A stretch of 64,000 bases of DNA from Rhizobiaceae bacterium (GTDB lineage: Bacteria > Pseudomonadota > Alphaproteobacteria > Rhizobiales > Rhizobiaceae). Below are positions 1 to 64,000 of the stretch, piece after piece. How positions within the stretch are numbered: the first letter of the stretch is position 1; each line of letters starts with the position of its first letter. The notes beneath the pieces are model-generated. The model worked only from the letters and a program-made list of their open reading frames with translations, did not search any database and had not been told where the DNA came from. The DNA lies in contig JBAVTG010000216.1 of assembly GCA_049696015.1 (NCBI GenBank), forward strand, positions 504 through 64,503. Direction: 5' to 3'. A program made the translations under genes and the position numbers.

Positions 1-835
1 CGCGGCGGCGCTCGCGTGGAATTTGCCTGGCGCCAAGGTGGCACGACACCAGATGATGCGCCGCCAACCCCTCTTGGCGCAGCAAGGCGGCGGCCAGCAG
101 CGGCCCGAGCCAGGTTGCGTGCTGCAGCACCTCGATGCCGCTCCAGGCGTCGGCCAGGATGGCGGCGCGCAAAAGTGCCGGCAGCGGGCGTGTCGCGCCA
201 ATCACCGCCTGCCATTCGGCCATCCGCGCATCCTCGTCCCAGTCGGGATCGTAAAGCAGTTCCGGCCGTTCCGGCTGGCGCGGCTTGTGCGGGCGCGGCC
301 CGGCTGCCTGCCCGTCCAGCACCTTTGCGCTGTGTTCCAGCGCCGCCTCCATGGCTTCCAGCGCCTTGGCCAATTCGTCCGGGACCGTTGCGGCGGGCGC
401 CGTCAGCCCGGCCTCCTGCCCGTCATCCCCAACTGCGCCGGCGTCTGGCCCGGCGGCCTTTGCCTGGCCCGTCGCCGGTTCCGCCGCGCTGCCGCGCCGC
501 GTCAGCTGCCGCAGGCCCTCCGCGCCGAGCGCCCAATCCGGTCCGTGGCTGAACATCTGCCGCCGCGCCCGCAGAACCGCATGCGCGCGGGTCAGCTCAT
601 GGGTTGGCGTGCGGATGTCCATGCGCGCGTCGTGCAGCACCAGGTCTTCGACATGCACCAGCTCGCCCTCCAGCCACAGCGCCGCCGCCGCGTCGGCAAA
701 ATGCTGGCGTTCGATCCAGCCGTCCCGCACCGGCGAGCGCGCCAGCCGTTCGTCAAGCCGCGTCAACGCAGAAGTTGCCGAAACAACCGGCGCAAACAGG
801 GCAGTCAGATCCACCGGCTCTATTTTGTAAACCAT
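1..835 (-). CDS. DUF1612 / RHE_PE00001-like protein, N-terminal part (3' end lies beyond the left window edge)
   Basis: Hand translation of the minus strand from the ATG at complement(833..835) gives MVYKIEPVDLTALFAPVVSATSALTRLDERLARSPVRDGWIERQHFADAAAALWLEGELVHVEDLVLHDARMDIRTPTHELTRAHAVLRARRQ... It stays open to position 1, so there is no stop in the window and it is absent from the ORF track. The family call is from memory of the conserved gene that neighbours repABC operons in Rhizobiales. The plus-strand ORFs 16..838 over the same DNA are Arg/Pro/Ala-rich shadow frames. Confidence 0.55.
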   Translation of the reverse strand, partial: MVYKIEPVDLTALFAPVVSATSALTRLDERLARSPVRDGWIERQHFADAAAALWLEGELVHVEDLVLHDARMDIRTPTHELTRAHAVLRARRQMFSHGPDWALGAEGLRQLTRRGSAAEPATGQAKAAGPDAGAVGDDGQEAGLTAPAATVPDELAKALEAMEAALEHSAKVLDGQAAGPRPHKPRQPERPELLYDPDWDEDARMAEWQAVIGATRPLPALLRAAILADAWSGIEVLQHATWLGPLLAAALLRQEGLAAHHLVSCHLGARQIPRERRR

Positions 836-1077
836 TGATTAACCTTAACCAAATTCCTTATAATAAAGCAATATGGCATATCACTTGACCCATACCGTAG
901 GATTGGCGGAAACTTTCGCAGCTATTGAAAAGCGGCCGATTTCGACAGTGATGGATTTGGAACCGGAAACCGGTAGACTTGCAAAGCGGGCCACGATAGC
1001 CGCCTGCGGAAGTCGAACAGCGGCGGATCCGGTCCCGGCCAGGCCAAACCCGCCTGCAGGAATTTTTCCGGCTCCCC

Positions 1078-2376
1078 TCACCCCAGGGCCTCCAGCATCG
1101 GCATGACCGAAAACTTGCCCTCCTCGGCCTTGGCGGTCAGCGCCCGCAAATAGCCTCCGGCGGAGCGGATGGCGTCGGCGCGTTCGAGCATGCAGGCGAT
1201 GACGATTGCGGCGCGCTCGGGGCCGAAGGCGTCTTTGGCTTTCGTCCAGGCGTCCGGCGAGATCCCCAGCATCGGCCGCACCAGTTCGGCGGCGGTTTTC
1301 AGATCACCGTAAGTGGCCAACCCCTCGCGGACATAATCGCCAATCACCGGACATGCGCCCTTCACCTGGCTGAGCGGCGGTAATTGACTGCTTTCACCGC
1401 CCGCGGCGTCATCTGGTTTGCTTGCTGCACCCTTCCGCTCTGGCGCTGCCCTCCCCGCTTCATGCGCAGCCGCCTGCTTCAGCTTCTTTTCGAAGCGTCT
1501 GTCAAAATGGGATTCGGTATTTGAATTCTGAATGTGCCGCTCATTGTGATGGGCATTGGCGCTCATATTTTTGGATTCATCAGCCGCATCGTCATCAAGG
1601 TCCGCGTCATTCAGGCCCTCGAACCATGCCGCCTCGCACTCGGCCCGCAGGCGCGAAAGCGCCTCTTTGCGCTGCCCAAGGGCCTCCAGGCTCGCCGTGC
1701 GCGCCAGCCGCCGCGCCAGGGGGAGCAAGCGCATGGCAAACCCGTGCCAATCGCCTGCCCGCCCCGCCTCGCTGGCGGCATCGAGGATTTTGGCAATGTC
1801 TCGGATGTGGACGCTGATCTCGTCGCGCAGCCGCCGCGCCTTGGCCTCGTCGATCTTGACAGCCTCCTCCAGCGCGAAAATCTCCGCTGCCCGCAGCGCC
1901 AGCGGCCCAAGGTCAAAGCCGAACGCCGTTTCGATCGCGCCGCCTTCGCCGCGCCGCGCATAGCGCTTGCCGTTGGGGCTGTCGCGCCGCGCAATCAGCC
2001 CGGCTTGCACCAGCGCTGCGATATGCCGGCGCAATGTCGCATCGGCCATGCCTTGGGTGCGCCGGGAAAGCTCGGTGTTGGAGGGAAAGACGATCTGCTC
2101 TTCGTCGGCTTTGAGCGCCCTGCCCGGCAGCACGGAAATCAGCGCCGTCAGCACGGCAATCGTCCGGTCGGAAAGACCGAGCAGCGGCCGGGCGCTCGAC
2201 AGCGCCGTCATCAGCCGCCATTTGTCGGCCTCGCCCGCGTCATTGGTCGGCTCGCCTGCCCCGCTGCGGGCGGCCTCGCGCCGCTCCGATAGCTTTTTGG
2301 TCAGGGAAAAAGCGGCATAGCTCAAGGGTGCGCTGCCGAATGGCGACGCTGCAAACGATCCGGTCATGATGCTCAC
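1078..2376 (-). CDS. repC: Replication initiator RepC
   Basis: 432-aa ORF with typical RepC sequence (DKWRLMTALSSARPLLGLSDRTIAVLTALISVLPG..., IVFPSNTELSRRTQGMADATLRRHIAALVQAGLIARRDSPNGKRYARR). It is the last gene of a repA-repB-repC array on the minus strand. Confidence 0.9.
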   Translation of the reverse strand: MSIMTGSFAASPFGSAPLSYAAFSLTKKLSERREAARSGAGEPTNDAGEADKWRLMTALSSARPLLGLSDRTIAVLTALISVLPGRALKADEEQIVFPSNTELSRRTQGMADATLRRHIAALVQAGLIARRDSPNGKRYARRGEGGAIETAFGFDLGPLALRAAEIFALEEAVKIDEAKARRLRDEISVHIRDIAKILDAASEAGRAGDWHGFAMRLLPLARRLARTASLEALGQRKEALSRLRAECEAAWFEGLNDADLDDDAADESKNMSANAHHNERHIQNSNTESHFDRRFEKKLKQAAAHEAGRAAPERKGAASKPDDAAGGESSQLPPLSQVKGACPVIGDYVREGLATYGDLKTAAELVRPMLGISPDAWTKAKDAFGPERAAIVIACMLERADAIRSAGGYLRALTAKAEEGKFSVMPMLEALG

Positions 2377-2460
2377 CTGTCGTCAGGCAATAAAGATCCC
2401 CAGCCCGGTTTTTCAAAACCAAGCCTTGACAGGATTCGCCGAAAGTGATTCTCATCAATT

Positions 2461-2513
2461 GCTACATACAATGAGGCTCTCGGGGCGGAAACGTTTCGGG
2501 GGCCTTTGTTTTG
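2461..2513 (+). ncRNA. Candidate counter-transcribed RNA (ctRNA, inc-alpha type) in the repB-repC intergenic region
   Basis: A TTGACA -35-like hexamer sits at 2426..2431 on the plus strand. A strand-specific hairpin at 2475..2504 (GGCUCUCGGGGC / loop GGAAAC / GUUUCGGGGGCC, 12 bp including 5 G-U pairs) can only form in the plus-strand RNA. It is followed by UUUGUUUUG (2505..2513). The position and the roughly 50-nt size match the antisense regulator known for repABC operons. The 5' end is a guess. Confidence 0.45.
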
Positions 2514-2578
2514 TCTGCGAACATGTCCTTTCTGGTTGGGGTTGAACGGTCCGGCATACGCTAAGCGCCGGTAAATGC

Positions 2579-3523
2579 TTAGTTTTTCGCCTTGGCATAG
2601 TCCTTGGCCAGCCGGGCGAAATTCTCTTCAACGTATGCCGCAAACCCGGCGTCGGCCACATCAAAGCGCGTCCCCTGGCCTGATTTGGTGACGCTCATGG
2701 CGATGCCAGCCGCTTTCAAGTGCCGCTGTGCAGGTTTGGATTTCACCTTTTTCGCCAGCCGGTCGAACAGCATCTGGAACCGCTGGTCCGATTGCGCGGC
2801 GATGAAGGCGTCGCGCCCGGTTTCATCCTCGGCCTTGATGCGCGCGGCGTCGCTCTTGAGCATCTCGCCCAGCGCCATCCAGCGCGGCCGGCCGGCCTTT
2901 GGCGCAGGGCCGACGGCGCGGGCGATGGTCAGCGGGATCATCTCGCCGATCTGGATCATCCGCGTCATTTCCGCCTTGTGCAGCGACAGCGCCTCCTGCG
3001 CGGCGGCGCGGTCGACGCCGGCATCCAGAAGCGAGCGCACGAACATCGCCCTTTCAATGAACGACAGATTGCGCCGCTCGGCGTTTTCCTTGCCTTGCGC
3101 CAGCAAAAGCGCCGCATCGCTGAGCTGCCGCACGATCGCCTTGACTGTGGCGCCCAGCTCCAGCGCCGCCTTGATGCGCCGGTGGCCGTAGGCGGCCTCA
3201 TAGCGCCCGCTTGCGCCCGGCCGCACCAGCACCGGCACCTGCTGCCCGCCGCTGCGGATGCTTTCCACCAGCGCGGCAAAATCCTCGTCATTGTCCGCCC
3301 CGTTTGACAGCCGGTCGGCATAGGGGCTGGCATCGATCAGCCTGGGATCAATCTCCAAAATCCGCTCGCCCGCCTCGCGCGCCTCTTCGAGTTCCCGCTG
3401 CAGATTGCCCAGCGACAGGCCCATCGCCTTGACCGCGCCCGATGCGGCGCGCGCTGGCGCTGCCGGCGTTTCGGGCGCATCATGCTGGAAAAGGTTCTTC
3501 AGCTGGTCCTTGCGGCTTGTCAT
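2579..3523 (-). CDS. repB: Partition protein RepB (ParB family)
   Basis: ParB-type motifs are present (QQVPVLVRPGASGRYEAAYGHRRIKAALELG). I chose the internal start MTSRKDQLKNLF at complement(3521..3523) because GGAGA lies 7 nt upstream; the ORF track extends to 3550. Confidence 0.85.
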   Translation of the reverse strand: MTSRKDQLKNLFQHDAPETPAAPARAASGAVKAMGLSLGNLQRELEEAREAGERILEIDPRLIDASPYADRLSNGADNDEDFAALVESIRSGGQQVPVLVRPGASGRYEAAYGHRRIKAALELGATVKAIVRQLSDAALLLAQGKENAERRNLSFIERAMFVRSLLDAGVDRAAAQEALSLHKAEMTRMIQIGEMIPLTIARAVGPAPKAGRPRWMALGEMLKSDAARIKAEDETGRDAFIAAQSDQRFQMLFDRLAKKVKSKPAQRHLKAAGIAMSVTKSGQGTRFDVADAGFAAYVEENFARLAKDYAKAKN

Positions 3524-3596
3524 GGGCGAATCTCCGTGAGCGGCCAGCATAAGACGATTGCGGAGCGTGTGGATGAAACCGTGCTGAATGCGCCCC

Positions 3597-4829
3597 TCAT
3601 TGCGTTCTTCCCCATGCCTTCAAAACCAGTTGCTCAATCTCAAAGTTGACAGCTGTCAACGCCTCCATTGCCCGGTCATAAGTGACGCGCGAAAAGTTCT
3701 CGCGGCCCACTTCATAAAGCGTCTGCTTGGTCAGGCCGGCGTCTGATATCGCGGTGGATTTGACCATCGGCGCGGTCAGGACGCGCTCCCCGAACTGGTT
3801 GCGCAAAAACGCCGAGATCTGCGTTTGCGGCCCGTCATTGGGCTCGTAGCGGGTAATCAAATAGCGCAGGAAATCAAAATTGAGCTCGCCCCCGGCATTT
3901 TTCACCACCGCCAGCAAGTCGGATGTCATGAACAGAAACTGGCTCATCGAGGCAACGTCCAGCATTTGCGGATGCACGGTGACAATCACCGATGTGGCCG
4001 CGCACAGCGCGCCAAGCGTCAAAAACCCAAGCTGCGGCGGGCAGTCGATCACCACGATGTCGTAATTGGACTCGACGCTTTGCAGCGCGGCCTGCACGCG
4101 GGCAAAAAACATCTCGTCCGCCCTGCCCTGCCCGGTCTGCCGGGCGCTGAGGTGATGCGGCGTGGTGTGCTCGAATTCCTGCAGTTCCAGATTCCCCGGC
4201 ACCAGGTCGAGTCCGTCCATATAGGTGTGGCGGATGATGTCTTTGAGCGGGCGGCGCTCGCCATCATAGCGGATTGCGCCGTAAAGAGTGTCGTTGCCGG
4301 TCAGGTCGAGCTCCGGCTGGTAGCCGAACAGCGCGGACATCGACGCCTGCGGGTCCAGATCCACCGCCAGCACCCGATAGCCTTCCAGCGCCAGATGCTG
4401 CGCCAGATGCACCGAAGTCGTGGTCTTGCCCGAGCCGCCTTTGAAGTTGGTGACTGCAATGACCTGCAGGGCTTCCGTCAAATCGCGGTGCTTGATGTAG
4501 CTGCGCGCCTTGGCCGGATTCTGGTGCGCCAGGTGGCGGCGCAGTTCGTTGACCTGGGCCAATGTATAGGCCCGCCGCCCGCCCTGCGACACGTCCGGCT
4601 GCGGCCCCTCGCCTGACAGCGACAATTGCCGCAGATAGCCGTCCGACACGCCGATCAGCTTGGCCGCCTCGCCGGAGGAAAACGAGCGCAGCTGCTTTTG
4701 CGCGGTCGGAGGAAAGAACCGGTCGCGCATCGCCGATAGCTGGGCGGACAGGCCTTGCGCGTCAGCCGCGATCTGCGCGTCCGCCGATTGCCTCGTCTCA
4801 ATGCCCGCCTGCCGCAAAGCCTCGGCCAT
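3597..4829 (-). CDS. repA: Partition ATPase RepA (ParA family)
   Basis: Deviant Walker A (VTNFKGGSGKTTTSVHLA), DLDPQ, and the N-terminal LSAQLSAMRDRFFPP block typical of RepA. I chose the start MAEALRQ at complement(4827..4829), giving 410 aa with a GGGAA RBS-like upstream. The ORF is open up to 4946. Confidence 0.88.
   Translation of the reverse strand: MAEALRQAGIETRQSADAQIAADAQGLSAQLSAMRDRFFPPTAQKQLRSFSSGEAAKLIGVSDGYLRQLSLSGEGPQPDVSQGGRRAYTLAQVNELRRHLAHQNPAKARSYIKHRDLTEALQVIAVTNFKGGSGKTTTSVHLAQHLALEGYRVLAVDLDPQASMSALFGYQPELDLTGNDTLYGAIRYDGERRPLKDIIRHTYMDGLDLVPGNLELQEFEHTTPHHLSARQTGQGRADEMFFARVQAALQSVESNYDIVVIDCPPQLGFLTLGALCAATSVIVTVHPQMLDVASMSQFLFMTSDLLAVVKNAGGELNFDFLRYLITRYEPNDGPQTQISAFLRNQFGERVLTAPMVKSTAISDAGLTKQTLYEVGRENFSRVTYDRAMEALTAVNFEIEQLVLKAWGRTQ
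3645..3660. promoter_or_regulatory. parS-like centromere palindrome GTTGACAGCTGTCAAC (inside the 3' end of repA)
   Basis: Perfect 16-bp palindrome, identical to the copies at 6219 and 6311. It fits the repABC parS consensus GTTNNCNGCNGNNAAC. Confidence 0.75.
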
Positions 4830-5117
4830 GCCAAATTCCCTTGACTGCTTCAAAAGCCGGCCGGACATTCCGGCCGCCTGCATGCGATGCCTGATGCGCC
4901 GAAAGCGATACAATTCGGCGGACTTTTCTGGCATTTCGGCGCGCAATTCGGCGCACCCGTTTCAACCCGCATACGCCACGCTTACACTTGCCAGCCACAC
5001 ACTCACGATTCGGGGGCAGGGGTCAAACTACCCCCTTTCAGTTACGCCAATTGAGCGAAGCTACGCACCTGAACCGTAACCAAAATGCGGGCAACAAGTG
5101 AGTCTGTCAAGGAAAAG

Positions 5118-5139
5118 AGGGTTAACGCAAATTAACCTT
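5118..5139. promoter_or_regulatory. Inverted repeat AGGGTTAA-N6-TTAACCTT in the repA / lipoprotein divergent intergenic region (possible operator)
   Basis: Arms match 7 of 8 positions, read directly from the sequence. It lies between the divergent repA and lipoprotein genes. Its function is inferred only. Confidence 0.25.
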
Positions 5140-5251
5140 TGTGGGACGCACCCGAGTGACAAAACAGGGTCTGTGAGTTTATGATATCTGCGGCCTTGCG
5201 GCTGGATAGATTGCGCCGGGTTTGGTGTTTCCTTGCAAGCGGGGTAACGGC

Positions 5252-6145
5252 ATGAAAAAGCGCATATGTGTCAAAGGTGTCGTCGCCGGCCTTCTGGCCA
5301 GCGCGTTTTTGCTCAATGCATGCAGCGTAACCGGTGACAAACCGCCCACTGCAACCACGACGCCCGCACCGGTAAGGCCAGAACCCAAAAAATCGCCGTC
5401 CTCGCCTGGCGGCACATCTGTAAAGACCGTTAATCCGTCCTTTGGCAGTTTTTCCGGCCGGTTGGCATTGGCGCCGCAAGGCTGCGAGAACTCTGGCGGG
5501 CAGGGGATCGGCAAATGCCGGGTCATTCAAACCGGTTTTGCCTTCAATTCGCCCCTGCCATGGAAGGTCCGCAGCAATGAGCCAACAGATGGCGCATCCA
5601 TTCCATCTTTTGCTTGGTCAACAATTGGGAAGCCATTTGACGGCAGCTATCTGCCAGCAGCCATCATCCACGACAACTATTGCAACCACCTCGTAAGGCC
5701 ATTCCTGCAAACCCACCGCGTCTTCTATTCAATGTTGCGCGCGCTCGGGGTCGAGCCTTCCAAGGCAGCCGCCATGTATGCAGCCGTGCTCATTGGGGGC
5801 CCCAAGTGGATTAAACTGGATTCAGGTGAGCCATGCGGTGAAAACTGCATCCGCACCCTGTCCTCTCGTGACGCCCGCTTTATTGGAATCGTTTCACGAG
5901 AAGGCGGGCTCTGGCGTCCATCGCAAATTGACAATGACCGGCGCAACGCTTTCGAAACGCTGGCACTGGAAATCCGCGGAGGCGGGGCAATGGAGCTGGA
6001 CGCCATTGACGCCCGCGTTCAGCTGCTTCTGCCCGAAGATCCGTTCCTCGCTTTGCGCGCCTACGAGACGGCCCCATTTCAGACCTTTGCCAATGCGCCC
6101 GTCATTGCGGGCGCACGTCAAGCGCGCTCACGCCAAGCGCGCTGA
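5252..6145 (+). CDS. Lipoprotein with DUF1353-like domain
   Basis: MKKRICVKGVVAGLLASAFLLNAC is a signal peptide plus lipobox-like LNAC. PTDGASIPSFAWSTIGKPFDGSYLPAAIIHDNYC matches the DUF1353 signature as I remember it. The ATG at 5252 is preferred over the track start at 5222. Confidence 0.7.
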   Translation: MKKRICVKGVVAGLLASAFLLNACSVTGDKPPTATTTPAPVRPEPKKSPSSPGGTSVKTVNPSFGSFSGRLALAPQGCENSGGQGIGKCRVIQTGFAFNSPLPWKVRSNEPTDGASIPSFAWSTIGKPFDGSYLPAAIIHDNYCNHLVRPFLQTHRVFYSMLRALGVEPSKAAAMYAAVLIGGPKWIKLDSGEPCGENCIRTLSSRDARFIGIVSREGGLWRPSQIDNDRRNAFETLALEIRGGGAMELDAIDARVQLLLPEDPFLALRAYETAPFQTFANAPVIAGARQARSRQAR

Positions 6146-6218
6146 GGCGTTGGCAGGCGGCGGCCGCGCCGGTGAAAAAATGAAATCATCGTTCCGTTCA
6201 AAGGCGCGCCGCTTCAAA

Positions 6219-6234
6219 GTTGACAGCTGTCAAC
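6219..6234. promoter_or_regulatory. parS-like palindrome GTTGACAGCTGTCAAC
   Basis: Perfect 16-bp palindrome, second of three identical copies. Confidence 0.75.
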
Positions 6235-6310
6235 TCGCGCCAATTCGGGCCGGGCAGGGGCCGCGCGCCACTGCTTGCTTCGCCGCTTCCACCTCCCTCA
6301 CGCCCCAAAA

Positions 6311-6326
6311 GTTGACAGCTGTCAAC
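6311..6326. promoter_or_regulatory. parS-like palindrome GTTGACAGCTGTCAAC
   Basis: Perfect 16-bp palindrome, third of three identical copies, 92 bp from the second. Confidence 0.75.
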
Positions 6327-6876
6327 CGCCCGAAATACCTGCCGATACAGCCGAATCCCGGCCATCACTTCCCTTGCGTAACAATTGTTGATCGTTGGTC
6401 GAAGGCGCGCTAATTCCGCCTGATTTCAAATACTTGATTCGCTTTTGCCGCTCTCGTCTTGGCTAAACCCCGGCATTTCATGTAAAAAAACTGTTGCACC
6501 CGTCCATTTTTCGTGATGGACTTCTGCCAAGGCGCACATTTCTAGAACTCTCAACCTGTTTTACTTTGGTATGGCAGGGGAAGAAAGGTTTTGTGAAAAT
6601 GACCGCCTCGATCAAGGTTCACAACACCAGTATACAATCACCGCCGCAAATTGCCGATGCGCAGCGCCATGCTGCGGTTTCACGGTTTCGTCCTGCCCCG
6701 CGGCGCAGCAAAATCAACTCAGCTGCGCCATATGCCGTCAATCGTTTGGGTGATCTGCGGCACACCTGTCCAAAGCCGCGCCGGGTGGTCGCCTTCGCAT
6801 CATTTGTCCGGCCTGCGCTCTGCGCCTTCAGCCTTTCAGCTGCCCCGCCAAAGCAGGAACACAAGCGGGGGCCGAC

Positions 6877-7911
6877 ATGGAATTGACCGGGGTCCAGCTG
6901 TCTGACCGTGAACCGGGCGCAGGAACCAGCCCGCAAGGCGGCTTGACCGGCGGCTTGTCCGGAACTGCGCCCGCGCAATTGCATGGCAATCAGAAACCCC
7001 GTCACCGCAAGGCCGCAGCCGGGCCGGACCTGGACGGCGCTGTGCTGACAATCGAGGTCTTTGGCGACCTGACAGTCGCAGCCGGGCCCGCAGGACGGCC
7101 GTTGACGATTCCGCCATCTGCGCGGGCATTGATGGGCTGCCTTGCCCTGCACGCGGTTCAACGTCCGTTGCGGCGCGAGGCATTGGCCGAGATGCTGTGG
7201 GCCGAGGCCCCGGCAGAGGCGTCGCGCGCGCGCCTGCGCACGGGACTGTGGCGGCTGCGCCAGATACTGGGCCTTCATGCGCCAGCCCTGTGCCAGGATG
7301 CGGACCGTGTCTGGCTCGACCGGACGCGGGTGGTCGTTTCAGCGCATGTCCGCTTTGCCCAAGGGATCGAACAGATTTGCGCCTTGCCGGTCGAAGCCAT
7401 GACAGCAGCGCAGTTTCAGGAGCTGGACGGGCTGATCGGCCTCTACTGCGGACCCCTGCTCGAAGGGCAGGATGACGATTGGGTGAAGCCCGAACGCGCC
7501 CGTTATGCCGAGCTCTATTCCCGCGCGCTGGAGCGGCAGATCGCCGCGTTTCGCGCGCAGGACAACCGCGAAGGCACCATCAGCGTTGCCCGGCGCCTGC
7601 TCGACCATGACCCATACCGCGAAGACATGCATGCGCTGCTCATTGAAATGTTTGCAAGCTCCGGCCAGCCGCAGCGCGCGCTGCGCCAGTTTCGGGCCTG
7701 CGAAAATGCGCTGGGCGACGACCTTGGCATAGACCCGTCGCGCGCCCGCGCCGCCTTGCGTGGCGCACTGGCCAATCCGGAAAGCCCCCCCGGCCTGTCC
7801 GAGGTGATATTGGCGCTGGATGATTCCATCCGCCATTTGGACCGGCAATTGGCCCTGGTCTGCCAGATCATCAAGGACCGGTATCCTGCTCCTGGAAAAT
7901 CACCCCGGTAA
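6877..7911 (+). CDS. SARP-family transcriptional regulator (winged-helix + BTAD)
   Basis: LTIEVFGDLTV...ARALMGCLALHAVQRPLRREALAEMLWAEAPAEASRARLRTGLWRLRQILG is an OmpR-like wHTH. It is followed by a BTAD signature (DPYREDMHALLIEMFASSGQPQRALRQFRACENALGDDLGIDPS). The start is uncertain: an in-frame GTG at 7042 would remove a low-complexity N-terminus. Confidence 0.75.
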   Translation: MELTGVQLSDREPGAGTSPQGGLTGGLSGTAPAQLHGNQKPRHRKAAAGPDLDGAVLTIEVFGDLTVAAGPAGRPLTIPPSARALMGCLALHAVQRPLRREALAEMLWAEAPAEASRARLRTGLWRLRQILGLHAPALCQDADRVWLDRTRVVVSAHVRFAQGIEQICALPVEAMTAAQFQELDGLIGLYCGPLLEGQDDDWVKPERARYAELYSRALERQIAAFRAQDNREGTISVARRLLDHDPYREDMHALLIEMFASSGQPQRALRQFRACENALGDDLGIDPSRARAALRGALANPESPPGLSEVILALDDSIRHLDRQLALVCQIIKDRYPAPGKSPR

Positions 7912-8099
7912 ATCCGCGGTCTGCCTGCCGGTCAGCGCATTGGCGCAATCAATCTGCACACACATTTCTGAAAACTGATGGCATTGGCAGGGCAGGGCGC
8001 TGTCCGCCGGGATGCGGTGACTCGCCAATTCGCGTTTGGACGTTATCGCGGCACAATGCCCACGATACCGGCAGTGTAGCCCCAACGTCACCGCCGGCA

Positions 8100-8121
8100 A
8101 CGCAGCCGTGACGCAGCCGTT
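8100..8121 (+). promoter_or_regulatory. Tandem 11-bp direct repeat ACGCAGCCGTG-ACGCAGCCGTT upstream of the first CIS gene
   Basis: Read directly from the sequence. It ends 50 nt upstream of the ATG at 8172. The one-helical-turn periodicity is the architecture bound by SARP activators; assigning it to the adjacent SARP is inference. Confidence 0.35.
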
Positions 8122-8171
8122 CGCGGCGCAGGCCAACCTTCCTCAAACGACTTGACCTGAGAGCGCATTGC

Positions 8172-8798
8172 ATGGCCCAGATTGGTGCTGTCCATTCCGT
8201 CGGAGAGTGTATCACCCGCCATTTGACGGGCGCGCTGACGCTGGAGCGCGCGACACAAGGTTCCCTGCCCGAAGCGCGGCGCACGCTACCAGTCGCACGG
8301 TTTGAACAGATTTCCGGGCAGCGATTCACCCAGACGTTCAATCCGGAAGAAAATCTGGTGACCTTCTACTTGTACCGGATGGCGGTTGACCGGCATCTGC
8401 GGGCAAGCGGCGATCCCAAAACGCCGCAGGACCCGAAATCGAGGCCGCTAAGCCTTGAGCTCCACTATCTCGTGACAGTCTGGGGAGAGGATGCGGCGGC
8501 AGAACAGACCTTGCTCAGCTGGACCATGCTTGAGCTGCACCGCGTGTCGCTGTTTGACCGCGCCGCCCTGCGCCCGGCTGCATTGTGGGACGCCGGCGAG
8601 ACGATACAGCTGCAGCCGTCCGAGATGTCGCATGAAGACATGATGCGGATCTGGGCGGCGCTGCGTCCCGGATACCGCCTGTCGGCTAGCTATATCGCGC
8701 GAACCGTCCGTCTGGAAACCGGGATCCGCACTGCCGCTTCGCCCGTGGTGGCCACGATGGCGCGTTTTGTCCCGCAGGCGGAGGACGCCGATGCGTGA
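8172..8798 (+). CDS. DUF4255 (Pvc16/Afp16-like) CIS tube-terminator/cap protein
   Basis: 208 aa with ...VTFYLYRMAVDRHLRA..., LSLELHYLVTVWGEDAAAEQTLLSWTMLELHRVSLFD and SHEDMMRIWAAL, the pattern of the DUF4255 family that marks eCIS loci. Confidence 0.8.
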   Translation: MAQIGAVHSVGECITRHLTGALTLERATQGSLPEARRTLPVARFEQISGQRFTQTFNPEENLVTFYLYRMAVDRHLRASGDPKTPQDPKSRPLSLELHYLVTVWGEDAAAEQTLLSWTMLELHRVSLFDRAALRPAALWDAGETIQLQPSEMSHEDMMRIWAALRPGYRLSASYIARTVRLETGIRTAASPVVATMARFVPQAEDADA

Positions 8799-9540
8799 GC
8801 AGCTCATCCAGCGCACCATGGGCGGCGTCAAGGTGGTTGATCACCTGACGCGCCAGACGCTGCGGTCCGGTCTGCGCCTGGTATCGCAGGATCTGGTCTT
8901 CGCCCCGACCGCTTCGGGCGCGTTCCAGATTGCCAAAGCGCCGGGGTTTGCAGCCTATGCGCGGTCCTTCGACACCGTGCCCGCCGTCGCGCCACGCCAG
9001 TTTTCCTTTGAGGTGCATGACAATACGCGCAGGTTCCTGCCCATCGCCGCCAATCTCACCTTGCCCCGCGATGCGGCGCCCGACGCTGCGGCGAACCGGG
9101 TCGACACGCCCGTCGTGCTTGAATTGCCGAGCGCCGGCGGGCGGGCCGCGCAAGCTGGGTGGACGGTCATGCGCGCCACCGTCGTGCGCCCTGACGGAAC
9201 CTCCATACCAGGCGTTCTGGTGCGGGCCATGCGCGCTGGCACGGCGGAAGAGCTTGGTTGGGGGCTGACCGACCTTTTGGGCCAGGCGCTGATCCCGATC
9301 CTGGGCGTGCCGCAACTGACAGAAGTGCAGCCAGACGATGACGACAACGAGCCCGAACTGACCACCGCCATCACCAACATCAGGTTGGAGCTGGCGGTCG
9401 ATGCCAACTTGCCCTGGCCCGCTGATCCTGCCGCGCTGCGGGCAGGCGGGCCATCCATCCGCGCCCTGTCGCCGCCCGGCGATATCGCGCTCACTGCCGG
9501 GGCGCAGGCGCATCGCCGCCTGACCATGGCCAATCTATGA
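8791..9540 (+). CDS. Hypothetical CIS-locus protein
   Basis: The ORF overlaps the upstream stop by 8 nt (ATG at 8791) and is co-directional within the operon. I recognise no motif. Confidence 0.55.
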   Translation: MREQLIQRTMGGVKVVDHLTRQTLRSGLRLVSQDLVFAPTASGAFQIAKAPGFAAYARSFDTVPAVAPRQFSFEVHDNTRRFLPIAANLTLPRDAAPDAAANRVDTPVVLELPSAGGRAAQAGWTVMRATVVRPDGTSIPGVLVRAMRAGTAEELGWGLTDLLGQALIPILGVPQLTEVQPDDDDNEPELTTAITNIRLELAVDANLPWPADPAALRAGGPSIRALSPPGDIALTAGAQAHRRLTMANL

Positions 9541-9573
9541 CGCGCCCGACCGGCGCCGAGACAGGAGGACGAC

Positions 9574-11982
9574 ATGACTGAATTGCTGGCGCCCGGCGTC
9601 TATACCATTGAAACCAGTTTCCGCCCCCGTTCGATCCAGGGTGTCGGCACTTCAACGACCGCATTCGTTGGTCTGGCGCGCAGCGGGCCCGTGGGCGGCG
9701 CGCCGCAGCTGGTGACGAGCTACAGCGAGTTTGAACGCATTTACGGCGGATTGGGCGATCTTGCTGCCGCCAATCTGGCGCCGGCCGAGCCGGTCAATTA
9801 TCTCGCCCATGCCGTCAGGGCTTTCTTTGGCGAAGGCGGCGCCCGGCTTTACATCAGCCGTGTCTTTGCCGCCGTGGACGGTGTCAACACGGGCCGCGGC
9901 GCCCTTGCACTGCCAGCGGGCGCAACGGACCTGGTCTTGCGCACGCGGTTTGCAGGCACCGGTTCCAATGGCACGATTGCAGCCGATGAGACGCTGGCCC
10001 CTGTGACCACAATGGTGCGCGAGCGGGCGGCGGTCGGAACACTGGCGCGCACCAGAGGCAGCCCCGCCACGCCGGCGCGTCTGACCGCAGGCACAGCGCC
10101 GGGCGCATTGCAGGCCGGGGCAACCCTTTCAGTGGCGGTCAACGGAGCAGCGGCCGTGGTGGTGAATTTCCCCGCCACCCGCGCAACGGCGACGGCTCAG
10201 GCAGCGCCGGTATTTCCGTTGGCCTTGCCGGCAGGATCGACCTTGGCCGTTGTTGCAGACGGGTTGCGCCAACTGATCCCGCTGCCCGCAGCTGTCGCGT
10301 CGGAAGCCGCCCTTCGAAACGCGATCAACGCAACGCTGCAACGGGCGACCGCAGGGTTTGCCGGCGGCCGGCTGGTCATTGAAAGCGCGGCTGCAGGGTC
10401 CGCTGTGCGGGTTGCGGTGGAACAGTTTGACGCGGTCGGCTTCACTGCCCCGCAAACCGAAGCTGCCGGCACCGGTGTGTCGCGGCTTGACCGGATCACG
10501 GCCGCAGATGTGGCCGCGCAAATGGCAGCGGTCAATCTGAATGGCGTACGCGTGGAAACGGTCGCCGGCGGGGCGCTGTCGCTGGTCAGCACTGGCGACG
10601 GGGCAGGGCAGACTCTGGACATTGGCGCGACTGCCGCCGCAACCCGCTCTGCGCTGGGCTTTGCGCCCGGCACCACAGCAGCTGCCGGCTCTGCTGGGAC
10701 CGAAATGATCTATTTCATCCGCACTTTGCCCGCTGCGGTTGGATGGCAACGCCATCGCCGCGACACTGCGACCGGCCGCTGGCTGGCCGATGGCGCGGTC
10801 GTCGACGGTGCCGTGCTGGATGGCGGCAACGGCTTCATCGTCGGCGTCAATCTCTCGTGGACTTCCGTTGATGGCGTGCTGGTCAGCTATGAAGACATGA
10901 GCCTGGTCGAGGCCCACAACCGCTACATCGGAAAACGCCTCCGCACTGCCAAAGCCGGCGAAGCCGAACCAGTCGGCGACCCGTTGGTGTTGACGGCAAC
11001 AGGTGTCAACGGCGCGGAATTCCACGCCCGCCTGTTTGCCAATGCACAGCCAGACGCAAACAGCGTGCTGCGCCAGACCCATGTGATATCCACGGCCAAC
11101 GACGGCAGCCTGCCCGGCACAGCGGCCTGGGAAGCCGCCATCGAAACGCTCAACCGCTATGACGACATTGCCATTGTCGCTGCCCCGGGATCTTCGGCCT
11201 ACCCGGAAGGCGCGGCCGTCATGCGCCAACTGATCGGCCATGCTGAACTGTCTGGCTATCGCATTGCGGTTATCGATACGCCGCCTGCCCAGGATATGGT
11301 CGCCTTGCGGGAAACCAGGGGTCAGATCGACAGCAGCTACGCAGCCCTCTATGCGCCCTGGACGCGCATCTCAAATCCGCTGGCGCGGCCGGGCAATGAA
11401 AGCATCCCGCGCGAAATATTTGTTCCCCCGTCCGGTCACATCGCCGGGATTTACGCCCGCAACGATCAGCTTCGCGGTGTCCACAAGACCCCCGCCAACG
11501 AGGTGATCCGCTCGGCCCTGGGTTTTGAGGTGGAATATAACCAGAGCCAGCAAGGCGTTCTCAATCCCATCGGCATCAACTGCCTGCGCACCATCAAGGG
11601 GCGCGGCGCGCGGGTCTATGGCGGGCGACTTGCCACTTCGGACCGGGAGGTCGTCTACGTCTCTGACCGGCGATATCTGAACTTCGTCAAACGGTCGATC
11701 TACGAATCGATGCAGTGGGCGGTCTTCGAACCCAATGGCCCCTTCCTATGGTCGAACGTCCGTGAAGCGGTCGCCTCATTTCTCTACAATCAATGGTTCA
11801 ACGGGGCGTTGTTCGGCGCTTCCACGGACGAAGCGTATTTCGTGGTCTGCGACGGGTCAGTGATGACCCAAGCCGACCTCGATAATGGCCGAATGATCTG
11901 TGAGATCGGTCTGGCCCTGTTGAAACCCGCAGAATTCGTCGTCTTCCGCATTGGGCAGAAGACCGCCGATCAGCGCCGCTAA
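9574..11982 (+). CDS. Contractile tail sheath protein with large internal insertion
   Basis: The N-terminus LLAPGVYTIETSFRPRSIQGVGTSTTAFVGLARSGP and the C-terminal block (IAIVAAPG..., YAALYAPW..., FVPPSGHIAGIYARNDQLRGVHKTPAN, INCLRTIKGRGARVYGGRL) are classic phage/eCIS sheath. A GGAGGA RBS lies upstream. Confidence 0.9.
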   Translation: MTELLAPGVYTIETSFRPRSIQGVGTSTTAFVGLARSGPVGGAPQLVTSYSEFERIYGGLGDLAAANLAPAEPVNYLAHAVRAFFGEGGARLYISRVFAAVDGVNTGRGALALPAGATDLVLRTRFAGTGSNGTIAADETLAPVTTMVRERAAVGTLARTRGSPATPARLTAGTAPGALQAGATLSVAVNGAAAVVVNFPATRATATAQAAPVFPLALPAGSTLAVVADGLRQLIPLPAAVASEAALRNAINATLQRATAGFAGGRLVIESAAAGSAVRVAVEQFDAVGFTAPQTEAAGTGVSRLDRITAADVAAQMAAVNLNGVRVETVAGGALSLVSTGDGAGQTLDIGATAAATRSALGFAPGTTAAAGSAGTEMIYFIRTLPAAVGWQRHRRDTATGRWLADGAVVDGAVLDGGNGFIVGVNLSWTSVDGVLVSYEDMSLVEAHNRYIGKRLRTAKAGEAEPVGDPLVLTATGVNGAEFHARLFANAQPDANSVLRQTHVISTANDGSLPGTAAWEAAIETLNRYDDIAIVAAPGSSAYPEGAAVMRQLIGHAELSGYRIAVIDTPPAQDMVALRETRGQIDSSYAALYAPWTRISNPLARPGNESIPREIFVPPSGHIAGIYARNDQLRGVHKTPANEVIRSALGFEVEYNQSQQGVLNPIGINCLRTIKGRGARVYGGRLATSDREVVYVSDRRYLNFVKRSIYESMQWAVFEPNGPFLWSNVREAVASFLYNQWFNGALFGASTDEAYFVVCDGSVMTQADLDNGRMICEIGLALLKPAEFVVFRIGQKTADQRR

Positions 11983-11994
11983 CGGAGGCCCAAA

Positions 11995-12444
11995 ATGGCA
12001 CGGCAAGTTCCCTTCGGCAATTTCAACTTTCGCGTCCTTCTGGACAATGACGAGGTAATCGGCGGCTTTTCGGATGTTTCGGGTCTCTCCTCCGAAGTGA
12101 CGATCGCCGAATACCGACCCGGCAATGCGGCGGAAAACCATGTGGTCAAGATCGCCGGCGTTCACAAGTTCGAACCTGTGACGTTGAAACGCGGGATCGT
12201 GGACAGCGCCATCTTCTGGGGCTGGCTGCGGGCAACCTGGGAGACCGGGCCGCTGGCCAAACGGGAAGTGCGCATTGTGATGCTGGACGAAGCGCACAAC
12301 GATATCCAGCAGTGGAAGCTGCTGGGAGCGGTGCCGTCGAAATATACCGGACCGACATTGGCCGGGGCCGGAGGCACGGAAGTTGCCATGGAAGAATGGC
12401 AGATCGCTTACGACAAACTCGAATTCGCGCAACTCGCATCCTGA
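11995..12444 (+). CDS. Tail tube protein (T4 gp19 / Afp1-type)
   Basis: 149 aa with FGNFNFRVLLD...GGFSDVSGLSSEVTIAEYRPG...HKFEPVTLKRGIVDSAIFWGWL, the gp19-family tube signature. Confidence 0.9.
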   Translation: MARQVPFGNFNFRVLLDNDEVIGGFSDVSGLSSEVTIAEYRPGNAAENHVVKIAGVHKFEPVTLKRGIVDSAIFWGWLRATWETGPLAKREVRIVMLDEAHNDIQQWKLLGAVPSKYTGPTLAGAGGTEVAMEEWQIAYDKLEFAQLAS

Positions 12445-12458
12445 GGCGAAAGCAAGCC

Positions 12459-14198
12459 ATGCATCTGGACCGGATCATCTTTGAGGCAGAGCCCCGCGCC
12501 CGGCCGACAGGTCCGGTCCGGCTAGACAGTGTCTGCTTCCTCGGCTTTGTCGCCGAGCGGCGGCCGGTAAGGGCGGGTCCGGTTCTTACCGCCTGGCTGG
12601 ACGGGCTTGGGCTTTTGACGCGCGCCGAGCGGCTCGCGGGGCCTGAAACGCTGATCGGGCGTCCTGTGACAGTAGCTTCACTGGCCGAATATGAAATGCT
12701 GTTTGACGGCGCCACCAGGATTGACGCTGTTGCCAGTCTGACTGGAAACCCTTTGGGCGCACAGGTGCTGGCAGCTGATTTGAGCGAACCTTTGGCAATC
12801 GTGCTGGACGGCAGGCTGATCGACATTGCCTTGCCCGCCCTAGATCAGACGCCCGCGCAGATCGCAGCGGCGATCATGAACCAATGCCCTGGCCTTTCGG
12901 CATCGGTAGACCAAGACCGGCGTCTCACCCTGTCGCGGCGGGCTGAGGCTGGCGCCGGGACACTGGCAGTGCTGACCCACCCGGGACTCGGTTTTCCGAC
13001 GCTTCGCCATGCCCGCACCCGCGCAGTCGGGGCAGCGATGGATGTGGCGGTCCGGCAGTTCTTTGCCATGGGCGGGCAAGTGGCGCACATCGTTTCCATG
13101 GGGCCGCCTTTGCCGCTTCTGGCCTCAAGCGCGGACCGCGCGCAAGCGCTGGGAAGGCTTATGGGTTTGGGCACAGTGCAGCCTGCGGCGGCTGCACTGT
13201 TGATGGCAACACCAAATCCGGGGCCTGCTGACGGAGCCTTAGCCTGGCCAGGGCTCTCCATGCTGATGGCGTTTGAAGATGCGGGCATGCTGCTGATCCC
13301 GGATTTGCCTGATCTGGTGGCCGCCGAGCGCACCCCTGCGCCTGAGACGCGGGCGCCTGCGCCTCGACTTGCAGTCTTCGCCGACTGTCTGCCCGAACCA
13401 GCAATGGCGCCGCCCATGGCCCTTGCTGACATGGACCTGCCCGTGACCGATGCCGACGGCGCGGCGCTGTGGGGGGCGGCGGTGTCGCGCGCCCTGAGGC
13501 TGATTTCCGATCATAGGCGCGATATGCAGCTGTTGGCCGCGCTGCCGCGGCTGGGGCACGGCGTGGCTTCCGCCATGCCGGCATCAGCTTTTTTGACACT
13601 GGCCTCGCCTTACCTGAAAACCCCGTTTTCAAAGACCCTGCCGGGTGCGGCAATGGCGCCGGATGCGGTGCTGGCGGGCCAGTTCGCGCGGCGCCTCAAC
13701 TCGGACACTCCGTTTGCAAGTGCTGCGCTTGAACTGGTGCCGCTTGTGACCATGCCGGCGGAAACCGTCCCTGATGTCCCCGGCCATTGCCGCTTTGCCG
13801 CAGACCGCGGCGCTACGGTTCTTGTCCGCGATGTCACCACCAGCGATGACCCAGCATGGCGCAGCGGAACCGCCCAGCGCATCATTGCCCGCCTCCTTCG
13901 CGAGGCGGCGCGCCTTGGCGACGGGCTGCTGTTTGAACCAATCAGCGAAATTGTCATGCACCGGGTGATCGTCGCTTTCGAAACCGTGCTCCTTCAAATC
14001 GCGGCGGAGGGCGGTCTGTCGGCTGACGGGCGCGATCCCGGCTTTTCGGTGATCTGCGATGCCAGCACTACCCCTGCGGCGGACATCGAGCGTGGCATCC
14101 TGCGTGCAGAAGTCACATTCCGTCCGGCCGTCCCAATTGAGGAAATCCGCCTCTCGCTTCCCATCGGCCGCGGTTCCAGCACGGAGGGACGCACATGA
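12459..14198 (+). CDS. Second, divergent sheath-like protein (Afp3/4-like paralogue)
   Basis: By eye it is collinear with the sheath at 9574. DSVCFLGFVAE matches TSTTAFVGLARSG, PVTVASLAEYEMLFDG matches PQLVTSYSEFERIYGG, AVRQFFAMGGQVAHIV matches AVRAFFGEGGARLYISRV, and LLIPDLPDL matches IAIVAAPGS. ATG at 12459 was chosen; the track start 12312 overlaps the tube gene. Confidence 0.6.
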   Translation: MHLDRIIFEAEPRARPTGPVRLDSVCFLGFVAERRPVRAGPVLTAWLDGLGLLTRAERLAGPETLIGRPVTVASLAEYEMLFDGATRIDAVASLTGNPLGAQVLAADLSEPLAIVLDGRLIDIALPALDQTPAQIAAAIMNQCPGLSASVDQDRRLTLSRRAEAGAGTLAVLTHPGLGFPTLRHARTRAVGAAMDVAVRQFFAMGGQVAHIVSMGPPLPLLASSADRAQALGRLMGLGTVQPAAAALLMATPNPGPADGALAWPGLSMLMAFEDAGMLLIPDLPDLVAAERTPAPETRAPAPRLAVFADCLPEPAMAPPMALADMDLPVTDADGAALWGAAVSRALRLISDHRRDMQLLAALPRLGHGVASAMPASAFLTLASPYLKTPFSKTLPGAAMAPDAVLAGQFARRLNSDTPFASAALELVPLVTMPAETVPDVPGHCRFAADRGATVLVRDVTTSDDPAWRSGTAQRIIARLLREAARLGDGLLFEPISEIVMHRVIVAFETVLLQIAAEGGLSADGRDPGFSVICDASTTPAADIERGILRAEVTFRPAVPIEEIRLSLPIGRGSSTEGRT

Positions 14199-14671
14199 GC
14201 GACGTCGACTGGCCCGTTATCCCGTCCTTCTTTGAGGTCAAGTTCTTTCAAAACGGCCGCCGCGTGCCGATTTGCGGCGGCGCCTTTTCCGAAGTCTCCG
14301 GGCTAGAGGCGACGATGGAACCCAAGGCCATCCGCGAGGGCGGGCGCTACAATGGCGAAGTGCAGCGCGCCGGCCAGATTACCTATGCAACCGTGATCCT
14401 GAAGCGCGGTCTGACCCCCACAAGTCACCTGTGGAACTGGTTCAAGCTGCTGGCCAATGGCCATACGGCGGTGCGGATGCGGGCCGAGCTTGTGCAGTTG
14501 CGCCCGACGGCATCGGGTGGGCGCGAAGTCGCGCTGCGGTGGGTTATGCAAAATGCGCTGCCGACAAAATTCAAAGCCGCTACCTATACGTCCACCGCAG
14601 CCGAAGTGGGTATTGAGGAGCTGCATTTCGTCCACGAAGGCCTGACAATGCGTTCGGGAGCAGGCGGATGA
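14195..14671 (+). CDS. Second tail tube protein (gp19 family, Afp5-like)
   Basis: FFEVKFFQNG...GGAFSEVSGLEATMEPKAIREGGRYNGEVQRAGQITYATVILKRGLTPTSHLWNWF. ATGA overlap with the upstream gene. Confidence 0.85.
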   Translation: MSDVDWPVIPSFFEVKFFQNGRRVPICGGAFSEVSGLEATMEPKAIREGGRYNGEVQRAGQITYATVILKRGLTPTSHLWNWFKLLANGHTAVRMRAELVQLRPTASGGREVALRWVMQNALPTKFKAATYTSTAAEVGIEELHFVHEGLTMRSGAGG

Positions 14672-15897
14672 CCGCATTTGCCAAAGCCCGCCTTATCCCG
14701 CTCACCCGTCCCGACGGCAAGGAAATCAGTGTTCCGCAGCGCGATGCCGTCACGGTGATCGCTGACTTCAACCCGGAAACACTGGAAGTGTCGGCGCGGT
14801 CGCAAATCAAGGAGGACCGCGGCAAAAAGAACGACAAGAAGCCCTTGCAGGTGGTCGAGAGCAGCGAAGCCTCTTTGTCCGTCCAAATGATTTTCGACGA
14901 AACGGTTTCGGGTCATGACGTGCGGGTCAAAACCCAGCGCATTGCCGCCATGATGCGTCCGACGCCGGACAATCAGCCCGGGTATGGCGATGACGGCAAG
15001 GGCCGGGTGATGCTGCCGCAACGGGTGCAATTTGCCTGGGGCAGTTTCCTGTTTGAAGGATTGATCGTCGATTTTGCTGAAACGCTGGAGTATTTCTCCG
15101 CGTCCGGCGTGCCGCTGCGCGCGACTGTGAAGCTGACGATCACCGATCAGCGCCCCACATTTGCCGCCAAACCGGCAGGCGCCTCCTCAAACCGCCAGGC
15201 GGCCATGAACGTGCCGGCAGACAGCCCGGTGCCGCGCGGTTCAGACCCTGTGGGCAGCCAGCAGCTGGCGCAGGCCAACGGCGTTGAAAATCTGCGCCAG
15301 CCGGAAACCGGCACATTGTTTACGCCAGCCGGCGGCGGGGCGGGCTCAAACTTCATCCGCGGCGCCCTTGGTTCGGCTGGCAGCAGCGGCACCGCAGGTT
15401 TTGGCGCAGGAGCGGGAGCGGGCGGCAAATTCGGCCTGTCGGCAGCGGCAGTGGCCAGCGGCAAGGCCGGCCTGTCTTTGGGCGCGGGACTGTCGGCAGG
15501 GGCCGGCATCTCCGCAGGCGCAGGAGGCGGCGTCAGTCTTGGGGCAGGCATTGGCGCCGGAGCTGGATCTGGAGTTGGCATTGGCGTTGGCGTTGGCGGC
15601 CCATTCGGCCTCTCGGCGAGCGCCGGCGCAAAAACCAGCGCCATACGCGTCGCCGGCATCAAGTTGCAGGCGGGCAGCTCTGCCGATCTTGGTTTGGGGC
15701 TGTCAGCATTTTCAGGTTTGAAGCCGCCCAAGCTGCCGAGCGGCAGCGCCGGGCTCGGCGCGGCCTTCGGCGCGTCCGCCTCCGCCGGAATTTCGCTCTC
15801 CGCCCGTGCGGGGGCGTCGGCGGGCGGCGGCTTGTCGGCCACAGCAGAAGTCGGCGGCAATCTCGATCTTTCCGCAATCCTTTTTGAGGGAGACTGA
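14668..15897 (+). CDS. Tube-initiator-like protein (CIS tube N-terminal domain, Afp7/Pvc7-like) with Gly/Ala/Ser-rich C-terminal tail
   Basis: The N-terminal 170 aa carry the tube-like pattern ADFNPETLEVS..., LSVQMIFDET..DVRVKTQRI, PQRVQFAWGSFLFEGLIVDFAETLEYFSASGVPLRATVKLTI. The remaining roughly 200 aa are low-complexity (GAGAGAGGKFGLSAAAVASGKAGLSLGAGLSAGAGISAGAGGGVSLGAGIGAGAGSGVGIGVGVGG...). Confidence 0.65.
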   Translation: MTAFAKARLIPLTRPDGKEISVPQRDAVTVIADFNPETLEVSARSQIKEDRGKKNDKKPLQVVESSEASLSVQMIFDETVSGHDVRVKTQRIAAMMRPTPDNQPGYGDDGKGRVMLPQRVQFAWGSFLFEGLIVDFAETLEYFSASGVPLRATVKLTITDQRPTFAAKPAGASSNRQAAMNVPADSPVPRGSDPVGSQQLAQANGVENLRQPETGTLFTPAGGGAGSNFIRGALGSAGSSGTAGFGAGAGAGGKFGLSAAAVASGKAGLSLGAGLSAGAGISAGAGGGVSLGAGIGAGAGSGVGIGVGVGGPFGLSASAGAKTSAIRVAGIKLQAGSSADLGLGLSAFSGLKPPKLPSGSAGLGAAFGASASAGISLSARAGASAGGGLSATAEVGGNLDLSAILFEGD

Positions 15898-15900
15898 AAC

Positions 15901-16062
15901 ATGTCGATCCAGTTTGAAGACGTCACCGCGCAGATCGAATCCCCGCCACCCGCGCCCGCCCGCCGCACGGCGGCGCCGGAGCCCGACGAGAACCAGTTGC
16001 GAAGCCTGATCCAGGCAGAGACAAAACGCGCACTGTGGCGCGAGTTGCGGACCAAACCGTGA
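15901..16062 (+). CDS. Small ORF (53 aa) between tube-initiator and hub genes
   Basis: Not in the ORF track because it is under 60 aa. ATG at 15901 is preceded by GAGGGAG, and it exactly fills the gap between the stop at 15897 and the next start at 16078. Translation: MSIQFEDVTAQIESPPPAPARRTAAPEPDENQLRSLIQAETKRALWRELRTKP. Confidence 0.45.
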   Translation: MSIQFEDVTAQIESPPPAPARRTAAPEPDENQLRSLIQAETKRALWRELRTKP

Positions 16063-16077
16063 AAAAGGGGATCCGCC

Positions 16078-17178
16078 ATGCTTGACCGCGTCATATCATC
16101 CCGGCCTTACATTGAGGTCGACGGCGATCAGCCGGAGCTGATGAACGCGCTTTTGACCGGCTTCACCATGACCGAAACGCTGTGCGGTCCGGTGCAGGTG
16201 GAACTGCGGCTGTCAAATGCCGCCCACCATGCCGGCGCAGGCGCTGCCTTCGCTTTTGAATTCACCGAAACCGAGACGCTGCCTCTGGGAAAGGCATTCC
16301 GTGTTCTCTTCCCCAGTCTTGACCCCGCAGCCGAAGACCGCACGCCACGGGAGATTTTTGCCGGCCGCGTCTCGGCGCTGGAGTTTGTTTCGGGCGAAGA
16401 CGGACAGCCGGAACTTTGGGTGCAGGGCGAAGACGCACTGATGGCGTGGCGGATGCGGCGCCGGACGCGTGTGTTCGATCAGGATACGGTGGCGGCGATG
16501 CTGACGTCGCTTGCGGCAGGGGATGCGCTGGCAAGGCCGGTCATCGATTATCTGAACGACCCCACACCGCACCGGCATCAGGTCAACGAAAGCGATCTTG
16601 CCTTTCTGCAGCGCCTGCTGGCAGATCACGACGCAGTGGCGCAAGTTGTGGACGGCACCCTGCAGATCGGCCCGCGTGCCGACCTGCACCGGGGCGACAT
16701 CACTCTGGAACTGGGGCTGACCCTGATTTCGGTGCAGGCCACTGCCGATTTGGCGCACCAGCGCAGCCGTGTCAGCCTGTCCGGCTGGGACGGGATCGAC
16801 GGCGAGGCGTTCCGCGCCGAAATGACCACGGCGGCGCTTGGCCCGGGCCAAGGCCGCGCCGGCATGGAATATCTGGAGCCGTTCGGCAACACCGCCGAAC
16901 ATCTGGCTGGCGCCGGGGTGCCTGACCAGACCACTGGCGACGTGCTGATCAACGCCCACGGCGCAGCCCGCGCCCGCCGCTTTGTGGTGGCTCGCGGAGA
17001 GGCAATCGGCAATCCGGCGCTGCGGGTCGGCGCCCACTTGACGCTGGAAGGCATCGGGGCGCGGTTTTCAAATACCTATCAGGTGGTTTCCACCTGCCAT
17101 CGGTTCGATACGCGCGCCGGCTACATCACGGAATTCGAAGCCGAATGCGCCTATTTCAATGGCGAGGCAGCGACATGA
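16078..17178 (+). CDS. Baseplate hub protein (phage late control gpD / VgrG N-terminal-like)
   Basis: SRPYIEVDGDQPELMNALLTGFTMTETLCGPVQVELRLSN is a typical gpD-family N-terminus. The size (366 aa) and the position immediately before the spike gene also fit. Confidence 0.7.
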   Translation: MLDRVISSRPYIEVDGDQPELMNALLTGFTMTETLCGPVQVELRLSNAAHHAGAGAAFAFEFTETETLPLGKAFRVLFPSLDPAAEDRTPREIFAGRVSALEFVSGEDGQPELWVQGEDALMAWRMRRRTRVFDQDTVAAMLTSLAAGDALARPVIDYLNDPTPHRHQVNESDLAFLQRLLADHDAVAQVVDGTLQIGPRADLHRGDITLELGLTLISVQATADLAHQRSRVSLSGWDGIDGEAFRAEMTTAALGPGQGRAGMEYLEPFGNTAEHLAGAGVPDQTTGDVLINAHGAARARRFVVARGEAIGNPALRVGAHLTLEGIGARFSNTYQVVSTCHRFDTRAGYITEFEAECAYFNGEAAT

Positions 17179-17846
17179 ACTTCGAACTTATGCCCTCACT
17201 ATTCACACCCCGGCACGGCTTGATCCTGGCCGAAGTCCAATCGGTTTCGGACCCCGAAGGCCTTGCCCGGGTGGAGGTGGTGTTTCCGCTCGATACGGAG
17301 GATGCACAAACCACTGCGTGGGCAGTCGTCGCCATGCCATTTGCGGGCAGCAATTACGGCGCATTTTTCGTGCCTAATGTGGGCGACGTCGTGGTGCTGG
17401 CATTTCTGGGCCATGATGCACGCAGCCCTGTTGTGCTGGGCTCGGTTTATCATGGCAGGGCGGACCCAACCGAAAGCTTGCCCGGATCAACAGTGGACCG
17501 CTGGGTGCTGACGGGGCGCGCCGGCACCCGTATTGCCATCGTCGAGGAGAGCGCGGCCACAATCGAGCTGGTGACGCCCGGCGGCGCATCGGTCACCGTC
17601 TCTGATGATGGCGGCGGCACCATCACGGCCAAGACCGGCGGCAGCACTGTCACCCTGACACCCTCGGAAGTATCGATCAAATCCGCCAAGATCGCATTGG
17701 AAGCCGCACAGATCACGATGTCGGCAGGCATGGTCAAAGTTGATGCGGGGATCGCGATGTTTTCGAGCGTGGTGACTGCCAATGTCATGCAGACCACCAC
17801 GATGATTGCCGCAACCTATACTCCAGGCGCGGGGAACATCCTGTGA
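17175..17846 (+). CDS. Central spike protein (gpV / gp5 OB-fold plus beta-helical needle)
   Basis: GLILAEVQSVSDPEGLARVEVVFPLD...AWAVVAMPFAGSNYGAFFVPNVGDVVVLAFLGHDARSPVVLGSVYHG is the gpV/gp5 OB-fold. The C-terminal repeats (VTVSDDGGGTITAKTGGSTVTLTPSEVSIKSAKIALEA...) end in YTPGAGNIL. ATGA overlap at 17175. Confidence 0.8.
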   Translation: MNFELMPSLFTPRHGLILAEVQSVSDPEGLARVEVVFPLDTEDAQTTAWAVVAMPFAGSNYGAFFVPNVGDVVVLAFLGHDARSPVVLGSVYHGRADPTESLPGSTVDRWVLTGRAGTRIAIVEESAATIELVTPGGASVTVSDDGGGTITAKTGGSTVTLTPSEVSIKSAKIALEAAQITMSAGMVKVDAGIAMFSSVVTANVMQTTTMIAATYTPGAGNIL

Positions 17847-19396
17847 AACACGACGCCATCCTTTCAGGTTTGCGCGACATCGGGTCAAAGGGCATCGTGG
17901 CGCCGACAATCCTGCGCTTTGAGGAGACGGATTTCGTTGCCGCCTTTCTGGCAGATCTGTCCCGTTCCGACTGGCGCGCGCGCTTGCAGGCGCGCACGGT
18001 CACACCCGCCGCAGACGGCGTGGCGGTCGTTGAACAGCCGGTCCATAGGGCTTTCCATCTGGTGGTCACCGATGCCCGCTGTTTTGCCCCTGGAATGCCG
18101 CGGCTTGATCCGGTGAAGGCCGTGTCGGCGGGCGTGGTGATCCGGCGGCGCAGGAAGGGCCAAAACCAGGGCTGGCTGCGCAGCCCCGATGCTGTGCTTG
18201 GCTGGCGGCCTTTGCCCGCAAATGTTGATGATCTGGCCACGCGCTATGATCCGGACGCGGCGCTGCGCCGGGCGCATTTGGCAGGGCGCAATGCGAACGC
18301 GCTGACGCGGCTCGACCGGCTGCCAGGGGCAGGGGACCTGGCGTCGGAGGAAACCGCGCCGCTTTTCCCCATTCCGCCCGATTTGGCAAAATCCATCGGT
18401 GTTTCGCTGTTCTATGGTTTCTTGCCGGTACTCAGCAATCAAACTGAAGCCGTCCGTCCGTCCGCGCCGCCCTTCGCCCGCGCGGATGTGGCCGCACGGC
18501 TGCCTGGTTTGCTGGCCCCCTCGCGCGGCGGGGTGACACTGCCGCCAGTGAACGGAACTGTCACGCAGGTCGAAATGGTCCGCCCCGATGACGCACCGGA
18601 TCAAACGCGGGGCGCGGGTCTGCGCACACTTAAATCCGCGCTGAGCTGGCTGACGCAGGAAACCGGCGCATTTAATGAAGGCCCGGAAGCAAATGCGATC
18701 CGCTCGGCACTGAATGCCGTCAGCGTGCCCGATGTTGCGCCCGCGGCATTTGGCGATTGGCTCAATGGCGCGCACCGCGCATTCCTGCTGCAGGACCCGG
18801 CCAGTCCTGCAGCCCTGCCGATGCCGTCATCCTGGCCGCAGTTGACCCAGGCCCAGGCTGATCTGTTGATCAATGCGGCTCTGGCAGCCATGACGGCGCG
18901 CTGGGGCAGCGCAGCCCCCCTGACCCCGCGCTATCCGGCGGGCCGGGGCAGTTATGACCTGCGCTGCTTTTTGCGGATCGACGACGGCGATGGCTGCCAA
19001 TGTCCGCCTCGCATCGCATGGTCTGCGCCTTTGGCTTCGTTCCGCATCAAACCATGGTTCGAAGGCGGCGTGGCGCCGCCGATCCGAATCGAGTTGCCAT
19101 CAATCACGCAAGCCAGCCTCAAGGCGCTGACACCCAATGTGTCTTTCAAAGTGCCCCCCGAATTGCAGCAGCACCTGGACCGGATCGATCTCAAGGGGCT
19201 GATGGATGGCAAACATACGAAAACCTCCGTTTCATTCGGGATGATTTGCTCGTTTTCAATCCCGATCATCACGATCTGCGCTTTCTTCATCCTGCAGATA
19301 TTCCTGCAGCTTTTGAACATCATCTTCTGGTGGCTTCCTTTCGTGCGGATCTGCCTGCCCTATCCGATCGTTGCCACTGAAGAGGAGGACAGCTGA
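17843..19396 (+). CDS. Unknown 517-aa protein with strongly hydrophobic C-terminal tail, encoded between spike and gp25 genes
   Basis: GTGA overlap with the spike gene and TGATG junction with the gp25 gene. The last roughly 50 aa are SVSFGMICSFSIPIITICAFFILQIFLQLLNIIFWWLPFVRICLPYPIV followed by acidic ATEEEDS. I recognise no other motif. Confidence 0.65.
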   Translation: MKHDAILSGLRDIGSKGIVAPTILRFEETDFVAAFLADLSRSDWRARLQARTVTPAADGVAVVEQPVHRAFHLVVTDARCFAPGMPRLDPVKAVSAGVVIRRRRKGQNQGWLRSPDAVLGWRPLPANVDDLATRYDPDAALRRAHLAGRNANALTRLDRLPGAGDLASEETAPLFPIPPDLAKSIGVSLFYGFLPVLSNQTEAVRPSAPPFARADVAARLPGLLAPSRGGVTLPPVNGTVTQVEMVRPDDAPDQTRGAGLRTLKSALSWLTQETGAFNEGPEANAIRSALNAVSVPDVAPAAFGDWLNGAHRAFLLQDPASPAALPMPSSWPQLTQAQADLLINAALAAMTARWGSAAPLTPRYPAGRGSYDLRCFLRIDDGDGCQCPPRIAWSAPLASFRIKPWFEGGVAPPIRIELPSITQASLKALTPNVSFKVPPELQQHLDRIDLKGLMDGKHTKTSVSFGMICSFSIPIITICAFFILQIFLQLLNIIFWWLPFVRICLPYPIVATEEEDS

Positions 19397-19803
19397 TGCC
19401 CCTCAACCCAGCCCACCCGGCCGAACCCGTGGGATGGCCGCTCTTGCCGGTTCCTGACGCCAATGGCAGCCTCAACTGGCCTGATTTGGAAACGTCGGTC
19501 CGCCAAACGATCCGTGCGCTTCTGATCACCCGCCAAGGCGAGGCGCTTTTGCACCCCTTGTTGGGCGGCAGCCTTCAGGACTTCGTTCACCAGCCCAACA
19601 CTGTGCTGACACGAAAAGGCATTCATGACCGCATCGTGGAGACGCTGCGAACATGGGAGCCCCGTGTCGAATTGACTCAGCTGACGGTCGAGCCTTCCGG
19701 CGATTTTGGCGAGCGGGTGCAGCTGACGCTCGACTACCGCCTGCGCCTGACAGGGCAGACTGGCGGGCTTTCGATAGCACTCACACTGGGAACGGAGGGC
19801 TGA
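19396..19803 (+). CDS. Baseplate wedge protein gp25 / GPW family
   Basis: 135 aa with LETSVRQTIRALLITRQGEALLHPLLGGSLQDFVHQPN...IHDRIVETLRTWEPRVEL, the GPW_gp25 signature. Confidence 0.85.
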   Translation: MPLNPAHPAEPVGWPLLPVPDANGSLNWPDLETSVRQTIRALLITRQGEALLHPLLGGSLQDFVHQPNTVLTRKGIHDRIVETLRTWEPRVELTQLTVEPSGDFGERVQLTLDYRLRLTGQTGGLSIALTLGTEG

Positions 19804-19807
19804 ACCG

Positions 19808-21970
19808 ATGCTGCCACGCGTCTCGCTAGCCGATCTGAGCGCCGAAGACCTGTCCGCTGAAATGGTGCGCCGGATCGAGGCGCACACTCCGGAATGGAAG
19901 AATGTGCAGCCAGGTGATCCGGGACGCACGCTGATCGATCTTTTCGCCTGGATGGGTGAAACCATCCTGTACCGTGCGAACCTGACGCCGCGCCGGATGC
20001 GGCTTGAATTCCTCAACCTTCTGAATTTGAAGCAGCGCCCGGCCGAACCCGCGCGCGGGATGCTCCAATTGCTCCCCAAAGTCCCATCCAAAGCGCGCCC
20101 AACCTTTGTGGCAAGCGGGACACGGGCCAATGGCCTGGTTCCTTTCGAAGTGCTGAGCGCTGCCACCGTGCAGCCATTTGAAGGCGCCGCTTTCATCAAA
20201 CGACGCTTGGGCGAGGCCGAACGGGCAGATCTGGCAGAAGTGCTTGCGTCGCTGACTGATGTCTATGGTGTGACTTTGGCCGAACCATACGCCACAGAAC
20301 GTCTGTTTGGGCCCGGCGATATGGCGCGGGAAAATGGCACGGATCCGCTGGCCGACAGTATTGATCAGACGCTGTGGATCGGCTTGTTTTGTGGCGATGC
20401 CAGTGCGGCAGCCCGGGCGGCGGCGATTGCGGCGCTGGACGCCCAGCCTTGCCTTTTGAACATCGGTGTGATCCCGCGTCTGAGCCTGCCCGATCTGGAA
20501 ACACCCCCGCCAGCTGGCATCGATTGGTCCATCGCAACGCGCGGGGCAGAGCCGGGAGAGGTGGCATACCTTGATCTGGCCATTGACGATGACCGCACGC
20601 GCGGGCTGACCGCTGAAGGCACGCTGCGCTTGGTGCTGCCGCGGGCCGACATGGTGTACGCCCCGCCAAACGATTTGGCTTCCGAGATTGACGCAGGGGT
20701 TGGCAACCGCCCGCCACGGCTGGATGATCCGGCTCTGGCGGCGCGCTTGATCGGCTGGCTGCGTCTCCATTCGCCTGATCCCGCAGCGCGGCTGCCGCTG
20801 TCCTGGGCGGGGATAAACTCCGTCATGGTTGATCAGCGCGAAACCCACGCGGGCATCAGCCTGGGCGTTGCCTCCGGGCAGGCCGGGCAGCGTTTTCGCC
20901 TGCCGGGGCGCGATATCGATGCGGAATCAGTTGTCCTGTCGGTCGCCGAGCCCGGCGGACAGTTCCTGCCTTGGGACGCCGTCTCCGACCTCGGCGCAGC
21001 CGGCCGCGATGACCGTGTATTCGAGTTGGAAGCGGAGGCCGGCGAAGTCATGTTTGGCGACGGCCTGACTGGCAGACTGTTGCCTGCCGGTGCGCGGGTG
21101 CGGCTGGATCGGCTGCGCGCCGGCGGCGGCGTGGCGGGAAACCTCGGGCCCGGCTCATTGACGAAAATCGAGATGCCCGGACTTCTGGCGCATCAGCCGG
21201 CGGCTTTTCATGGCGGCGTGGCAGCTGAGACGCTGGAGGCGGCGGAAAAGCGGGTGGGGGCGATGCTGAGCCACCGCAACCGTTGCATCACCGAAGACGA
21301 CTACCGTGCCATCGCCGCAGAGCTCGGCCTTGCGCGCGTCGAGGTTTTGCCAGGCTTTCGACCCTATCAACGGCGCGGCGGCAGCCCCGGCGTGGTGTCA
21401 ATCATGGTTCTGCCCGATCAGGTGCTGCGCCGTGCGCCAAATCCACGCGCAGACCGGCGCATTCTCGAACAGGTTCACGCCCATTTGGACCCGCGCCGCC
21501 CGCTTGCAACCGAGCTTTACGTGATCAGCCCGGATTATCGCGGCATTGGCCTGACCATTGGCATCACTTTGCGCGAAGGCTTTGCCCGCGAGGAGGTGGT
21601 CCGCGCTGTGAAGGAGCGGATGTTTAGTGTGCTTTGGCCGCTTGCCGGCGGTGGAATGGACAGTGCTGGCTGGACGCTTGGCGCGCAGGTTCGCAGTCTT
21701 GAGCTTCAAGTCGAGGCGGCGCGAGTGCCAGGGGTCGCAACTGTGCTCGGTGTGAACTTGTTCGCCGCCAGCAATACCGGTCTGACGCTGCTGCCGCGCC
21801 AGCCGGGCTCGATGGCGCAGAACCTGACATTGGACGAATGGCAACTGCCCGAATTGTTGGCAATTGACGTCTCAAGCGACGGCAGCATGCCTGCCACCAC
21901 ACTGTCGCTGTCGCAGTCATCGACAGGCACCGGCGCTATTGGCGTTCCCGTCGTGCCGGAGGTGTGCTGA
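19808..21970 (+). CDS. Baseplate J-like protein (gp6 / Afp11-like)
   Basis: MVRRIEAHTPEWKNVQPGDPGRTLIDLFAWMGETILYRANLTPRRMRLEFLNLL is typical of putative baseplate assembly proteins (J/gp47 family). 720 aa, at the expected position after gp25. Confidence 0.8.
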   Translation: MLPRVSLADLSAEDLSAEMVRRIEAHTPEWKNVQPGDPGRTLIDLFAWMGETILYRANLTPRRMRLEFLNLLNLKQRPAEPARGMLQLLPKVPSKARPTFVASGTRANGLVPFEVLSAATVQPFEGAAFIKRRLGEAERADLAEVLASLTDVYGVTLAEPYATERLFGPGDMARENGTDPLADSIDQTLWIGLFCGDASAAARAAAIAALDAQPCLLNIGVIPRLSLPDLETPPPAGIDWSIATRGAEPGEVAYLDLAIDDDRTRGLTAEGTLRLVLPRADMVYAPPNDLASEIDAGVGNRPPRLDDPALAARLIGWLRLHSPDPAARLPLSWAGINSVMVDQRETHAGISLGVASGQAGQRFRLPGRDIDAESVVLSVAEPGGQFLPWDAVSDLGAAGRDDRVFELEAEAGEVMFGDGLTGRLLPAGARVRLDRLRAGGGVAGNLGPGSLTKIEMPGLLAHQPAAFHGGVAAETLEAAEKRVGAMLSHRNRCITEDDYRAIAAELGLARVEVLPGFRPYQRRGGSPGVVSIMVLPDQVLRRAPNPRADRRILEQVHAHLDPRRPLATELYVISPDYRGIGLTIGITLREGFAREEVVRAVKERMFSVLWPLAGGGMDSAGWTLGAQVRSLELQVEAARVPGVATVLGVNLFAASNTGLTLLPRQPGSMAQNLTLDEWQLPELLAIDVSSDGSMPATTLSLSQSSTGTGAIGVPVVPEVC

Positions 21971-24291
21971 TGCGCGACACGAACGGCCAGATCTACTGGA
22001 ATTTCGCCACGGCCGGGGATCTTTTGCCCAAGCCCGCGCCGGGCCTTGTCTGGGATGCGCAATCCCTTGGCGTCGGTTTGCAGCCTTCCGCCTCGCCGCC
22101 GCTGGCTGCCGCATCGAAAGCTGCGGCGGAACTTGCCGCAGCAGCACCACGGATAGCGGTAGACGCTTTCGGCACTTGGGCGATTGCGGATGACGAATTG
22201 GGCGTGCGCACCGCCTTTCCAGGCGCGCCGCCGCGGTTGCTTTGGTCGCCTCCCCTTGGGTTGAGCATTGTCGATCTGGACTGGACGGCGCAGGGCCATC
22301 TGATTGTCGCCCTGCGCCATGAGGATGGCACAGGTGAGGCGCTTTGGATTGACACGCTGGGCCGGTTCGATCCGGTGCCGCTGGCAGAGCCCGGGTTTGC
22401 CCCGGACCGGATTGCAGCTTCTGCCGGGGGCGGGCCCGTCTGGCTGGTGGACCGGGCTACACAGCAGATACGGCGCATTGATGGGACACCAATCCCGGAC
22501 GTGCTGGACAGCATCGCCCGCGCGCCGGGCTTGTTCACCCCAAAGCCGGACATGGCCGATCCGGCGCGGCTGGACACGATGACGCTGGCGGGAGCGCCGG
22601 GCGATCCGATTATTGAAGCGGCGGCCGATGCCTCAGGCGCGCTGATCCTGCTTCGCCTGCCAGCGGCGGGAGAGGCTGTGCTTGAGTATTTTACTGCGGG
22701 CGGCGAACGCCACGCTGCGCGCCTGAGCGGCGTTGTCAACCCGCATGCCATGGCGGCATTCGGGCCGGGACATGTGGCTATTGCTTGCGCCGGATGGGCC
22801 GAAGCGCGGGTATTTGCCATCCCGGATCGCGATGTTCCAGTCCAGACAGCGCTCGGCGCGCGCCTGCCTTTGCGGCATTGGACCGGCGGGCGGTTCTGCG
22901 CTGGAGCCTCAGGCCGGGCGCATTATCCGGTGAGCGGACATAGCGCACCGATGCGCAGGCTTGCCGCCCTGTCCTATGCTGCATTTGCCACAAGCGGCGA
23001 AACCTTGCTTGCGCCAATCGACAGCGGTGTGGAAGGGTTTGTCTGGCATCGCCTCTATCTGGAGGCCTTCCTTCCGGCCGGAACAGCGGTGGATGTTTAT
23101 GCCGCTGCCGCAGATTCACTGGCCGAACTGCCCGGAGCAGTTGAACACCGCCACCGCTTTGGCGCGCCCGATGGCGGGCCAGGCCCTCGCGGCGCGTGGA
23201 TCGATGCGGCATCCGAACGGCCATGGGCGCGCCCTGCCGGCGATTGCCAGCGCCTTCGTGACAAGTCCGGGCTGTTCTCGGCCTTGGTCCAACGCTGCGA
23301 CAGTGCTGTCAACCGCCGTCTTTGCGGACGCTATCTGCGGCTGCGGCTGGTGTTTTCCGGCCCCGGAAGCACGGCGCCGCGTTTGCACGCCTTGCGCGTT
23401 TGGGGCCCGCGCTATTCGTGGCGCGACAGGCACCTGCCGGAGTTATATGCACAGCCCGCAGGCCCCGGCGCAGCTGGCAGCGATTTTCTGGACCGTTACC
23501 TCGCGTTGTTTGAGGGTCTGCTCACCCCGATCGAGGGCGAAATCGCCGCTGTCTGGCGGCTTGCCAACCCTGCAACCATCCCTTCAGACGGGCTCGATTG
23601 GCTCGCCAGCTGGCTTGGTCTGACCCCCGACACTGCGCTGGGCGAAGCTGCGACACGGCGTCTGATCAGCAATGCAGCGCGGCTCTCTGCGTGGCGCGGC
23701 ACATTGCGGGGCTTGACAGGCATGCTTGACATCGCCAGCGCAGGCGGCGTCGCGGCCGGGCGGATCGTGGTGATCGAACATTTCCGCATGCAGCGCACCT
23801 TTGCCACCATCCTTGGCGCCGACCTTTCGGACAGGTTTGATCCGCTGACGCGCGGGTCATCGCCCTCAGGGCAGTCGATGCTGGGACCAGGGTTTTTTCT
23901 CGGGGCAGAAGATGAAAAGCGGCTGTTCGCCTTGTTCCGCCCCGAACTTGCCGAACATCCGCTGACCAGCGCCGAAGACCGCGCCCGTGCGGCTGCACAA
24001 CTGGCCAGCATGGTGGAGGAAGCCGCGCACCGCGTTACAGTTTTGGTGCACGAGGAAACAGACGCGGAGCGCCGCGCCTTGCTGGCACGGGTGGTAACGC
24101 GTGAATGTCCGGCCCATGTGGTCGCGCGCCTTCAGGACGCGCCAGGGTCGCTGATCCTTGGCCTTTCGGCGCTTCTGGGTGTGGAAACACGGCTATCGCC
24201 CGCGCCCGAAACGGCCAGTTTCCAGCTGGACGAAACGCATCTTGGGCAGGCCCGGCTGCGCGGCACGCCCGCACTCGATAACAGGATCTAG
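21964..24291 (+). CDS. Baseplate protein, P2 gpI-like (Afp12-like)
   Basis: The internal block LDWLASWLGLTPDTALGEAATRRLISNAARLSAWRGTLRGLTGMLD is the Tail_P2_I signature. An alternative ATG at 21970 would give a TGATG junction. Confidence 0.75.
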   Translation: MLMRDTNGQIYWNFATAGDLLPKPAPGLVWDAQSLGVGLQPSASPPLAAASKAAAELAAAAPRIAVDAFGTWAIADDELGVRTAFPGAPPRLLWSPPLGLSIVDLDWTAQGHLIVALRHEDGTGEALWIDTLGRFDPVPLAEPGFAPDRIAASAGGGPVWLVDRATQQIRRIDGTPIPDVLDSIARAPGLFTPKPDMADPARLDTMTLAGAPGDPIIEAAADASGALILLRLPAAGEAVLEYFTAGGERHAARLSGVVNPHAMAAFGPGHVAIACAGWAEARVFAIPDRDVPVQTALGARLPLRHWTGGRFCAGASGRAHYPVSGHSAPMRRLAALSYAAFATSGETLLAPIDSGVEGFVWHRLYLEAFLPAGTAVDVYAAAADSLAELPGAVEHRHRFGAPDGGPGPRGAWIDAASERPWARPAGDCQRLRDKSGLFSALVQRCDSAVNRRLCGRYLRLRLVFSGPGSTAPRLHALRVWGPRYSWRDRHLPELYAQPAGPGAAGSDFLDRYLALFEGLLTPIEGEIAAVWRLANPATIPSDGLDWLASWLGLTPDTALGEAATRRLISNAARLSAWRGTLRGLTGMLDIASAGGVAAGRIVVIEHFRMQRTFATILGADLSDRFDPLTRGSSPSGQSMLGPGFFLGAEDEKRLFALFRPELAEHPLTSAEDRARAAAQLASMVEEAAHRVTVLVHEETDAERRALLARVVTRECPAHVVARLQDAPGSLILGLSALLGVETRLSPAPETASFQLDETHLGQARLRGTPALDNRI

Positions 24292-24306
24292 GACCGGAGG
24301 ACGATC

Positions 24307-25194
24307 ATGGCTGGCTTTACTCCTTTTGCCGAACCAGACCCGCTGGACGAAATAGCAGGCACGGACCGCTTGCGCCCCGCAGATGGCATTTTGCTGACAG
24401 CCGACCATGTGCAGACTGAGCAGCTGTATCACCGGGGACGGCTGGCACGTCTTTTGGCCTACCTGCACGGCGCAGGCACTGTTGCAGGTCTGGATGTGCG
24501 CTACAGCGCGCCCGGCGGGACAGCGGCTGAAGTTCAGGTGACCCCAGGCCTTGCCATCGATTACCGCGGCCGCCTTGTGGAACTGACGCACCTGTCTTGC
24601 CTGAAACTGGGAGACTGGGTTGGGGCGACGGCGTCCACGCCGCAGGGGCTGGCGCGGCTGGCTGCTGGCCGGCGCGCAGCGGGCGCAGGTTTACCCGACC
24701 ATTTGGTCGTTGATCTTTTTGCCGAATTCCGCGCCTTCGCCCGCCGGCCCGAGCCCGCCTTTGCCACCGGAAATGCGGACCGCATCGATGCGATTTCACC
24801 CACGCTGGCGCAAGATTCTGTCTTTCTGAACATGGTGATCCGCGATGCGGCTTTTACTGGTTTGCCCGAAAGCATGGTCTCGCGCCTCGTCCCCGGCGCG
24901 GTGACGGCGGCAGAGGTGCAGCGGGTGAAACGTGAAAGCCTGTGGCCCGCGCTGGGGCCGCGCCCCGATCAACTGGCGCCCGACCCGACTTTGCCGCCAA
25001 CCGAACATGTCCGTGGGCATCAAGCCTTTGGCGGCGTGTTTCTGGCCCGCCTGCGTGTGCCCGTCACGGGCACCCCTCCAGGCCTGGACGACAGCATCGC
25101 GCTGACCGCGCCCGCGCTGCTGCCTGACGTTTCGGGGCGGCTTTACAGCTATTCCACGGCAGAGCTCGCGCTTTTGGCCGGGCAGAGGAGATAG
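24307..25194 (+). CDS. Unknown CIS-locus protein, paralogue 1 of 3 (shared N-terminal domain)
   Basis: GGAGGA RBS upstream. The N-terminal motif GILLTADHVQTEQLYHRGRLARLLAYLHGAGTVAGLDV...VTPGLAIDYRGRLVEL is shared with the next two genes. Confidence 0.65.
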   Translation: MAGFTPFAEPDPLDEIAGTDRLRPADGILLTADHVQTEQLYHRGRLARLLAYLHGAGTVAGLDVRYSAPGGTAAEVQVTPGLAIDYRGRLVELTHLSCLKLGDWVGATASTPQGLARLAAGRRAAGAGLPDHLVVDLFAEFRAFARRPEPAFATGNADRIDAISPTLAQDSVFLNMVIRDAAFTGLPESMVSRLVPGAVTAAEVQRVKRESLWPALGPRPDQLAPDPTLPPTEHVRGHQAFGGVFLARLRVPVTGTPPGLDDSIALTAPALLPDVSGRLYSYSTAELALLAGQRR

Positions 25195-25197
25195 ACC

Positions 25198-27324
25198 ATG
25201 GTCACCAAGGCACAGGCTTCAAGACTTGATCTGGGGCAAGGCGGGATCGACGCACCTGGTGCTGTATTCGACCAGCGCCGCACCCGAACCGCCTGGTTCG
25301 AAGGTCAGCATGTCACCGCTGACCACTTCAACCGTGACCAGAGTTATCACATCACCCGGCAAGCCGACCTTGGCCGCACCATCGGGCAGGGTGTAGTCGA
25401 AGGATTGGTGGTTTCCCTGCTGCCGGAAAGCCACAAGCTGCGCGTGGATCCCGGAATGGCACTTGCCCCAAGCGGCGAGGTGTTGGTGCTCACTGCTGCT
25501 GCCGAGATTGACCTTGCCGACGCCGGGAGCTTGCGCGGGTTTGCCGGACTTTCGGGCGATGGCGCTGTCGTGCCGCCGCCTGAAACCCGCACCGGACTGT
25601 TTATTCTGGCAGCTTCAGCCGTGGAGTACACATCCAATCCGGTCGGCAGCTATCCTGTGAGCATCAATGCCGCCCGCACGCTGGAAGACAGTGTGATCAA
25701 CGAGGCCTTGGTCTTCACTCTGACGCCGTTTCCCGTCAAGTCCACGGGAAGCGATACCGACCAATGGCGCGCGGCGGCGGCCTACCGGATATTTGTCGAG
25801 GATGCGGAGCCGGAACTGCCGCCCTCGGCTGTGCCTCTGGCAATGGTCGCGCTGATCGGGCGTCGTGTGCAATGGGTAGACGTCGCAATGGTGCGGCGTC
25901 ACTGCGCGCCGGCCGCCGGCGACATATTCGGTCTTGGCATGGTCGACCAGACCCGCCGCATCGCGCACTTTGAACAATTCGATAACCTGATCGCGGCCGA
26001 GATTGCGGCAAATCCGGCGGCTGCCGCTCCGGCGTCTGATCTGGTTCGGTCCCTGCCTCCCATGGGGCGCATGCCCGTGGGAGCCGTTGCCCTGCGCGCC
26101 GGCCCCGGCGAGCCCGAACGGCTTAGTCAGAACTGGTTTCCATCGGTAATGCCGGTTGAACTGGTCGCCCTGCCTGCCGACGAAATTGAAGCGCTCCTGC
26201 GCGAGAGCATCCACCTGCCGCCCATCGATCTTGGCGCGCCAGACAAGGTTCTGGCCAATACGCCCGTGACAGTTATCGTTCCGGTGGCGCGCGCAGATTG
26301 GGCCACAACGCCCGCCGAAGTCGCCGAGACGACATTCACCCTTGTGCCGCCGCCTGCAGTCGGGGGAACGACCACCGACCCTGCAGCGATGCTTCGGGCG
26401 TTGATGTCCGGCGAGCCCGCGCCTTCACAGGGCGAGCTGATGCTGACCGGCGCATGGCGCACGCTGCTCGGGCGGGCAAGCCACCTGTGGTATGCACGAC
26501 GGCGGCAATTCCAGCGGTCCGACATGCTCATTGCGGGGACCGAAGATGCCCTGCCAGACACTGGGCCCAGCATCCCGCCTGCACCAGCGCCACTGCCGAT
26601 AGTCAGCGACACTGCCGCCGCAGAAATGGTCGAGGAACTGGTGCCCCTGGTCAAAGCGGCTTTTGCGTCGCACGGGCTTGACGCGCAGTTCGCAAAGCAG
26701 TTGCAACTGGAAGCGCCAATGCCGCTGCGCCTGTTGCAGCGCCAGGTTCAATTTCTGGCTGAAGGCGCTCCGGCGCTGGCGCTGGCGCTCGGCATTGCCG
26801 TGGTGGATCGGGGCGAAAAACCCGAAGATATGCTGAAAACCCATGTTGCCGACACGGCAGCCGTCTATGCGCGGGCCGAACCGGTGCTGATCGGGCAGGG
26901 GCTCGGTCTGGTTGTGCCTTTTGCGCCGGACACCAACCCTGAACCCGCAATGAAACTGATTTCCGTGACAATTGGCTTCGACCCGCGCCAGTTGGACGGC
27001 TTGGTCAGGCAGCTGTCCAGCCTGACCATCCACCCCGAAGGCATTGAAAAGGCCGACAATCTGGCGCGCGCGCTGGAGACTGCGCTTGAACTGGCCGTCC
27101 CCGTTGGTTTTGCCTTGGCCAACCCGCTCGGGCCAGATGTTCTCAAACAGCGCCTGCGGCTGGCCGCGACGGGTGCCTTGCCTGCAGTGGCAGCCGGTCT
27201 AAGCCGGGTAAAACCTGAAAACCGGCCAAAGCTGTTGGCAATGCTGCGCAACGCCGTCGAGACCGCGCCTGACGATGCAGCCCTGACCAAAGCGCTTCTC
27301 ACCGCAGTTCGGAGGATCAACTGA
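25198..27324 (+). CDS. Unknown CIS-locus protein, paralogue 2 of 3
   Basis: AGGAGA RBS upstream. GQHVTADHFNRDQSYHITRQADLGRTIGQGVVEGLVV...VDPGMALAPSGEVLVL. There is further collinear similarity to the 1309-aa protein (VPLAMVALIGRRVQW vs VAVAMLGIGAGERILW; LPPMGRMP vs LPPAGILP). Confidence 0.65.
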   Translation: MVTKAQASRLDLGQGGIDAPGAVFDQRRTRTAWFEGQHVTADHFNRDQSYHITRQADLGRTIGQGVVEGLVVSLLPESHKLRVDPGMALAPSGEVLVLTAAAEIDLADAGSLRGFAGLSGDGAVVPPPETRTGLFILAASAVEYTSNPVGSYPVSINAARTLEDSVINEALVFTLTPFPVKSTGSDTDQWRAAAAYRIFVEDAEPELPPSAVPLAMVALIGRRVQWVDVAMVRRHCAPAAGDIFGLGMVDQTRRIAHFEQFDNLIAAEIAANPAAAAPASDLVRSLPPMGRMPVGAVALRAGPGEPERLSQNWFPSVMPVELVALPADEIEALLRESIHLPPIDLGAPDKVLANTPVTVIVPVARADWATTPAEVAETTFTLVPPPAVGGTTTDPAAMLRALMSGEPAPSQGELMLTGAWRTLLGRASHLWYARRRQFQRSDMLIAGTEDALPDTGPSIPPAPAPLPIVSDTAAAEMVEELVPLVKAAFASHGLDAQFAKQLQLEAPMPLRLLQRQVQFLAEGAPALALALGIAVVDRGEKPEDMLKTHVADTAAVYARAEPVLIGQGLGLVVPFAPDTNPEPAMKLISVTIGFDPRQLDGLVRQLSSLTIHPEGIEKADNLARALETALELAVPVGFALANPLGPDVLKQRLRLAATGALPAVAAGLSRVKPENRPKLLAMLRNAVETAPDDAALTKALLTAVRRIN

Positions 27325-30300
27325 TGGCCGCTCAAATACTTCAGGGATTTGCGCCACGCACGGCAGCCATCGGCATTGCACCGCCGGTAGCGCGCCATGT
27401 CCCCCCCGAAGCCGGATTGCAGCGGCTTCGCTTCCACCGGGGCCGGCATCTGACTGCCGCTGCTTTGCAGTTGGAGGCAGATAACCATGAGGCGCGTTTT
27501 GGCTTGACTTGCCGGGCGTTAAACGACGGGGTTGTTGGCGGTTTTGCCGTTTCGCTGTTCGACCAGACAGCCGCACCCGGGCAGTTTCGGCTTGAGCCAG
27601 GTTTTGCCATTGCGCCATCCGGCCAGGATCTGGTCATTGACCGGCCCGCGCGGTTCGCCTTGTCCACATTGCCGCGGACAAGCGCGACGGGAGATGCGGT
27701 GCCTGCAACCACGACAGGCGTCGGCTTGCTGGTGCTGACCCCGGTCAGCGCAACCGAGACGCGCTTTGCGTCCACCTTCGACCGCGAAGCCGCCTTTCGG
27801 CGCGATCAGCAGCTTGATCCGTCGGCAGCGCCCTATCAGGACCCGCGCAGCGTCGATGGCGTGATGCTTTCGCTTGTGATGTTGGAGCCGCTGGCGGCTC
27901 AGGCAACCGCACCTGGCGGGATGCTGCGGGCGGCGTATCTTTTGGCCGAGGCCGAAGCCGTCGGCGCAGCCCTTGCCAGCCACGCGCGCGAAGGTGTGGC
28001 CGTTGCGATGCTGGGAATTGGCGCTGGCGAGCGCATACTGTGGATCAGCAGATATGCAGCCGCTCGGCGCGGCGGGGGCGCGCCACAGCCATTTACCAGA
28101 GCTTTCGCGGGCACAGGGTCGCTGCCGCCCCGGCTTGCCCAGGCGCAAGTCGACACACTTTTGGAACGCTTGCGCCAATTGCGCGGACCCGGCGCTTTGC
28201 CCGGCTCGCTTGATCCGGCCGAACTGCGGCACCTGCCGCCCGCCGGCATTCTTCCCGCTCCAGGCGGCGTAATCCCTTCGCTTTTCCCGCAAAGATGGGA
28301 ACAGTCCGTCACTCCAATTCCGCTGCGCCAGCTTGACGCTGTGTTTGAGGATGCTGCAGCGATGGAGCCCTTTGATCTCACTCAGCCAAATGACATCCTG
28401 CGCTGGTATGTGCCGGTCCCGGACGAATTGTTTGAAGCCGATCTTTTGCGAACACCACAGGTCTCAGAACTATTTGACGACGCAGTTGCCACGCTTGGCA
28501 GCCGTGTCGCCAAGGCCCATGGCGCGCGCAATGCCTTGCGCGCGGGTGGCGCTGCCGTGGAAGGGGCATTGGATACACGAACCATCCCGCCTGCCCCGGT
28601 CATCCCGGATCCGGAAGCTGTACCGGGCGAGCCGGCTGAGCAAAGCTCTGTCCCCACGCCCGATGTTGCGCCTGAAATCACTGCCTTGCGCGCGGCATGG
28701 TTTGCCAGCCTTGATACTGCCCTGCTCACGGCCGATCAGATGCATATGGCCAATCCAGCGAGCCCCGAGCAGGCAGGCAAACCCAAAGGCATCGTCCCGT
28801 TTCTGGCCAGCATGGTTGCCGGTATCAACGCCGCCGATGACCTGGTTGATATGGGATTTACCCGCGTTCAAACCGAGATCTACCGATTGCGCCAGATGGC
28901 GCTGGACAGCGAGGCTGCAACCAAGCTTGTGACTTTCCCGGTACTTGCAGGCATCGCCAAGGGATCCAATGCACTTGCCACATCCAAAGGCCTTTCAGAC
29001 CGGTTCCGCGCCGTCAAAGACGCTCCGGCGCAGCCCATCGTGCAGACGGTCGCACCAGCAATTCAGACATCTGCCGCAGTGGAAAACAACAATTTGATCA
29101 GGCGCAGCAGCCAGATCATGCAAGGCGTTTCAGCCATCGGCAGAGGCGCTGTCAAAAAGACGGACTTCAGCATGCAGGTTGGCAAAGCTGGCGCATCCGG
29201 CGTTGCCTTGGCAAGCGCACTGGGCATTGAGGTGGCGCCAAAAGACAGTTTTACCAATATCTTCAACGCATCGCGTGCTGTGGCCGTTGATGAAATCAGC
29301 CTGAGCAGCGTTGCCGACAAACGGGCCGGCATCTTGCTGGCAGACGCGATACCTGGCGATTATCAAGACTTGCGTACGCTCACCATTGCAAACCGCCTTG
29401 AAAACCCTGCGGCAATGACGGCGCGGGCAGCGGCGCTGCGGGTCAAGGCTGATGCGCTGGGCGCTTCGGCGCTGTTGGGCGTCAACTTGACCGGGGTGCG
29501 TGCGCCGCTGGTGGCCCTGGATGCCGACAACGCTCTGCTTTCGGGCAGTGCGCTGGACACTTTTCTGAATGAGATGCTGGGCCAAAATCAAACCGGCATA
29601 GTCAAGGAGGCTGCCGCCGCCTTGAAAAGAGCAGCTGTCCAGCTGCAGGGACCCGAGCCGGTATTCCACGTCCGCTTTTCCGGTCTTTCGGCCCCCCAAC
29701 GCGCAGATGCGGCCGTGCGCGCCTTCCTCGTGCGCATGCGCGCGGCACCCTCGCCGGTGGCAGCCAAAGAGCTGCCCGATCTTGTGCTCGCCCGCACATT
29801 CGACCCCGATCCCACGTCTGCCACGGACGAGGCGGCCTATTTGTCATCCGCAGTTGCGATACTGGAAAGTGTTGTGTCGCTCTATCGTGCCCTTGAAGGC
29901 CGCGTGCTTGCCTTGCGCAATGTGCAGCGCATCACGGACGAGGCGATGGCGAAGGTCGAAGCGCTGGTAACCCGCTGGCGCGAAGCGCTTGATAGCGCAA
30001 ACCGGGATCTGGCCGAAGCGCGCCATGATCTTTTGGCGGCAACGGCGCTTCTGGCCGAAGAGACGCAGCGCATCGCCGCGCTCGATGCACATCGCAAGGC
30101 GGTCGTTGCCAAACATGTCAATGCTGTGGTGTTCACCAGGGTTCGTCACCTGCGCCCTCACGGAGCAGGCGCTACATCGGGGCGGTTGTTGGCCGGCGTC
30201 TACGCCGATGCGACGCCCGCAGCCTTGGCACGGCCGGCCAAATTGCCCGACGTTCTCAATCGGATGATGGATGTGCTGGGCAACGTGCCGATCGGCTGGT

Positions 30301-31253
30301 TTGCGGCCCGCGACCGGTTGATGAAAGGCTATTCCGCACCCAAACAGCTCGACGCGGCTTTTCATTGGGCCGCTAACCGGTCTGTGGTCCGTCTGAGCGC
30401 GATGGAAAGCCTTGGCATAGGACGGACATTGACTGCCTCCGCCCCGGATATCGCACCTGCACGTCCCGGCAAACGAGGGCGGGCGGGCGTCGTTGCAGGT
30501 CAAATTGCCCAGCATTACGACGGCATATCACGCCAGTTGCTGCAGGCGCGGGGCAAGCTTGATCTCGGATTGATCGACCGTCAGGGATGGGTAGAAAAAC
30601 GCGCCCGTGCCGAAGTGGAGCTATCGCTCAACGATCTGATCGAAGGTGGCCGTGACAGTGTCGGAGCCCGCGACGCCCTGGCGGAAATCGATGGAATCGA
30701 ACGGGTCGTGTCAGCGCTTTCCCAAGCGATGCGCCGGGCGCCGGCGGAAGTGCGATTGCTGTGGGCAGACAGGCTTTCCGCATTTGACGGCGATCCGAAG
30801 CTGGGAGCTGTGGAGGCTCTGCCGGGCTTTTTCGGGATGGAGGCAAGTCTGCGGGCCGAGATCGGCTCGCTGCATGGCTGGCTCTTCCGGCGGATGACTC
30901 CCGGGCTGAAAGAGGGCGAAGCCTTGATGTCAGATTTCGTGCAGGTGACGGCCTTGCTCGCCGCCAATGCCGATGCTGATGCTGTCGTGACGGCGCGCCT
31001 TGCCAGCGCGGTGCAGGTGGCCGCTGGCGAGACTGTTGACATTGCACTCGACCGGGGCAGCCCGACGATCGGAACACCGGTGTGGTTTACGCTTGCAACC
31101 GGCATACAGGTGGCAGGGAAGGTGCGCGATGTCATCCAGAACCGCGCGCGCGTCGAGATTGCCGCAGGCACTGCCGGGCTGATGACGCTCGATCTTACAA
31201 CGCGCGTGTTTGTGGATGCCCGCCGCGCGAGCCCGCACGGCTATGTCCGTTGA
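27324..31253 (+). CDS. Unknown 1309-aa CIS-locus protein, paralogue 3 of 3 (long Ala-rich, probably helical C-terminal extension)
   Basis: TGATG junction with the upstream gene. N-terminal motif GRHLTAAALQLEADNHEARFGLTCRALNDGVVGGFAV...LEPGFAIAPSGQDLVI. The rest matches nothing I recognise. Confidence 0.65.
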   Translation: MAAQILQGFAPRTAAIGIAPPVARHVPPEAGLQRLRFHRGRHLTAAALQLEADNHEARFGLTCRALNDGVVGGFAVSLFDQTAAPGQFRLEPGFAIAPSGQDLVIDRPARFALSTLPRTSATGDAVPATTTGVGLLVLTPVSATETRFASTFDREAAFRRDQQLDPSAAPYQDPRSVDGVMLSLVMLEPLAAQATAPGGMLRAAYLLAEAEAVGAALASHAREGVAVAMLGIGAGERILWISRYAAARRGGGAPQPFTRAFAGTGSLPPRLAQAQVDTLLERLRQLRGPGALPGSLDPAELRHLPPAGILPAPGGVIPSLFPQRWEQSVTPIPLRQLDAVFEDAAAMEPFDLTQPNDILRWYVPVPDELFEADLLRTPQVSELFDDAVATLGSRVAKAHGARNALRAGGAAVEGALDTRTIPPAPVIPDPEAVPGEPAEQSSVPTPDVAPEITALRAAWFASLDTALLTADQMHMANPASPEQAGKPKGIVPFLASMVAGINAADDLVDMGFTRVQTEIYRLRQMALDSEAATKLVTFPVLAGIAKGSNALATSKGLSDRFRAVKDAPAQPIVQTVAPAIQTSAAVENNNLIRRSSQIMQGVSAIGRGAVKKTDFSMQVGKAGASGVALASALGIEVAPKDSFTNIFNASRAVAVDEISLSSVADKRAGILLADAIPGDYQDLRTLTIANRLENPAAMTARAAALRVKADALGASALLGVNLTGVRAPLVALDADNALLSGSALDTFLNEMLGQNQTGIVKEAAAALKRAAVQLQGPEPVFHVRFSGLSAPQRADAAVRAFLVRMRAAPSPVAAKELPDLVLARTFDPDPTSATDEAAYLSSAVAILESVVSLYRALEGRVLALRNVQRITDEAMAKVEALVTRWREALDSANRDLAEARHDLLAATALLAEETQRIAALDAHRKAVVAKHVNAVVFTRVRHLRPHGAGATSGRLLAGVYADATPAALARPAKLPDVLNRMMDVLGNVPIGWFAARDRLMKGYSAPKQLDAAFHWAANRSVVRLSAMESLGIGRTLTASAPDIAPARPGKRGRAGVVAGQIAQHYDGISRQLLQARGKLDLGLIDRQGWVEKRARAEVELSLNDLIEGGRDSVGARDALAEIDGIERVVSALSQAMRRAPAEVRLLWADRLSAFDGDPKLGAVEALPGFFGMEASLRAEIGSLHGWLFRRMTPGLKEGEALMSDFVQVTALLAANADADAVVTARLASAVQVAAGETVDIALDRGSPTIGTPVWFTLATGIQVAGKVRDVIQNRARVEIAAGTAGLMTLDLTTRVFVDARRASPHGYVR

Positions 31254-32931
31254 GGGCGTCACTTTGCGCCGGCTGGCGCTGACAGCAACGGATCGCGGCC
31301 ATGTCCGCCGCGTGTTGCCGGAGCTTGAAGATGCCATGCGCACAGCCAGTCTGCCAGGCGCGGGGCGCAGTGAAGTCGTGCTCGTTCGACGGCTGGATCT
31401 GGGACGGATCGCGCCCGGAACTTCGCGGCAGGCGCTGGCAGTGCGGATCGAAGCGCTGATGGCGGGTTTGTCGCCGGTTGTCGCTACCGATAGTCTGCGC
31501 ACCGGTGTTAGGGGCGCGCAAGGCAACGCACTGCGCTGGCCCGATCATGTGACATTGCTCGCTGACGTGGCTGTGTGTCTGGTCGGTAAGCCCGGCGGAC
31601 TGATTTCCGGCTGGTGGGTGGATGTGGCTTTGAAAGTGCCTGCGGGCAGCGCAACCCTCCAGGCTTTTGGAAAAGCAGTCCAGGCGATGCTGGACAACGC
31701 GCCGGTTGCATCGCGGCCGGAAATTCTGGGCGCTTTGGCTGCACGTTGTATAGCACTGGGCGCGATTCAGGCGCTTTTCCCGCTGGCCACCTTGATAGTG
31801 GCGCTTGCCGCAGACGTGCTGAGCGCGGGCGCCGGTTTCAAGGGTGCAGTCCTATTCAAGGATGAAGGCGTCAGCAGCGCCCGCATTGCCACATTGATGC
31901 AAAAAAGCGCGCCGGACCTGACCAGCGCATTGGCACAGGCATCCGTGATCGCCGCGCCGTTGGCAGTGCTGATCCTAGCACACCGGCATGGCCGCACCGG
32001 ACTTGTCAGGCGCTTGCTGCAGGCCGGGTCTACTCCAGAGGTCAGCGCTTTGGCAAATGCTGACGCGCATGCAAAGGCCAATGAACCGAGCAGCGGTATT
32101 GCCGGAAAGAGGGCCCGTGCCGAGGCCAGGCATGGCGGATTGTTGCCCCGGCAAGGCAATGCAGCGCCGCTTACGCCGGTCAGGCGAGCCCGCTCCCTTG
32201 GTTTGCCAGGAGCAGCCGCATGTGGAGCTGAAACCAGGGTAAGCGATCCGGTTTCGATTATGGCAAAGGCGCGATCTGACGTGCCCACATGGGGCGGCGG
32301 TTTTCCAATCCTCGTGAACTTGCTTCGCCTGACCGGTATCAACGCCATGGAAATGCAGCTGGATCATCCCCTTTGTCTGCCCTTAGCGCGCACACTGCTG
32401 TCACGCCTGATGCCCGATGATCCGCTGCTCGCCGCACTTCCCGAAGCAGCGCCGCCGCTGTCCTTACCACTTGTCCCTGCCTTGCCCGAGCCCATGTTGC
32501 TGGCGCTTGCGCGAGGCGTTGCGGCAATTCCCGGCCATCCAGGGCGCCGCGCGCTCATGCTGCGGCAGGGATGTGTGATCGGAATTCTGGACGGGGCAGG
32601 GCTAAAGCGGATCCGCGCTTTGGAGGACAGGCCGGTTCTGCGGCGAATGCCGCCGTTGAAAGGCCCGCTGGAGCCGGCGCTCCTGGCCGGTCTTCAATTG
32701 GGGCTTTCACGCCTGTTGCTGCGACACTGCGGCCGCAGCCTGCGCGCCACACTGCGCCGCCCGGGCTGGTTGGCAGCAAGTCCCACCCATATCGACATAA
32801 CGCTCGATCTGGCAGATGTGCGGATCGCAGAACGCCGGGCTGGCCTGGATCTGTCGCCCGGTTGGGTGGCGTGGGCGGCACGGGTGATCCTCCTGCACTT
32901 CGAGCCAATGGAGGGTCGCCATGCCTCGTGA
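31243..32931 (+). CDS. Hypothetical CIS-locus protein preceding the ATPase
   Basis: The ORF overlaps both neighbours by 11 nt (ATG at 31243 chosen; track start 31210). No motif recognised. Confidence 0.55.
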   Translation: MSVEGVTLRRLALTATDRGHVRRVLPELEDAMRTASLPGAGRSEVVLVRRLDLGRIAPGTSRQALAVRIEALMAGLSPVVATDSLRTGVRGAQGNALRWPDHVTLLADVAVCLVGKPGGLISGWWVDVALKVPAGSATLQAFGKAVQAMLDNAPVASRPEILGALAARCIALGAIQALFPLATLIVALAADVLSAGAGFKGAVLFKDEGVSSARIATLMQKSAPDLTSALAQASVIAAPLAVLILAHRHGRTGLVRRLLQAGSTPEVSALANADAHAKANEPSSGIAGKRARAEARHGGLLPRQGNAAPLTPVRRARSLGLPGAAACGAETRVSDPVSIMAKARSDVPTWGGGFPILVNLLRLTGINAMEMQLDHPLCLPLARTLLSRLMPDDPLLAALPEAAPPLSLPLVPALPEPMLLALARGVAAIPGHPGRRALMLRQGCVIGILDGAGLKRIRALEDRPVLRRMPPLKGPLEPALLAGLQLGLSRLLLRHCGRSLRATLRRPGWLAASPTHIDITLDLADVRIAERRAGLDLSPGWVAWAARVILLHFEPMEGRHAS

Positions 32932-34765
32932 CGGACCTGACCCGCACGACACCGGCCTTGATGCGATACTGGGGCTGGCGCTTGATGGCCTGGCGGGCGT
33001 CGCTGCCGTCGGGCCAGCAATGCTGGAGACCGCTCTTGCCAACCCGTCGCCGGCCGAGATGCGCCTTGTCGGACCCGGCCATGCGCTGGGACTTTCCGCT
33101 GGCGAACTCTTTTGCCTGTGGCTGCTTTTCCGGGTTGAAGCCGATGCCGATCTGGCGCGCAGGATCGGAGGCATGCAAGAGGGCGAAGCAAGACACCGGC
33201 CATCGCCGGCACTCATGGCGAGCTTGCTGGTTGCGCTGGGGGCAGGTGAAACCAACCTTCTCAACGGACCGCTTTTCCGGCTGCCGCTGGCGCGCCTTCT
33301 GCCCGGGCCAGCGCCGATGGTTCTCACGGCAGCAGCGCTGACGGACCCGATGCTTTCGGCGCTTGGTCTGCCAGGCGCGCCGCCGCTGACTGCAGTTCCT
33401 TTCTGCGCCGATGTTCCCGATGGCTGGCGGGTTTGCGCAGCACAGATTGCCGACGGTCTGGTTGCCGCCGCCCGTCCGGCGCGTAAACTGGCGCTGGTGC
33501 TGCGCGGCGGCCTGCCTGCCGATCAGCGGTTGTTCGCATCTGCAATTGCGCAGGCGCTCGCCCGCCCCTTGATCGCGCTCGAACCGGATGCCGCGCGCGC
33601 CGGACTTGGCGCCGCCTTGCGGTTTACGGGCGCCGTGCCCTTTGAAGCGCCAAAACCTGCACCCGGCACGCGTGCCGGGTTGCTGCCGCTTGATCATTGC
33701 GGCGATCTGCGGCTTGTGGCGTTGGGAGCGGACGGAGGGGTTGAGGCTGCGGGCTGGGACTGCGCCGATATCCCCGTGCCTGCCTTGAGCGCGGCAGATC
33801 GCGGCGGCCTCTGGCCGGGAGCCGCAGACTTGCCGATTGACGGTCTTGGCCCGGCGCGCTTGCGCGCGGTGGCGGCAAGGATGGCGCTGACAGAACCGGG
33901 CATAAAGGAAAGTGCGGCATTCCGGGCGGCAGCCGGCGCCGAGGCACGCGCCGACATCGAGCCTCATGGACAGCTGGTATCGGACGAGGTTGATGATGAA
34001 GGCCTTGTTGCGCCGCCGGAACTTGCAGGCGACCTCGCGCTTTTGGCCGCGCGCTGCCGCCAGCGGCGTTTGCCGCGCGCGCCCCTTGGTCCGGCCTTTG
34101 CCGCCAGATCGGCTGAAACCGGGGTGCGGGCATTGCTCTCCGGGCCGTCTGGCGCGGGCAAAACTCTGGCGTGCGCTTGGCTGGCCACTCGTCTTGGAAT
34201 GCCGTTGTTTCGGGTGGACCTGTCATCGGTGGTGTCCAAATACATTGGCGAAACCGAGGAAAACCTTGCCCGCATTCTCGACCGGGCCGAAGCGGCAGAC
34301 GTCATCCTGCTCTTCGACGAAGCTGACAGCCTGTTTGGCGCACGAACCGAGGTGAAGGACAGTTCGGACCGCTTTGCCAACAACCAGACCAACTATCTGC
34401 TGACACGCATCGAAAACTATGGCGGGATAGTGTTGATGACGGCGAACGGGCGGAGCCGGATTGATCCGGCCTTTGCCCGGCGCATCGAACAAATCATAGA
34501 CGTGCCAGTGCCCGACGCCGCAACCCGCCGCTTGATCTGGCGCGCGCACCTGGGCGGACATCATTGCCTGAGCGGCGCGGACTTGTCCCGGCTTGCGAGC
34601 AGCGCCGACATTGCCGGTGGGCACATCCGCGCCATAGTTCAGACAGCGGCAGTCATTTCAGCCGAGGCGGGCACACCCATTTCTTATGCAGACCTGCGCC
34701 GTGCACTCATTCTCGAGTATCGCAAAATCGGGCGTACGCCGCCCAGCCAACTGGTGTCGCCATGA
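32921..34765 (+). CDS. AAA+ ATPase (Afp15/Pvc15-like) with long N-terminal extension
   Basis: Walker A LLSGPSGAGKTLAC, Walker B VILLFDEADSLF, VSKYIGETEENLARILDRA and IDPAFARRIEQIIDVPVPD form a classic CDC48-type AAA module in the C-terminal roughly 230 aa. The roughly 380 aa preceding it are unassigned. Confidence 0.85.
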   Translation: MPRDGPDPHDTGLDAILGLALDGLAGVAAVGPAMLETALANPSPAEMRLVGPGHALGLSAGELFCLWLLFRVEADADLARRIGGMQEGEARHRPSPALMASLLVALGAGETNLLNGPLFRLPLARLLPGPAPMVLTAAALTDPMLSALGLPGAPPLTAVPFCADVPDGWRVCAAQIADGLVAAARPARKLALVLRGGLPADQRLFASAIAQALARPLIALEPDAARAGLGAALRFTGAVPFEAPKPAPGTRAGLLPLDHCGDLRLVALGADGGVEAAGWDCADIPVPALSAADRGGLWPGAADLPIDGLGPARLRAVAARMALTEPGIKESAAFRAAAGAEARADIEPHGQLVSDEVDDEGLVAPPELAGDLALLAARCRQRRLPRAPLGPAFAARSAETGVRALLSGPSGAGKTLACAWLATRLGMPLFRVDLSSVVSKYIGETEENLARILDRAEAADVILLFDEADSLFGARTEVKDSSDRFANNQTNYLLTRIENYGGIVLMTANGRSRIDPAFARRIEQIIDVPVPDAATRRLIWRAHLGGHHCLSGADLSRLASSADIAGGHIRAIVQTAAVISAEAGTPISYADLRRALILEYRKIGRTPPSQLVSP

Positions 34766-35769
34766 TGGGCGATCGCGAACCCGCGCCAAATCTGGCGGCA
34801 GAAGTGGCGGCGCTGCATAACCCTGATCTTGGCCAGACCATGATTTTTGATCCGGGCCTTGGATTTGACGAGATGACAGCCCGCCTTTCAGGGCTTGGCT
34901 TTCAATGCGAACCGGTTCCGGCAATGATGCCGTCCTTGTTGGAAGGCGAGCCTTCATCAGCCGCGTTTTCTTTTGGCGGCGCCAGGCCATTTCTCGACTA
35001 CCGCTTCAACCCGGTGGCGCGTCTTCGCGTGCTTGAAATGGCCACTGCCCCGCCCCTGATGCGTCAGCGGATCGCACGGGCCATGCCGCAATTGACCCTT
35101 GGCGCCTTACGCCAAAACCTTGGCGCGGCGCTGGACCGTGATGTTTTGCGTGCGATCTGGGGGCTGGTCGAACTTGAAGATGTCAGCGCGACCGAAGCGA
35201 TTGCTGCGCTTGCCGCACACCCTTCCGGCCCGGTGGCGCAAGAGGCTGTCCTGGCGGCGGAAAGGCTGCGCTCTGTCAATGCGGCGCGTGTAAAGGTATT
35301 GGGCGGGATGCGCATGGCGGCGCTTGCCGCACGGGATATGATCAGAGCGATTGCCACGGACTCTCAAGCGTTACTGGCCCGGCCCGAAGATGCGGCGGAG
35401 CTGTTTACCGAAGACATCGCCAATGTCATCGCCGCATCTTTGAAGGCCGTTCCGCTTGTCTTGCCTGACCGGTTGCCTGCAGCACCGGATGATGTGGCGG
35501 CCATCACGGCCGCACCCGCCGGTCTGCTTCGTTGGGATAATATGCTGAGCCGCCCGTTTCCAACCGGCTACCGCACAGTTGCAGGATGGATGAAGCCCGA
35601 CCGGGTCTGGGTGACATGGCGCGGCAGCGATTTGCGTGGCCAGTCAGGCCCTGACACGCTCTGGGACGGCCTCGTCTTTCTCGGCAACCGCTGGGTCTGG
35701 TTTCCGCGCCCATTCCGCCAAATAGCGGCGCATCTTGGCACCGCTTGGGCAGAGCCCCTTAGCCCATGA
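34762..35769 (+). CDS. Hypothetical protein between ATPase and giant gene
   Basis: ATGA overlaps at both ends (34762 and 35766). 335 aa, no motif recognised. Confidence 0.55.
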   Translation: MMGDREPAPNLAAEVAALHNPDLGQTMIFDPGLGFDEMTARLSGLGFQCEPVPAMMPSLLEGEPSSAAFSFGGARPFLDYRFNPVARLRVLEMATAPPLMRQRIARAMPQLTLGALRQNLGAALDRDVLRAIWGLVELEDVSATEAIAALAAHPSGPVAQEAVLAAERLRSVNAARVKVLGGMRMAALAARDMIRAIATDSQALLARPEDAAELFTEDIANVIAASLKAVPLVLPDRLPAAPDDVAAITAAPAGLLRWDNMLSRPFPTGYRTVAGWMKPDRVWVTWRGSDLRGQSGPDTLWDGLVFLGNRWVWFPRPFRQIAAHLGTAWAEPLSP

Positions 35770-45212: not shown

Positions 45213-46070
45213 CTACAGGCACGCCGCCAGCGGCGCTGACAGTGGCGTGCTGACCAGCCCGCTCATATGGACAAAGCCTTGATGCGTATCGCTCCCGTCA
45301 ACATCGACCGATGCCCATTTGGTGAGGTAACGCTTTTTGACAGGCGGGTTCGGACGGACGCAGTGCGCGCGCGTGCCGTAAGCAATGGCACGAATGTGCA
45401 GGGGTGTTCCGGGCGCAAGTTCGCGAACAATTGGCGCACCGCCATCAGGTCCACGCCGCAGGTTCAGCGGCTCACTGGCTTTTACCTTGGTTTTGAAGCC
45501 AAGTGATTTGCTTGTCGTCACCATTGTCTTGAGTGCCTCCAGATCAAAAAGCGGCCCCGGATCAAACTTGCCCATGATTGCAACATCGTGGTGCCCGACC
45601 ACATCGGCAATCGGGTAGCGTTCAATCAAGTCTTTCGCGATGGTGTGGCAGGCCTCGATTTGCGCTTTCGGATAGGTTTCCCATTGCTGCATGGACGCAT
45701 CATTTGGATTGTAAATCAGTTTGCCGGAGCTGTGCGGCGCGTTGCCATAGGCAAATCCTTTGTTCATCAGGCAGATGCCGACAGAGTCTTGACTCACGGA
45801 ACTGTCGAGCGTGATCCCTCCCTGTGCTTTCCAGTTGCTCAGACCCGGATGCGCGGCGGATTGGGTGAATGGGCGCGTCTGGAAGGCTTCGCCATCCTTT
45901 TCGATCAGGATGTGATAGCCAAGCTTGTTTTGGTTCAGCGCCGCAACGGCTTGCGCCACCGTATCGGTCACCGAATAGTGGATAACCAGCAGCTTTGGCG
46001 TCTGACTTTTGCCTACATGCAGCAGCGGCTTTTTGGCCAGACCGCTGATGAAATGATTGGTTATGCTCAC
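45213..46070 (-). CDS. N-acetylmuramoyl-L-alanine amidase (amidase_2 / PGRP fold) with C-terminal SH3b-like domain
   Basis: LLVIHYSVT..., HHDVAIMGKFDPGPLFD is the amidase_2 signature. The C-terminal NLRRGPDGGAPIVRELAPGTPLHIRAI...WASVDVDG...GFVHMSGL is SH3b-like. GTG start at complement(46068..46070) is preceded by GGAGAA; the track ORF extends to 46187. No signal peptide. Confidence 0.8.
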   Translation of the reverse strand: MSITNHFISGLAKKPLLHVGKSQTPKLLVIHYSVTDTVAQAVAALNQNKLGYHILIEKDGEAFQTRPFTQSAAHPGLSNWKAQGGITLDSSVSQDSVGICLMNKGFAYGNAPHSSGKLIYNPNDASMQQWETYPKAQIEACHTIAKDLIERYPIADVVGHHDVAIMGKFDPGPLFDLEALKTMVTTSKSLGFKTKVKASEPLNLRRGPDGGAPIVRELAPGTPLHIRAIAYGTRAHCVRPNPPVKKRYLTKWASVDVDGSDTHQGFVHMSGLVSTPLSAPLAACL

Positions 46071-46095
46071 GGAGTTCTCCTGTTGCAAACAGAGT

Positions 46096-47226
46096 TCAAA
46101 CTGACGGCGGGGCGCCATCGGGACGATCTGCAGGGCCACCCTTGTCGGGCGTGAAGTATTTGCGGATGCGGCTTGCGGCATGGGCATAGCCCGCCTTGAG
46201 GATCAGGTTCTGCTGCGCGCGTGTCATCTTTGACAGCCGCGTCGGCACTTCCTGCGCTGCCACATATTCCGCCTTGGTCAGCATTTTCGGCATGTCTTCA
46301 GGATGATTCAATCCTGTCGTCAGCCCCCACATCGCCCCGGTGCGCGCGCCCGAGCGATAGGCATCGGCAAGAATGCGCTCACGCAGGTTTTCCGACTGAT
46401 CCATCAAAATGTCGATGACCCTGAGCGATTGCTGCAGCCAGTCGCGGGCAGGGGTCTCATCATAGCCGAAGGGCTTTCCGGCATTGGAGACAAACACGGT
46501 GCGCAGCCGTTTCCAGACTGTCTCCGTGCCCATGTTGTCATAAACGCCGCCGTCGGTGAGAACAGCTTTTTGTGTGAAAGGGGCACGCGCCAGATGACCC
46601 TTGTCCGCAGCTGCGATGGTGCCGTCCGACAGGTCCACATCGGACGGCGACAGGAATGGCGGAAATGCCGCCGAGCAGGCGATGGCCCGCGACAGTTTCA
46701 GGTCAACGCCCTTGATGACACCGATGTGGTGGTCAGCGATATAATCCGGCCGGAAGCGCATGACAGCGCCGGTCATCAGGTTTGTCGCATTGAACACGAA
46801 CAGCGGCTTGGTCGGCAGGCTTGCCAGTTTGACATTCTTGGCAATGTGCTTGTCATAACTTTTGGCCGCCATGTCAGCGGCCGTCACAAGCGGCAAGATG
46901 CCGACCAGCGCCGAACCGACGTCAATGGAATCCTCCGATTGGGCAATCAGCGGTTTCAGAAAAAGGTCCTTCAGGTTTGTGGCGACGCCTTTGGCATCAA
47001 ACGTCAGCTTGGGCCAGGCCACGGCCAGCGCCGCAGCCGTCATCGAACCGCCCGAAACGCTCGACACGCGCTTGAGCGGCTTGATCAGGCCAAGCTCGTT
47101 CATCCGGAAAATGGCACCGGCATGAAACAACATCGCCCGATAGCCGCCGCCGGAGATGCAAAGACCAGTGCCGTCCTCCAGCTTGTCGCCGTCTATTGCC
47201 GATAGTTTCGGTTTGTCCACGGGCAT
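46096..47226 (-). CDS. Patatin-like phospholipase
   Basis: Oxyanion motif ISGGGYRAMLFHAG, nucleophile elbow SVSGGS (GxSxG-like) and catalytic Asp motif LTDGGVYDNMG. No signal peptide. Confidence 0.85.
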   Translation of the reverse strand: MPVDKPKLSAIDGDKLEDGTGLCISGGGYRAMLFHAGAIFRMNELGLIKPLKRVSSVSGGSMTAAALAVAWPKLTFDAKGVATNLKDLFLKPLIAQSEDSIDVGSALVGILPLVTAADMAAKSYDKHIAKNVKLASLPTKPLFVFNATNLMTGAVMRFRPDYIADHHIGVIKGVDLKLSRAIACSAAFPPFLSPSDVDLSDGTIAAADKGHLARAPFTQKAVLTDGGVYDNMGTETVWKRLRTVFVSNAGKPFGYDETPARDWLQQSLRVIDILMDQSENLRERILADAYRSGARTGAMWGLTTGLNHPEDMPKMLTKAEYVAAQEVPTRLSKMTRAQQNLILKAGYAHAASRIRKYFTPDKGGPADRPDGAPPSV

Positions 47227-47237
47227 GGCGTCCTCCT

Positions 47238-48488
47238 TCAGATTGTTGGGGATAGTTGATAGATCAGGGCATGTTCATTTTTCACCGCCAGCCGGTTTTC
47301 AGCGCCGCGGAATTCGAAATTGACGTTCTCTGCAACGCCCGGCAGCGTCTTCAAATGCGCGATTGCCGCGCTGAGGGTTTTGACTTTCTTGGGGCCGTCA
47401 ACAAATGACGGCAGCGTGCCGTCCAGCGGCACATAGTTCATGTCCCCGTTGGTAAACGCCATCGTGAACTTGCGCCCCTTGGCGGCTTCTCCCGCAACGA
47501 TTTCCAGCACTTCCGGGTCCGGGTTCTGGTCTTTGCCATTGGCGCAAAACACATAAATGTCGGCGGTTACGCCCGCGATGAACTTTTTCTGCACGTTGGC
47601 CTTTGAGCCATGGTGCGGCACTTTCAGAATATCGACATGGAATGGCTTGTTCTTTGTCTTCAACCCCTTGGCTTCAAGCGAGCGAAGGACAAAGTCGCCG
47701 CGCTGATCGCCAGTCAGCAGGATGCGCCGCTTCTCCCATTCAATCAGCATGGTGATCGATGACAGGTTCAACACGGAATTGTCTTCCGAAAATTCCTTGA
47801 TGGCCGGCACGCCCGAGGCTGTGAGCGGAGTGCCAGGCGCAACGAGTTTGCTTTTCTTGGCCCATTCTTTCTTGAGGTTTTCCAGCTCTTCCTTGCCAGG
47901 ATTGAGCACGACGATGTTCGCAGGTCCAAAGCTAGCCGCCTCATGCCCTGCCGCAATCAGATTCCCGCGATCTTCTGTGCCTTTGTTGACGCTTGTATTT
48001 CCCGCACTGGCAAAAACCGAGAGATTATCGCCGTCGGCAATGCTAAGGCGCTCCAACTCATTGACCGTGGCCGCGTCGATATCGACTCCTTGCACAACGC
48101 GCGAAAACGAATTGTGCCAAAGCCTTGGCGCTCTGATCTGTTCGCCGCCGTCGGGCAATGTGCCGTTGCCTGTCCAGCCGGTGAAGAGCCGGACAACCCC
48201 GTCAATATGATCGTCGTGAACATGGGTGCAGACAACCAGATCCAGATCCAGCTGCGGGTCGCCAGCGGTGATGTCTTCGTCGGTTGATTTGGCGTCCCGC
48301 TCCGCCTTGATTTCCAGAAGGCGCGGAATGATCCGTGTCTTTAAAGGACTGTAAGAGCCGCCATTGTGGCTGCCGGTCGAGTCCGGCCCCGCGTCGATCA
48401 GCATGACCCGCTCAAAACCCATGTCACCCATATAGCGGACGACGATAGCGTCGCCATGACCAGCGTCGATGGCTTCAAATGTGATCAT
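47238..48488 (-). CDS. Metallo-beta-lactamase-fold hydrolase (ComEC/Rec2-type MBL domain)
   Basis: IDAGHGDAIVV, LIDAGP, VCTHVHDDHIDG (HxHxDH), LLTGD and KVPHHGS are the full set of ComEC-type MBL motifs. No TM segments and no signal peptide. Confidence 0.8.
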   Translation of the reverse strand: MITFEAIDAGHGDAIVVRYMGDMGFERVMLIDAGPDSTGSHNGGSYSPLKTRIIPRLLEIKAERDAKSTDEDITAGDPQLDLDLVVCTHVHDDHIDGVVRLFTGWTGNGTLPDGGEQIRAPRLWHNSFSRVVQGVDIDAATVNELERLSIADGDNLSVFASAGNTSVNKGTEDRGNLIAAGHEAASFGPANIVVLNPGKEELENLKKEWAKKSKLVAPGTPLTASGVPAIKEFSEDNSVLNLSSITMLIEWEKRRILLTGDQRGDFVLRSLEAKGLKTKNKPFHVDILKVPHHGSKANVQKKFIAGVTADIYVFCANGKDQNPDPEVLEIVAGEAAKGRKFTMAFTNGDMNYVPLDGTLPSFVDGPKKVKTLSAAIAHLKTLPGVAENVNFEFRGAENRLAVKNEHALIYQLSPTI

Positions 48489-48500
48489 GCCGTCCTCCCT

Positions 48501-50786
48501 TCAAACCGACTGCAGCGCCCGCAGCGCGTCCACCAGGCCTGCGCCCTGAAAGTGCCGCTCGCGCCCCAGATCCGTCGCTGTGTTCATCAGGATTTGCTTG
48601 ATCCTCTGCGGCTCGCCTATCAGCTCCGGGTAGCGGCCCATCAACAAAGCGCATACGCCCGAGACATGGGGCGCGGCCATCGAAGTTCCGTCCATGATAA
48701 GCATCTTCTCGCCCGGAATGGCCGAGCGTATCTTTTCGCCCGGTGCGACGATATCCGGCTTCATCCGCCCGTCACCGGTCGGCCCGCGGCTGGAAAAATA
48801 GCTGACGCCATAAGTGTGCGGCTCACTGTGGTGCGTCGCCCCGACCGTTATCACCTCTTGGGCATTGCCGGGATCGGTAATGGTCATTCCGCGATAGCCG
48901 ACGCCGAGCTTGGCCTGTTTATGCTCTTTGTCAAAGCCGGAATTGCCAGCAGCGGCGACAACCACCGTGCCATTCCACACCAGCCGGTCGCAGGCATCGC
49001 AAACCGGCGTTCGCCCGCAGGCATGGCTATCCACTTCAAATGGGATCGCCAGCGACAGGTTGATACCATGAATGGCAGGGCGCATCGGATCGCGGTTCAG
49101 CCATGCCACATAGTCAAGCGCCGCCAGAACGGTGAATTCATCGCCGCCGTCAACAGCAGTCGGGCCGTAACGCTTCTCTTGCCCCTCCTTGATTTCGGCG
49201 CGCGCCGTGTCGCCGTTTCCAAAAACACGCAGATCAAAGATTTTGATGTCGGGGCAAACGCCTTCAAATGGATCACTGTCGCCGATCACGCCGTTTCTCA
49301 GTTCGCGCCCTGCAAGGATGCCCGCCACATGCGTGCCGTGCGGATCGGAAGGCACTGGCGCAGTCAGGGGGTCCATGCGGATCAACCCCTCCAGAAGCGA
49401 CCAGTTGAGCTGCCGTCCGGTGATGTTTTCATCACGGATCGATTTGAGCGAGCGCAAAAGCGCCATCCGCACCGGTCCTCGTTTTTCCAAGTCGGTCGAG
49501 TTACCGGTGATCCGATCGATAATAATGTCGATTTGGCTCGCATTTTCGGCCAGCAAATCCTGCAGGATCGTGAAGTCCAGTGTTGCCACAACACGCGTCT
49601 TTGGAGCGGCCGGCGGCTCCGACATATCAAAGACAGCGGCTTCTGCTGCGTTGTTGTCCGGATCCGCCGGCTTTGGCGCTTCCAGGAATACACTGTGCCT
49701 GGCATCGATACCGGTGTCGATAACCGCCCACGCCAGGTGCGATGTCTTGATGCCAAAAAGCTTCTTGGCGGCATCGGCCTTTACCGTAATGGCTGATTGG
49801 TTGGCCCGGCCCGAAACTTTGGGCGGTCTTCCTGGCGCCGCCTGTTTCAAGGTTGGGCGATTGAGTTGGATCGACCAGATTGCGATTTCATCCGACAACC
49901 CTTCGACCCCTGCATCTCGTTCATCATCGTCGGGCGGCAAGTTGCGGCTCTTGTCTTTGATCAGTTCCCTGTATTTCTGCCAGAAGGGCTCGAGCACTTT
50001 GAGTTTGATGCGCGCTGCCGGTGCGTCTCGGCCCAATCTGACACGTTCGGGAAACAATTCCCGCTCGTCGTTCGTCAGTTCCGATTCAGCTGAATGGACT
50101 GGTGCGAGTACATCGAAAAACTTGTCAAAATCCTCGTAATCGATTTCCTCTTCTGTCAGCAGGCCCTGTGTAAGCGCTGAAAGCGCTGCAAACCGGAAGA
50201 ACTCGGTGTCATCCAGACTGACCATCGCTGACAGGACTGTCGCGCCCTTGTCGACTTGATCTTCCAGGTCTTTTTCCAGGAGGTCCTTATTGGAATAGGT
50301 TTGCTTCTTCCACCAGGCTGTCAGCGGCAGGAGGTAGTCCATCATCTCTTCAAATGTGACATCAATGGCCACATTGCGGGTCGTTGCCGCAATGCGGAAT
50401 TTGCCCAGGTCTGCCTGATCACGCTCCCGCTGTTTGTCAGCCTCCAGCGTCGTGCCCCGTATCTCGCGCCTGCGGCCAAGGATGATCTGTCTGATCTTCT
50501 CGGCCAATTGTCCCGCGTGCCCCGCCGGACGCCCGTCGGGGCTCATCGTCTGCTTTGGGGTGAGGATGAGCGGCAGCCTGTACTTCTTGGCAATTCCGGT
50601 ATTCTTCGACGGGTTGGACAGCCGCCAGCGGGCGAGCTTTAGAAACCAAACCCATACATCCGGACGTATCGGTGAATCCTGCGTGAACCGGCGCAGGCCA
50701 AAAGTCTCAAACACCAGACTCTGGATGAGAGAATCGGGCAGTTCCACGGGTTTTGGCTTTTCGGCCCGGTCTGATTGCTTCGCCAA
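48501..50786 (-). CDS. Subtilisin-like S8 serine protease with unknown roughly 350-aa N-terminal domain
   Basis: Catalytic triad motifs AVIDTGIDARH (Asp), HGTHVAGILAG (His) and GTSMAAPHVSGVCALL (Ser). The N-terminal half matches nothing I recognise. No signal peptide. Confidence 0.85.
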   Translation of the reverse strand: MAKQSDRAEKPKPVELPDSLIQSLVFETFGLRRFTQDSPIRPDVWVWFLKLARWRLSNPSKNTGIAKKYRLPLILTPKQTMSPDGRPAGHAGQLAEKIRQIILGRRREIRGTTLEADKQRERDQADLGKFRIAATTRNVAIDVTFEEMMDYLLPLTAWWKKQTYSNKDLLEKDLEDQVDKGATVLSAMVSLDDTEFFRFAALSALTQGLLTEEEIDYEDFDKFFDVLAPVHSAESELTNDERELFPERVRLGRDAPAARIKLKVLEPFWQKYRELIKDKSRNLPPDDDERDAGVEGLSDEIAIWSIQLNRPTLKQAAPGRPPKVSGRANQSAITVKADAAKKLFGIKTSHLAWAVIDTGIDARHSVFLEAPKPADPDNNAAEAAVFDMSEPPAAPKTRVVATLDFTILQDLLAENASQIDIIIDRITGNSTDLEKRGPVRMALLRSLKSIRDENITGRQLNWSLLEGLIRMDPLTAPVPSDPHGTHVAGILAGRELRNGVIGDSDPFEGVCPDIKIFDLRVFGNGDTARAEIKEGQEKRYGPTAVDGGDEFTVLAALDYVAWLNRDPMRPAIHGINLSLAIPFEVDSHACGRTPVCDACDRLVWNGTVVVAAAGNSGFDKEHKQAKLGVGYRGMTITDPGNAQEVITVGATHHSEPHTYGVSYFSSRGPTGDGRMKPDIVAPGEKIRSAIPGEKMLIMDGTSMAAPHVSGVCALLMGRYPELIGEPQRIKQILMNTATDLGRERHFQGAGLVDALRALQSV

Positions 50787-51287
50787 TTCAAGTCCCTCGC
50801 ATAGTTGCCGTCATTCTAAACGGTCTGCGCCGATGGTGGACAAAACTGCTCCAGCCATCGTTGCGCAGCCTCTTTGAGTCAGATGCGCCGGCTCAGAGCT
50901 CGCGGGCTTCTTATCTGAATTCTGAACGCGGCAGCGAACCATCGAGCGCATAGGCGTCAGCAGGCCGCGTAGCGCCGCAATTGCGCTAGCTGCATTCAAT
51001 ATCCTGCAGGGGGCCGTTCCGAACATGGCCATCACTCTTGGTCAACAGCAGCGATCTTTGTTGCTTGCCTGCCTTGAAGCACAACAACGGCGGCATTTTT
51101 TCGGACCTCGTTCACGCTACCGTAACGTCAGGTTGCGCGCAAGATGGGAACAGCCGTCCAATGAGATTGACGAAATTCAACGCCTATGCCCGCGATGACG
51201 ATTCAGGCAGTAAACACTGCGCGCAGTGCCAGCGCTCCGGCAGTGCGGCCATGCTTGTGGCAACCACGAATTCCAGCTCTGTTTTGA

Positions 51288-51659
51288 TCGGCCGTCCGCC
51301 GCTTGTGGCGCGGTGAGGAAGTTCAGTTTGCGCAAGGCGAAGCGATGCTTGGCGTCCGCACGTTGCCACGCCCGGTGCAGCCTGAGTTACCTTTCTGGCT
51401 GGCAACGACAGGCCGCGATGACTCATTTGCCGCGGCGGGCGATATGGGCGCTCATGTTCTGACCCATCTGCTTGGCCAGGACATGGCGGATTTGACGCTG
51501 AAAATCGGCCTCTGCCGTGCAGTTCGCCTTCGCGCCGGCTATGCAGGCAGGGGCAAGGTAACGCTGATGGTGCATACTTTTTTCGCGCGAGACAGACAGG
51601 CGGCACTCGCCGATGCGCTGACGCCGCTCAAACTTATCTTGCCGCTAGGCTTGATCTGA
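51288..51659 (+). pseudogene. Remnant of a luciferase-like (MupA/Atu3671-type) FMN-dependent monooxygenase
   Basis: AVRRLWRGEEVQF...VRTLPRPVQPELPFWLATTGRDDSFAAAGDMGAHVLTHLLGQDMADLTLKIGLCRAV...GKVTLMVHTFFA matches the middle of this family as I remember it. An in-frame TGA lies immediately upstream (51285..51287). There is no matching N-terminal third, and the frame stops early at 51659. Confidence 0.5.
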
Positions 51660-51848
51660 ACCGCGCTGCAGCCTGCGGGCCAAAAGCGGGCAAACGCATC
51701 TCCGCCACTGCCAGAAATGCCATGCGCATTTCCTTCCATGCAATAACTCATTGTTATCGCTGAAAAGTCGCACTTCAATATAGAACGCACCCCCGCTACA
51801 TCTTCCAATGCGATAATCCGCATTATGGAACGAACTTGTTCTGATGTC

Positions 51849-52613
51849 CTACCAGCAGACAAACCCGCCATCGACGATCAGATCGTGGCCGGTAATGAAG
51901 CTTGCGGCATCGCTGGCCAAAAACACGGCGGGTCCTGCCATCTCTTCAGCTTCCGCAATGCGCTGCATCGGCGTCCCGGCGGCAAATTCCTTGAGCTGCT
52001 CGGCCACTTCCGGCCGCTTGTTCATCGGCGTCAGCGTATAGCCAGGGCTGATCACATTGACGCGAACGCCACGGTCCGCCCATTCCATCGCCAGACTTTT
52101 CGACAGATGGATCACCGCCGCCTTGGACGAATTGTAATGCGCCTGGTTCAGCCCGCGGTTGACAATCGTGCCGGACATCGAGGCGATGTTGATGATCGAG
52201 CCGCGCTTGCGTGGCAGCATCACCCTTGCTTCCGCCTGGCAGGACAGGAAAACCCCCGTCACATTGACCTCGTACAGCCGCTGCCATTGCGCAAGGCTCA
52301 TGTCTTCGCCCGGCGCTGAATTGGCAATGCCGGCATTGTTGACGGCAATCTCAAGCGGTCCCAGATCACGCTCGATCTGCGAGACGGCAAAGGCGAGCGC
52401 GTCCGGCGTTTCAACAGACCCTTCCAGCACCAAGGCCCGGCGGCCAAGTTTGCGCACGGCTTCTGCCGTCACTTCAAGCCCGCCCTTGCTGTTGTGCCCG
52501 AAACAGGCCACGTCCGCGCCAGCCTCAGCCAGTCCGATGGCAATGGCCTCGCCAATGCCCGATCCTGCCCCGGTCACCAGCGCCACGCGTCCGGTCAAAT
52601 CAAAAGCTTTCAT
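51849..52613 (-). CDS. SDR-family oxidoreductase
   Basis: VTGAGSGIGEAIA (TGxxxGxG), NNAG and YNSSKAAVIHLSK (YxxxK). ATG at complement(52611..52613) with AGGAGA upstream; the track ORF starts at 52682. Confidence 0.85.
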   Translation of the reverse strand: MKAFDLTGRVALVTGAGSGIGEAIAIGLAEAGADVACFGHNSKGGLEVTAEAVRKLGRRALVLEGSVETPDALAFAVSQIERDLGPLEIAVNNAGIANSAPGEDMSLAQWQRLYEVNVTGVFLSCQAEARVMLPRKRGSIINIASMSGTIVNRGLNQAHYNSSKAAVIHLSKSLAMEWADRGVRVNVISPGYTLTPMNKRPEVAEQLKEFAAGTPMQRIAEAEEMAGPAVFLASDAASFITGHDLIVDGGFVCW

Positions 52614-52897
52614 CCCGCTCTCCTGCGCTTTGAAGTGCCGGGTGCTGACCGGCGCTGGTTCATGGTTGACGAAAATACGCACAATGCCAAGTGTTTATCG
52701 CGACCGGCGCCTTGAAAAAGGCCATCAGCGCGCTTTGATTGTTCAACTAGTGCGCATTCATTCCAACAAAGATGCGCATTTTTTTAACAATAATTGGTGC
52801 GTGGATTGAAATATTCTATTGACGCTTGAACAATTGTTCATGAAAACTGGAAAGCAGATCAGCAGACAATGAATGTCCGCCAAGAAGGATAATCATC

Positions 52898-54223
52898 ATG
52901 GCCCAACCCTATTTTGCCGACGAATTGTTGGCGCGCGCCAAGGAAAGAGGACCGATAACCATCGGGCTTGCGGGCGCCGGCCAAATGGGCACAGACATTA
53001 TCGTCCAGGTCGCGCTGATGCCGGGTTTGCGTATCGGCGCTATTGCCGAGGTGCGGGCCGAGACCGCCATCGACGGCGTGCTGCTGTCGGGGCGCGAGCG
53101 CGCTGACGTCGTCATCGCTTCCGGTGCCAACGCTATTGATGCGGCCATTGAAGCGGGCAAAATCGCCGTCACCGACAATCTTGATGCGTTGGCGCAGGCG
53201 GGGCGCATTGATGTGATCATCGATGCCACCGGCAATCCCAACATCGGCACGCTGTTCGCGCTTGAAGTGATGAAAAACGGCAAGCACCTTGTCATGCTCA
53301 ATGTAGAGGCCGACATCACCATCGGGCGCTTTCTGAAGGAAGAGGCCCGCAAGGCTGGCGTTATCTATACCGGCGCGGCGGGCGATGAACCGGCCTGTAC
53401 GCTTGAAATCATCGGCTTTGCCCGCAGCCTTGGCATGACCATCATTGCCGCCGGAAAGGGCAAGAACAATCCGCTCAAGATAGATGCCATGCCGGGTGAC
53501 TACGAGGAAGAGGCCCGCGCGCGTAACATGAATGCGCGCATGCTGGTCGAGTTTGTCGATGGCTCCAAGACCGCCATTGAAATGGTCGCCATCGCCAATG
53601 CCACCGGCCTTGTGCCCGATGTGCCAGGCATGCACGGCCCGGCGGCGACGCTGGATGAGCTTGCCTCTGTCCTCTGCCCCAAGGCTGATGGCGGCATCCT
53701 GAACAAAAAGGGCGTCGTCGACTATTCCATCGGCAAGGGCGTTGCCCCCGGCGTGTTCTGTATTGTCGAAACACAGCATCCGCGCGTTTTAGAGCGCATG
53801 ATTGATCTGAAGGTCGGCAAAGGCCCCTATTTCACCCTTTACCGCCCCTATCATCTCACTTCGCTGGAAGTGCCGCTGTCTGCCGCCCGCGCTGTGATGC
53901 ATGGCACGGCCGATATGGTGCCGCTTGATCATCCCGTGGCCGAGGCCGTGGCGGTCGCCAAGCGCACCCTCAATCCAGGCGATACGCTGGGCATGATCGG
54001 CGAGAGCGATTATCGCGGCCATGCTGTCACCTGGGCCGATGCGCGCGCCAAAGGCATGGTGCCGCTTGGCCTTGCCGAAAAGGCCAAGGTGATGAAACCC
54101 GTCAAGGCCGGCGAGTTGCTGACCTACGAAAACTGCGTGCCGGACGATTCGCTTGTCGTCACCCAAATCCGCCGCCGCCTTGACCAGGCCGATGCCCGCT
54201 TTATGGATAAGGGCGCGGCCTGA
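52898..54223 (+). CDS. NAD(P)-binding oxidoreductase with SAF domain (COG4091-like, homoserine-dehydrogenase-like)
   Basis: The N-terminal Rossmann motif ITIGLAGAGQMGTDIIVQ and the overall length and sequence resemble the SAF-domain oxidoreductases found in sugar/polyol catabolic clusters. Called from memory. Confidence 0.65.
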   Translation: MAQPYFADELLARAKERGPITIGLAGAGQMGTDIIVQVALMPGLRIGAIAEVRAETAIDGVLLSGRERADVVIASGANAIDAAIEAGKIAVTDNLDALAQAGRIDVIIDATGNPNIGTLFALEVMKNGKHLVMLNVEADITIGRFLKEEARKAGVIYTGAAGDEPACTLEIIGFARSLGMTIIAAGKGKNNPLKIDAMPGDYEEEARARNMNARMLVEFVDGSKTAIEMVAIANATGLVPDVPGMHGPAATLDELASVLCPKADGGILNKKGVVDYSIGKGVAPGVFCIVETQHPRVLERMIDLKVGKGPYFTLYRPYHLTSLEVPLSAARAVMHGTADMVPLDHPVAEAVAVAKRTLNPGDTLGMIGESDYRGHAVTWADARAKGMVPLGLAEKAKVMKPVKAGELLTYENCVPDDSLVVTQIRRRLDQADARFMDKGAA

Positions 54224-54237
54224 ACGGAGCCGACAGC

Positions 54238-55731
54238 ATGCGCGATCTGGTTATCGGCATTGATGCCTCCACCACTGCGGTCAAGGCAATTGCCTTCTCC
54301 CGCACCGGCCAAGCCTTGGCCGAATGCCGCGCCGCCTATCCCATGCACATGCCCCATCCCGGCCATTATGAACAGAACCCGCAGGACTGGTGGCAATCGC
54401 TGTGCGCCGCGCTGAAAGATCTGACCGCCAAGGTCGATCCCGACCGCTTTGCCGCAATCGCCGTAACCCATCAGCGCGAAACATTTGCCCTTCTCGATGA
54501 GGCCGGCAAAGCCGTGCGCCCGGCGATCCTCTGGCTGGATGAGCGCGCTCGGGCACAAGTGGCCGATCTGTCGCGCGCACTTGGGCGCAAACGCATCCGT
54601 GACTGGAGCGGCAAGCCGCCGGACCCCACCCCTGCTCTTTATGCGCTGGCCTGGCTGAGCGAGCACGAGCCTGAAGCCCTTGCCTGCGCTGCCATGGTGG
54701 TCGATGCCGGCGCTTACCTTCATCTGCGTCTCACCGGCAATGCCGTGTCCGCCACGCCAAGCGCTGATCCGCTGGGCATTCTCAATGTGCAATCCAAATC
54801 CTGGCAGCCCGAGCTGGTCGCCGCCGCAGGCCTTGCTCCCGAGCAGCTGCCGCAGCTTGCCGCACCTGCCGCGCTGATCGGCGAAATCACTGCAGAAGCC
54901 GCGCGCCTGACTGGTTTGCCCGAAGGCCTTCCTGTCTATGCCGGCGCGGGCGACGGCCAGTGCAATGCGCTCGGCCTGGGTGCCTGCCGCGAAGGCGTCG
55001 CCTGTTTCTCGCTTGGCTCGGGCGTCGTTTCGGGCATGCACTCTGGCCGCTTTCAATCATCCGATGCTTTCCGCACGCTGATCGCCGCCTCAGGCGAGGG
55101 CTATTTGCTGGAAACAGTTCTGCGTTCCGGCATGCAGCTCGCCGATTGGGTGGTGCGCACCACGGGCGCCCAATCCGCACCGGATCTGGAGCGCGCCGCG
55201 TTTACGGTTCCCGCCGGGTCGGATGGGCTGTTGATGTTGCCCTATTTTGCCGGCGTCATGAGCCCGTTCTGGGATGATGCCGCCCGCGGCGCAGTCATCG
55301 GCCTGTCGCTCAGCCATCAGCCCAAGCACCTGTTCCGCGCCGCTTTGGAAGCCATTTCCTTTGAGCAGTCGCTGGCCAGCGATGCGATGGAAGCGGCCGT
55401 CGGCGTCAAAGCCCATACGCTCATCGCCTCGGGCGGCGGCGCCAATTCGCGCCTGTTGATGACCATCCTTGCCGCCGTGCTGCAGCGGCCCGTTGCCGTC
55501 TCGCCGGTCACGGAAGCGGCAGCTTTGGGCGCGGCCATGCTCGCGGCGACGGGCGCGGGCTGGCACAGCCATGCACATGACGCGTCTGACGCCATGTCGC
55601 CAAAGGCCGGGCAAATTGTCGAACCCGACAGCGCCCTTGCCGCAGCCTATGCGCCGCTCAATGCGCTCTACCGCGATTACTACCGCACCATTCAGCCGCT
55701 GCAGGCGGCCTTGGCAAATGCTCAGCCATGA
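54238..55731 (+). CDS. FGGY-family carbohydrate kinase (xylulokinase-like)
   Basis: LVIGIDASTTAVKAIAF..., HQRETFALLD and GGGANSRLLMTILAAVLQRPV are typical FGGY N- and C-domain motifs. Confidence 0.85.
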   Translation: MRDLVIGIDASTTAVKAIAFSRTGQALAECRAAYPMHMPHPGHYEQNPQDWWQSLCAALKDLTAKVDPDRFAAIAVTHQRETFALLDEAGKAVRPAILWLDERARAQVADLSRALGRKRIRDWSGKPPDPTPALYALAWLSEHEPEALACAAMVVDAGAYLHLRLTGNAVSATPSADPLGILNVQSKSWQPELVAAAGLAPEQLPQLAAPAALIGEITAEAARLTGLPEGLPVYAGAGDGQCNALGLGACREGVACFSLGSGVVSGMHSGRFQSSDAFRTLIAASGEGYLLETVLRSGMQLADWVVRTTGAQSAPDLERAAFTVPAGSDGLLMLPYFAGVMSPFWDDAARGAVIGLSLSHQPKHLFRAALEAISFEQSLASDAMEAAVGVKAHTLIASGGGANSRLLMTILAAVLQRPVAVSPVTEAAALGAAMLAATGAGWHSHAHDASDAMSPKAGQIVEPDSALAAAYAPLNALYRDYYRTIQPLQAALANAQP

Positions 55732-55745
55732 GTGCAGCCGCCGCC

Positions 55746-56717
55746 TCAGTCTTGCAGCAGGCCGCGCGCCCCGTCCTCGTCGGTCACCAGCGTCGTCACC
55801 TTGACAAATTTCAGCGCCGCCCTGAGTGCCGCTGCCTTGTCGCGCCCGCCCGAAACCATAACGATGTTGGTAATGCCCGCAAGGTCGGCGACTGGCAGAG
55901 AACAGACGCGGCGGTTGACTGGATGGTCGACCAGCCTGCCGTCCTTGTCGATGAAGTGGCCGAGAATGTCTCCTACGGCGCCCGCCTCTTCCAACTCGTC
56001 CCATTCATGAGCGCGGATGAAACCAAAATCTGCGATCGGATTGTCACGCGAAAACGAGCCGACCGAAATGATCGCAATCGACGCCCGCCTCGCCCAGTGC
56101 AGCACGTCTCTGATCGAGCGCTGGCTCATGAACATGTCGCGCTGCTCCGGCTCATCGGCAAACACCGGCACGGGAAGCACATAACATTCCGCGTCGAGCC
56201 GGCCTGCCAGCTCCACCGCCGCGCCCGCCGGGTTGAGCGGGGCCAGATGAGTCAGTCCGCCCAGCAGCGACACAACGGCGCTGCGTGGCACCAGGCGCCG
56301 CTCGATCTGCGCAATCGCCGCCTGTATTGTCCGGCCCCAACCGATGCCAATGACATCGCCGGACGTGATGCGCCCGGACAGGTATTCGCCCGCCGCATGG
56401 CCGATCAGCGTCGGCGCCATCCGCCCGTCCGCCGCCCCTGGCACGACAATCGCCTCGCCAAGCCTCAGCCGCTGCGTCAGCTGCGTTTGCAGATTGACGC
56501 ATTCGCCGATCCGGTTGCGGATTTTGAACTGGATGATGCCGTCCTCGCGCGCCGCCGCCAGCACACGGTGCACCTTGACGCGGCCAAGCCCGAGCTTTTC
56601 GGCGATGCGCTCCTGTGTCATCCCCTCGACGTAATAATGCCAGGCCGCCCGCGCCTTGATGTCATCGTCCGTCTCGCTATGGATGTCGTCATCGCTCATG
56701 ATCTGGCCAGAATCCAT
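55746..56717 (-). CDS. SorC/DeoR-type sugar-binding transcriptional regulator
   Basis: AAWHYYVEGMTQERIAEKLGLGRVKVHRVLAAAREDGIIQFKI is the HTH, followed by a sugar-binding domain. Start at 56717 or 56699; the track ORF extends to 56852, which would overlap the divergent gene. Confidence 0.8.
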   Translation of the reverse strand: MDSGQIMSDDDIHSETDDDIKARAAWHYYVEGMTQERIAEKLGLGRVKVHRVLAAAREDGIIQFKIRNRIGECVNLQTQLTQRLRLGEAIVVPGAADGRMAPTLIGHAAGEYLSGRITSGDVIGIGWGRTIQAAIAQIERRLVPRSAVVSLLGGLTHLAPLNPAGAAVELAGRLDAECYVLPVPVFADEPEQRDMFMSQRSIRDVLHWARRASIAIISVGSFSRDNPIADFGFIRAHEWDELEEAGAVGDILGHFIDKDGRLVDHPVNRRVCSLPVADLAGITNIVMVSGGRDKAAALRAALKFVKVTTLVTDEDGARGLLQD

Positions 56718-56845
56718 GCTTGCAAGGGTTTTGCCGCATCTAACGTCAATGACCCGGCGCGGACAATGGGGATGTCCTGCAATCCCCGCTTTCAACAGCC
56801 AAAGGCTGCAGCCATCATCAGCATTACAGGTCTGGGAGGACACAC

Positions 56846-58297
56846 ATGGCACGCATGATCAAACGCAAAGTGACGCTCGGGCTTGTCATTGGCAGCCGCG
56901 CGTTTTTCAACGGCGCCCCTTGCCGCTCCTCACGGGAGGAAACGCTGGCGCAGCTGTCGCAGCTCGGCATTGATGTCATCACCCTGCCCTTCGAAGCCAC
57001 CGTCAATGGCGCGGTGCAGTCCATTGACGACGCCAAACTTTATGCCGCCCATTTTCGTCTTCACCGCGATGCTATTGACGGATTGGTGATCTGCTTGCCG
57101 AACTTCGGCGACGAAATCGCCATTGCCGAGCTGGTCAGCCGCGCCGCGCTGAATGTCCCGATCCTCTTGCAGGCATCCAATGACGAGATCGACAAGGTCG
57201 ATGTCCATTCGCGCCGCGATGCTTTTTGCGGCAAGCTCTCGGTCACCAACAATTTCTACCAATACGGCGTGCCCTACACTGAAACGACCAACCACACTTG
57301 CGACACATCAAGCGAAGAATTCGGCGCGGACCTGTCGCGCTTTGCCGCCGTCTGCCGCACCGTGCGCGGCCTCAAGGGCGCCCGCCTTGGCGCTATCGGC
57401 GCGCGCACCGGCGCGTTCCAGACCATGCGCTATTCGGAAAAATTGCTTCAGGCCGCGGGCGTCACCGTTGTCACGGTCGATCTGTCGGAAATGATCGCCG
57501 CCGCCAGCGCAGTGGCCGACAATGACGGCGACCTTGTCTCCAAACTCGACGCCATCAAGGCCTATGGCCGCATCCCTGCCCACATCAAACCCGAGCAAAT
57601 CGCCCGCCAGGCCAAATGGTCGCTGGCTGTCGACCGCTGGATCGATGTCAACGAATGCGATGCCTCGGCCATACAGTGCTGGCGATCGCTGCAGGATAAT
57701 TTCGGCTGCGCCACGTGCCTCACCATGTCGATGATGGGCGAGGAGTTGATGCCAAGCGCCTGTGAAGTCGATATCATCGGCGCGCTGTCCATGTATGCGC
57801 TGGCGCTCGCTTCCGGCGCGCCGCCTGCGATACTTGACTGGAACAACAATTACGGCCGCAACGAAGACATGTGCGTGTGCACACATTGCGGCAACTTCCC
57901 CAAGAAATTTATCGGCGCTACACCCGAAATCGGCGAATTGGACGTGCTGGGCGAAACCATCGGACGCGAGAAATGCTTCGGCGCCGTCAAGGGCAAGGTC
58001 AAGGCCGGGCCGATGACCTTCTTCCGCCTGTCCACCGATGACCGCGTGGGTACGATTAAAGCCTATCTGGGCCAGGGCGAATTCACTGATGATCCTTTCC
58101 AGATGGACGGCGGCATTGCCGTCACCCGCGTCAAGGACCTGCGCAAACTGATGGCTTATGTGGGCCACAACGGATTTGAGCATCATGTCGCGATGGTGCG
58201 CGGTAACCACGCTGCAATCATCGACGAGGCGCTGAGCCGCTACCTGCGCTGGCCGCTCTACCATCACGGCGGGCGCCGGGACCTTCCGGCTTTCTAG
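56846..58297 (+). CDS. L-fucose/L-arabinose isomerase-family protein
   Basis: 483 aa. The N-terminus KVTLGLVIGSRAFFNGAPCRSSREETLAQL and the overall pattern are typical of the short fucose-isomerase-like family. The gene is divergent from the SorC regulator. Confidence 0.75.
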   Translation: MARMIKRKVTLGLVIGSRAFFNGAPCRSSREETLAQLSQLGIDVITLPFEATVNGAVQSIDDAKLYAAHFRLHRDAIDGLVICLPNFGDEIAIAELVSRAALNVPILLQASNDEIDKVDVHSRRDAFCGKLSVTNNFYQYGVPYTETTNHTCDTSSEEFGADLSRFAAVCRTVRGLKGARLGAIGARTGAFQTMRYSEKLLQAAGVTVVTVDLSEMIAAASAVADNDGDLVSKLDAIKAYGRIPAHIKPEQIARQAKWSLAVDRWIDVNECDASAIQCWRSLQDNFGCATCLTMSMMGEELMPSACEVDIIGALSMYALALASGAPPAILDWNNNYGRNEDMCVCTHCGNFPKKFIGATPEIGELDVLGETIGREKCFGAVKGKVKAGPMTFFRLSTDDRVGTIKAYLGQGEFTDDPFQMDGGIAVTRVKDLRKLMAYVGHNGFEHHVAMVRGNHAAIIDEALSRYLRWPLYHHGGRRDLPAF

Positions 58298-58430
58298 CCG
58301 GCAAGCTTGTGAATGCACCGTTTCAGAGGCGAAATGAAGGTCCAAAACCCCCGTGTTTCCTATGGTTTTGCTAGACAAGTGGCGATTGCGCTGCATTATG
58401 GCGGCGTGATTCGCAGCAAGGGAGATCATA

Positions 58431-58709
58431 ATGACCACAGCCAACGAAATCGCCGACAAACTGGCCTCCGAAAACGGCCTGACCAAAGCCCAGGCTAAAA
58501 CCATTGTTGACGGTGTCTTCAAGGCCATCGCCGATGCCGGCAAGAGCGGCGATGAAGTCAACGTGCCGGGCTTCGGCAAGTTCAAAGTCAAGTCGGCACC
58601 CGCCCGCGAAGGCCGCAATCCGGCCACTGGCGCAACCATCAAGATTGCAGCCTCGCGCAAGATCTCCTTTGCGCCTGCGAAAGCGCTCAAGGATGCGCTG
58701 AACGGCTGA
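58431..58709 (+). CDS. hup: HU-family DNA-binding protein
   Basis: 92 aa with GLTKAQAKTIVDGVFKAIADAGKSGDEVNVPGFGKFKVKSAPAREGRNPATGATIKIAASRKISFAPAKALKDAL, the canonical HU/IHF fold sequence. Confidence 0.9.
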   Translation: MTTANEIADKLASENGLTKAQAKTIVDGVFKAIADAGKSGDEVNVPGFGKFKVKSAPAREGRNPATGATIKIAASRKISFAPAKALKDALNG

Positions 58710-58769
58710 AGCATTTCCAAGTTTGATGGAACATCAAACATTTAAGGAAAATGCGACAAATAGAGACAT

Positions 58770-58814
58770 GAGAGCAAAGAGCGTTTTGATTTTGTCAAAA
58801 CGCTCTTTGCTCTC
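58770..58814 (+). terminator. Rho-independent-type terminator hairpin downstream of hup
   Basis: Perfect 20-bp stem GAGAGCAAAGAGCGTTTTGA / TCAAAACGCTCTTTGCTCTC with a 5-nt loop (TTTTG), 60 nt after the hup stop. The T-tract after it is weak. It sits between convergent genes and may act in both directions. Confidence 0.65.
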
Positions 58815-58974
58815 TTACCTTCCGGCCATTCAAATGATTCAGATTCCCTCTTCACCCCGCCTCCGGCCCATCGGGCCCGATAAAGGTCACCGCTGCGGCT
58901 GTTGCTGAGCGGCACGACATCGTCGCATCCCGTGCATGCGTCGCTTCCAGACCAGCCTGCAGCCGGGCCTTGAC

Positions 58975-59988
58975 TTAGAGCTCCTCCACCAATGCCCTGG
59001 TCAGCGCCATACGCCTCAGGCTCTTGTCAATCAATCCGCCCCATTTAGGCCCCTGCCCGCGCGCTGTTTCAAGCGCATCTTTCAGATCGTCGGGCCGGTC
59101 CTGGCAGAGCGCGTCGATCAGCATCGCCGCTTGCGCCCGGTCCTTGTCGGCCTTCAGCAGGTCCTCGCCGCGCCGCCGCGCCGCCACGATCAACTTGTGC
59201 ACCGCATAGCGCTCAGGCCTTGGAACCTGCACCAAAACGCCGGAGCGATACAGCGCTGCCGCCGGCACCGGTTCGGCAATCAGATAGTTGAGAAAATGCA
59301 GCGACTGCGCCATCACCCCGAGCGCCGTGAGCGGGCGCAAATCCTCGGCCTTGCGGAATGACGGCGTCAAAAACTCGACCAGCGCGCCATCCTTTCGGCT
59401 CCTCCACCGCCAGACCTTGCCGGCTTTCAATCCCGGCACTGGCTCATAGTCAAAGCCCTTCAGCACATCGCTGACTGGCGGCTCTGCGACATCCTCAACC
59501 GCCACTGACAAGTGCTCGAAGCTGGCGATATCCAGATCATTCGTCATCGCCGCATCGTCCAGCGACAGCCGCAGGCCGAGCAACCCCTCATACAGCCGAA
59601 ACGCATGCGTGCCGATCACCGTGCCGCCGAGCCGGAACACCCCTGCCCCGGCGAGCCCGGCATAAAGGCTTCCGGTTGGCGCATCAGTGCTCGCCAACCC
59701 TTCGGCGCGCAAAACCCGCACCAGCCGCGCCCGCGCCGCCTGCCGTTCAGCCGCATCCGCCTTGAGCTTTTCCTGTCCGTCAAGCCGCGCCAGCAATTCC
59801 GGCGTCTCCGGCCCGATATAGGCCCGCTTCACCTGCGCCCCGACGCGGTAGCTGTCATACCAATAGGCCTTGCCCCCGCGCAAAACCCGAACCGCCGCCC
59901 CCCGAACCTCCCCCACCGCCTCATCCTGCAGCATCCGCACCAGATCCAGATAAGCCGACTGCGCAAGGCGGGAGTGACGGGCAAGCAT
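58975..59988 (-). CDS. Nucleotidyltransferase-fold protein (GSU2403-like family)
   Basis: MLARHSRLAQSAYLDLVRMLQDE...GGKAYWYDSYRVG...GGTVIGTHAFRLYEGLLGLRL...MTNDLDIA resembles this family from memory. ATG at complement(59986..59988); the longer track ORF (to 60117) reads through the operator-like repeats. Confidence 0.55.
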   Translation of the reverse strand: MLARHSRLAQSAYLDLVRMLQDEAVGEVRGAAVRVLRGGKAYWYDSYRVGAQVKRAYIGPETPELLARLDGQEKLKADAAERQAARARLVRVLRAEGLASTDAPTGSLYAGLAGAGVFRLGGTVIGTHAFRLYEGLLGLRLSLDDAAMTNDLDIASFEHLSVAVEDVAEPPVSDVLKGFDYEPVPGLKAGKVWRWRSRKDGALVEFLTPSFRKAEDLRPLTALGVMAQSLHFLNYLIAEPVPAAALYRSGVLVQVPRPERYAVHKLIVAARRRGEDLLKADKDRAQAAMLIDALCQDRPDDLKDALETARGQGPKWGGLIDKSLRRMALTRALVEEL

Positions 59989-59993
59989 GGTTG

Positions 59994-60060
59994 TGTTCCA
60001 CAAAGTATAAGCGTGTGGAGCATGAAGCATGTGTTTCGCAAACGCAAGGGGTGTGGAGCA
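59994..60060. repeat. Two tandem copies of a 29-nt imperfect palindrome (TGTTCCACA-N11-TGTGGAGCA) immediately 5' of the NTase gene
   Basis: 59994..60022 is TGTTCCACAAAGTATAAGCGTGTGGAGCA and 60032..60060 is TGTTTCGCAAACGCAAGGGGTGTGGAGCA. Read directly from the sequence. Confidence 0.6.
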
Positions 60061-60279
60061 GGCAGCTTGAAGCAGAACACACTCCGGCCGCACGGCGCCG
60101 TTCAGCATGAACTTCATCTGATGCGTGGGCCAACCCCGTCCTCCGGGACGAGCAAGCGGCGATCAGCGATCGTTGGCGGCGTTTGGACTCCGCATTCGCT
60201 GCCGTTTGTTGATTCGCATCAATACACCCTGCGGCGGCTTGCCATAGGCTGCTGCGAAACTCCGGCATGCGAGGATGAC

Positions 60280-60651
60280 ATGGAAACGAAAAGTCTTGCG
60301 GATGTGATCGAGAAAATCAAAAAAGCCGGTAAGGTTGATGCCGCGCTTTTTGCCGGCGCTGTCGCAGCCATGAAGGCGGCGTTTCCCAACGAGGATTTTG
60401 CCGGCGCCGAACATTTGATTGAGCAGGATCCGACAGAGGCGGTGCTGTCGCTGGTCGAAGAGCATCTGCCCAACTGGACGATATCCCTGAAAGGCAAAGC
60501 CCGGGAAGCCGACGGCGAATGGACCTGCACCTTGCGCCGGTCAAGTTCGCGCGACGATGACGCGGTGATCGGTTTTGGCTCGGGTCCGACGCTCTCGCTG
60601 GCGGTTCTGGCAGCGGTTCTGAAGGCAAGCCAGTTGCGGGCGGAGCCGTAA
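60280..60651 (+). CDS. Hypothetical 123-aa protein
   Basis: METKSLADVIEKIKKAGKVDAALFAGAVAAMKAAFPNEDF... with GAGGA upstream. Only the last third of the 379-aa track ORF is used, because the rest is antisense to the NTase gene. Confidence 0.45.
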   Translation: METKSLADVIEKIKKAGKVDAALFAGAVAAMKAAFPNEDFAGAEHLIEQDPTEAVLSLVEEHLPNWTISLKGKAREADGEWTCTLRRSSSRDDDAVIGFGSGPTLSLAVLAAVLKASQLRAEP

Positions 60652-60774
60652 TCTTTGATTCCGTTTGCAAATTCATCCCGGGGCGAGGCTCTCCTCGTAT
60701 CTTTGAGATGAAGCGCATCAAGGACGCCGATGGAGGCGCGCTACAATGGCTGTGTAATGACAAGAGGTGTTGAT

Positions 60775-63159
60775 ATGGCCACCGAGCATCCCAATCTGGT
60801 CTGGTTCGAAAATATCGGGCGCACTGACGTGGCGCTTGTCGGGGGCAAGAGCGCCTCGCTCGGCGAGATGATCCGCACGCTTGGTCCCAAAGGCATCCGT
60901 GTTCCGCCGGGCTTTGCGACGACGTCGCACGCCTATTGGCGTTTTCTGGACGCAAACAATCTGCGCGCCCGGATGGGTGAAGTCCTGGCGGACTTTGCGG
61001 CCGGAAAACTTTCACTGCCGCAAACGGGCCAGACAATCCGGGCCGGGATTTTGCAAGGCGCGTGGCCAAAAGCCATTGCAGATGAAATCACCGCCGCTTA
61101 CGAGGAACTCGGCCGCCGGGCGGGTTCGGCCAATGTCGATGTCGCCGTGCGTTCCAGCGCCACCGCTGAAGACCTGCCGCAGGCAAGCTTTGCCGGCCAG
61201 CAGGAATCCTACCTCAACATCAGCGGAAATGCGGCATTGCTCGACGCGTGCCGCCAGTGCATGGCCTCGCTGTTTACAGACCGGGCGATTGCCTATCGCG
61301 TCGCGCAGGGCTTTGATCACATGCGCGTGGCGCTGACAGTCGCCGTACAGCGCATGGTCCGCTCCGATCTCGGCGGCGCCGGGGTGATGTTTTCCATCGA
61401 CACCGAGACCGGTTTTGACAAAGTCGTTCTGATCGACGCCGCCTGGGGCCTTGGCGAAAACGTCGTCAAGGGCACGGTCGACCCGGATGAATACCATGTT
61501 TTCAAGCCCAATCTGGCCGATCCGGAGCTGAGCCCCATCATCGAGAAAAAGCTCGGCGCCAAGACGCAAAAGATGATCTACGCGACCGGTGATTCGCCGA
61601 CACAAAATGTTCCTACGTCCAAGGCTGAGCGTGCGGCATTTGTGCTGGGCAATGCGGAGATTTTGCTGCTGGCGCGCTGGGCTGTGACCATCGAGCAGCA
61701 CTATGGCATGCCGATGGACATGGAATGGGGCAAGGACGGCAAGAGCGGCGAAATTTTCATGTTGCAGGCCCGGCCCGAAACCGTGCAGTCCAGGCATGAG
61801 GCCAGCCAGTTCAAATCCTATACAATCAAGAACAAGGGCAAACTGCTCCTGTCAGGCCTTGGCATCGGCGATGCGGTCATTGCCGGCAAGGTTTGCCTGA
61901 TCGAAAACCCGCGTGATATCGCGCGGTTCACCGACGGCTCGATCCTCGTCACCAGCACCACCGATCCCGATTGGGTGCCGATCATGAAGCGCGCCTCGGC
62001 GATCATAACCGACCATGGCGGGCGCACTTCGCACGCCGCCATTGTCAGCCGCGAGCTTGGCCTTTCGGCCATTGTCGGCACCTTGAACGCCACCGAACTG
62101 CTGCACGATCTTCAGGAAGTGACCGTGTCTTGCGCCGAGGGCGACCAGGGTTTTGTTTATGAAGGCGTCGCCCAGTTTGAGGTGCAGACCTTGGACGTGT
62201 CGGCGCTGCCAACAACATCGACTGCCGTGATGCTCAACATGGCAAATCCGGCTGCGGCGTACAGGTGGTGGAAAGTGCCAGCAGACGGTGTCGGCCTTGC
62301 ACGCATGGAATTCGTCATCAACGGCCACATCCGGGTTCATCCCATGGCGCTCGTCCGTTTCGACACGCTGAAAGACGAAGCGGCAAAGCAACAGATCGCG
62401 GAAATCACCAAAGGCTATGACGACAAGAGCGCCTATTTCGTCGACCAGCTGGCATTGGGATTGTCGAGGATTGCGGCTGTGTTTCATCCCAAGCCTGTCA
62501 TCATCCGCATGAGCGATTTCAAGACCAATGAGTATGCCAATCTCATCGGCGGCGCTGCTTTTGAGCCAAGCGAAGAGAACCCGATGATCGGATTCCGCGG
62601 TGCATCACGGTACTATTCACCGCGCTACAAGGAAGGCTTCGCCCTTGAGTGCCGCGCCATCAAGCGCCTGCGTGAAGAGATGGGCTTCAAGAATGTCGTC
62701 GTCATGATCCCCTTCTGCCGCTCGACAATTGAGGCTGACCGTGTTCTGGAGGTCATGGCGGAATGCGGCCTGAAGCGCGGCGAGAACGGCTTGCAGGTCT
62801 ATGTCATGTGCGAAATTCCGTCGAACATCATCCGCGCAGCCGAATTTGCCAAGCGGTTTGACGGCTTCTCCATCGGATCCAATGACCTGACGCAGCTGAC
62901 GCTCGGCGTTGACCGCGATTCCGCCGAGCTTGCCGAATTGTTCGATGAGCAGGACCCGGCCGTCAAATGGATGATCGAGAGTGTCATCACGGCGGCGCAC
63001 AAGGCAGGCGCAAAAGTCGGTATCTGCGGCCAGGCGCCCAGCGATCATCCCGAGTTTGCGGAATTTCTGGTCAAATGCGGCATCGATTCCATCTCGGTCA
63101 GTCCCGACAGTTTTGTAGCGGTCAAGCACAAGGTGGCCGAGGCGGAAACGGCGGCATAG
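60775..63159 (+). CDS. ppsA: Phosphoenolpyruvate synthase
   Basis: LVWFENIGRTDVALVGGKSASLGEMI..., GGRTSHAAIVSRELG (phospho-His loop) and a C-terminal PEP-utilising TIM-barrel motif (GFSIGSNDLTQLTLGVDRD). 794 aa from the ATG at 60775, close to the E. coli PpsA length. Confidence 0.9.
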   Translation: MATEHPNLVWFENIGRTDVALVGGKSASLGEMIRTLGPKGIRVPPGFATTSHAYWRFLDANNLRARMGEVLADFAAGKLSLPQTGQTIRAGILQGAWPKAIADEITAAYEELGRRAGSANVDVAVRSSATAEDLPQASFAGQQESYLNISGNAALLDACRQCMASLFTDRAIAYRVAQGFDHMRVALTVAVQRMVRSDLGGAGVMFSIDTETGFDKVVLIDAAWGLGENVVKGTVDPDEYHVFKPNLADPELSPIIEKKLGAKTQKMIYATGDSPTQNVPTSKAERAAFVLGNAEILLLARWAVTIEQHYGMPMDMEWGKDGKSGEIFMLQARPETVQSRHEASQFKSYTIKNKGKLLLSGLGIGDAVIAGKVCLIENPRDIARFTDGSILVTSTTDPDWVPIMKRASAIITDHGGRTSHAAIVSRELGLSAIVGTLNATELLHDLQEVTVSCAEGDQGFVYEGVAQFEVQTLDVSALPTTSTAVMLNMANPAAAYRWWKVPADGVGLARMEFVINGHIRVHPMALVRFDTLKDEAAKQQIAEITKGYDDKSAYFVDQLALGLSRIAAVFHPKPVIIRMSDFKTNEYANLIGGAAFEPSEENPMIGFRGASRYYSPRYKEGFALECRAIKRLREEMGFKNVVVMIPFCRSTIEADRVLEVMAECGLKRGENGLQVYVMCEIPSNIIRAAEFAKRFDGFSIGSNDLTQLTLGVDRDSAELAELFDEQDPAVKWMIESVITAAHKAGAKVGICGQAPSDHPEFAEFLVKCGIDSISVSPDSFVAVKHKVAEAETAA

Positions 63160-63348
63160 CGGCGGACGCCGTGCTTTGCGCGCTCTCCGTTCGATCTTGA
63201 TTCAACTGATCAGGCTGTAGGAGGGCGTCTGCTGTCAAACCCGAAAGCCGCCGCCCCTCGATTTCCCGCCGCCGCATCCCGCGGCACACGCAAAAGAAAT
63301 TGAAATCAGCCGGCTCCGCAATGCCGGAGCAACGGGAGAACTTGGACA

Positions 63349-63377
63349 TGTTCCACAAACGCTGGGGGTGTGGAGCA
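63349..63377. repeat. Third copy of the 29-nt palindrome (TGTTCCACAAACGCTGGGGGTGTGGAGCA)
   Basis: 25 of 29 identical to the copy at 60032..60060, in the same orientation. It lies 190 bp downstream of the ppsA stop. Confidence 0.6.
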
Positions 63378-63635
63378 GAACGCTGCAGACTGAGCCACGC
63401 CGCTGCCGCCCGGCATTACTGGTCAAAAGCCGGGGTGTTGACGTGCCGGATATGATCGATATTCGTCAGATCCCAGCGCCGGCAGGGTGAAGAGCGGTCC
63501 GGCGCAGCCGGACGAAACGACCCGGCGAGTCGCTTCGCGTGATGAACGCGCGCAGCCATGCGGAGCGCCGGTGGCCGTCAGCGCCGCGCCCTGTTCGGCA
63601 ATCAGCTGGTCAAGTTCAATGGCCGAGGCCGGCGC

Positions 63636-64000
63636 TCAAGACGTATCCAGCGCATTGAGCACATCATTTGCCAGCCCGTGACACTCGCGAAGGACGGTGT
63701 CGATCTGATGGATCTTGCGCTGGCGCCAACCGGGCGGCAGGCCGGGGCGGATGGGGGAGATGCGGGTAGGGCGTTGGGCTTTCAGCAGCGCATCGCGCTT
63801 TGCTTGCCAGCGAACCAGCCGGCGAGCCTGGCGCGGCAAGTCGTCGAGCGCGCGCATCAGCGCATTGAGGCGAAGGCCGATGCGCTTCGCATCGACGGGT
63901 TTCGGGCCGGCAATCGCCGCTTGACCGGCGGCCAAGCGACCGAATGGCTGCACGGCGCTGCCGAAGGCATGGCTGGCCTGATCCCAAAGGTTTTCACCAT
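63636..64000 (-). CDS. C-terminal part of a hypothetical protein (5' end beyond the right window edge)
   Basis: The frame of the 105-aa track ORF remains open upstream to position 64000 (...GENLWDQASHAFGSAVQPFGRLAAG...). The C-terminus RLVRWQAKRDALLKAQRPTRISPIRPGLPPGWRQRKIHQIDTVLRECHGLA looks like a conserved alphaproteobacterial motif that I cannot name. Confidence 0.4.
   Translation of the reverse strand, partial: GENLWDQASHAFGSAVQPFGRLAAGQAAIAGPKPVDAKRIGLRLNALMRALDDLPRQARRLVRWQAKRDALLKAQRPTRISPIRPGLPPGWRQRKIHQIDTVLRECHGLANDVLNALDTS

What the first reader, a model, noticed from the sequence alone, without database searches (positions are those of the whole stretch)
24307..31253. Three consecutive paralogues (295, 708 and 1309 aa) sharing an N-terminal domain, occupying the tail-fibre / tape-measure position
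The three genes after the gpI-like baseplate gene begin with the same module. Protein 1 has GILLTADHVQTEQLYHRGRLARLLAYLHGAGTVAGLDV...VTPGLAIDYRGRLVEL. Protein 2 has GQHVTADHFNRDQSYHITRQADLGRTIGQGVVEGLVV...VDPGMALAPSGEVLVL. Protein 3 has GRHLTAAALQLEADNHEARFGLTCRALNDGVVGGFAV...LEPGFAIAPSGQDLVI. Proteins 2 and 3 stay collinear for several hundred residues more (VPLAMVALIGRRVQW vs VAVAMLGIGAGERILW; LPPMGRMP vs LPPAGILP; PPIDL vs EPFDL). Protein 3 then adds about 800 Ala/Leu/Arg-rich residues. A shared attachment domain with divergent distal parts is what one expects of baseplate-periphery or fibre-like proteins. However, none looks like a known fibre, and I see no obvious tape-measure protein elsewhere, so one of them may have that role.
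Basis: seen in the sequence. Interest (0 to 1): 0.6.

Follow-up and report, generated by a model that had tools for sequence, protein, structure and literature searches.

The report
Three TssK-like baseplate proteins in tandem
The three neighbouring genes encode related proteins that most likely bolt onto the outer rim of a phage-tail-like injection machine through a shared N-terminal "shoulder" domain; this kind of multi-fibre arrangement was catalogued in 2026, and none of the three looks like a tape measure.

Summary
The ORFs at 24307-25194 (295 aa), 25198-27324 (708 aa) and 27324-31253 (1309 aa) are translationally coupled. They share a significant N-terminal module of about 80 aa. The 708-aa and 1309-aa proteins are homologous over about 350 residues (hhalign E 2e-29).

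The module matches the N-terminus of the solved crown protein Cis19 of the Anabaena tCIS (PDB 7b5h, E 2.6e-6). It also matches, weakly, the AlgoCIS tail fibre Alg19 (9wt0). AlphaFold models of the 295- and 708-aa proteins hit Cis19, T6SS TssK and phage baseplate or fibre proteins.

The three are therefore TssK-like "shoulder" proteins. They probably form trimers that dock on the Tail_P2_I/TssG-like wedge protein Cis12 encoded just upstream.

The order Cis12, short, medium, long, unknown, AAA ATPase recurs in at least 70 of 80 related loci from eight phyla. The distal parts are conserved rather than shuffled, and they carry no known binding domain.

The tape-measure idea is not supported. A 2026 catalogue of eCIS fibres already describes TssK-like eBAP3 anchors and multi-fibre loci, so this is a new member of a known kind. 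Two things are open: whether the proteins form homo- or heterotrimers, and what the conserved distal domains bind.

The parts
21964..24291 (+). Cis12 wedge protein (gpI / Tail_P2_I, TssG-like). It is the probable docking partner of the three paralogues.
   Evidence: Pfam Tail_P2_I E 5.5e-8. NCBIfam CIS12_fam partial match E 4e-37 and TIGR02242. The C-terminal residues ..ALDNRI are conserved among 67 orthologues.
24307..25194 (+). P1, 295 aa: a shoulder-only TssK-like protein, the most Cis13-like of the three. It is conserved over its full length.
   Evidence: AF2 pLDDT 88, pTM 0.86. Foldseek hits 7b5h Cis19 (E 6e-3), TssK 5y0e (E 0.019) and the phi812 baseplate. NCBIfam CIS13_fam matches the N-terminal 66 aa only, E 1.7e-14, 54 bits against a cutoff of 370. 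Found in 80 of 80 related loci with median identity 36%.
24361..24606 (+). Shared N-terminal module in P1 (aa 19-100)
   Evidence: hmmsearch domain 19-99, E 2.5e-30; alignment A6.
25198..27324 (+). P2, 708 aa. It has a TssK-like shoulder and neck plus an alpha/beta middle region (aa 1-435), a flexible linker (438-463), and an all-helical C-terminal domain (465-708).
   Evidence: AF2 pLDDT 82.7. Foldseek PDB top hits are 7b5h chains AA/AB/AC = All3314/Cis19 (E 6e-4, prob 1.0), then phi812, TssK and IglD. The viral library returns phage tail fibres and RBPs.
25273..25509 (+). Shared N-terminal module in P2 (aa 26-104)
   Evidence: hmmsearch domain 26-103, E 2e-28; alignment A6.
26590..27321 (+). 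P2 C-terminal helical domain (aa 465-708). It evolves fast but is homologous across loci.
   Evidence: pLDDT >90, helical. The window copy has no BLAST hit in any of the 80 loci. jackhmmer nevertheless links it to the main cluster of P2 C-termini.
27324..31253 (+). P3, 1309 aa: the long TssK-like paralogue
   Evidence: ORF. Homologues of 1220-1772 aa occur in 74 of 80 loci. No Pfam, NCBIfam or PDB sequence match beyond the N-terminal module.
27399..28439 (+). P3 region homologous to P2 (aa 26-372), which includes the shared N-terminal module (27417-27656)
   Evidence: hhalign A3 vs A4, prob 99.8, E 2.3e-29.
28524..28823 (+). P3 Pro-rich variable linker (aa 401-500) and main site of length variation
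   Evidence: Low conservation. Mean inserts of 38-88 aa occur after residues 450-464. No BLAST hits in any of the 80 loci.
28824..29003 (+). P3 conserved block (aa 501-560)
   Evidence: Mean column conservation 0.62. Found in 69 of 80 loci with median identity 47%.
29874..31250 (+). P3 conserved C-terminal domain (aa 851-1309). It begins with a coiled-coil-like stretch at aa 860-944 (29901-30155).
   Evidence: Found in 70 of 80 loci. Conservation profile, heptad screen, alignment A7. No PDB or NCBIfam relative.
31243..32931 (+). Conserved unknown gene at the Afp14 position. It always follows P3 and precedes the AAA ATPase.
   Evidence: Found in 58 of 80 loci. Only the ends (aa ~25-90 and ~480-570) are conserved. 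No family match.

Best explanation
The three genes encode three paralogous TssK-like baseplate-peripheral proteins of a lineage-II CIS that has a Tail_P2_I adaptor and no PAAR.

Each protein begins with the central helix and first beta-strands of the 'shoulder' fold. That fold is found in T6SS TssK, in lactococcal phage receptor-binding proteins, in the Anabaena tCIS crown protein Cis19, and in the AlgoCIS tail fibre Alg19. In the solved systems the fold trimerises, and the trimer is gripped by a loop or the C-terminus of the gp7/TssG-like wedge protein.

By analogy (inferred), P1, P2 and P3 each form a trimer that docks on Cis12, and possibly on Cis11, at each of the six wedges. This would give a three-layer periphery:
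- P1 is a shoulder-only plug or adaptor.
- P2 is a shoulder plus a helical distal domain.
- P3 is a long arm: shoulder, flexible Pro-rich linker, a short coiled coil, and a conserved terminal domain.

Shown here: the homology among the three proteins, their homology and fold match to Cis19/TssK, the gene order, and the conservation across loci.

Inferred: trimerisation, the docking site, and the copy number per particle.
For: The pairwise and profile similarities among the three proteins are significant.

The N-module profile A6 hits All3314 (Cis19, 18 chains in 7b5h) at residues 19-84 with E 2.6e-6. It hits 9wt0 (Alg19) at residues 20-83 with E 0.069 (weaker hits).

Confident AF2 models of P1 and P2 give Cis19, TssK, IglD and phi812 baseplate proteins as top Foldseek hits. 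The viral library gives phage tail fibres and RBPs.

The upstream gene carries Tail_P2_I. Published work supports the docking mode:
- The Alg19 shoulder is held by the Alg12 C-terminal loop (PMC13314943).
- Cis13 and Cis19 are trimers on the tCIS baseplate (PMC8894136).
- eBAP3 fibres are TssK-like, sit behind Tail_P2_I genes, and up to four may attach per adaptor. Of catalogued loci, 23% are multi-fibre (PMC12923769).

The gene order Cis12-P1-P2-P3-unknown-AAA is found in 70 of 80 related loci from 8 phyla. Four more loci have an extra P2 or P3 copy, and the rest are at contig ends.

Other CIS clades carry 2-5 tandem N-module paralogues behind Cis12.

The genes are translationally coupled.
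Against: None of the three reaches any curated family threshold. Pfam TssK (T6SS_VasE) and DUF6519 are not hit, and CIS13_fam scores 27-54 bits against a cutoff of 370.

Foldseek E-values are modest (6e-4 to 2e-2). TM-scores are low because only ~180-230 residues align.

Oligomeric state and docking site were not computed or observed. No internal repeat or set of three docking loops was detectable in Cis12.

The distal domains have no recognisable function, and P3 could not be folded.
Confidence: 0.75

Rival explanations
1. The three paralogues form one 1:1:1 heterotrimer per wedge. Their three related N-modules would build a pseudo-threefold shoulder around a single Cis12 peptide, instead of three separate homotrimers.
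For: There are exactly three N-module genes, in a fixed order and translationally coupled, in at least 70 of 80 loci of this clade. The part shared by all three is the central helix and first strands, which lie on the trimer axis in Cis19 and Alg19. Cis12 shows only one obviously conserved terminal peptide and no triplicated loop. The Cis19 trimer is already only pseudo-C3 (PMC8894136).
Against: All solved relatives (TssK, Cis13, Cis19, Alg19, phage RBPs) are homotrimers. P1 shares only ~90 residues with the other two, whereas P2 and P3 share ~350. Some loci have 1-2-2-3 or 1-2-3-3, and other clades have 2, 4 or 5 paralogues. Published multimer models favour several fibres per Tail_P2_I adaptor (PMC12923769).
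Confidence: 0.12
2. The 1309-aa protein (or the 708-aa one) is the tape measure that sets tube length.
For: No recognisable Afp14/Pvc14 homologue is present in the operon. P3 is long and Ala/Leu/Arg-rich. Its length varies from 1220 to 1772 aa between loci.
Against: Its first ~375 residues are homologous to the TssK-like region of P2, a globular external baseplate fold too large for a tube lumen. Pro is 6.3% and Gly 7.7%, scattered throughout. In my own crude heptad screen only one ~85-aa Pro/Gly-free heptad stretch stands out. Length variation sits in a Pro-rich linker and one variable block, flanked by conserved globular-looking blocks. Lineage II systems usually lack Afp14 homologues (PMC6899500). 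Another conserved gene holds the Afp14 position.
Confidence: 0.03
3. They are classical target-recognition tail fibres. The distal domains of P2 and P3 would bind receptors on prey or host cells, and three fibres would give polyvalent targeting.
For: Alg19 mediates cell binding (PMC13314943). The eCIS fibre catalogue interprets multi-fibre loci as polyvalent targeting (PMC12923769). The P2 C-terminal domain is the fastest-evolving part.
Against: The distal domains are homologous across eight phyla and very different habitats rather than swapped. None of 43 P2 and P3 orthologues carries a lectin, Ig, PKD or other Pfam binding domain. P1 has no distal domain at all.
Confidence: 0.3

Closest known systems
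Cis19 (All3314), crown protein of the Anabaena sp. PCC 7120 thylakoid-anchored CIS (PDB 7b5h; PMC8894136)
   Same: The N-terminal ~70 residues match the shared module (E 2.6e-6). It is the best Foldseek hit for both models. It is long (1476 aa), trimeric, sits at the baseplate periphery, and has flexible fibre-like distal parts.
   Different: No similarity is detectable beyond the shoulder and neck. The tCIS has one Cis13 with a transmembrane helix plus one Cis19. Here there are three paralogues, none with a TM helix, and the gene order differs.
eBAP3-type eCIS tail fibres with a Tail_P2_I adaptor (Nat Commun 2026, PMC12923769)
   Same: A shoulder-like, TssK-like N-terminal anchor. The genes lie directly downstream of a Tail_P2_I gene. 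Multi-fibre loci are enriched in Pseudomonadota and Myxococcota. Desulfacinum and Pseudorhodoferax genomes listed there with two adjacent eBAP3 genes are probably, though not verifiably, the strains that carry this trio here.
   Different: The catalogue stresses rapidly evolving, shuffled receptor-binding domains. This trio is a fixed set with conserved distal domains that have no Pfam hit. The catalogue lists only two genes for those loci, and I could not test its eBAP3 HMM directly.
TssK of the type VI secretion system (PDB 5y0e, 5m30, 5mwn, 6n38, 6giy)
   Same: The shoulder and neck fold. Several trimers attach per wedge through loops of the gp7-like TssG. The distal head binds a conserved partner, the membrane complex, rather than a prey receptor.
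   Different: There is no sequence-level membership, since Pfam T6SS_VasE is not hit. Here there are three different paralogues instead of two copies of one protein. The system has Cis11, Cis16 and an eCIS-type operon rather than a T6SS.
Alg19 tail fibre of AlgoCIS (PDB 9wt0; PMC8894135, PMC13314943)
   Same: The N-terminal module motif (E 0.069 over residues 20-83). It is a homotrimer whose shoulder is held by the C-terminal loop of the gp7-like Alg12. It stabilises the pre-firing baseplate.
   Different: Alg19 carries Ig/PKD-rich distal chains and is the only fibre. AlgoCIS belongs to subtype Ib.
Afp13/Pvc13 fibres and the Afp14/Pvc14 tape measure of lineage I eCIS
   Same: The operon position after Afp12 and before the Afp15 ATPase.
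   Different: There is no adenovirus-like shaft and no eBAP1 helical anchor. There is no similarity to Afp14, and the architecture is incompatible with a lumenal ruler.

Membership tests
TssK / phage-RBP shoulder fold superfamily | N-terminal shoulder (beta-sandwich around a central helix) followed by a helical neck | tested here: met
   Foldseek on the AF2 models of P1 and P2 gives Cis19, TssK (5y0e, 6n38, 5mwn, 6giy, 5m30), IglD, the phi812 baseplate, and phage tail fibres and RBPs, with prob 0.9-1.0 over 180-240 columns. P3 is covered only by its homology to P2.
TssK family (Pfam PF05936 T6SS_VasE) | Sequence match above the Pfam gathering score | tested here: not met
   No Pfam family matched at E<=1 for any of the three proteins, nor for 43 orthologues at E<=1e-3.
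TssK / Cis19 / Alg19-type baseplate proteins | Homotrimer docked on a loop or terminus of the gp7/TssG-like wedge protein | not testable with these tools
   No multimer prediction was available. This rests only on analogy (PMC13314943, PMC8894136) and on adjacency to the Tail_P2_I gene.
NCBIfam NF053767 CIS13_fam (equivalog) | Full-length match of at least 370 bits | tested here: not met
   Scores are 53.9, 28.0 and 26.6 bits, covering only profile positions ~4-86 of 392.
Cis19 / eBAP4 crown proteins | N-terminal ~200 aa of the tCIS crown protein | tested here: inconclusive
   The first ~70 aa match significantly (E 2.6e-6) and the fold matches over ~220 columns. The whole-family profile of P3 does not hit All3314, and the locus has a Tail_P2_I adaptor, which the catalogue associates with eBAP3/5 rather than eBAP4.
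Cis19 / eBAP4 crown proteins | Bulky shaft followed by Ig/PKD/lectin chains | tested here: not met
   No Ig, PKD, VWA or lectin Pfam domain is present in P2, P3 or 43 orthologues.
eBAP3 eCIS fibres (PMC12923769) | Shoulder-like N-terminal anchor of ~200 aa, with the gene immediately downstream of a Tail_P2_I gene in an eCIS locus | tested here: met
   Fold. Tail_P2_I in the upstream gene. eCIS core genes are present: Pvc16_N, sheath, gp19 tube, CIS_tube, GPD, gpV, gp25 and Baseplate_J.
eBAP3 eCIS fibres (PMC12923769) | Match to the authors' eBAP3 HMM | not testable with these tools
   The HMM is not held. The only evidence is indirect: genomes carrying this trio are listed with adjacent eBAP3 genes.
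Tape measure protein (Afp14 / Pvc14 / gp29 type) | Extended, largely helical chain without large globular domains, able to lie in the tube lumen | tested here: not met
   P2 and P3 start with a ~375-435-aa alpha/beta TssK-like region. P3 has only one ~85-aa Pro/Gly-free heptad stretch in my own crude heptad screen.
Tape measure protein (Afp14 / Pvc14 / gp29 type) | Sequence similarity to known tape measures | tested here: not met
   No Pfam, NCBIfam, PHROG or PDB match.
Tape measure protein (Afp14 / Pvc14 / gp29 type) | Protein length proportional to tail length | not testable with these tools
   No particle lengths are known for any carrier of this clade.

The most novel reading that the evidence does not exclude
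The trio may not be a set of prey-recognition fibres at all. It may be a fixed, three-tier TssK-like periphery whose conserved distal domains bind a conserved component of the producer cell or of the machine itself. Candidates are the conserved membrane-hairpin protein next to the spike, the unknown protein at the Afp14 position, and the AAA ATPase. Under this reading the whole widespread clade works as a cell-anchored, T6SS-like or tCIS-like system rather than as a released eCIS. A still more unusual variant is that the three paralogues assemble into one 1:1:1 pseudo-threefold heterotrimer, which has not been described for any TssK or RBP-shoulder protein I am aware of.
Probability: 0.2. Interest if true: 0.6.

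Novelty: new member of a known kind. Interest (0 to 1): 0.33.

Why it matters
It assigns a fold and a probable place in the machine to three 'hypothetical proteins'. These proteins recur, in the same order, in a CIS clade found in at least 229 species of eight phyla. The N-module marks about 12,000 protein clusters in public data.

The analysis also removes a false lead, the tape-measure reading. It points to a different gene at the Afp14 position.

It raises one concrete question for CIS biology. A widespread clade keeps three TssK-like paralogues with conserved, domain-less distal parts, whereas most described eCIS fibres have shuffled receptor-binding tips. The reason is not known.

If the distal domains bind producer-cell components, this clade would be another case of an anchored CIS. 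If they bind targets, P2 and P3 are the parts to exchange when retargeting such particles in laboratory chassis.

Tried and rejected
- Pfam, PHROGs and NCBIfam scans of the three proteins gave nothing above threshold. Single-sequence PDB searches gave only noise.
- The search for related loci with the broad P2 alignment A1 failed because it had no conserved 7-10-column stretch. The P1 alignment A2 worked.
- I first read the absence of BLAST hits for the P2 C-terminal domain as a swapped hypervariable tip. All-against-all clustering and jackhmmer showed it is a diverged but homologous domain, so I withdrew that reading.
- I looked for three repeated docking loops in Cis12 by hhalign self-comparison with alternative alignments. 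Nothing was significant; the best off-diagonal E-value was 0.047 at prob 1%.
- Profile searches of the P3 C-terminal domain against the PDB and NCBIfam gave only coiled-coil noise.
- Pfam on 9 and then 43 orthologues gave no domain.
- There are no transmembrane helices in any of the three proteins. A tCIS-Cis13-type membrane anchor is therefore rejected for these proteins.
- P3 could not be folded.
- The heptad screen is my own crude script, not a calibrated coiled-coil predictor.
Full report
**Observation.** The window carries a complete phage-tail-like contractile injection system (CIS) operon on the + strand.
- Cis16 cap (Pvc16_N, 8172-8798).
- Two sheath genes, two gp19-type tube genes and a CIS_tube protein.
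- GPD and gpV spike parts, then a 517-aa unknown.
- gp25, then Baseplate_J (Cis11, 19808-21970).
- A Tail_P2_I protein (Cis12, 21964-24291).
- The three ORFs of the finding.
- An unknown gene, an AAA ATPase (32921-34765) and another unknown.
- A 2842-aa protein and a PoNi immunity gene.

No PAAR gene was seen among the main ORFs. A divergent Afp12/13 region without PAAR is what Chen et al. describe for lineage II subtype IIb (PMC6899500).

The three ORFs are exactly as reported: 24307-25194 (P1, 295 aa), 25198-27324 (P2, 708 aa) and 27324-31253 (P3, 1309 aa). They have Shine-Dalgarno sequences and 3-nt-gap or overlapping junctions, which indicates translational coupling.

**Is the similarity real?** Yes.
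- BLASTP gives P1-P2 E 8e-6, P2-P3 E 9e-10 plus a second collinear segment at 2e-4, and P1-P3 E 0.005.
- With family profiles built from database homologues, P2 and P3 align over about 350 residues (P2 22-370, P3 26-372; hhalign prob 99.8, E 2.3e-29).
- P1 shares only the first ~90 residues with P2 (E 2e-11) and with P3 (E 2e-5).
- A profile built from the three window copies alone recognises 247 of the 249 collected family members.

**What the module is.**
- None of the proteins matches Pfam or PHROGs. All three match the first ~80 positions of NCBIfam CIS13_fam, far below its cutoff.
- A profile of the module alone (alignment A6, 45 sequences from the window and 14 related loci) hits residues 19-84 of All3314 in PDB 7b5h with E 2.6e-6. 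It hits residues 20-83 of the 'PKD domain-containing protein' in 9wt0 with E 0.069.
- All3314 is Cis19, the trimeric 'crown' protein of the Anabaena thylakoid-anchored CIS (PMC8894136).
- 9wt0 belongs to the AlgoCIS firing study. Its chain is therefore the tail fibre Alg19. The Alg19 homotrimer has a TssK-like and phage-RBP-like shoulder held by the C-terminal loop of the gp7-like Alg12 (PMC13314943).
- AlphaFold2 models are confident: P2 has pLDDT 82.7, and P1 has pLDDT 88 and pTM 0.86.
- Foldseek against the PDB returns, for P2, the three Cis19 chains first (E 6e-4, prob 1.0). A phi812 baseplate protein, TssK from several T6SS structures and IglD follow.
- For P1 the same set appears, with Cis19 at 6e-3 and TssK at 0.019.
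- Against predicted viral structures, P2 finds phage tail fibres and receptor-binding proteins.
- The three proteins are thus TssK-like shoulder proteins of three sizes. P1 is essentially shoulder and neck only.
- P2 adds an alpha/beta middle region, a flexible linker and a helical C-terminal domain.
- P3 adds a Pro-rich linker, a conserved 60-aa block, a variable block, and a conserved ~450-aa C-terminal domain. That domain starts with the only clear coiled-coil-like stretch, aa 860-944, as judged by my own crude heptad screen.
- None has a transmembrane helix.

**Context in other genomes.**
- The P1 profile finds 229 loci in one-genome-per-species GTDB contigs. The 80 best come from Pseudomonadota, Myxococcota, Desulfobacterota, Chloroflexota, Acidobacteriota, Nitrospirota, Cyanobacteriota and Gemmatimonadota.
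- I scanned all ORFs of these loci with the module HMM and with family HMMs. Seventy loci have exactly P1-P2-P3 in that order directly after Cis12. Three have P1-P2-P2-P3 and one has P1-P2-P3-P3. The remaining six stop at contig ends or are fragmentary.
- The trio is followed by the same unknown gene and the AAA ATPase, and preceded by the membrane-hairpin gene, gp25, Cis11 and Cis12. Median lengths are 302, 644 and 1405 aa.
- In more distant CIS loci of the same phylum, two to five tandem genes with the module follow Cis12.
- The module profile finds 12,033 cluster representatives among 1.84 billion proteins. The module is nearly always at the N-terminus, and in the top hits the lengths cluster near 290, 650 and 1250-1900 aa.

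**Evolutionary behaviour.**
- Relative to the window proteins, P1 (median 36% identity), P2 1-435 (35-40%) and the P3 blocks (28-47%) are about as conserved as Cis12 (35%) and Cis11 (43%).
- The P2 C-terminal domain gives no BLAST hit from the window copy. However, 61 of 85 such tails form one BLAST cluster, and jackhmmer links the window copy to them. The domain is therefore diverged, not exchanged.
- None of 43 P2 and P3 orthologues has any Pfam domain. The P3 C-terminal profile finds nothing in the PDB or NCBIfam.
- This differs from the shuffled lectin/Ig/PKD tips reported for most eCIS fibres (PMC12923769).

**How it most likely works.**
- In T6SS, TssG loops hold two TssK trimers per wedge. 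In AlgoCIS, the Alg12 C-terminus holds the Alg19 trimer. In tCIS, Cis13 and Cis19 trimers decorate each wedge.
- The 2026 fibre catalogue reports that Tail_P2_I proteins resemble TssG, that eBAP3 fibres resemble TssK, that up to four fibres may attach per adaptor, and that 23% of loci are multi-fibre.
- I infer that P1, P2 and P3 each trimerise through the shared module and dock on Cis12 (and perhaps Cis11) of every wedge, forming the outer baseplate.
- The conserved C-terminal peptide of Cis12 (..ALDNRI) is a candidate docking element. I found no triplicated loop.
- Whether the proteins form three homotrimers or one heterotrimer could not be tested. Homotrimers are favoured by precedent, by the unequal extent of homology, and by loci with 2, 4 or 5 paralogues.

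**Tape measure.**
- The reading is not supported. P3 begins with a large TssK-like domain and has Pro and Gly scattered throughout. It varies in length mainly in a Pro-rich linker and ends in a conserved domain.
- Afp14 homologues are generally missing in lineage II.
- The gene at the Afp14 position (31243-32931) has conserved ends and a variable middle. It would be a better, though untested, candidate.

**Novelty.**
- TssK-like N-terminal anchors, Tail_P2_I adaptors and multi-fibre loci are published (PMC12923769).
- That paper's tables list adjacent eBAP3 genes in Desulfacinum and Pseudorhodoferax genomes. These are probably the strains in which I find the trio, but I cannot verify this.
- This is therefore a new member of a known kind.
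- What appears undescribed is that one clade keeps a fixed short-medium-long trio with conserved, domain-less distal parts across eight phyla.

Noticed in passing
window 31243-32931 (+): An unknown 562-aa gene sits at the Afp14 (tape-measure) position, between P3 and the AAA ATPase. Only its ends (aa ~25-90 and ~480-570 of the 573-aa ORF) are conserved, and the middle is variable. It is present in 58 of 80 related loci. It is a candidate ruler or assembly factor.
   Followed up: partly
window 14668-15897 (+): A CIS_tube (Cis7-like) protein whose C-terminal ~230 residues are Gly/Ala/Ser-rich and of low complexity, where a LysM-type domain would be expected. A thread fused to the tube initiator could also bear on length control.
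   Followed up: no
window 25198-27324, AF2 model of P2: A small subdomain of the P2 model matches the ClpS adaptor fold (Foldseek prob ~0.9, 75-80 columns, TM to target 0.5-0.6). The residues involved were not mapped, and the significance is unknown.
   Followed up: no
window 24130-24291 (C-terminus of Cis12): The last residues of Cis12 (..PALDNRI) are strongly conserved among 67 orthologues. This may be a docking peptide for a shoulder trimer, like the C-terminal loop of Alg12.
   Followed up: partly
L029 and L030 (Aliikangiella maris scaffolds 4 and 3): Two copies of the whole Cis12-P1-P2-P3-unknown-AAA region lie on two scaffolds of one genome. Their ORF coordinates and scores are identical.
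   Followed up: no
L073, L080, L091 (Sorangium, Polyangium); L088 (Myxococcus dinghuensis): Myxobacterial loci carry an extra P2 paralogue (P1-P2-P2-P3) or an extra P3 paralogue (P1-P2-P3-P3). This shows that the trio can expand by duplication.
   Followed up: partly
G183:C15, G368:C14, G188:C3, G044:C1 (loci L018-L025): More distant CIS clades of the same phylum have 3-5 tandem genes with the same N-module. In G183 two of them lie upstream of the short Tail_P2_I gene and three lie downstream.
   Followed up: partly
P0175 (Aliikangiella maris P1 orthologue): UniRef names this P1 orthologue 'Viral coat protein P2 N-terminal domain-containing protein'. This is an automatic structural-superfamily label that independently points to a phage receptor-binding-protein-like fold.
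   Followed up: no

Follow-up and report, generated by a model that had tools for sequence, protein, structure and literature searches.

A giant CIS-associated protein, probably a polymorphic toxin, with a conserved core, a predicted membrane hairpin and a predicted PoNe-type DNase domain

The window, a stretch of 64,000 nucleotides from a Rhizobiaceae bacterium, contains a complete CIS operon that encodes two sheath and two tube proteins, a gpD-like hub, a spike OB domain, gp25, J and I, as well as three CIS13-type fibres and an AAA ATPase. The operon ends in a translationally coupled giant gene, a single uninterrupted frame of 2842 codons whose product has a mass of 298 kDa and a pI of 5.9 (Table 1). 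Its ATG shares 4 nt with the stop of the upstream gene (ATGA), a coupling that the first-pass annotation had described and that we verified together with the frame, and its TGA likewise shares 4 nt with the GTG start of the next ORF (GTGA). One public gene call (P0001) begins at residue 250 and places an out-of-frame ORF across the acidic region. Since the motifs PDLxxIRAP and TPSQHHAxIQ (residues 175-215), which lie upstream of that start, are conserved in relatives, the 2842-codon ORF, and not the shorter call, is on sequence grounds the real gene.

Table 1. Coordinates of the giant gene, its parts and its neighbours in the window
Feature	Coordinates	Strand	Basis or remark
orf573, 573-aa ORF, Afp14 position	31210..32931	+	549-574 aa, near-constant, in related loci
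AAA ATPase, Afp15/Pvc15 position	32921..34765	+	synteny; probable cargo loader by analogy
orf401	34564..35769	+	probably ~335 aa from a later start; synteny in related loci
Giant ORF, CIS-associated polymorphic toxin	35766..44294	+	2842 aa; frame, 4-nt overlaps, relatives
Acidic Pro/Gly/Ala/Ser/Thr-rich low-complexity N-terminus, residues 1-172	35766..36281	+	31 D/E, 6 K/R
N-terminal core region, residues 173-753	36282..38024	+	motifs PDLxxIRAPxLRxPP, TGxTPSQHHAxIQ
Hydrophobic stretch 1 (AVAAVSVV...AAYLGY), weakly hydrophobic, Gly/Ala/Val, residues 761-787	38046..38126	+	not beyond chance, partly conserved
Degenerate annexin-like repeat (GAGT...SGDD), residues 1295-1367	39648..39866	+	~195 aa before the hairpin
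Hydrophobic stretch 2 (FFTSLITAAALIV...ATMAV), helix-PG-helix membrane hairpin with no charged residue, residues 1500-1542	40263..40391	+	P1520, G1521, N1523 invariant; family hallmark
KxGxRGxRYGWEE motif, then Gly/Ala-rich block, residues 1543-1700	40392..40865	+	motif invariant; about a dozen invariant glycines
EEGxH(V/A)xQ...E domain, residues 2198-2280	42357..42605	+	candidate degenerate PVC-type zincin
Predicted long antiparallel coiled-coil hairpin, residues 2283-2346	42612..42803	+	structure prediction
Boundary motif FLDQPARLF, residues 2366-2374	42861..42887	+	core end; ARLF modelled as strand; GC declines onward
Variable pre-toxin linker, residues 2375-2667	42888..43766	+	common to L002, partly L005
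Predicted PoNe-family PD-(D/E)xK DNase domain, residues 2668-2842	43767..44291	+	profile, motif, AF2 model
Predicted PoNi (DUF1911) immunity gene, 269 aa	44291..45100	+	GTGA overlap; PoNi_C and 9waq_A matches

Relatives of the giant protein, which were retrieved with sequence patterns drawn from the Gly/Ala-rich block (residues 1543-1700), range in length from 2484 to ~3500 aa. We observed that the giant gene nearly always closes a CIS operon as its last large gene: CIS genes adjoin it in 29 of the 32 other loci with enough context, and the order AAA ATPase-orf401-giant gene recurs in 22 of those, whereas a few distant loci have orf401 on its 3' side. In two Myxococcaceae-type loci (L026 and L037), no CIS gene could be recognised in the 10 kb upstream. 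The assignment of the gene to a cargo position in the first-pass annotation is thus upheld in the window and in the relatives, which are nearly always placed alike, and homologues do not occur mostly outside CIS loci, the pattern that was to have marked an unrelated neighbour. No match was obtained when orf401, orf573 and a fibre were compared with PDB sequences, nor when the largest fibre was compared with phages by tblastn, and the fibres thus gave no clue to the target. Behind the PoNi gene, no intrinsic terminator stood out clearly from chance expectation. An amidase and a patatin lipase are encoded just downstream on the opposite strand.

Domain searches in windows of about 300 aa, as the first-pass annotation had proposed, gave nothing significant with Pfam and NCBIfam, either on the whole giant protein or on ten pieces of 300-350 aa, and PHROGs gave nothing significant on the protein and its pieces. 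No match was found by tblastn against plasmids and phages. A whole-family profile matched annexin A1 in the PDB weakly (E=0.003), and apart from such weak annexin matches nothing stood out. The first-pass annotation had missed the C-terminal DNase domain and the immunity gene described below.

The N-terminus is extremely acidic, as had been noted at first pass: residues 56-160 contain 27 D/E and no K/R, and the net charge of -27 of the most negative 105-residue stretch was reached in none of 2000 shuffles of the protein. Among relatives the N-terminal sequence differs, and its acidic, Pro-rich composition is retained in most. No Sec/Tat-like hydrophobic region was seen in residues 1-172. Published eCIS cargo signals are compatible with a disordered, hydrophilic N-terminus (PMC11495950, PMC11297309), and by this analogy we consider residues 1-172 a candidate loading signal. 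They are followed by a core of ~2200 aa (residues ~175-2374) that is conserved across Proteobacteria and Myxococcota and terminates at the motif (W/F)LDQPARLF. This core contains the annexin-like repeat, the hairpin, the glycine-rich block and the invariant EEGxHxxQ...E domain; its first part, residues 173-753, might speculatively serve as a docking domain.

Two hydrophobic stretches had been reported in the giant protein, and the second of them is well founded. Its 43-residue mean hydropathy of 2.16 was reached in 0 of 2000 shuffles, the stretch was found in every relative, and K/R residues come after it. A hairpin with such trailing basic residues could equally insert into the inner membrane of the producer. 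The first stretch fared less well: since its 19-residue hydropathy of 2.12 was reached in 26% of shuffles and about half of the relatives exceed the hydropathy threshold of 1.6, it is weak evidence for a membrane segment. Upstream of the hairpin, the annexin-like motif (GxGT, SGD) is conserved across the family. At the orthologous position, Pfam Annexin (PF00191) scored 38 bits in L008 (cut-off 25) and 20.7 bits in L017, and a further relative, P0009, reached 75.5 bits with 2 repeats; the segment of the window's own protein, searched alone, had no match to Pfam Annexin. Zhang et al. (2012, PMC3482391) put forward such a membrane role where a toxin delivered by PVC has a single annexin domain, and two distant relatives from Burkholderiales genomes (L028 and L029) carry an annexin near a membrane anchor, then a C-terminal nuclease-type toxin. 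Membrane segments are less unusual in this setting than the first-pass annotation had suggested: a central hydrophobic block also occurs in a classical DUF4157 eCIS toxin that carries this DNase domain, and annexin/TM/toxin fusions have been on record from 2012-2014 (PMC3482391, PMC3894181).

Shortly before the end of the core lies the EEGxHxxQ...E domain, in which E2250, E2251, G2252, H2254, Q2257 and E2272 are invariant. Its predicted order of elements, strand-helix-strand-strand-helix (motif)-helix (E), fits the fold of 3 strands and 3 helices that bears the HExxHxxQ-E signature, but the first His of that signature is a Glu here. Pfam PF13699 (DUF4157/eCIS_core) matched neither the whole protein nor any of the ten pieces, and a search of 22 family members at E<=10 gave no match either; hhalign found no match between the domain and the DUF4157 domain of P0019. 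With the model of the domain, Foldseek returned nothing at E<=0.001, a predicted zincin being ranked 13th (E=1.6), and when the HMM set EEGlH on HEATH the score was only 1.3 bits, which was reached in 13 of 300 shuffles. Homology to DUF4157 was thus not established by these four tests, and a profile of the domain gave chance-level matches only against the PDB. The motif and the predicted elements make the domain a candidate degenerate PVC-type zincin.

Beyond the boundary motif, the C-terminal tails are exchanged together with the downstream ORFs in the manner of cassettes. Tails of four or more classes follow (W/F)LDQPARLF, one of them with an adenosine-deaminase domain, and the downstream ORFs co-vary with the tails; coupled immunity-like ORFs are near-universal in the family. 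GC in the window is 0.66-0.68 over the core and falls to 0.55 where the toxin and PoNi genes join. The last ~175 residues of the giant protein are predicted to be a PoNe-type DNase domain, and the next gene to encode its PoNi immunity protein. In the PDB, 9waq_B ('VP14465', the founding PoNe, V12_14465) was matched by a domain profile at E=1.7e-24 (89.8 bits), and the window's domain alone had the same top match (E=0.0018), spanning the catalytic core. The PoNi ORF matched Pfam PoNi_C (E=3e-21) and PDB 9waq_A (E=1.4e-13 over residues 39-263). The published PoNe motif, Kx3GE...GIDx2Y...Yx3ExK (PMC6688995), is exact in the profile-found relatives of the domain. In the window it reads VGRWAE (2711-2716)...QIDMIY (2749-2754)...YVIVDAK (2763-2769), where the E, D and (D)xK are retained and the K, the G and the first G are replaced; E2716, D2751, D2767 and K2769 are the predicted catalytic residues. 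An AF2 model of the domain (pLDDT 93) has the helix-strand-strand-strand-helix order expected of the PD-(D/E)xK fold, and its best Foldseek matches, folds of endonuclease type, were a tRNA-splicing endonuclease, Hjc, Cas4-family, HamA and NhoI proteins (best E=6e-3, none <=1e-3). The domain is common to 164 representative proteins and forms the C-terminal end in 135 of the 150 listed; among the proteins that carry it are RHS proteins and one DUF4157 eCIS-marker protein, the latter followed by PoNi_C. The DNase domain and the PoNi gene thus make the giant protein a member of a polymorphic toxin-immunity pair.

We then compared the giant protein with known systems. Its C-terminal domain is homologous to V12_14465 of the PoNe/PoNi system (Jana et al. 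2019, PMC6688995; PDB 9waq), with the same motif layout, the same terminal position and a DUF1911 immunity gene directly downstream. However, that study ties PoNe to type V, VI and VII secretion and not to eCIS, whereas the carrier here, as in L043, is a CIS-locus protein without FIX, PAAR, RHS or LXG domain, and the window copy is divergent in the motif (K->V, G->A, E->D). PVC/eCIS toxins with a PVC-metallopeptidase (DUF4157/eCIS_core), some with a single annexin (PMC3482391, PMC8213781), likewise stand at the 3' end of an eCIS operon and share with the giant protein a constant part with variable C-terminal toxins, long linkers, a single (in the giant protein putative) annexin-like repeat and, on matching predicted secondary-structure elements, the HExxHxxQ-E-like motif. 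In the giant protein, however, PF13699 finds no match and a Glu stands in place of the motif's first His, the candidate domain lies just before the toxin (residues ~2198-2280 of 2842) and not N-terminally, and the constant part of ~2200 aa has no Pfam coverage. Moreover, immunity-like ORFs are the rule in its family, whereas many or most eCIS toxins of the DUF4157 type have no adjacent immunity gene (PMC3482391, PMC8213781). The annexin-TM-toxin fusions of Kodavali et al. (2014, PMC3894181; for example from Burkholderiales bacterium JOSHI_001) resemble the giant protein in having annexin repeat(s) near a membrane anchor and a C-terminal nuclease-type toxin; in the parts of that report consulted, CIS linkage, a conserved core, a boundary motif and immunity cassettes are not mentioned for them.

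Afp18 of the Serratia entomophila antifeeding prophage is, like the giant gene product, encoded by a very large last eCIS gene downstream of the ATPase and has a hydrophilic N-terminus. We know of no immunity gene for Afp18. The first-pass description of the protein as Afp18-type is thus apt for size and position and not for sequence, since tblastn against plasmids including pADAP (NC_002523) gave no match at E<=1e-3 and no Afp18 similarity was detected; the reading as an Afp18 homologue was rejected on this ground. PrePAAR T6SS effectors with transmembrane domains, such as Tse6, are injected antibacterial toxins with a cognate immunity protein; their hydrophobic helices are believed to move a C-terminal domain that acts in the cytoplasm through the target's inner membrane, and these N-terminal TMDs require Eag chaperones and PAAR. 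The hairpin of the giant protein is central instead, and neither an Eag nor a PAAR homologue was identified. The general features of eCIS-associated polymorphic toxins are present: the gene lies with CIS genes, a constant N-terminal part is combined with variable C-terminal toxins, and cognate genes follow downstream. We would place the giant protein among the eCIS/PVC polymorphic toxins, as a variant within this known kind.

We put a probability of about 0.6 on the reading that the giant protein is a polymorphic toxin dependent on the upstream-encoded CIS, with a core that serves to load the protein, to cross membranes and possibly to release the DNase. We infer loading, translocation and cleavage along these lines: PoNi would keep the DNase inactive in the cytoplasm of the producer, while the N-terminus, acidic and disordered, and the AAA ATPase of the operon would bring the protein into the particle or onto it, in the way that has been described for PVC cargo. 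Contraction would then expel it into the target envelope, where the annexin-like repeat, the uncharged hairpin and the glycine-rich block would bind and insert into the membrane. The inserted module may carry the C-terminal part across, like the transmembrane domains of prePAAR T6SS effectors, the EEGxHxxQ...E domain beside the boundary motif may cut the toxin free, and the DNase would degrade the DNA of the target. Since coupled immunity-like ORFs are near-universal in the family, we argue for bacterial targets, eukaryotic ones also being possible. A DNase made in the cytoplasm needs an immunity gene anyway, which is no proof of a bacterial target by itself.

Alternatively, the giant protein could reside in the inner membrane of the producer through its hairpin and tether the CIS to the envelope in a cell-bound, T6SS-like arrangement, the toxin end being taken along or set free when the CIS fires. 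Cases of a CIS tethered to the membrane, with transmembrane proteins dedicated to it such as SalCis19, have been reported (bioRxiv 10.1101/2025.06.01.657177), and a strongly hydrophobic hairpin with K/R residues behind it would suit such a role; no export signal is present, both large flanks could remain cytoplasmic beside the cytoplasmic PoNi, and the core resembles, in size and conservation, a machine part more than ordinary cargo. Swappable C-terminal toxins with matching immunity genes would, however, be pointless for a structural anchor, the N-terminus resembles a cargo signal and not an anchor, the DUF4157 eCIS-marker toxin has its own central hydrophobic block, and the Sec signal and periplasmic hydrolase domain of SalCis19 were not seen in the giant protein. 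We consider this arrangement unlikely.

It is very improbable that the CIS and the DNase form a regulated self-killing or lysis module inside the producer with PoNi as antitoxin, as proposed for cytoplasmic Streptomyces CIS. Intracellular CIS in developmental cell death are documented (PMC10020575), a toxin-immunity pair is formally a toxin-antitoxin pair, and the amidase and patatin lipase downstream would fit a lytic module; yet PoNe/PoNi pairs are documented as delivered interbacterial toxins (PMC6688995), and the same DNase domain is found on RHS and DUF4157 carriers. Moreover, the three fibre genes suggest binding to an external target, and cassette diversification is typical of conflict between cells.

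A tape-measure-like protein in the tube lumen, which would set tube length and form an exit channel in the manner of phage T5 Pb2, with the toxin fused at its end, is scarcely credible. Phage tape-measure proteins are long, helical and lumen-resident, with hydrophobic segments and sometimes a metallopeptidase (T5 Pb2), and the giant protein is mostly helical and Ala-rich. However, it shows no similarity to phage proteins (tblastn), and the reading was rejected because its length varies among relatives while orf573, of constant length, holds the Afp14 position in every locus, which makes orf573 the better tape-measure candidate. Equally hard to credit is an unrelated neighbour whose toxin leaves by another route beside a chance-adjacent CIS operon: two related loci lack nearby CIS genes, but synteny is kept in 29 of 32 loci across distant taxa, 4-nt overlaps join the gene to both flanking genes, and neither a signal peptide nor a marker domain of T1SS, T5SS, T6SS or T7SS occurs in the protein.

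For the CIS-dependent polymorphic toxin, a further proposal is more tentative. The core might be a self-contained translocation machine, made up of an annexin-like repeat that binds lipid, a hairpin that inserts, glycine-packed helices and a release protease of its own, with which a phage-tail-like particle would deliver cytoplasm-acting enzymes across the inner membrane of Gram-negative rivals; or the effector might first sit in the membrane of the producer as a firing site. We hold this to be possible but doubtful. If true, this eCIS lineage would be widespread and genuinely antibacterial, and its warheads could be exchanged. The case bears on how eCIS cargo passes through target membranes and on whether bacteria are among the targets of eCIS; the puzzling lack of immunity genes has been discussed by Geller et al. 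(PMC8213781). The CIS-dependent toxin would add eCIS to the delivery routes described for PoNe toxins, and its carrier could scaffold payload exchange in engineered injection systems. The family is a tractable case: its conserved carrier has a clear membrane module and a sharply defined boundary motif, its DNase is of a known type for which the structure of a toxin-immunity pair is solved, and two of the strains that carry it are in culture, Poseidonocella sp. HB161398 and Microvirga pakistanensis NCCP-1258.

Sequence comparison identifies the C terminus of the giant protein, the 2842-aa product of the last large gene of the contractile injection system (CIS) operon, as a domain of the PD-(D/E)xK DNase toxin family PoNe, and the product of the next gene as its PoNi immunity protein. 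The downstream ORF, whose GTG start overlaps the TGA of the giant gene (GTGA), matched Pfam PoNi_C (DUF1911) with E=3e-21, and its residues 39 to 263 matched a DUF1911 protein in the PDB (9waq chain A; E=1.4e-13). PoNe is defined by the motif Kx3GE...GIDx2Y...Yx3ExK, and 90% of PoNe genes have a DUF1911 gene as their immediate downstream neighbour (Jana et al. 2019, PMC6688995). When the last ~215 residues of the giant were used in an exhaustive profile search, 164 representative proteins were retrieved, and the domain lay at most 20 residues from the C terminus in 135 of the 150 listed. More distant matches carried the exact published motif (EKGNYGE...GIDGVY...YxIV(D/E)xKYG), to which VGRWAE...QIDMIY...YVIVDAK corresponds in the window. 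A profile headed by the window domain matched 9waq chain B ("VP14465"; E=1.7e-24); this chain was also the top PDB match of the window domain alone (E=0.0018), in an alignment that includes the E, D, and (D/E)xK positions. For the domain as modelled by AF2 (pLDDT 93), the best matches were endonuclease-type folds, none at E<=0.001. Carriers of the same domain include RHS proteins and a 1709-aa protein, P0019, with an N-terminal eCIS_core/DUF4157 domain, a hydrophobic block in its centre, and an end resembling PoNe. On a short contig (L043 1-9836), its gene stands between another DUF4157 gene upstream and an overlapping PoNi_C gene downstream. Thus, PoNe/PoNi pairs serve in extracellular CIS (eCIS) contexts more than once.

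The DNase is one of several endings of a conserved carrier. An initial homology search yielded no more than nine relatives, the full-length ones sharing 32 to 43% identity, and pattern scans added 21 genome loci and 10 metagenome loci. The genome loci belong to Rhodobacterales (Aliishimia, Sulfitobacter, and Poseidonocella sp. HB161398), Microvirga pakistanensis, many Gammaproteobacteria, Burkholderiales, and Myxococcaceae. The conserved core covers residues ~175 to 2374 and closes at an invariant boundary motif, (W/F)LDQPARLF, past which the tails (470 to 1190 aa) form at least four classes unrelated to one another; that of locus L015 (3262-6213) contains an adenosine-deaminase domain (33 bits). 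The ORF after the giant usually overlaps or abuts its stop codon and switches along with the tail class. In the window, the core has a GC content of 0.66-0.68, which drops to 0.62 just past the boundary motif and to 0.55 across the toxin-PoNi junction. Such a pattern characterizes polymorphic toxin systems that exchange cassettes. In this family an immunity-like ORF is normally coupled to the toxin gene, whereas many PVC-type toxins are without one (Zhang et al. 2012, PMC3482391), which favours bacterial targets, short of proof. The tail of locus L020 (9419-19024) bears a genuine HExxH motif (GHERTHVMQ); an HExxHxxQ protein was found in no compared locus except in one toxin tail.

A complete CIS operon lies upstream of the giant gene. 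According to the first-pass annotation, homologues occurring mostly outside CIS loci would argue for an unrelated neighbour, but this is not the pattern seen: of the 32 other loci for which 4 kb or more of upstream sequence was available, 29 contain homologues of the window CIS genes, 22 of them in the exact order AAA ATPase, orf401, giant. The exceptions are L031, a very weak member, and the Myxococcaceae-type loci L026 and L037, whose neighbours include an ATP-grasp protein, none being recognisable as a CIS gene. In L015, a third Myxococcaceae locus, CIS genes lie nearby on the opposite strand. In the most distant loci (L009, L010, L028, L030, L040, and L041), the orf401 homologue follows the giant gene and the ORF downstream of it instead of preceding the giant; orf401 and the giant stay together despite this change in order. 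Each fibre gene matches only the first ~60 to 90 positions of the NCBIfam CIS13 model, and the three fibres seem to have a common attachment module joined to different distal parts; for the largest, no phage or PDB sequence match was found. Among the scanned ORFs of the operon (9574-35769), neither Pfam eCIS_core/DUF4157 nor a DUF4255/Pvc16-type terminator was found, and the window may represent a CIS lineage without the classical DUF4157 marker.

Features of the CIS operon, the giant gene, and its surroundings (forward-strand coordinates of the window)
Feature	Position	Strand	Remarks
Two sheath genes	9574, 12312		upstream of giant
gp19-type tube and CIS tube protein			upstream of giant
gpD-like hub and spike OB domain			upstream of giant
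gp25, baseplate J, P2-I			upstream of giant
Three CIS13-type fibre genes	24307-31253		295, 708, and 1309 aa, consecutive; upstream of giant
orf573			573 aa, Afp14 position; upstream of giant
AAA ATPase			upstream of giant
orf401			~335-401 aa; upstream of giant
Giant ORF	35766-44294	+	2842 codons
Publicly called out-of-frame ORF	35833-36561		242 aa
First hydrophobic stretch	38046-38126		residues 761-787
Gly/Leu-rich run	38916-39026		residues 1051-1087
Hairpin	40263-40391		residues 1500-1542
PoNi_C ORF	44291-45100		immediately downstream of giant
Amidase, patatin-like, and metallo-beta-lactamase-fold genes	45213-48488	-	convergent on operon end

The giant is encoded in a single reading frame, its ATG overlapping the stop of the upstream ORF (ATGA) as originally described. 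A public gene call starts it at residue 250; the long ORF is nevertheless the gene, because conserved motifs (residues 175 to 215) precede that start. The same call places an out-of-frame ORF across the acidic N-terminal coding region, and both calls look like errors due to GC-rich, low-complexity sequence. The extreme acidity noticed earlier at the N terminus held up: residues 56 to 160 contain 27 D/E and no K/R, and the net charge of the most negative 105-residue stretch (-27) was reached in none of 2000 shuffles. In relatives, the sequence of the first 130 to 190 residues varies; most relatives are acidic and rich in Pro there. Direct reading of the giant N terminus revealed no Sec/Tat-like hydrophobic region. 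Cargo signals of eCIS have been described as N-terminal stretches of 50 to 70 residues, disordered and hydrophilic, that the AAA ATPase Pvc15 reads (PMC11495950, PMC11297309).

Of the two hydrophobic segments proposed in the first-pass annotation, only the second exceeds chance. This conserved membrane hairpin comprises 43 uncharged residues with a central Pro-Gly turn, and its mean hydropathy was equalled in 0 of 2000 shuffles. The first is present but weak, its 19-residue hydropathy being matched in 26% of shuffles and its position being hydrophobic in only about half of the relatives. A further 37-residue uncharged Gly/Leu-rich run (NGLGLGLGVLSVTSGGTLAGLGMLGQ...) falls where the relatives align poorly. 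In the family alignment, the hairpin is followed by an invariant RGGRYGWEE and a block with ~12 invariant glycines. The family profile matched annexin A1 (E=0.003), and Pfam Annexin scored at the orthologous position in L008 (38 bits) and in the related protein P0009 (75.5 bits, two repeats); the copy in the window (residues 1295 to 1367) is too degenerate to score by itself, and the GxGT and SGD of the repeat are conserved in the family. Directly before the boundary motif lies an EEGxH domain with invariant E2250, E2251, G2252, H2254, Q2257, and E2272. Its AF2 model (pLDDT 80) predicts a strand, a helix, two strands, the EEGLH-bearing helix, and a helix from E2272, then a long coiled-coil hairpin, with ARLF of the boundary motif as a strand. 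The resemblance to the PVC-metallopeptidase described by Zhang et al. (PMC3482391) is striking; formal tests of the domain as DUF4157/zincin all failed or were weak, and we propose a zincin-type domain as a hypothesis only.

The best-supported reading is that the giant is a CIS-delivered polymorphic toxin. It would be loaded via its N terminus and the AAA ATPase; the annexin-like repeat, hairpin, and glycine-rich module may insert into the target membrane, bringing the DNase to the cytoplasm, and the EEGxH domain might release the toxin near LDQPARLF. By general dimensions, a 4 x 100 nm tube lumen is estimated at roughly 1250 nm3 and a 298-kDa chain at roughly 360 nm3; therefore, one unfolded copy could fit. 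An unlikely alternative, a tether in the producer membrane with a precedent in SalCis19 (bioRxiv 10.1101/2025.06.01.657177), agrees with the hairpin and disagrees with the swappable toxins. A role in intracellular self-killing is less probable still and sits badly with the presence of three fibre genes and the occurrence of this DNase domain on RHS and DUF4157 proteins. It is very improbable that the giant is a tape measure, since its length varies whereas that of orf573 is constant, or an unrelated neighbour of the operon, which synteny and translational coupling contradict.

Polymorphic toxins of eCIS/PVC, some with a single annexin domain (Zhang 2012, PMC3482391; Geller 2021, PMC8213781), and PoNe/PoNi pairs (Jana 2019, PMC6688995) are already known, as are annexin-TM-toxin fusions (Kodavali 2014, PMC3894181). 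The ~2200-aa carrier family has no Pfam or NCBIfam model. In the eCIS/PVC, annexin-fusion, and PoNe papers compared, neither this family, the invariant hairpin and boundary motif, a zincin-like motif placed beside the toxin, nor a PoNe-eCIS link is described. The giant does not count as an Afp18 homologue, since tblastn of the whole protein yielded no match at E<=1e-3 in a set of plasmids that includes pADAP (NC_002523).

GC content is 0.57-0.59 across the 10 kb past the operon (44000-54000) versus 0.62-0.66 inside, which suggests that the operon end is a compositional boundary too. The three genes convergent on this end encode an N-acetylmuramoyl-L-alanine amidase with an SH3 domain, a patatin-like phospholipase, and a weakly matching metallo-beta-lactamase-fold protein. 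Gene calls of related loci list no amidase or patatin family; the three genes could provide lysis/release functions or additional effectors.

Follow-up and report, generated by a model that had tools for sequence, protein, structure and literature searches.

A subtilase-MBL operon convergent on an eCIS locus as a tentative candidate for protease-licensed cell suicide

The four-gene operon described here is, we tentatively propose, a cassette for protease-licensed cell suicide and autolysis that would confer immunity of the abortive-infection type, a reading to which we give somewhat less than an even chance. It lies in the window (the whole stretch of Rhizobiaceae DNA that was analysed, 64,000 nucleotides long), and its parts are as follows.

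48501 to 50786, minus strand: S8 gene, 761 aa with a TTG start; serine protease of the subtilisin family, proposed to sense the signal and activate the cassette.
49797 to 50786, minus strand: S8 N-terminal domain, ~330 aa, mostly helical; putative sensor or regulatory domain.
47238 to 48488, minus strand: MBL gene, 416 aa; ComEC-type hydrolase, proposed latent ("gated") DNase.
47790 to 47837, minus strand: MBL loop, residues 218-233 (PGTPLTASGVPAIKEF); candidate gating loop and cleavage site.
46096 to 47226, minus strand: patatin gene, 376 aa; patatin-like phospholipase, proposed membrane-disrupting effector.
45213 to 46070, minus strand: amidase gene, 285 aa; Amidase_2 (N-acetylmuramoyl-L-alanine amidase) with a conserved SH3-like C-terminal region, proposed murein-degrading effector.
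50787 to 51848: stretch of 1,062 nt upstream of S8; presumed to hold the operon's promoter or regulatory elements.

A first-pass annotation had described a tight minus-strand operon with gaps of 12, 11 and 25 nt between the S8, MBL, patatin and amidase genes, and these spacings were confirmed because the amidase start is at 46070, not at 46187, where the longest amidase ORF begins and overlaps the patatin gene; four 285-aa orthologues beginning MSITN identify the GTG at 46070 as the true start. The S8 gene is also called at 761 aa in an independent assembly. By motif check and family alignments the catalytic motifs of S8, MBL and patatin are intact, as had been claimed, and the reported lack of export signals held in a crude hydropathy test (not SignalP), which gave no hydrophobic stretch at the N-terminus of any of the four; their maximal 19-residue Kyte-Doolittle means range from 1.09 to 1.68, and no peak is N-terminal. 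The block had further been called AT-rich, which is true of overall composition (0.56-0.60 GC for operon genes versus 0.63-0.66 for the CIS genes) but not of GC3, which is similar (0.65-0.72 versus 0.66-0.72), and the lower-GC stretch, at ~44-53 kb, is wider than the operon alone. Between 50787 and 51848 there are only short low-quality ORFs, none convincing, and no match to an Rfam family; a consensus promoter scan upstream of S8 was uninformative, and tblastn found no trace there of the gene (367-385 aa) that stands before S8 in three related loci, L086, L087 and L094.

The four genes were at first read as a set of degradative effectors. Comparison across genomes shows that they are not on an equal footing: S8 and MBL form a two-gene core, which ~36 genomes have while lacking the other two. 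At these ~36 GTDB species-representative loci fetched, S8 and MBL are adjacent on the same strand, usually <40 nt apart, in Proteobacteria, Acidobacteriota, Actinomycetota, Verrucomicrobiota, Planctomycetota and others. Paired S8/MBL identities by locus (95/92, 67/70, 66/68, 60/65, 51/50, 50/45 and 49/50%) drop together, which is consistent with co-evolution of the two proteins. The third gene varies, being a patatin directly upstream of S8 in 8 loci (8 distant genomes, 38-42% identity), a Tle1-like lipase (2e-77) in 3, Vps62-like in 3 and DUF4062 in 1, and this swapping resembles the exchange of defence effectors. Some lineages carry a wall hydrolase with the module (Amidase_2, DUF2272 or a PG_binding_1/lysozyme-like protein), also where no eCIS is nearby: a PG_binding_1 tail-lysozyme-like protein with patatin and a nearby integrase in L036, DUF2272 plus SH3 in L089, and a PG-binding protein in L141. 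On annotated plasmids the S8-MBL pair lies beside FRG, SIR2, NERD-kinase and DNA-methyltransferase genes. The family was not found in IMG/VR viral contigs, and no link to any phage was found. Nearer to the window, the predicted synteny of all four genes was found, the order S8-MBL-patatin-Amidase_2 being kept in L084, L085, L086/L094 and L087; this exact order, extended by a fifth gene, DUF2272, is seen again in four distinct loci, with identities of 51-77%, so that the window operon, which has no DUF2272 gene, is an incomplete copy by comparison with its relatives.

The first-pass annotation gave no named defence system of this composition, but the core is covered by a class already in print, that of the gated MBL nucleases, in their subtilase-associated clade, which appears, in phylogeny only, in fig. 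S2 of Tuck et al. (Science 2025, PMC12799240) and as "Clade 3" in Evans et al. (bioRxiv 2025, PMC12642450). In that class HamM, Avs1a, VcMBL and CanC have been shown experimentally to be pro-DNases activated by a neighbouring protease, a conversion published for trypsin- and caspase-associated members only; the modules are HamM with protease-HamA (Hachiman), Avs1a/Avs1b (AVAST), VcMBL-Avs2 and CanABC ("Canu") (PMC12799240, PMC12642450). Like these modules, the window has a ComEC-like MBL nuclease with large insertions directly beside a protease, in a conserved pair that appears to co-diverge, and its MBL protein matches the same library models (LmuA-MBL, RTasMBL and Avs1a; PADLOC E-values 5e-45 for LmuA, 7e-27 and 3e-26). 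It differs in that the protease is a subtilase, whereas those of the characterised modules are trypsin-like or caspase-like; in that the protease has, in place of a STAND, HamA, LmuA or RT partner, a novel helical domain of 330 aa fused to it; and in that a patatin lipase and one murein hydrolase (two in relatives) are added to the core. Its gene order, protease then nuclease, is that of Canu, unlike the trypsin systems.

Several features of the MBL protein suggest how such gating could work. The motifs reported for it were verified as H89-V-H-D-D-H94 and HHGS292-295, and TGD259-261 was located as well; H89xHxDH94, D261 and H292-H293 are invariant in 37 homologues. The Pfam Lactamase_B match is marginal (22.0 bits versus a cut-off of 22.7), and the NCBIfam Avs1a match (2e-33) falls below cut-off. 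The AlphaFold model is confident (pLDDT 89, pTM 0.90), and in a fold search of the PDB it comes closest to 9ic4, the beta-lactamase-like domain of ComEC (266 aa, E 4e-12, TM 0.74 on target). The protein is ~150 residues longer than this domain, and in the profile alignment much of the excess follows the HxHxDH motif, ahead of the C-terminal half. Loop 218-233 is the sole segment with pLDDT <50 in the model, with weaker segments at residues 35-47 and 131-150, and it is highly variable across the family alignment. In the NCBIfam Avs1a register (query 231-349 = profile 242-360), it probably sits at the second cleaved loop of Avs1a/HamM (I234 / I218); the window MBL has one clearly disordered loop, as against two in the published gated nucleases. 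By analogy with those nucleases, S8 would not act as a bulk protease but would cleave the MBL protein and so switch on a dormant DNase.

The protease itself is a conventional subtilase over its C-terminal half, with Pfam Peptidase_S8 at residues 354-750 (1e-40), a match to the PADLOC "subtilase" model (4e-42) and an AlphaFold model (pTM 0.81) in which the catalytic half resembles PDB subtilisins. The triad noted earlier was located at D357/H486/S702, in columns invariant in 25 homologues. The first-pass annotation had also described a roughly 350-aa N-terminal region of no known family, and residues 1-350 indeed have no Pfam match and no PDB sequence match, while the model is helical there, with pLDDT about 80-90 over residues 10-290. 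A profile of this domain found 838 clusters (50% identity) among 1.84 billion proteins; in all of the 150 matches listed it begins at the protein N-terminus, and the full-length proteins among them are mostly 600-800 aa, the size of the S8-fusion architecture. Invariant residues include R33, D37, D43, W45, P77, F145, P154, W158 and N309-R310. We regard this 330-aa domain as a candidate new sensor of infection or stress.

The two remaining proteins have no PADLOC match and would supply membrane and wall damage. The patatin (Pfam Patatin, 2e-16) has GGGYR26-30, S-V-S57-G-G in place of GxSxG and D225-G-G, with orthologues at 63-77% identity in the same position in L084-L087, L094, L095 and L143. 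For the amidase, the Amidase_2 part of the earlier assignment is firm (3e-19), but the SH3b part is weak, with SH3_4 (1.5e-3) and SH3_3 (9.6e-3) below the Pfam cut-offs. It matches PHROG lysis amidase/endolysin families (1e-15 to 6e-10), its orthologues in L084-L087 and L094 are 71-77% identical, and where its relatives occur outside the cassette, they either form one protein with a lysozyme or lie next to one (L093, L140).

Several established systems share one of these components and differ from the operon in others. Avs1a of AVAST type 1 is homologous to the window MBL, but the MBL scores 115.9 bits against a cut-off of 420 for NF041809, S8 has no Avs1b-type match, and there is no STAND NTPase in or beside the operon. 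The window MBL is likewise homologous to the PADLOC LmuA-MBL model of the Lamassu subtype with an MBL effector, yet no LmuB or LmuC model matches in the operon and no SMC-like LmuB adjoins it, the flanking genes being PoNi_C and SDR. CBASS CapV and the alpha/beta-hydrolase zymogens (Evans 2025) resemble the patatin as lipase-type intracellular death effectors under an upstream sensor; CapV itself was rejected on the missing PADLOC match and the absence of a cyclase or nucleotide sensor in the operon. The amidase, a signal-less murein hydrolase of an endolysin family, recalls phage-type lysis cassettes, but a holin-endolysin-spanin arrangement is contradicted by the lack of ORFs in the 11-25-nt gaps and of transmembrane segments in all four proteins.

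The programmed-death or lysis role suggested at first pass fits this evidence, and one could envision the following sequence, which goes beyond the gene content, conserved synteny, fold, motifs and genomic associations established here. The S8 N-terminal domain would sense an intracellular signal, most likely phage infection or another lethal stress, and the activated protease would cut the putative inhibitory insertions of the MBL proenzyme to release a DNase, as in its trypsin- and caspase-associated relatives. The co-transcribed patatin phospholipase would attack the inner membrane, and the breach would let the signal-less amidase reach the wall and lyse the cell, with DUF2272 presumably acting as a second wall enzyme alongside it in relatives. 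To our knowledge, murein hydrolases are not usual abortive-infection effectors. If the proposal is right, the principle by which a protease unlocks a dormant killer would extend to a third protease class, the subtilases, and one protease would stand beside several killing enzymes whose targets are DNA, the membrane and the cell wall; bacteria would then have a counterpart of the executioner cascades of eukaryotic cell death.

The same biochemistry could instead serve the neighbouring eCIS, whose relevant features are these.

8172 to 44294, plus strand: eCIS operon with a giant terminal ORF, the putative payload.
44291 to 45100, plus strand: PoNi_C immunity gene (PoNi_C 3e-21), terminating the eCIS payload region.

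The eCIS is recognised by Pvc16_N, Phage_sheath_1, CIS_tube, Phage_GPD, Phage_base_V, Baseplate_J, Tail_P2_I and AAA domains; the PoNi_C gene overlaps the stop of the 2842-aa ORF at 35766-44294 and is convergent with the amidase gene, 112 nt away. A BTAD activator lies at 6877-7911. It is possible, although we judge it improbable on balance, that the cassette is the release module of this eCIS, firing in the particle-bearing sub-population: the DNA would be degraded, the patatin would open the inner membrane, and the amidase (with DUF2272 in relatives) would dissolve the wall, so that the cassette would do without a holin what holin-endolysin cassettes do for tailocins and Afp. Particles of eCIS leave by lysis of the producer, and lysis cassettes are carried by R-pyocins (holin-endolysin-spanin) and by Afp (an endopeptidase-holin-lysozyme cassette upstream) (PMC12961389). 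The window resembles both in having a signal-less murein hydrolase beside a contractile particle locus that needs lysis, and differs in needing a phospholipase to breach the membrane and in carrying a protease-nuclease pair as well. Apart from the amidase, the larger window ORFs scanned gave no recognisable murein hydrolase, and a CHAP/PG_binding_1 protein stands at the same cassette-eCIS junction in L095.

The genomic association speaks for release. In the window, and likewise in L084/L096, L085, L086/L094, L095 and probably L087, the cassette is convergent with an eCIS at its payload end, and in the close sub-clade, where patatin follows MBL, every copy with readable context abuts an eCIS. 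Two eCIS lineages are represented (L096, for example, has Tail_P2_I and a Baseplate_J homologue upstream of the AAA ATPase), with baseplate proteins 26-29% and AAA domains 44-52% identical between them as against 66-77% for the cassette; the cassette, being more alike than the eCIS, was therefore exchanged between eCIS islands or recruited to them more recently. On the S8 side no two genomes share a flank (his operon, transglutaminase/ATP-grasp, NMO/Lhr and, in the window, SDR), so the cassette travels with the eCIS. A view with no functional link does not predict a cassette beside two divergent eCIS lineages, and this position makes it a testable candidate for the exit of non-tailocin eCIS particles, a step that is poorly defined for most systems and limits their use as delivery tools.

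However, the proposed tracking of the cassette with CIS loci, although upheld in its own sub-clade, is broken in two places: L143 has S8-MBL-patatin alone between housekeeping genes, with no eCIS within 10 kb, and Pararhizobium capsulatum has an orthologous eCIS (AAA 75% identical) with no cassette. In L082 an S8-MBL pair 95% identical to that of the window lies in a different context, and tblastn found eCIS genes within 10 kb at 0 of the ~36 distant S8-MBL loci. Five relatives share one eCIS type, which may reflect a single inherited association, leaving effectively two independent cases, and a DNase has no obvious use in freeing particles. The ends of phage-like islands, moreover, commonly gather unrelated defence genes. 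We prefer, only narrowly, to place the operon in abortive infection and to see its position at the payload end as linkage to the mobile, variable end of an island.

A further possibility, which we consider doubtful, is that an immune-type switch of subtilase and pro-nuclease has been co-opted by eCIS islands as a dedicated, holin-independent lysis system for particle release, in which a phospholipase would replace the holin, signal-less murein hydrolases would have been added, and the switch would time the altruistic lysis of the producer.

It is quite improbable that the eCIS carries the four proteins as additional cargo, as toxins against the DNA, membrane and wall of an injected bacterium. 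Distal eCIS genes are often toxins, the peptidoglycan hydrolase toxin EAT10 is known, and Tle1-like lipases accompany S8-MBL elsewhere. An amidase, a lipase and a DNase together are also reminiscent of the trio of antibacterial effectors that is classic for type VI secretion. The payload idea put forward at first pass nevertheless gained little support: the cassette genes are on the strand opposite the eCIS operon, and the proteins have no DUF4157, no N-terminal disordered packaging leader and structured domains from the N-terminus (the MBL model has a beta-strand from residue 2, and in patatin and amidase no more than 20-30 residues precede the first catalytic motif). The 11-25-nt gaps hold no immunity genes, and many genomes have S8-MBL, or the triplet with patatin, without an injection system in the vicinity.

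Finally, it is very improbable that chance has brought together in one transcript enzymes with ordinary metabolic roles or exported enzymes (a recycling amidase like AmpD, a secreted protease, a lipase): a weak AmpD match of the amidase (8e-15, 54.7 bits versus a cut-off of 143) and generic database labels for the homologues (AprX or beta-lactamase-superfamily hydrolase) would favour it, but order and tight spacing are kept across genomes with unrelated flanks, export signals are absent, the MBL protein is far closer to models of defence effectors than to any metabolic family, and the amidase is nearest to phage lysis families and lysozyme fusions.

Consistent with the first-pass annotation, ORF, Pfam and alignment analyses identified a tight minus-strand operon with intergenic spacing of 12, 11 and 25 nt, whose products retain intact catalytic motifs at positions that form invariant alignment columns:

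48501-50786, minus strand: S8 protease, 761 aa
47238-48488, minus strand: metallo-beta-lactamase (MBL)-fold protein, 416 aa
46096-47226, minus strand: patatin, 376 aa
45213-46070, minus strand: Amidase_2 protein, 285 aa from its true start, a GTG at 46070

The amidase start is backed by four orthologues, each exactly 285 aa. In Pfam searches, the Peptidase_S8 match (1e-40) was confined to residues 354-750 of the S8 protein, the MBL protein gave a marginal Lactamase_B match, the patatin gene product matched Patatin (2e-16), and the amidase matched Amidase_2 (3e-19), with sub-threshold SH3 matches. A simple hydropathy scan found no N-terminal hydrophobic segment or membrane-grade helix in the four proteins, bearing out the claim that they lack signal peptides and TM segments. 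The block had also been described as AT-rich, and total GC is indeed lower in the cassette genes (0.56-0.60) than in the adjoining locus (0.63-0.66); however, because GC3 is about equal and the lower-GC stretch extends from ~44 to 53 kb of the window, this is poor evidence for import, and recent arrival of the operon as foreign DNA is unproven. Promoter and terminator scans did no better than on shuffled sequence, and an Rfam search of the window found no family.

Although the first-pass annotation linked the set to no named defence system, the first two genes correspond to a recognised protease-nuclease switch, as indicated by PADLOC matches and two 2025 studies. The MBL protein matched the PADLOC models for LmuA (5e-45), RTasMBL and Avs1a, and the S8 protein matched the PADLOC 'subtilase' model (4e-42). 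According to these studies, HamM, Avs1a, VcMBL and CanC are inactive until a neighbouring protease cuts two inhibitory loops, after which they degrade DNA and abort infection (PMC12799240, PMC12642450). A third MBL nuclease clade, beside S8/subtilase proteases, is depicted in fig. S2 of Tuck 2025 (PMC12799240) and as 'Clade 3' of Evans 2025 (PMC12642450); in the portions of the two studies on which we draw, the subtilase clade appears in phylogenies only, and the experiments described concern trypsin- and caspase-associated members (PMC12799240, PMC12642450). AlphaFold modelled the window MBL protein with confidence (pLDDT 89), and the best PDB match of the model was a 266-aa ComEC nuclease domain (E 4e-12). 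The ~150 residues that the protein has in excess of this domain fall for the most part between HxHxDH and its C-terminal half. The sole disordered segment of the model, loop 218-233, lies in the Avs1a HMM register at the position of the second cleaved loop of Avs1a and HamM; whereas published members of the gated class have two cleaved loops, the window protein shows one that is clearly disordered. Because it combines the ComEC fold and motifs with an adjoining S8 gene as conserved protease partner, we place the pair among the protease-activated MBL pro-nucleases, with gating and activation predicted by analogy. Assignment to AVAST type 1 or Lamassu was rejected because the defining partners are absent and scores fall below cut-off; the NCBIfam Avs1a match (2e-33) is well short of the one set for equivalogs.

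The S8 family alignment was scanned against one genome per GTDB species, returning 80 loci, against which the four window proteins were run by tblastn. An MBL homologue directly follows S8 in about 36 of the 80, found in Alphaproteobacteria, Gammaproteobacteria, Acidobacteriota, Actinomycetota, Verrucomicrobiota, Planctomycetota, Myxococcota and others, and among these ~36 no neighbour other than MBL is conserved. A patatin 38-42% identical to the window's lies immediately upstream of S8 in eight loci; downstream of the pair are found a Tle1-like (DUF2235) phospholipase (2e-77; three loci), a Vps62-like protein (three loci), a DUF4062 protein (one locus) and, in locus L036, a PG_binding_1 protein with a full-length match to a phage 'tail lysozyme' family (1e-31). 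L036 also has a patatin upstream of S8 and so brings together the four functional classes, although its wall enzyme is not homologous and its genes are ordered differently; an integrase adjoins, and no injection system lies nearby. By annotation, a Paroceanicella plasmid carries a patatin, a hypothetical gene, S8 and MBL with a peptidoglycan-binding protein alongside, and on Rhizobium phaseoli and R. leguminosarum plasmids FRG, S8 and MBL sit amid SIR2, NERD-kinase and methyltransferase genes; one of these plasmids also has DUF2272 close by. The set is thus modular and not a fixed group of four equals: a universal two-gene core has a varying neighbour, often a lipase, together with wall hydrolases that are particular to certain lineages. 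On R. phaseoli plasmid pRphaR630c (locus L139, 1-1985), a 'phage tail tip lysozyme' gene comes directly after a second S8 peptidase gene; an FRG-S8-MBL-DUF3616-SIR2-NERD-kinase cluster is ~7 kb away. One MBL homologue (P0230, 699 aa, 35% identical to the window MBL) joins Peptidase_C14 (caspase) and Lactamase_B in one protein and is a protease-nuclease fusion instead of a gene pair.

Looking up the exact sequences of the closest S8 and MBL homologues led to loci L084, L085, L086/L094 and L087, all with S8-MBL-patatin-Amidase_2 in the window's order; the four families therefore do co-occur elsewhere, and the objection that they might not be syntenic in other genomes fails. Compared with the window, S8 is 51-67% identical, MBL 50-70%, and patatin and amidase both 71-77%. 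All of these relatives have a fifth co-directional gene, DUF2272, which the window lacks. A further gene of 367-385 aa lies 39-49 nt upstream of S8 in some of these relatives (L086 1404-2561, L087 6849-7952, L094 6588-7745); its copies are 55-99% identical to each other, have no Pfam match, are absent from the window and L084, and may represent a sixth, optional component. Tblastn found no trace in the window of a remnant of either gene. The other close relatives have S8-MBL-patatin only (L095), S8-MBL-patatin alone between ammonium-transport and thioesterase genes (L143, S8 49%), S8-MBL-DUF2272-SH3 (L089), and S8-MBL only (L082). The last of these (GCA_031380065.1, JANNFR010000123.1, 4118-8883) is the closest relative of the window S8-MBL pair (95%/92% identity); it has neither patatin nor amidase, and downstream of MBL come a 97-aa ORF and an ISL3 transposase, which suggests truncation by IS insertion.

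The cassette faces a PVC/Afp-type extracellular contractile injection system (eCIS) with Pvc16_N, sheath, tube, gpD, gpV, Baseplate_J, Tail_P2_I and AAA ATPase genes, which terminates in a 2842-aa ORF and then a PoNi_C immunity gene convergent on the amidase. In this region (35766-45100, plus strand), the 2842-aa ORF overlaps the start of the PoNi_C gene (3e-21), and neither the whole ORF nor its C-terminal 299 aa alone gave a Pfam match; the arrangement points to a giant payload of the eCIS that would end in a PoNe-type DNase and be paired with its immunity protein. In L084, L085, L094 and L095, the cassette converges on genes for an AAA/WHD ATPase, a ~225-aa protein and a ~1,240-aa protein with a weak nuclease match; L086 and L087 end early, in a homologue of L094's 221-aa gene between the cassette and the ATPase set. 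Extended, the L084 locus proved to be an eCIS too, since Tail_P2_I and a Baseplate_J homologue lie upstream of the ATPase. Its terminal toxin and immunity genes also differ from the window's, its ATPase is 44-52% identical (AAA domain only), and its baseplate proteins are only 26-29% identical where the cassette proteins are 66-77% identical, so the cassette is common to two deeply diverged eCIS lineages. Because the S8-side flank differs in every genome compared, the cassette travels with eCIS islands, an association for which chance is a poor explanation.

The best-supported account of these observed associations is a protease-licensed self-destruction cassette, for which we infer each biochemical step: S8 would sense a signal and cleave the MBL protein, unlocking its DNase, patatin would open the inner membrane, and the signal-less amidase would then gain the murein. 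The first-pass annotation, confirmed in its observation and supported in part in its interpretation, had judged the nature of the cassette and the CIS link rightly, while missing the core switch and the modularity. As to purpose, two fit, and we lean tentatively towards abortive infection, for which the family-wide distribution, defence-island neighbours and effector swapping argue.

Alternatively, one could envision timed lysis of the producer for eCIS release, which we regard as possible if somewhat more doubtful. Particles of this kind need lysis (PMC12961389), the sub-clade is consistently eCIS-adjacent, and no other recognisable lysin was found among the larger ORFs scanned. However, L143 and L082, which carry the module without an eCIS, speak against a strict functional tie, and tblastn with proteins of both eCIS types found no eCIS genes within 10 kb of the distant S8-MBL loci but one generic AAA match, a search that may miss structural proteins of great divergence. 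Moreover, the association may have been inherited just once by all five relatives, and Pararhizobium capsulatum has an orthologous eCIS without the cassette. In the latter (L097, strain DSM 1112, JAUSVF010000002.1, 16476-22049; AAA 75% identical to that of L095), the eCIS ends in the same ~1,248-aa toxin, followed by a P450 gene, two ~540-aa genes and a transposase, so the eCIS/cassette junction behaves as a variable hotspot. That the proteins are eCIS cargo is improbable: they are encoded opposite to the eCIS, have neither a leader nor DUF4157, lack immunity genes, and occur in genomes without any injection system nearby. Least probable is that they are housekeeping enzymes, which conserved, context-independent synteny contradicts.

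The subtilase branch of MBL pro-nucleases was already noted, though not studied further in the portions cited, by both earlier studies (PMC12799240, PMC12642450). New here are the family-specific N-terminal domain of S8, the recurrent coupling to lipase and murein hydrolases that would make this a multi-target death cassette, and a conserved location at the payload end in each of two divergent eCIS lineages.

The first 330 residues of the S8 protein are modelled by AlphaFold as a helical domain. When the entire S8 model was compared with the PDB by Foldseek, matches were confined to the subtilisin half, and a profile of the domain found nothing credible in PDB sequences or Pfam (best E 0.21 and 0.066). 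The profile retrieved 838 clusters at 50% identity; among the 150 matches listed, the match is always N-terminal, and full-length proteins are mostly 600-800 aa, the many shorter ones probably being fragments. The domain thus looks specific to this subtilase family and, by analogy with sensor fusions in other protease clades, is likely a sensor. The S8 family does not look phage-borne, as its alignment matched only generic subtilases in IMG/VR viral contigs (<=37% identity over the catalytic region).

The amidase belongs to phage-lysis families and is elsewhere fused or adjacent to lysozymes. A metagenome scan with its alignment returned only three loci, of which two were too short for use and the third encodes a lysozyme fusion that is not part of a cassette. 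Its closest annotated relative, on a Bosea vestrisii plasmid (L140, NZ_CP126308.1, 11098-14988), lies in an operon encoding an SH3 protein, an M23 peptidase, a hypothetical protein, the amidase and a lysozyme, with two caspase-family genes and several TIR-domain genes flanking it; here too, murein hydrolases adjoin conflict-system proteases.

The window opens with repC (RP-C 1e-57), repB (RepB/ParB) and repA (ParA-type ATPase) at 1078-4946, minus strand, and therefore belongs to a Hyphomicrobiales repABC plasmid or chromid, making the eCIS and cassette plasmid-borne. PLSDB held no close relative of the window (75% nucleotide identity or less), and within the window we found no tRNA genes and, as potential island boundaries, only short repeats at chance level. 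An intergenic element of 70-110 nt directly downstream of an SDR stop, at ~51730-51840, is conserved: plasmids of Brucella/Ochrobactrum, Aminobacter, Phyllobacterium and Mesorhizobium carry unannotated stretches between genes that match it at 74-86% identity. Its predicted folding is slightly better than that of shuffled sequences (z -2.7), and it may represent a terminator or small repeat element.
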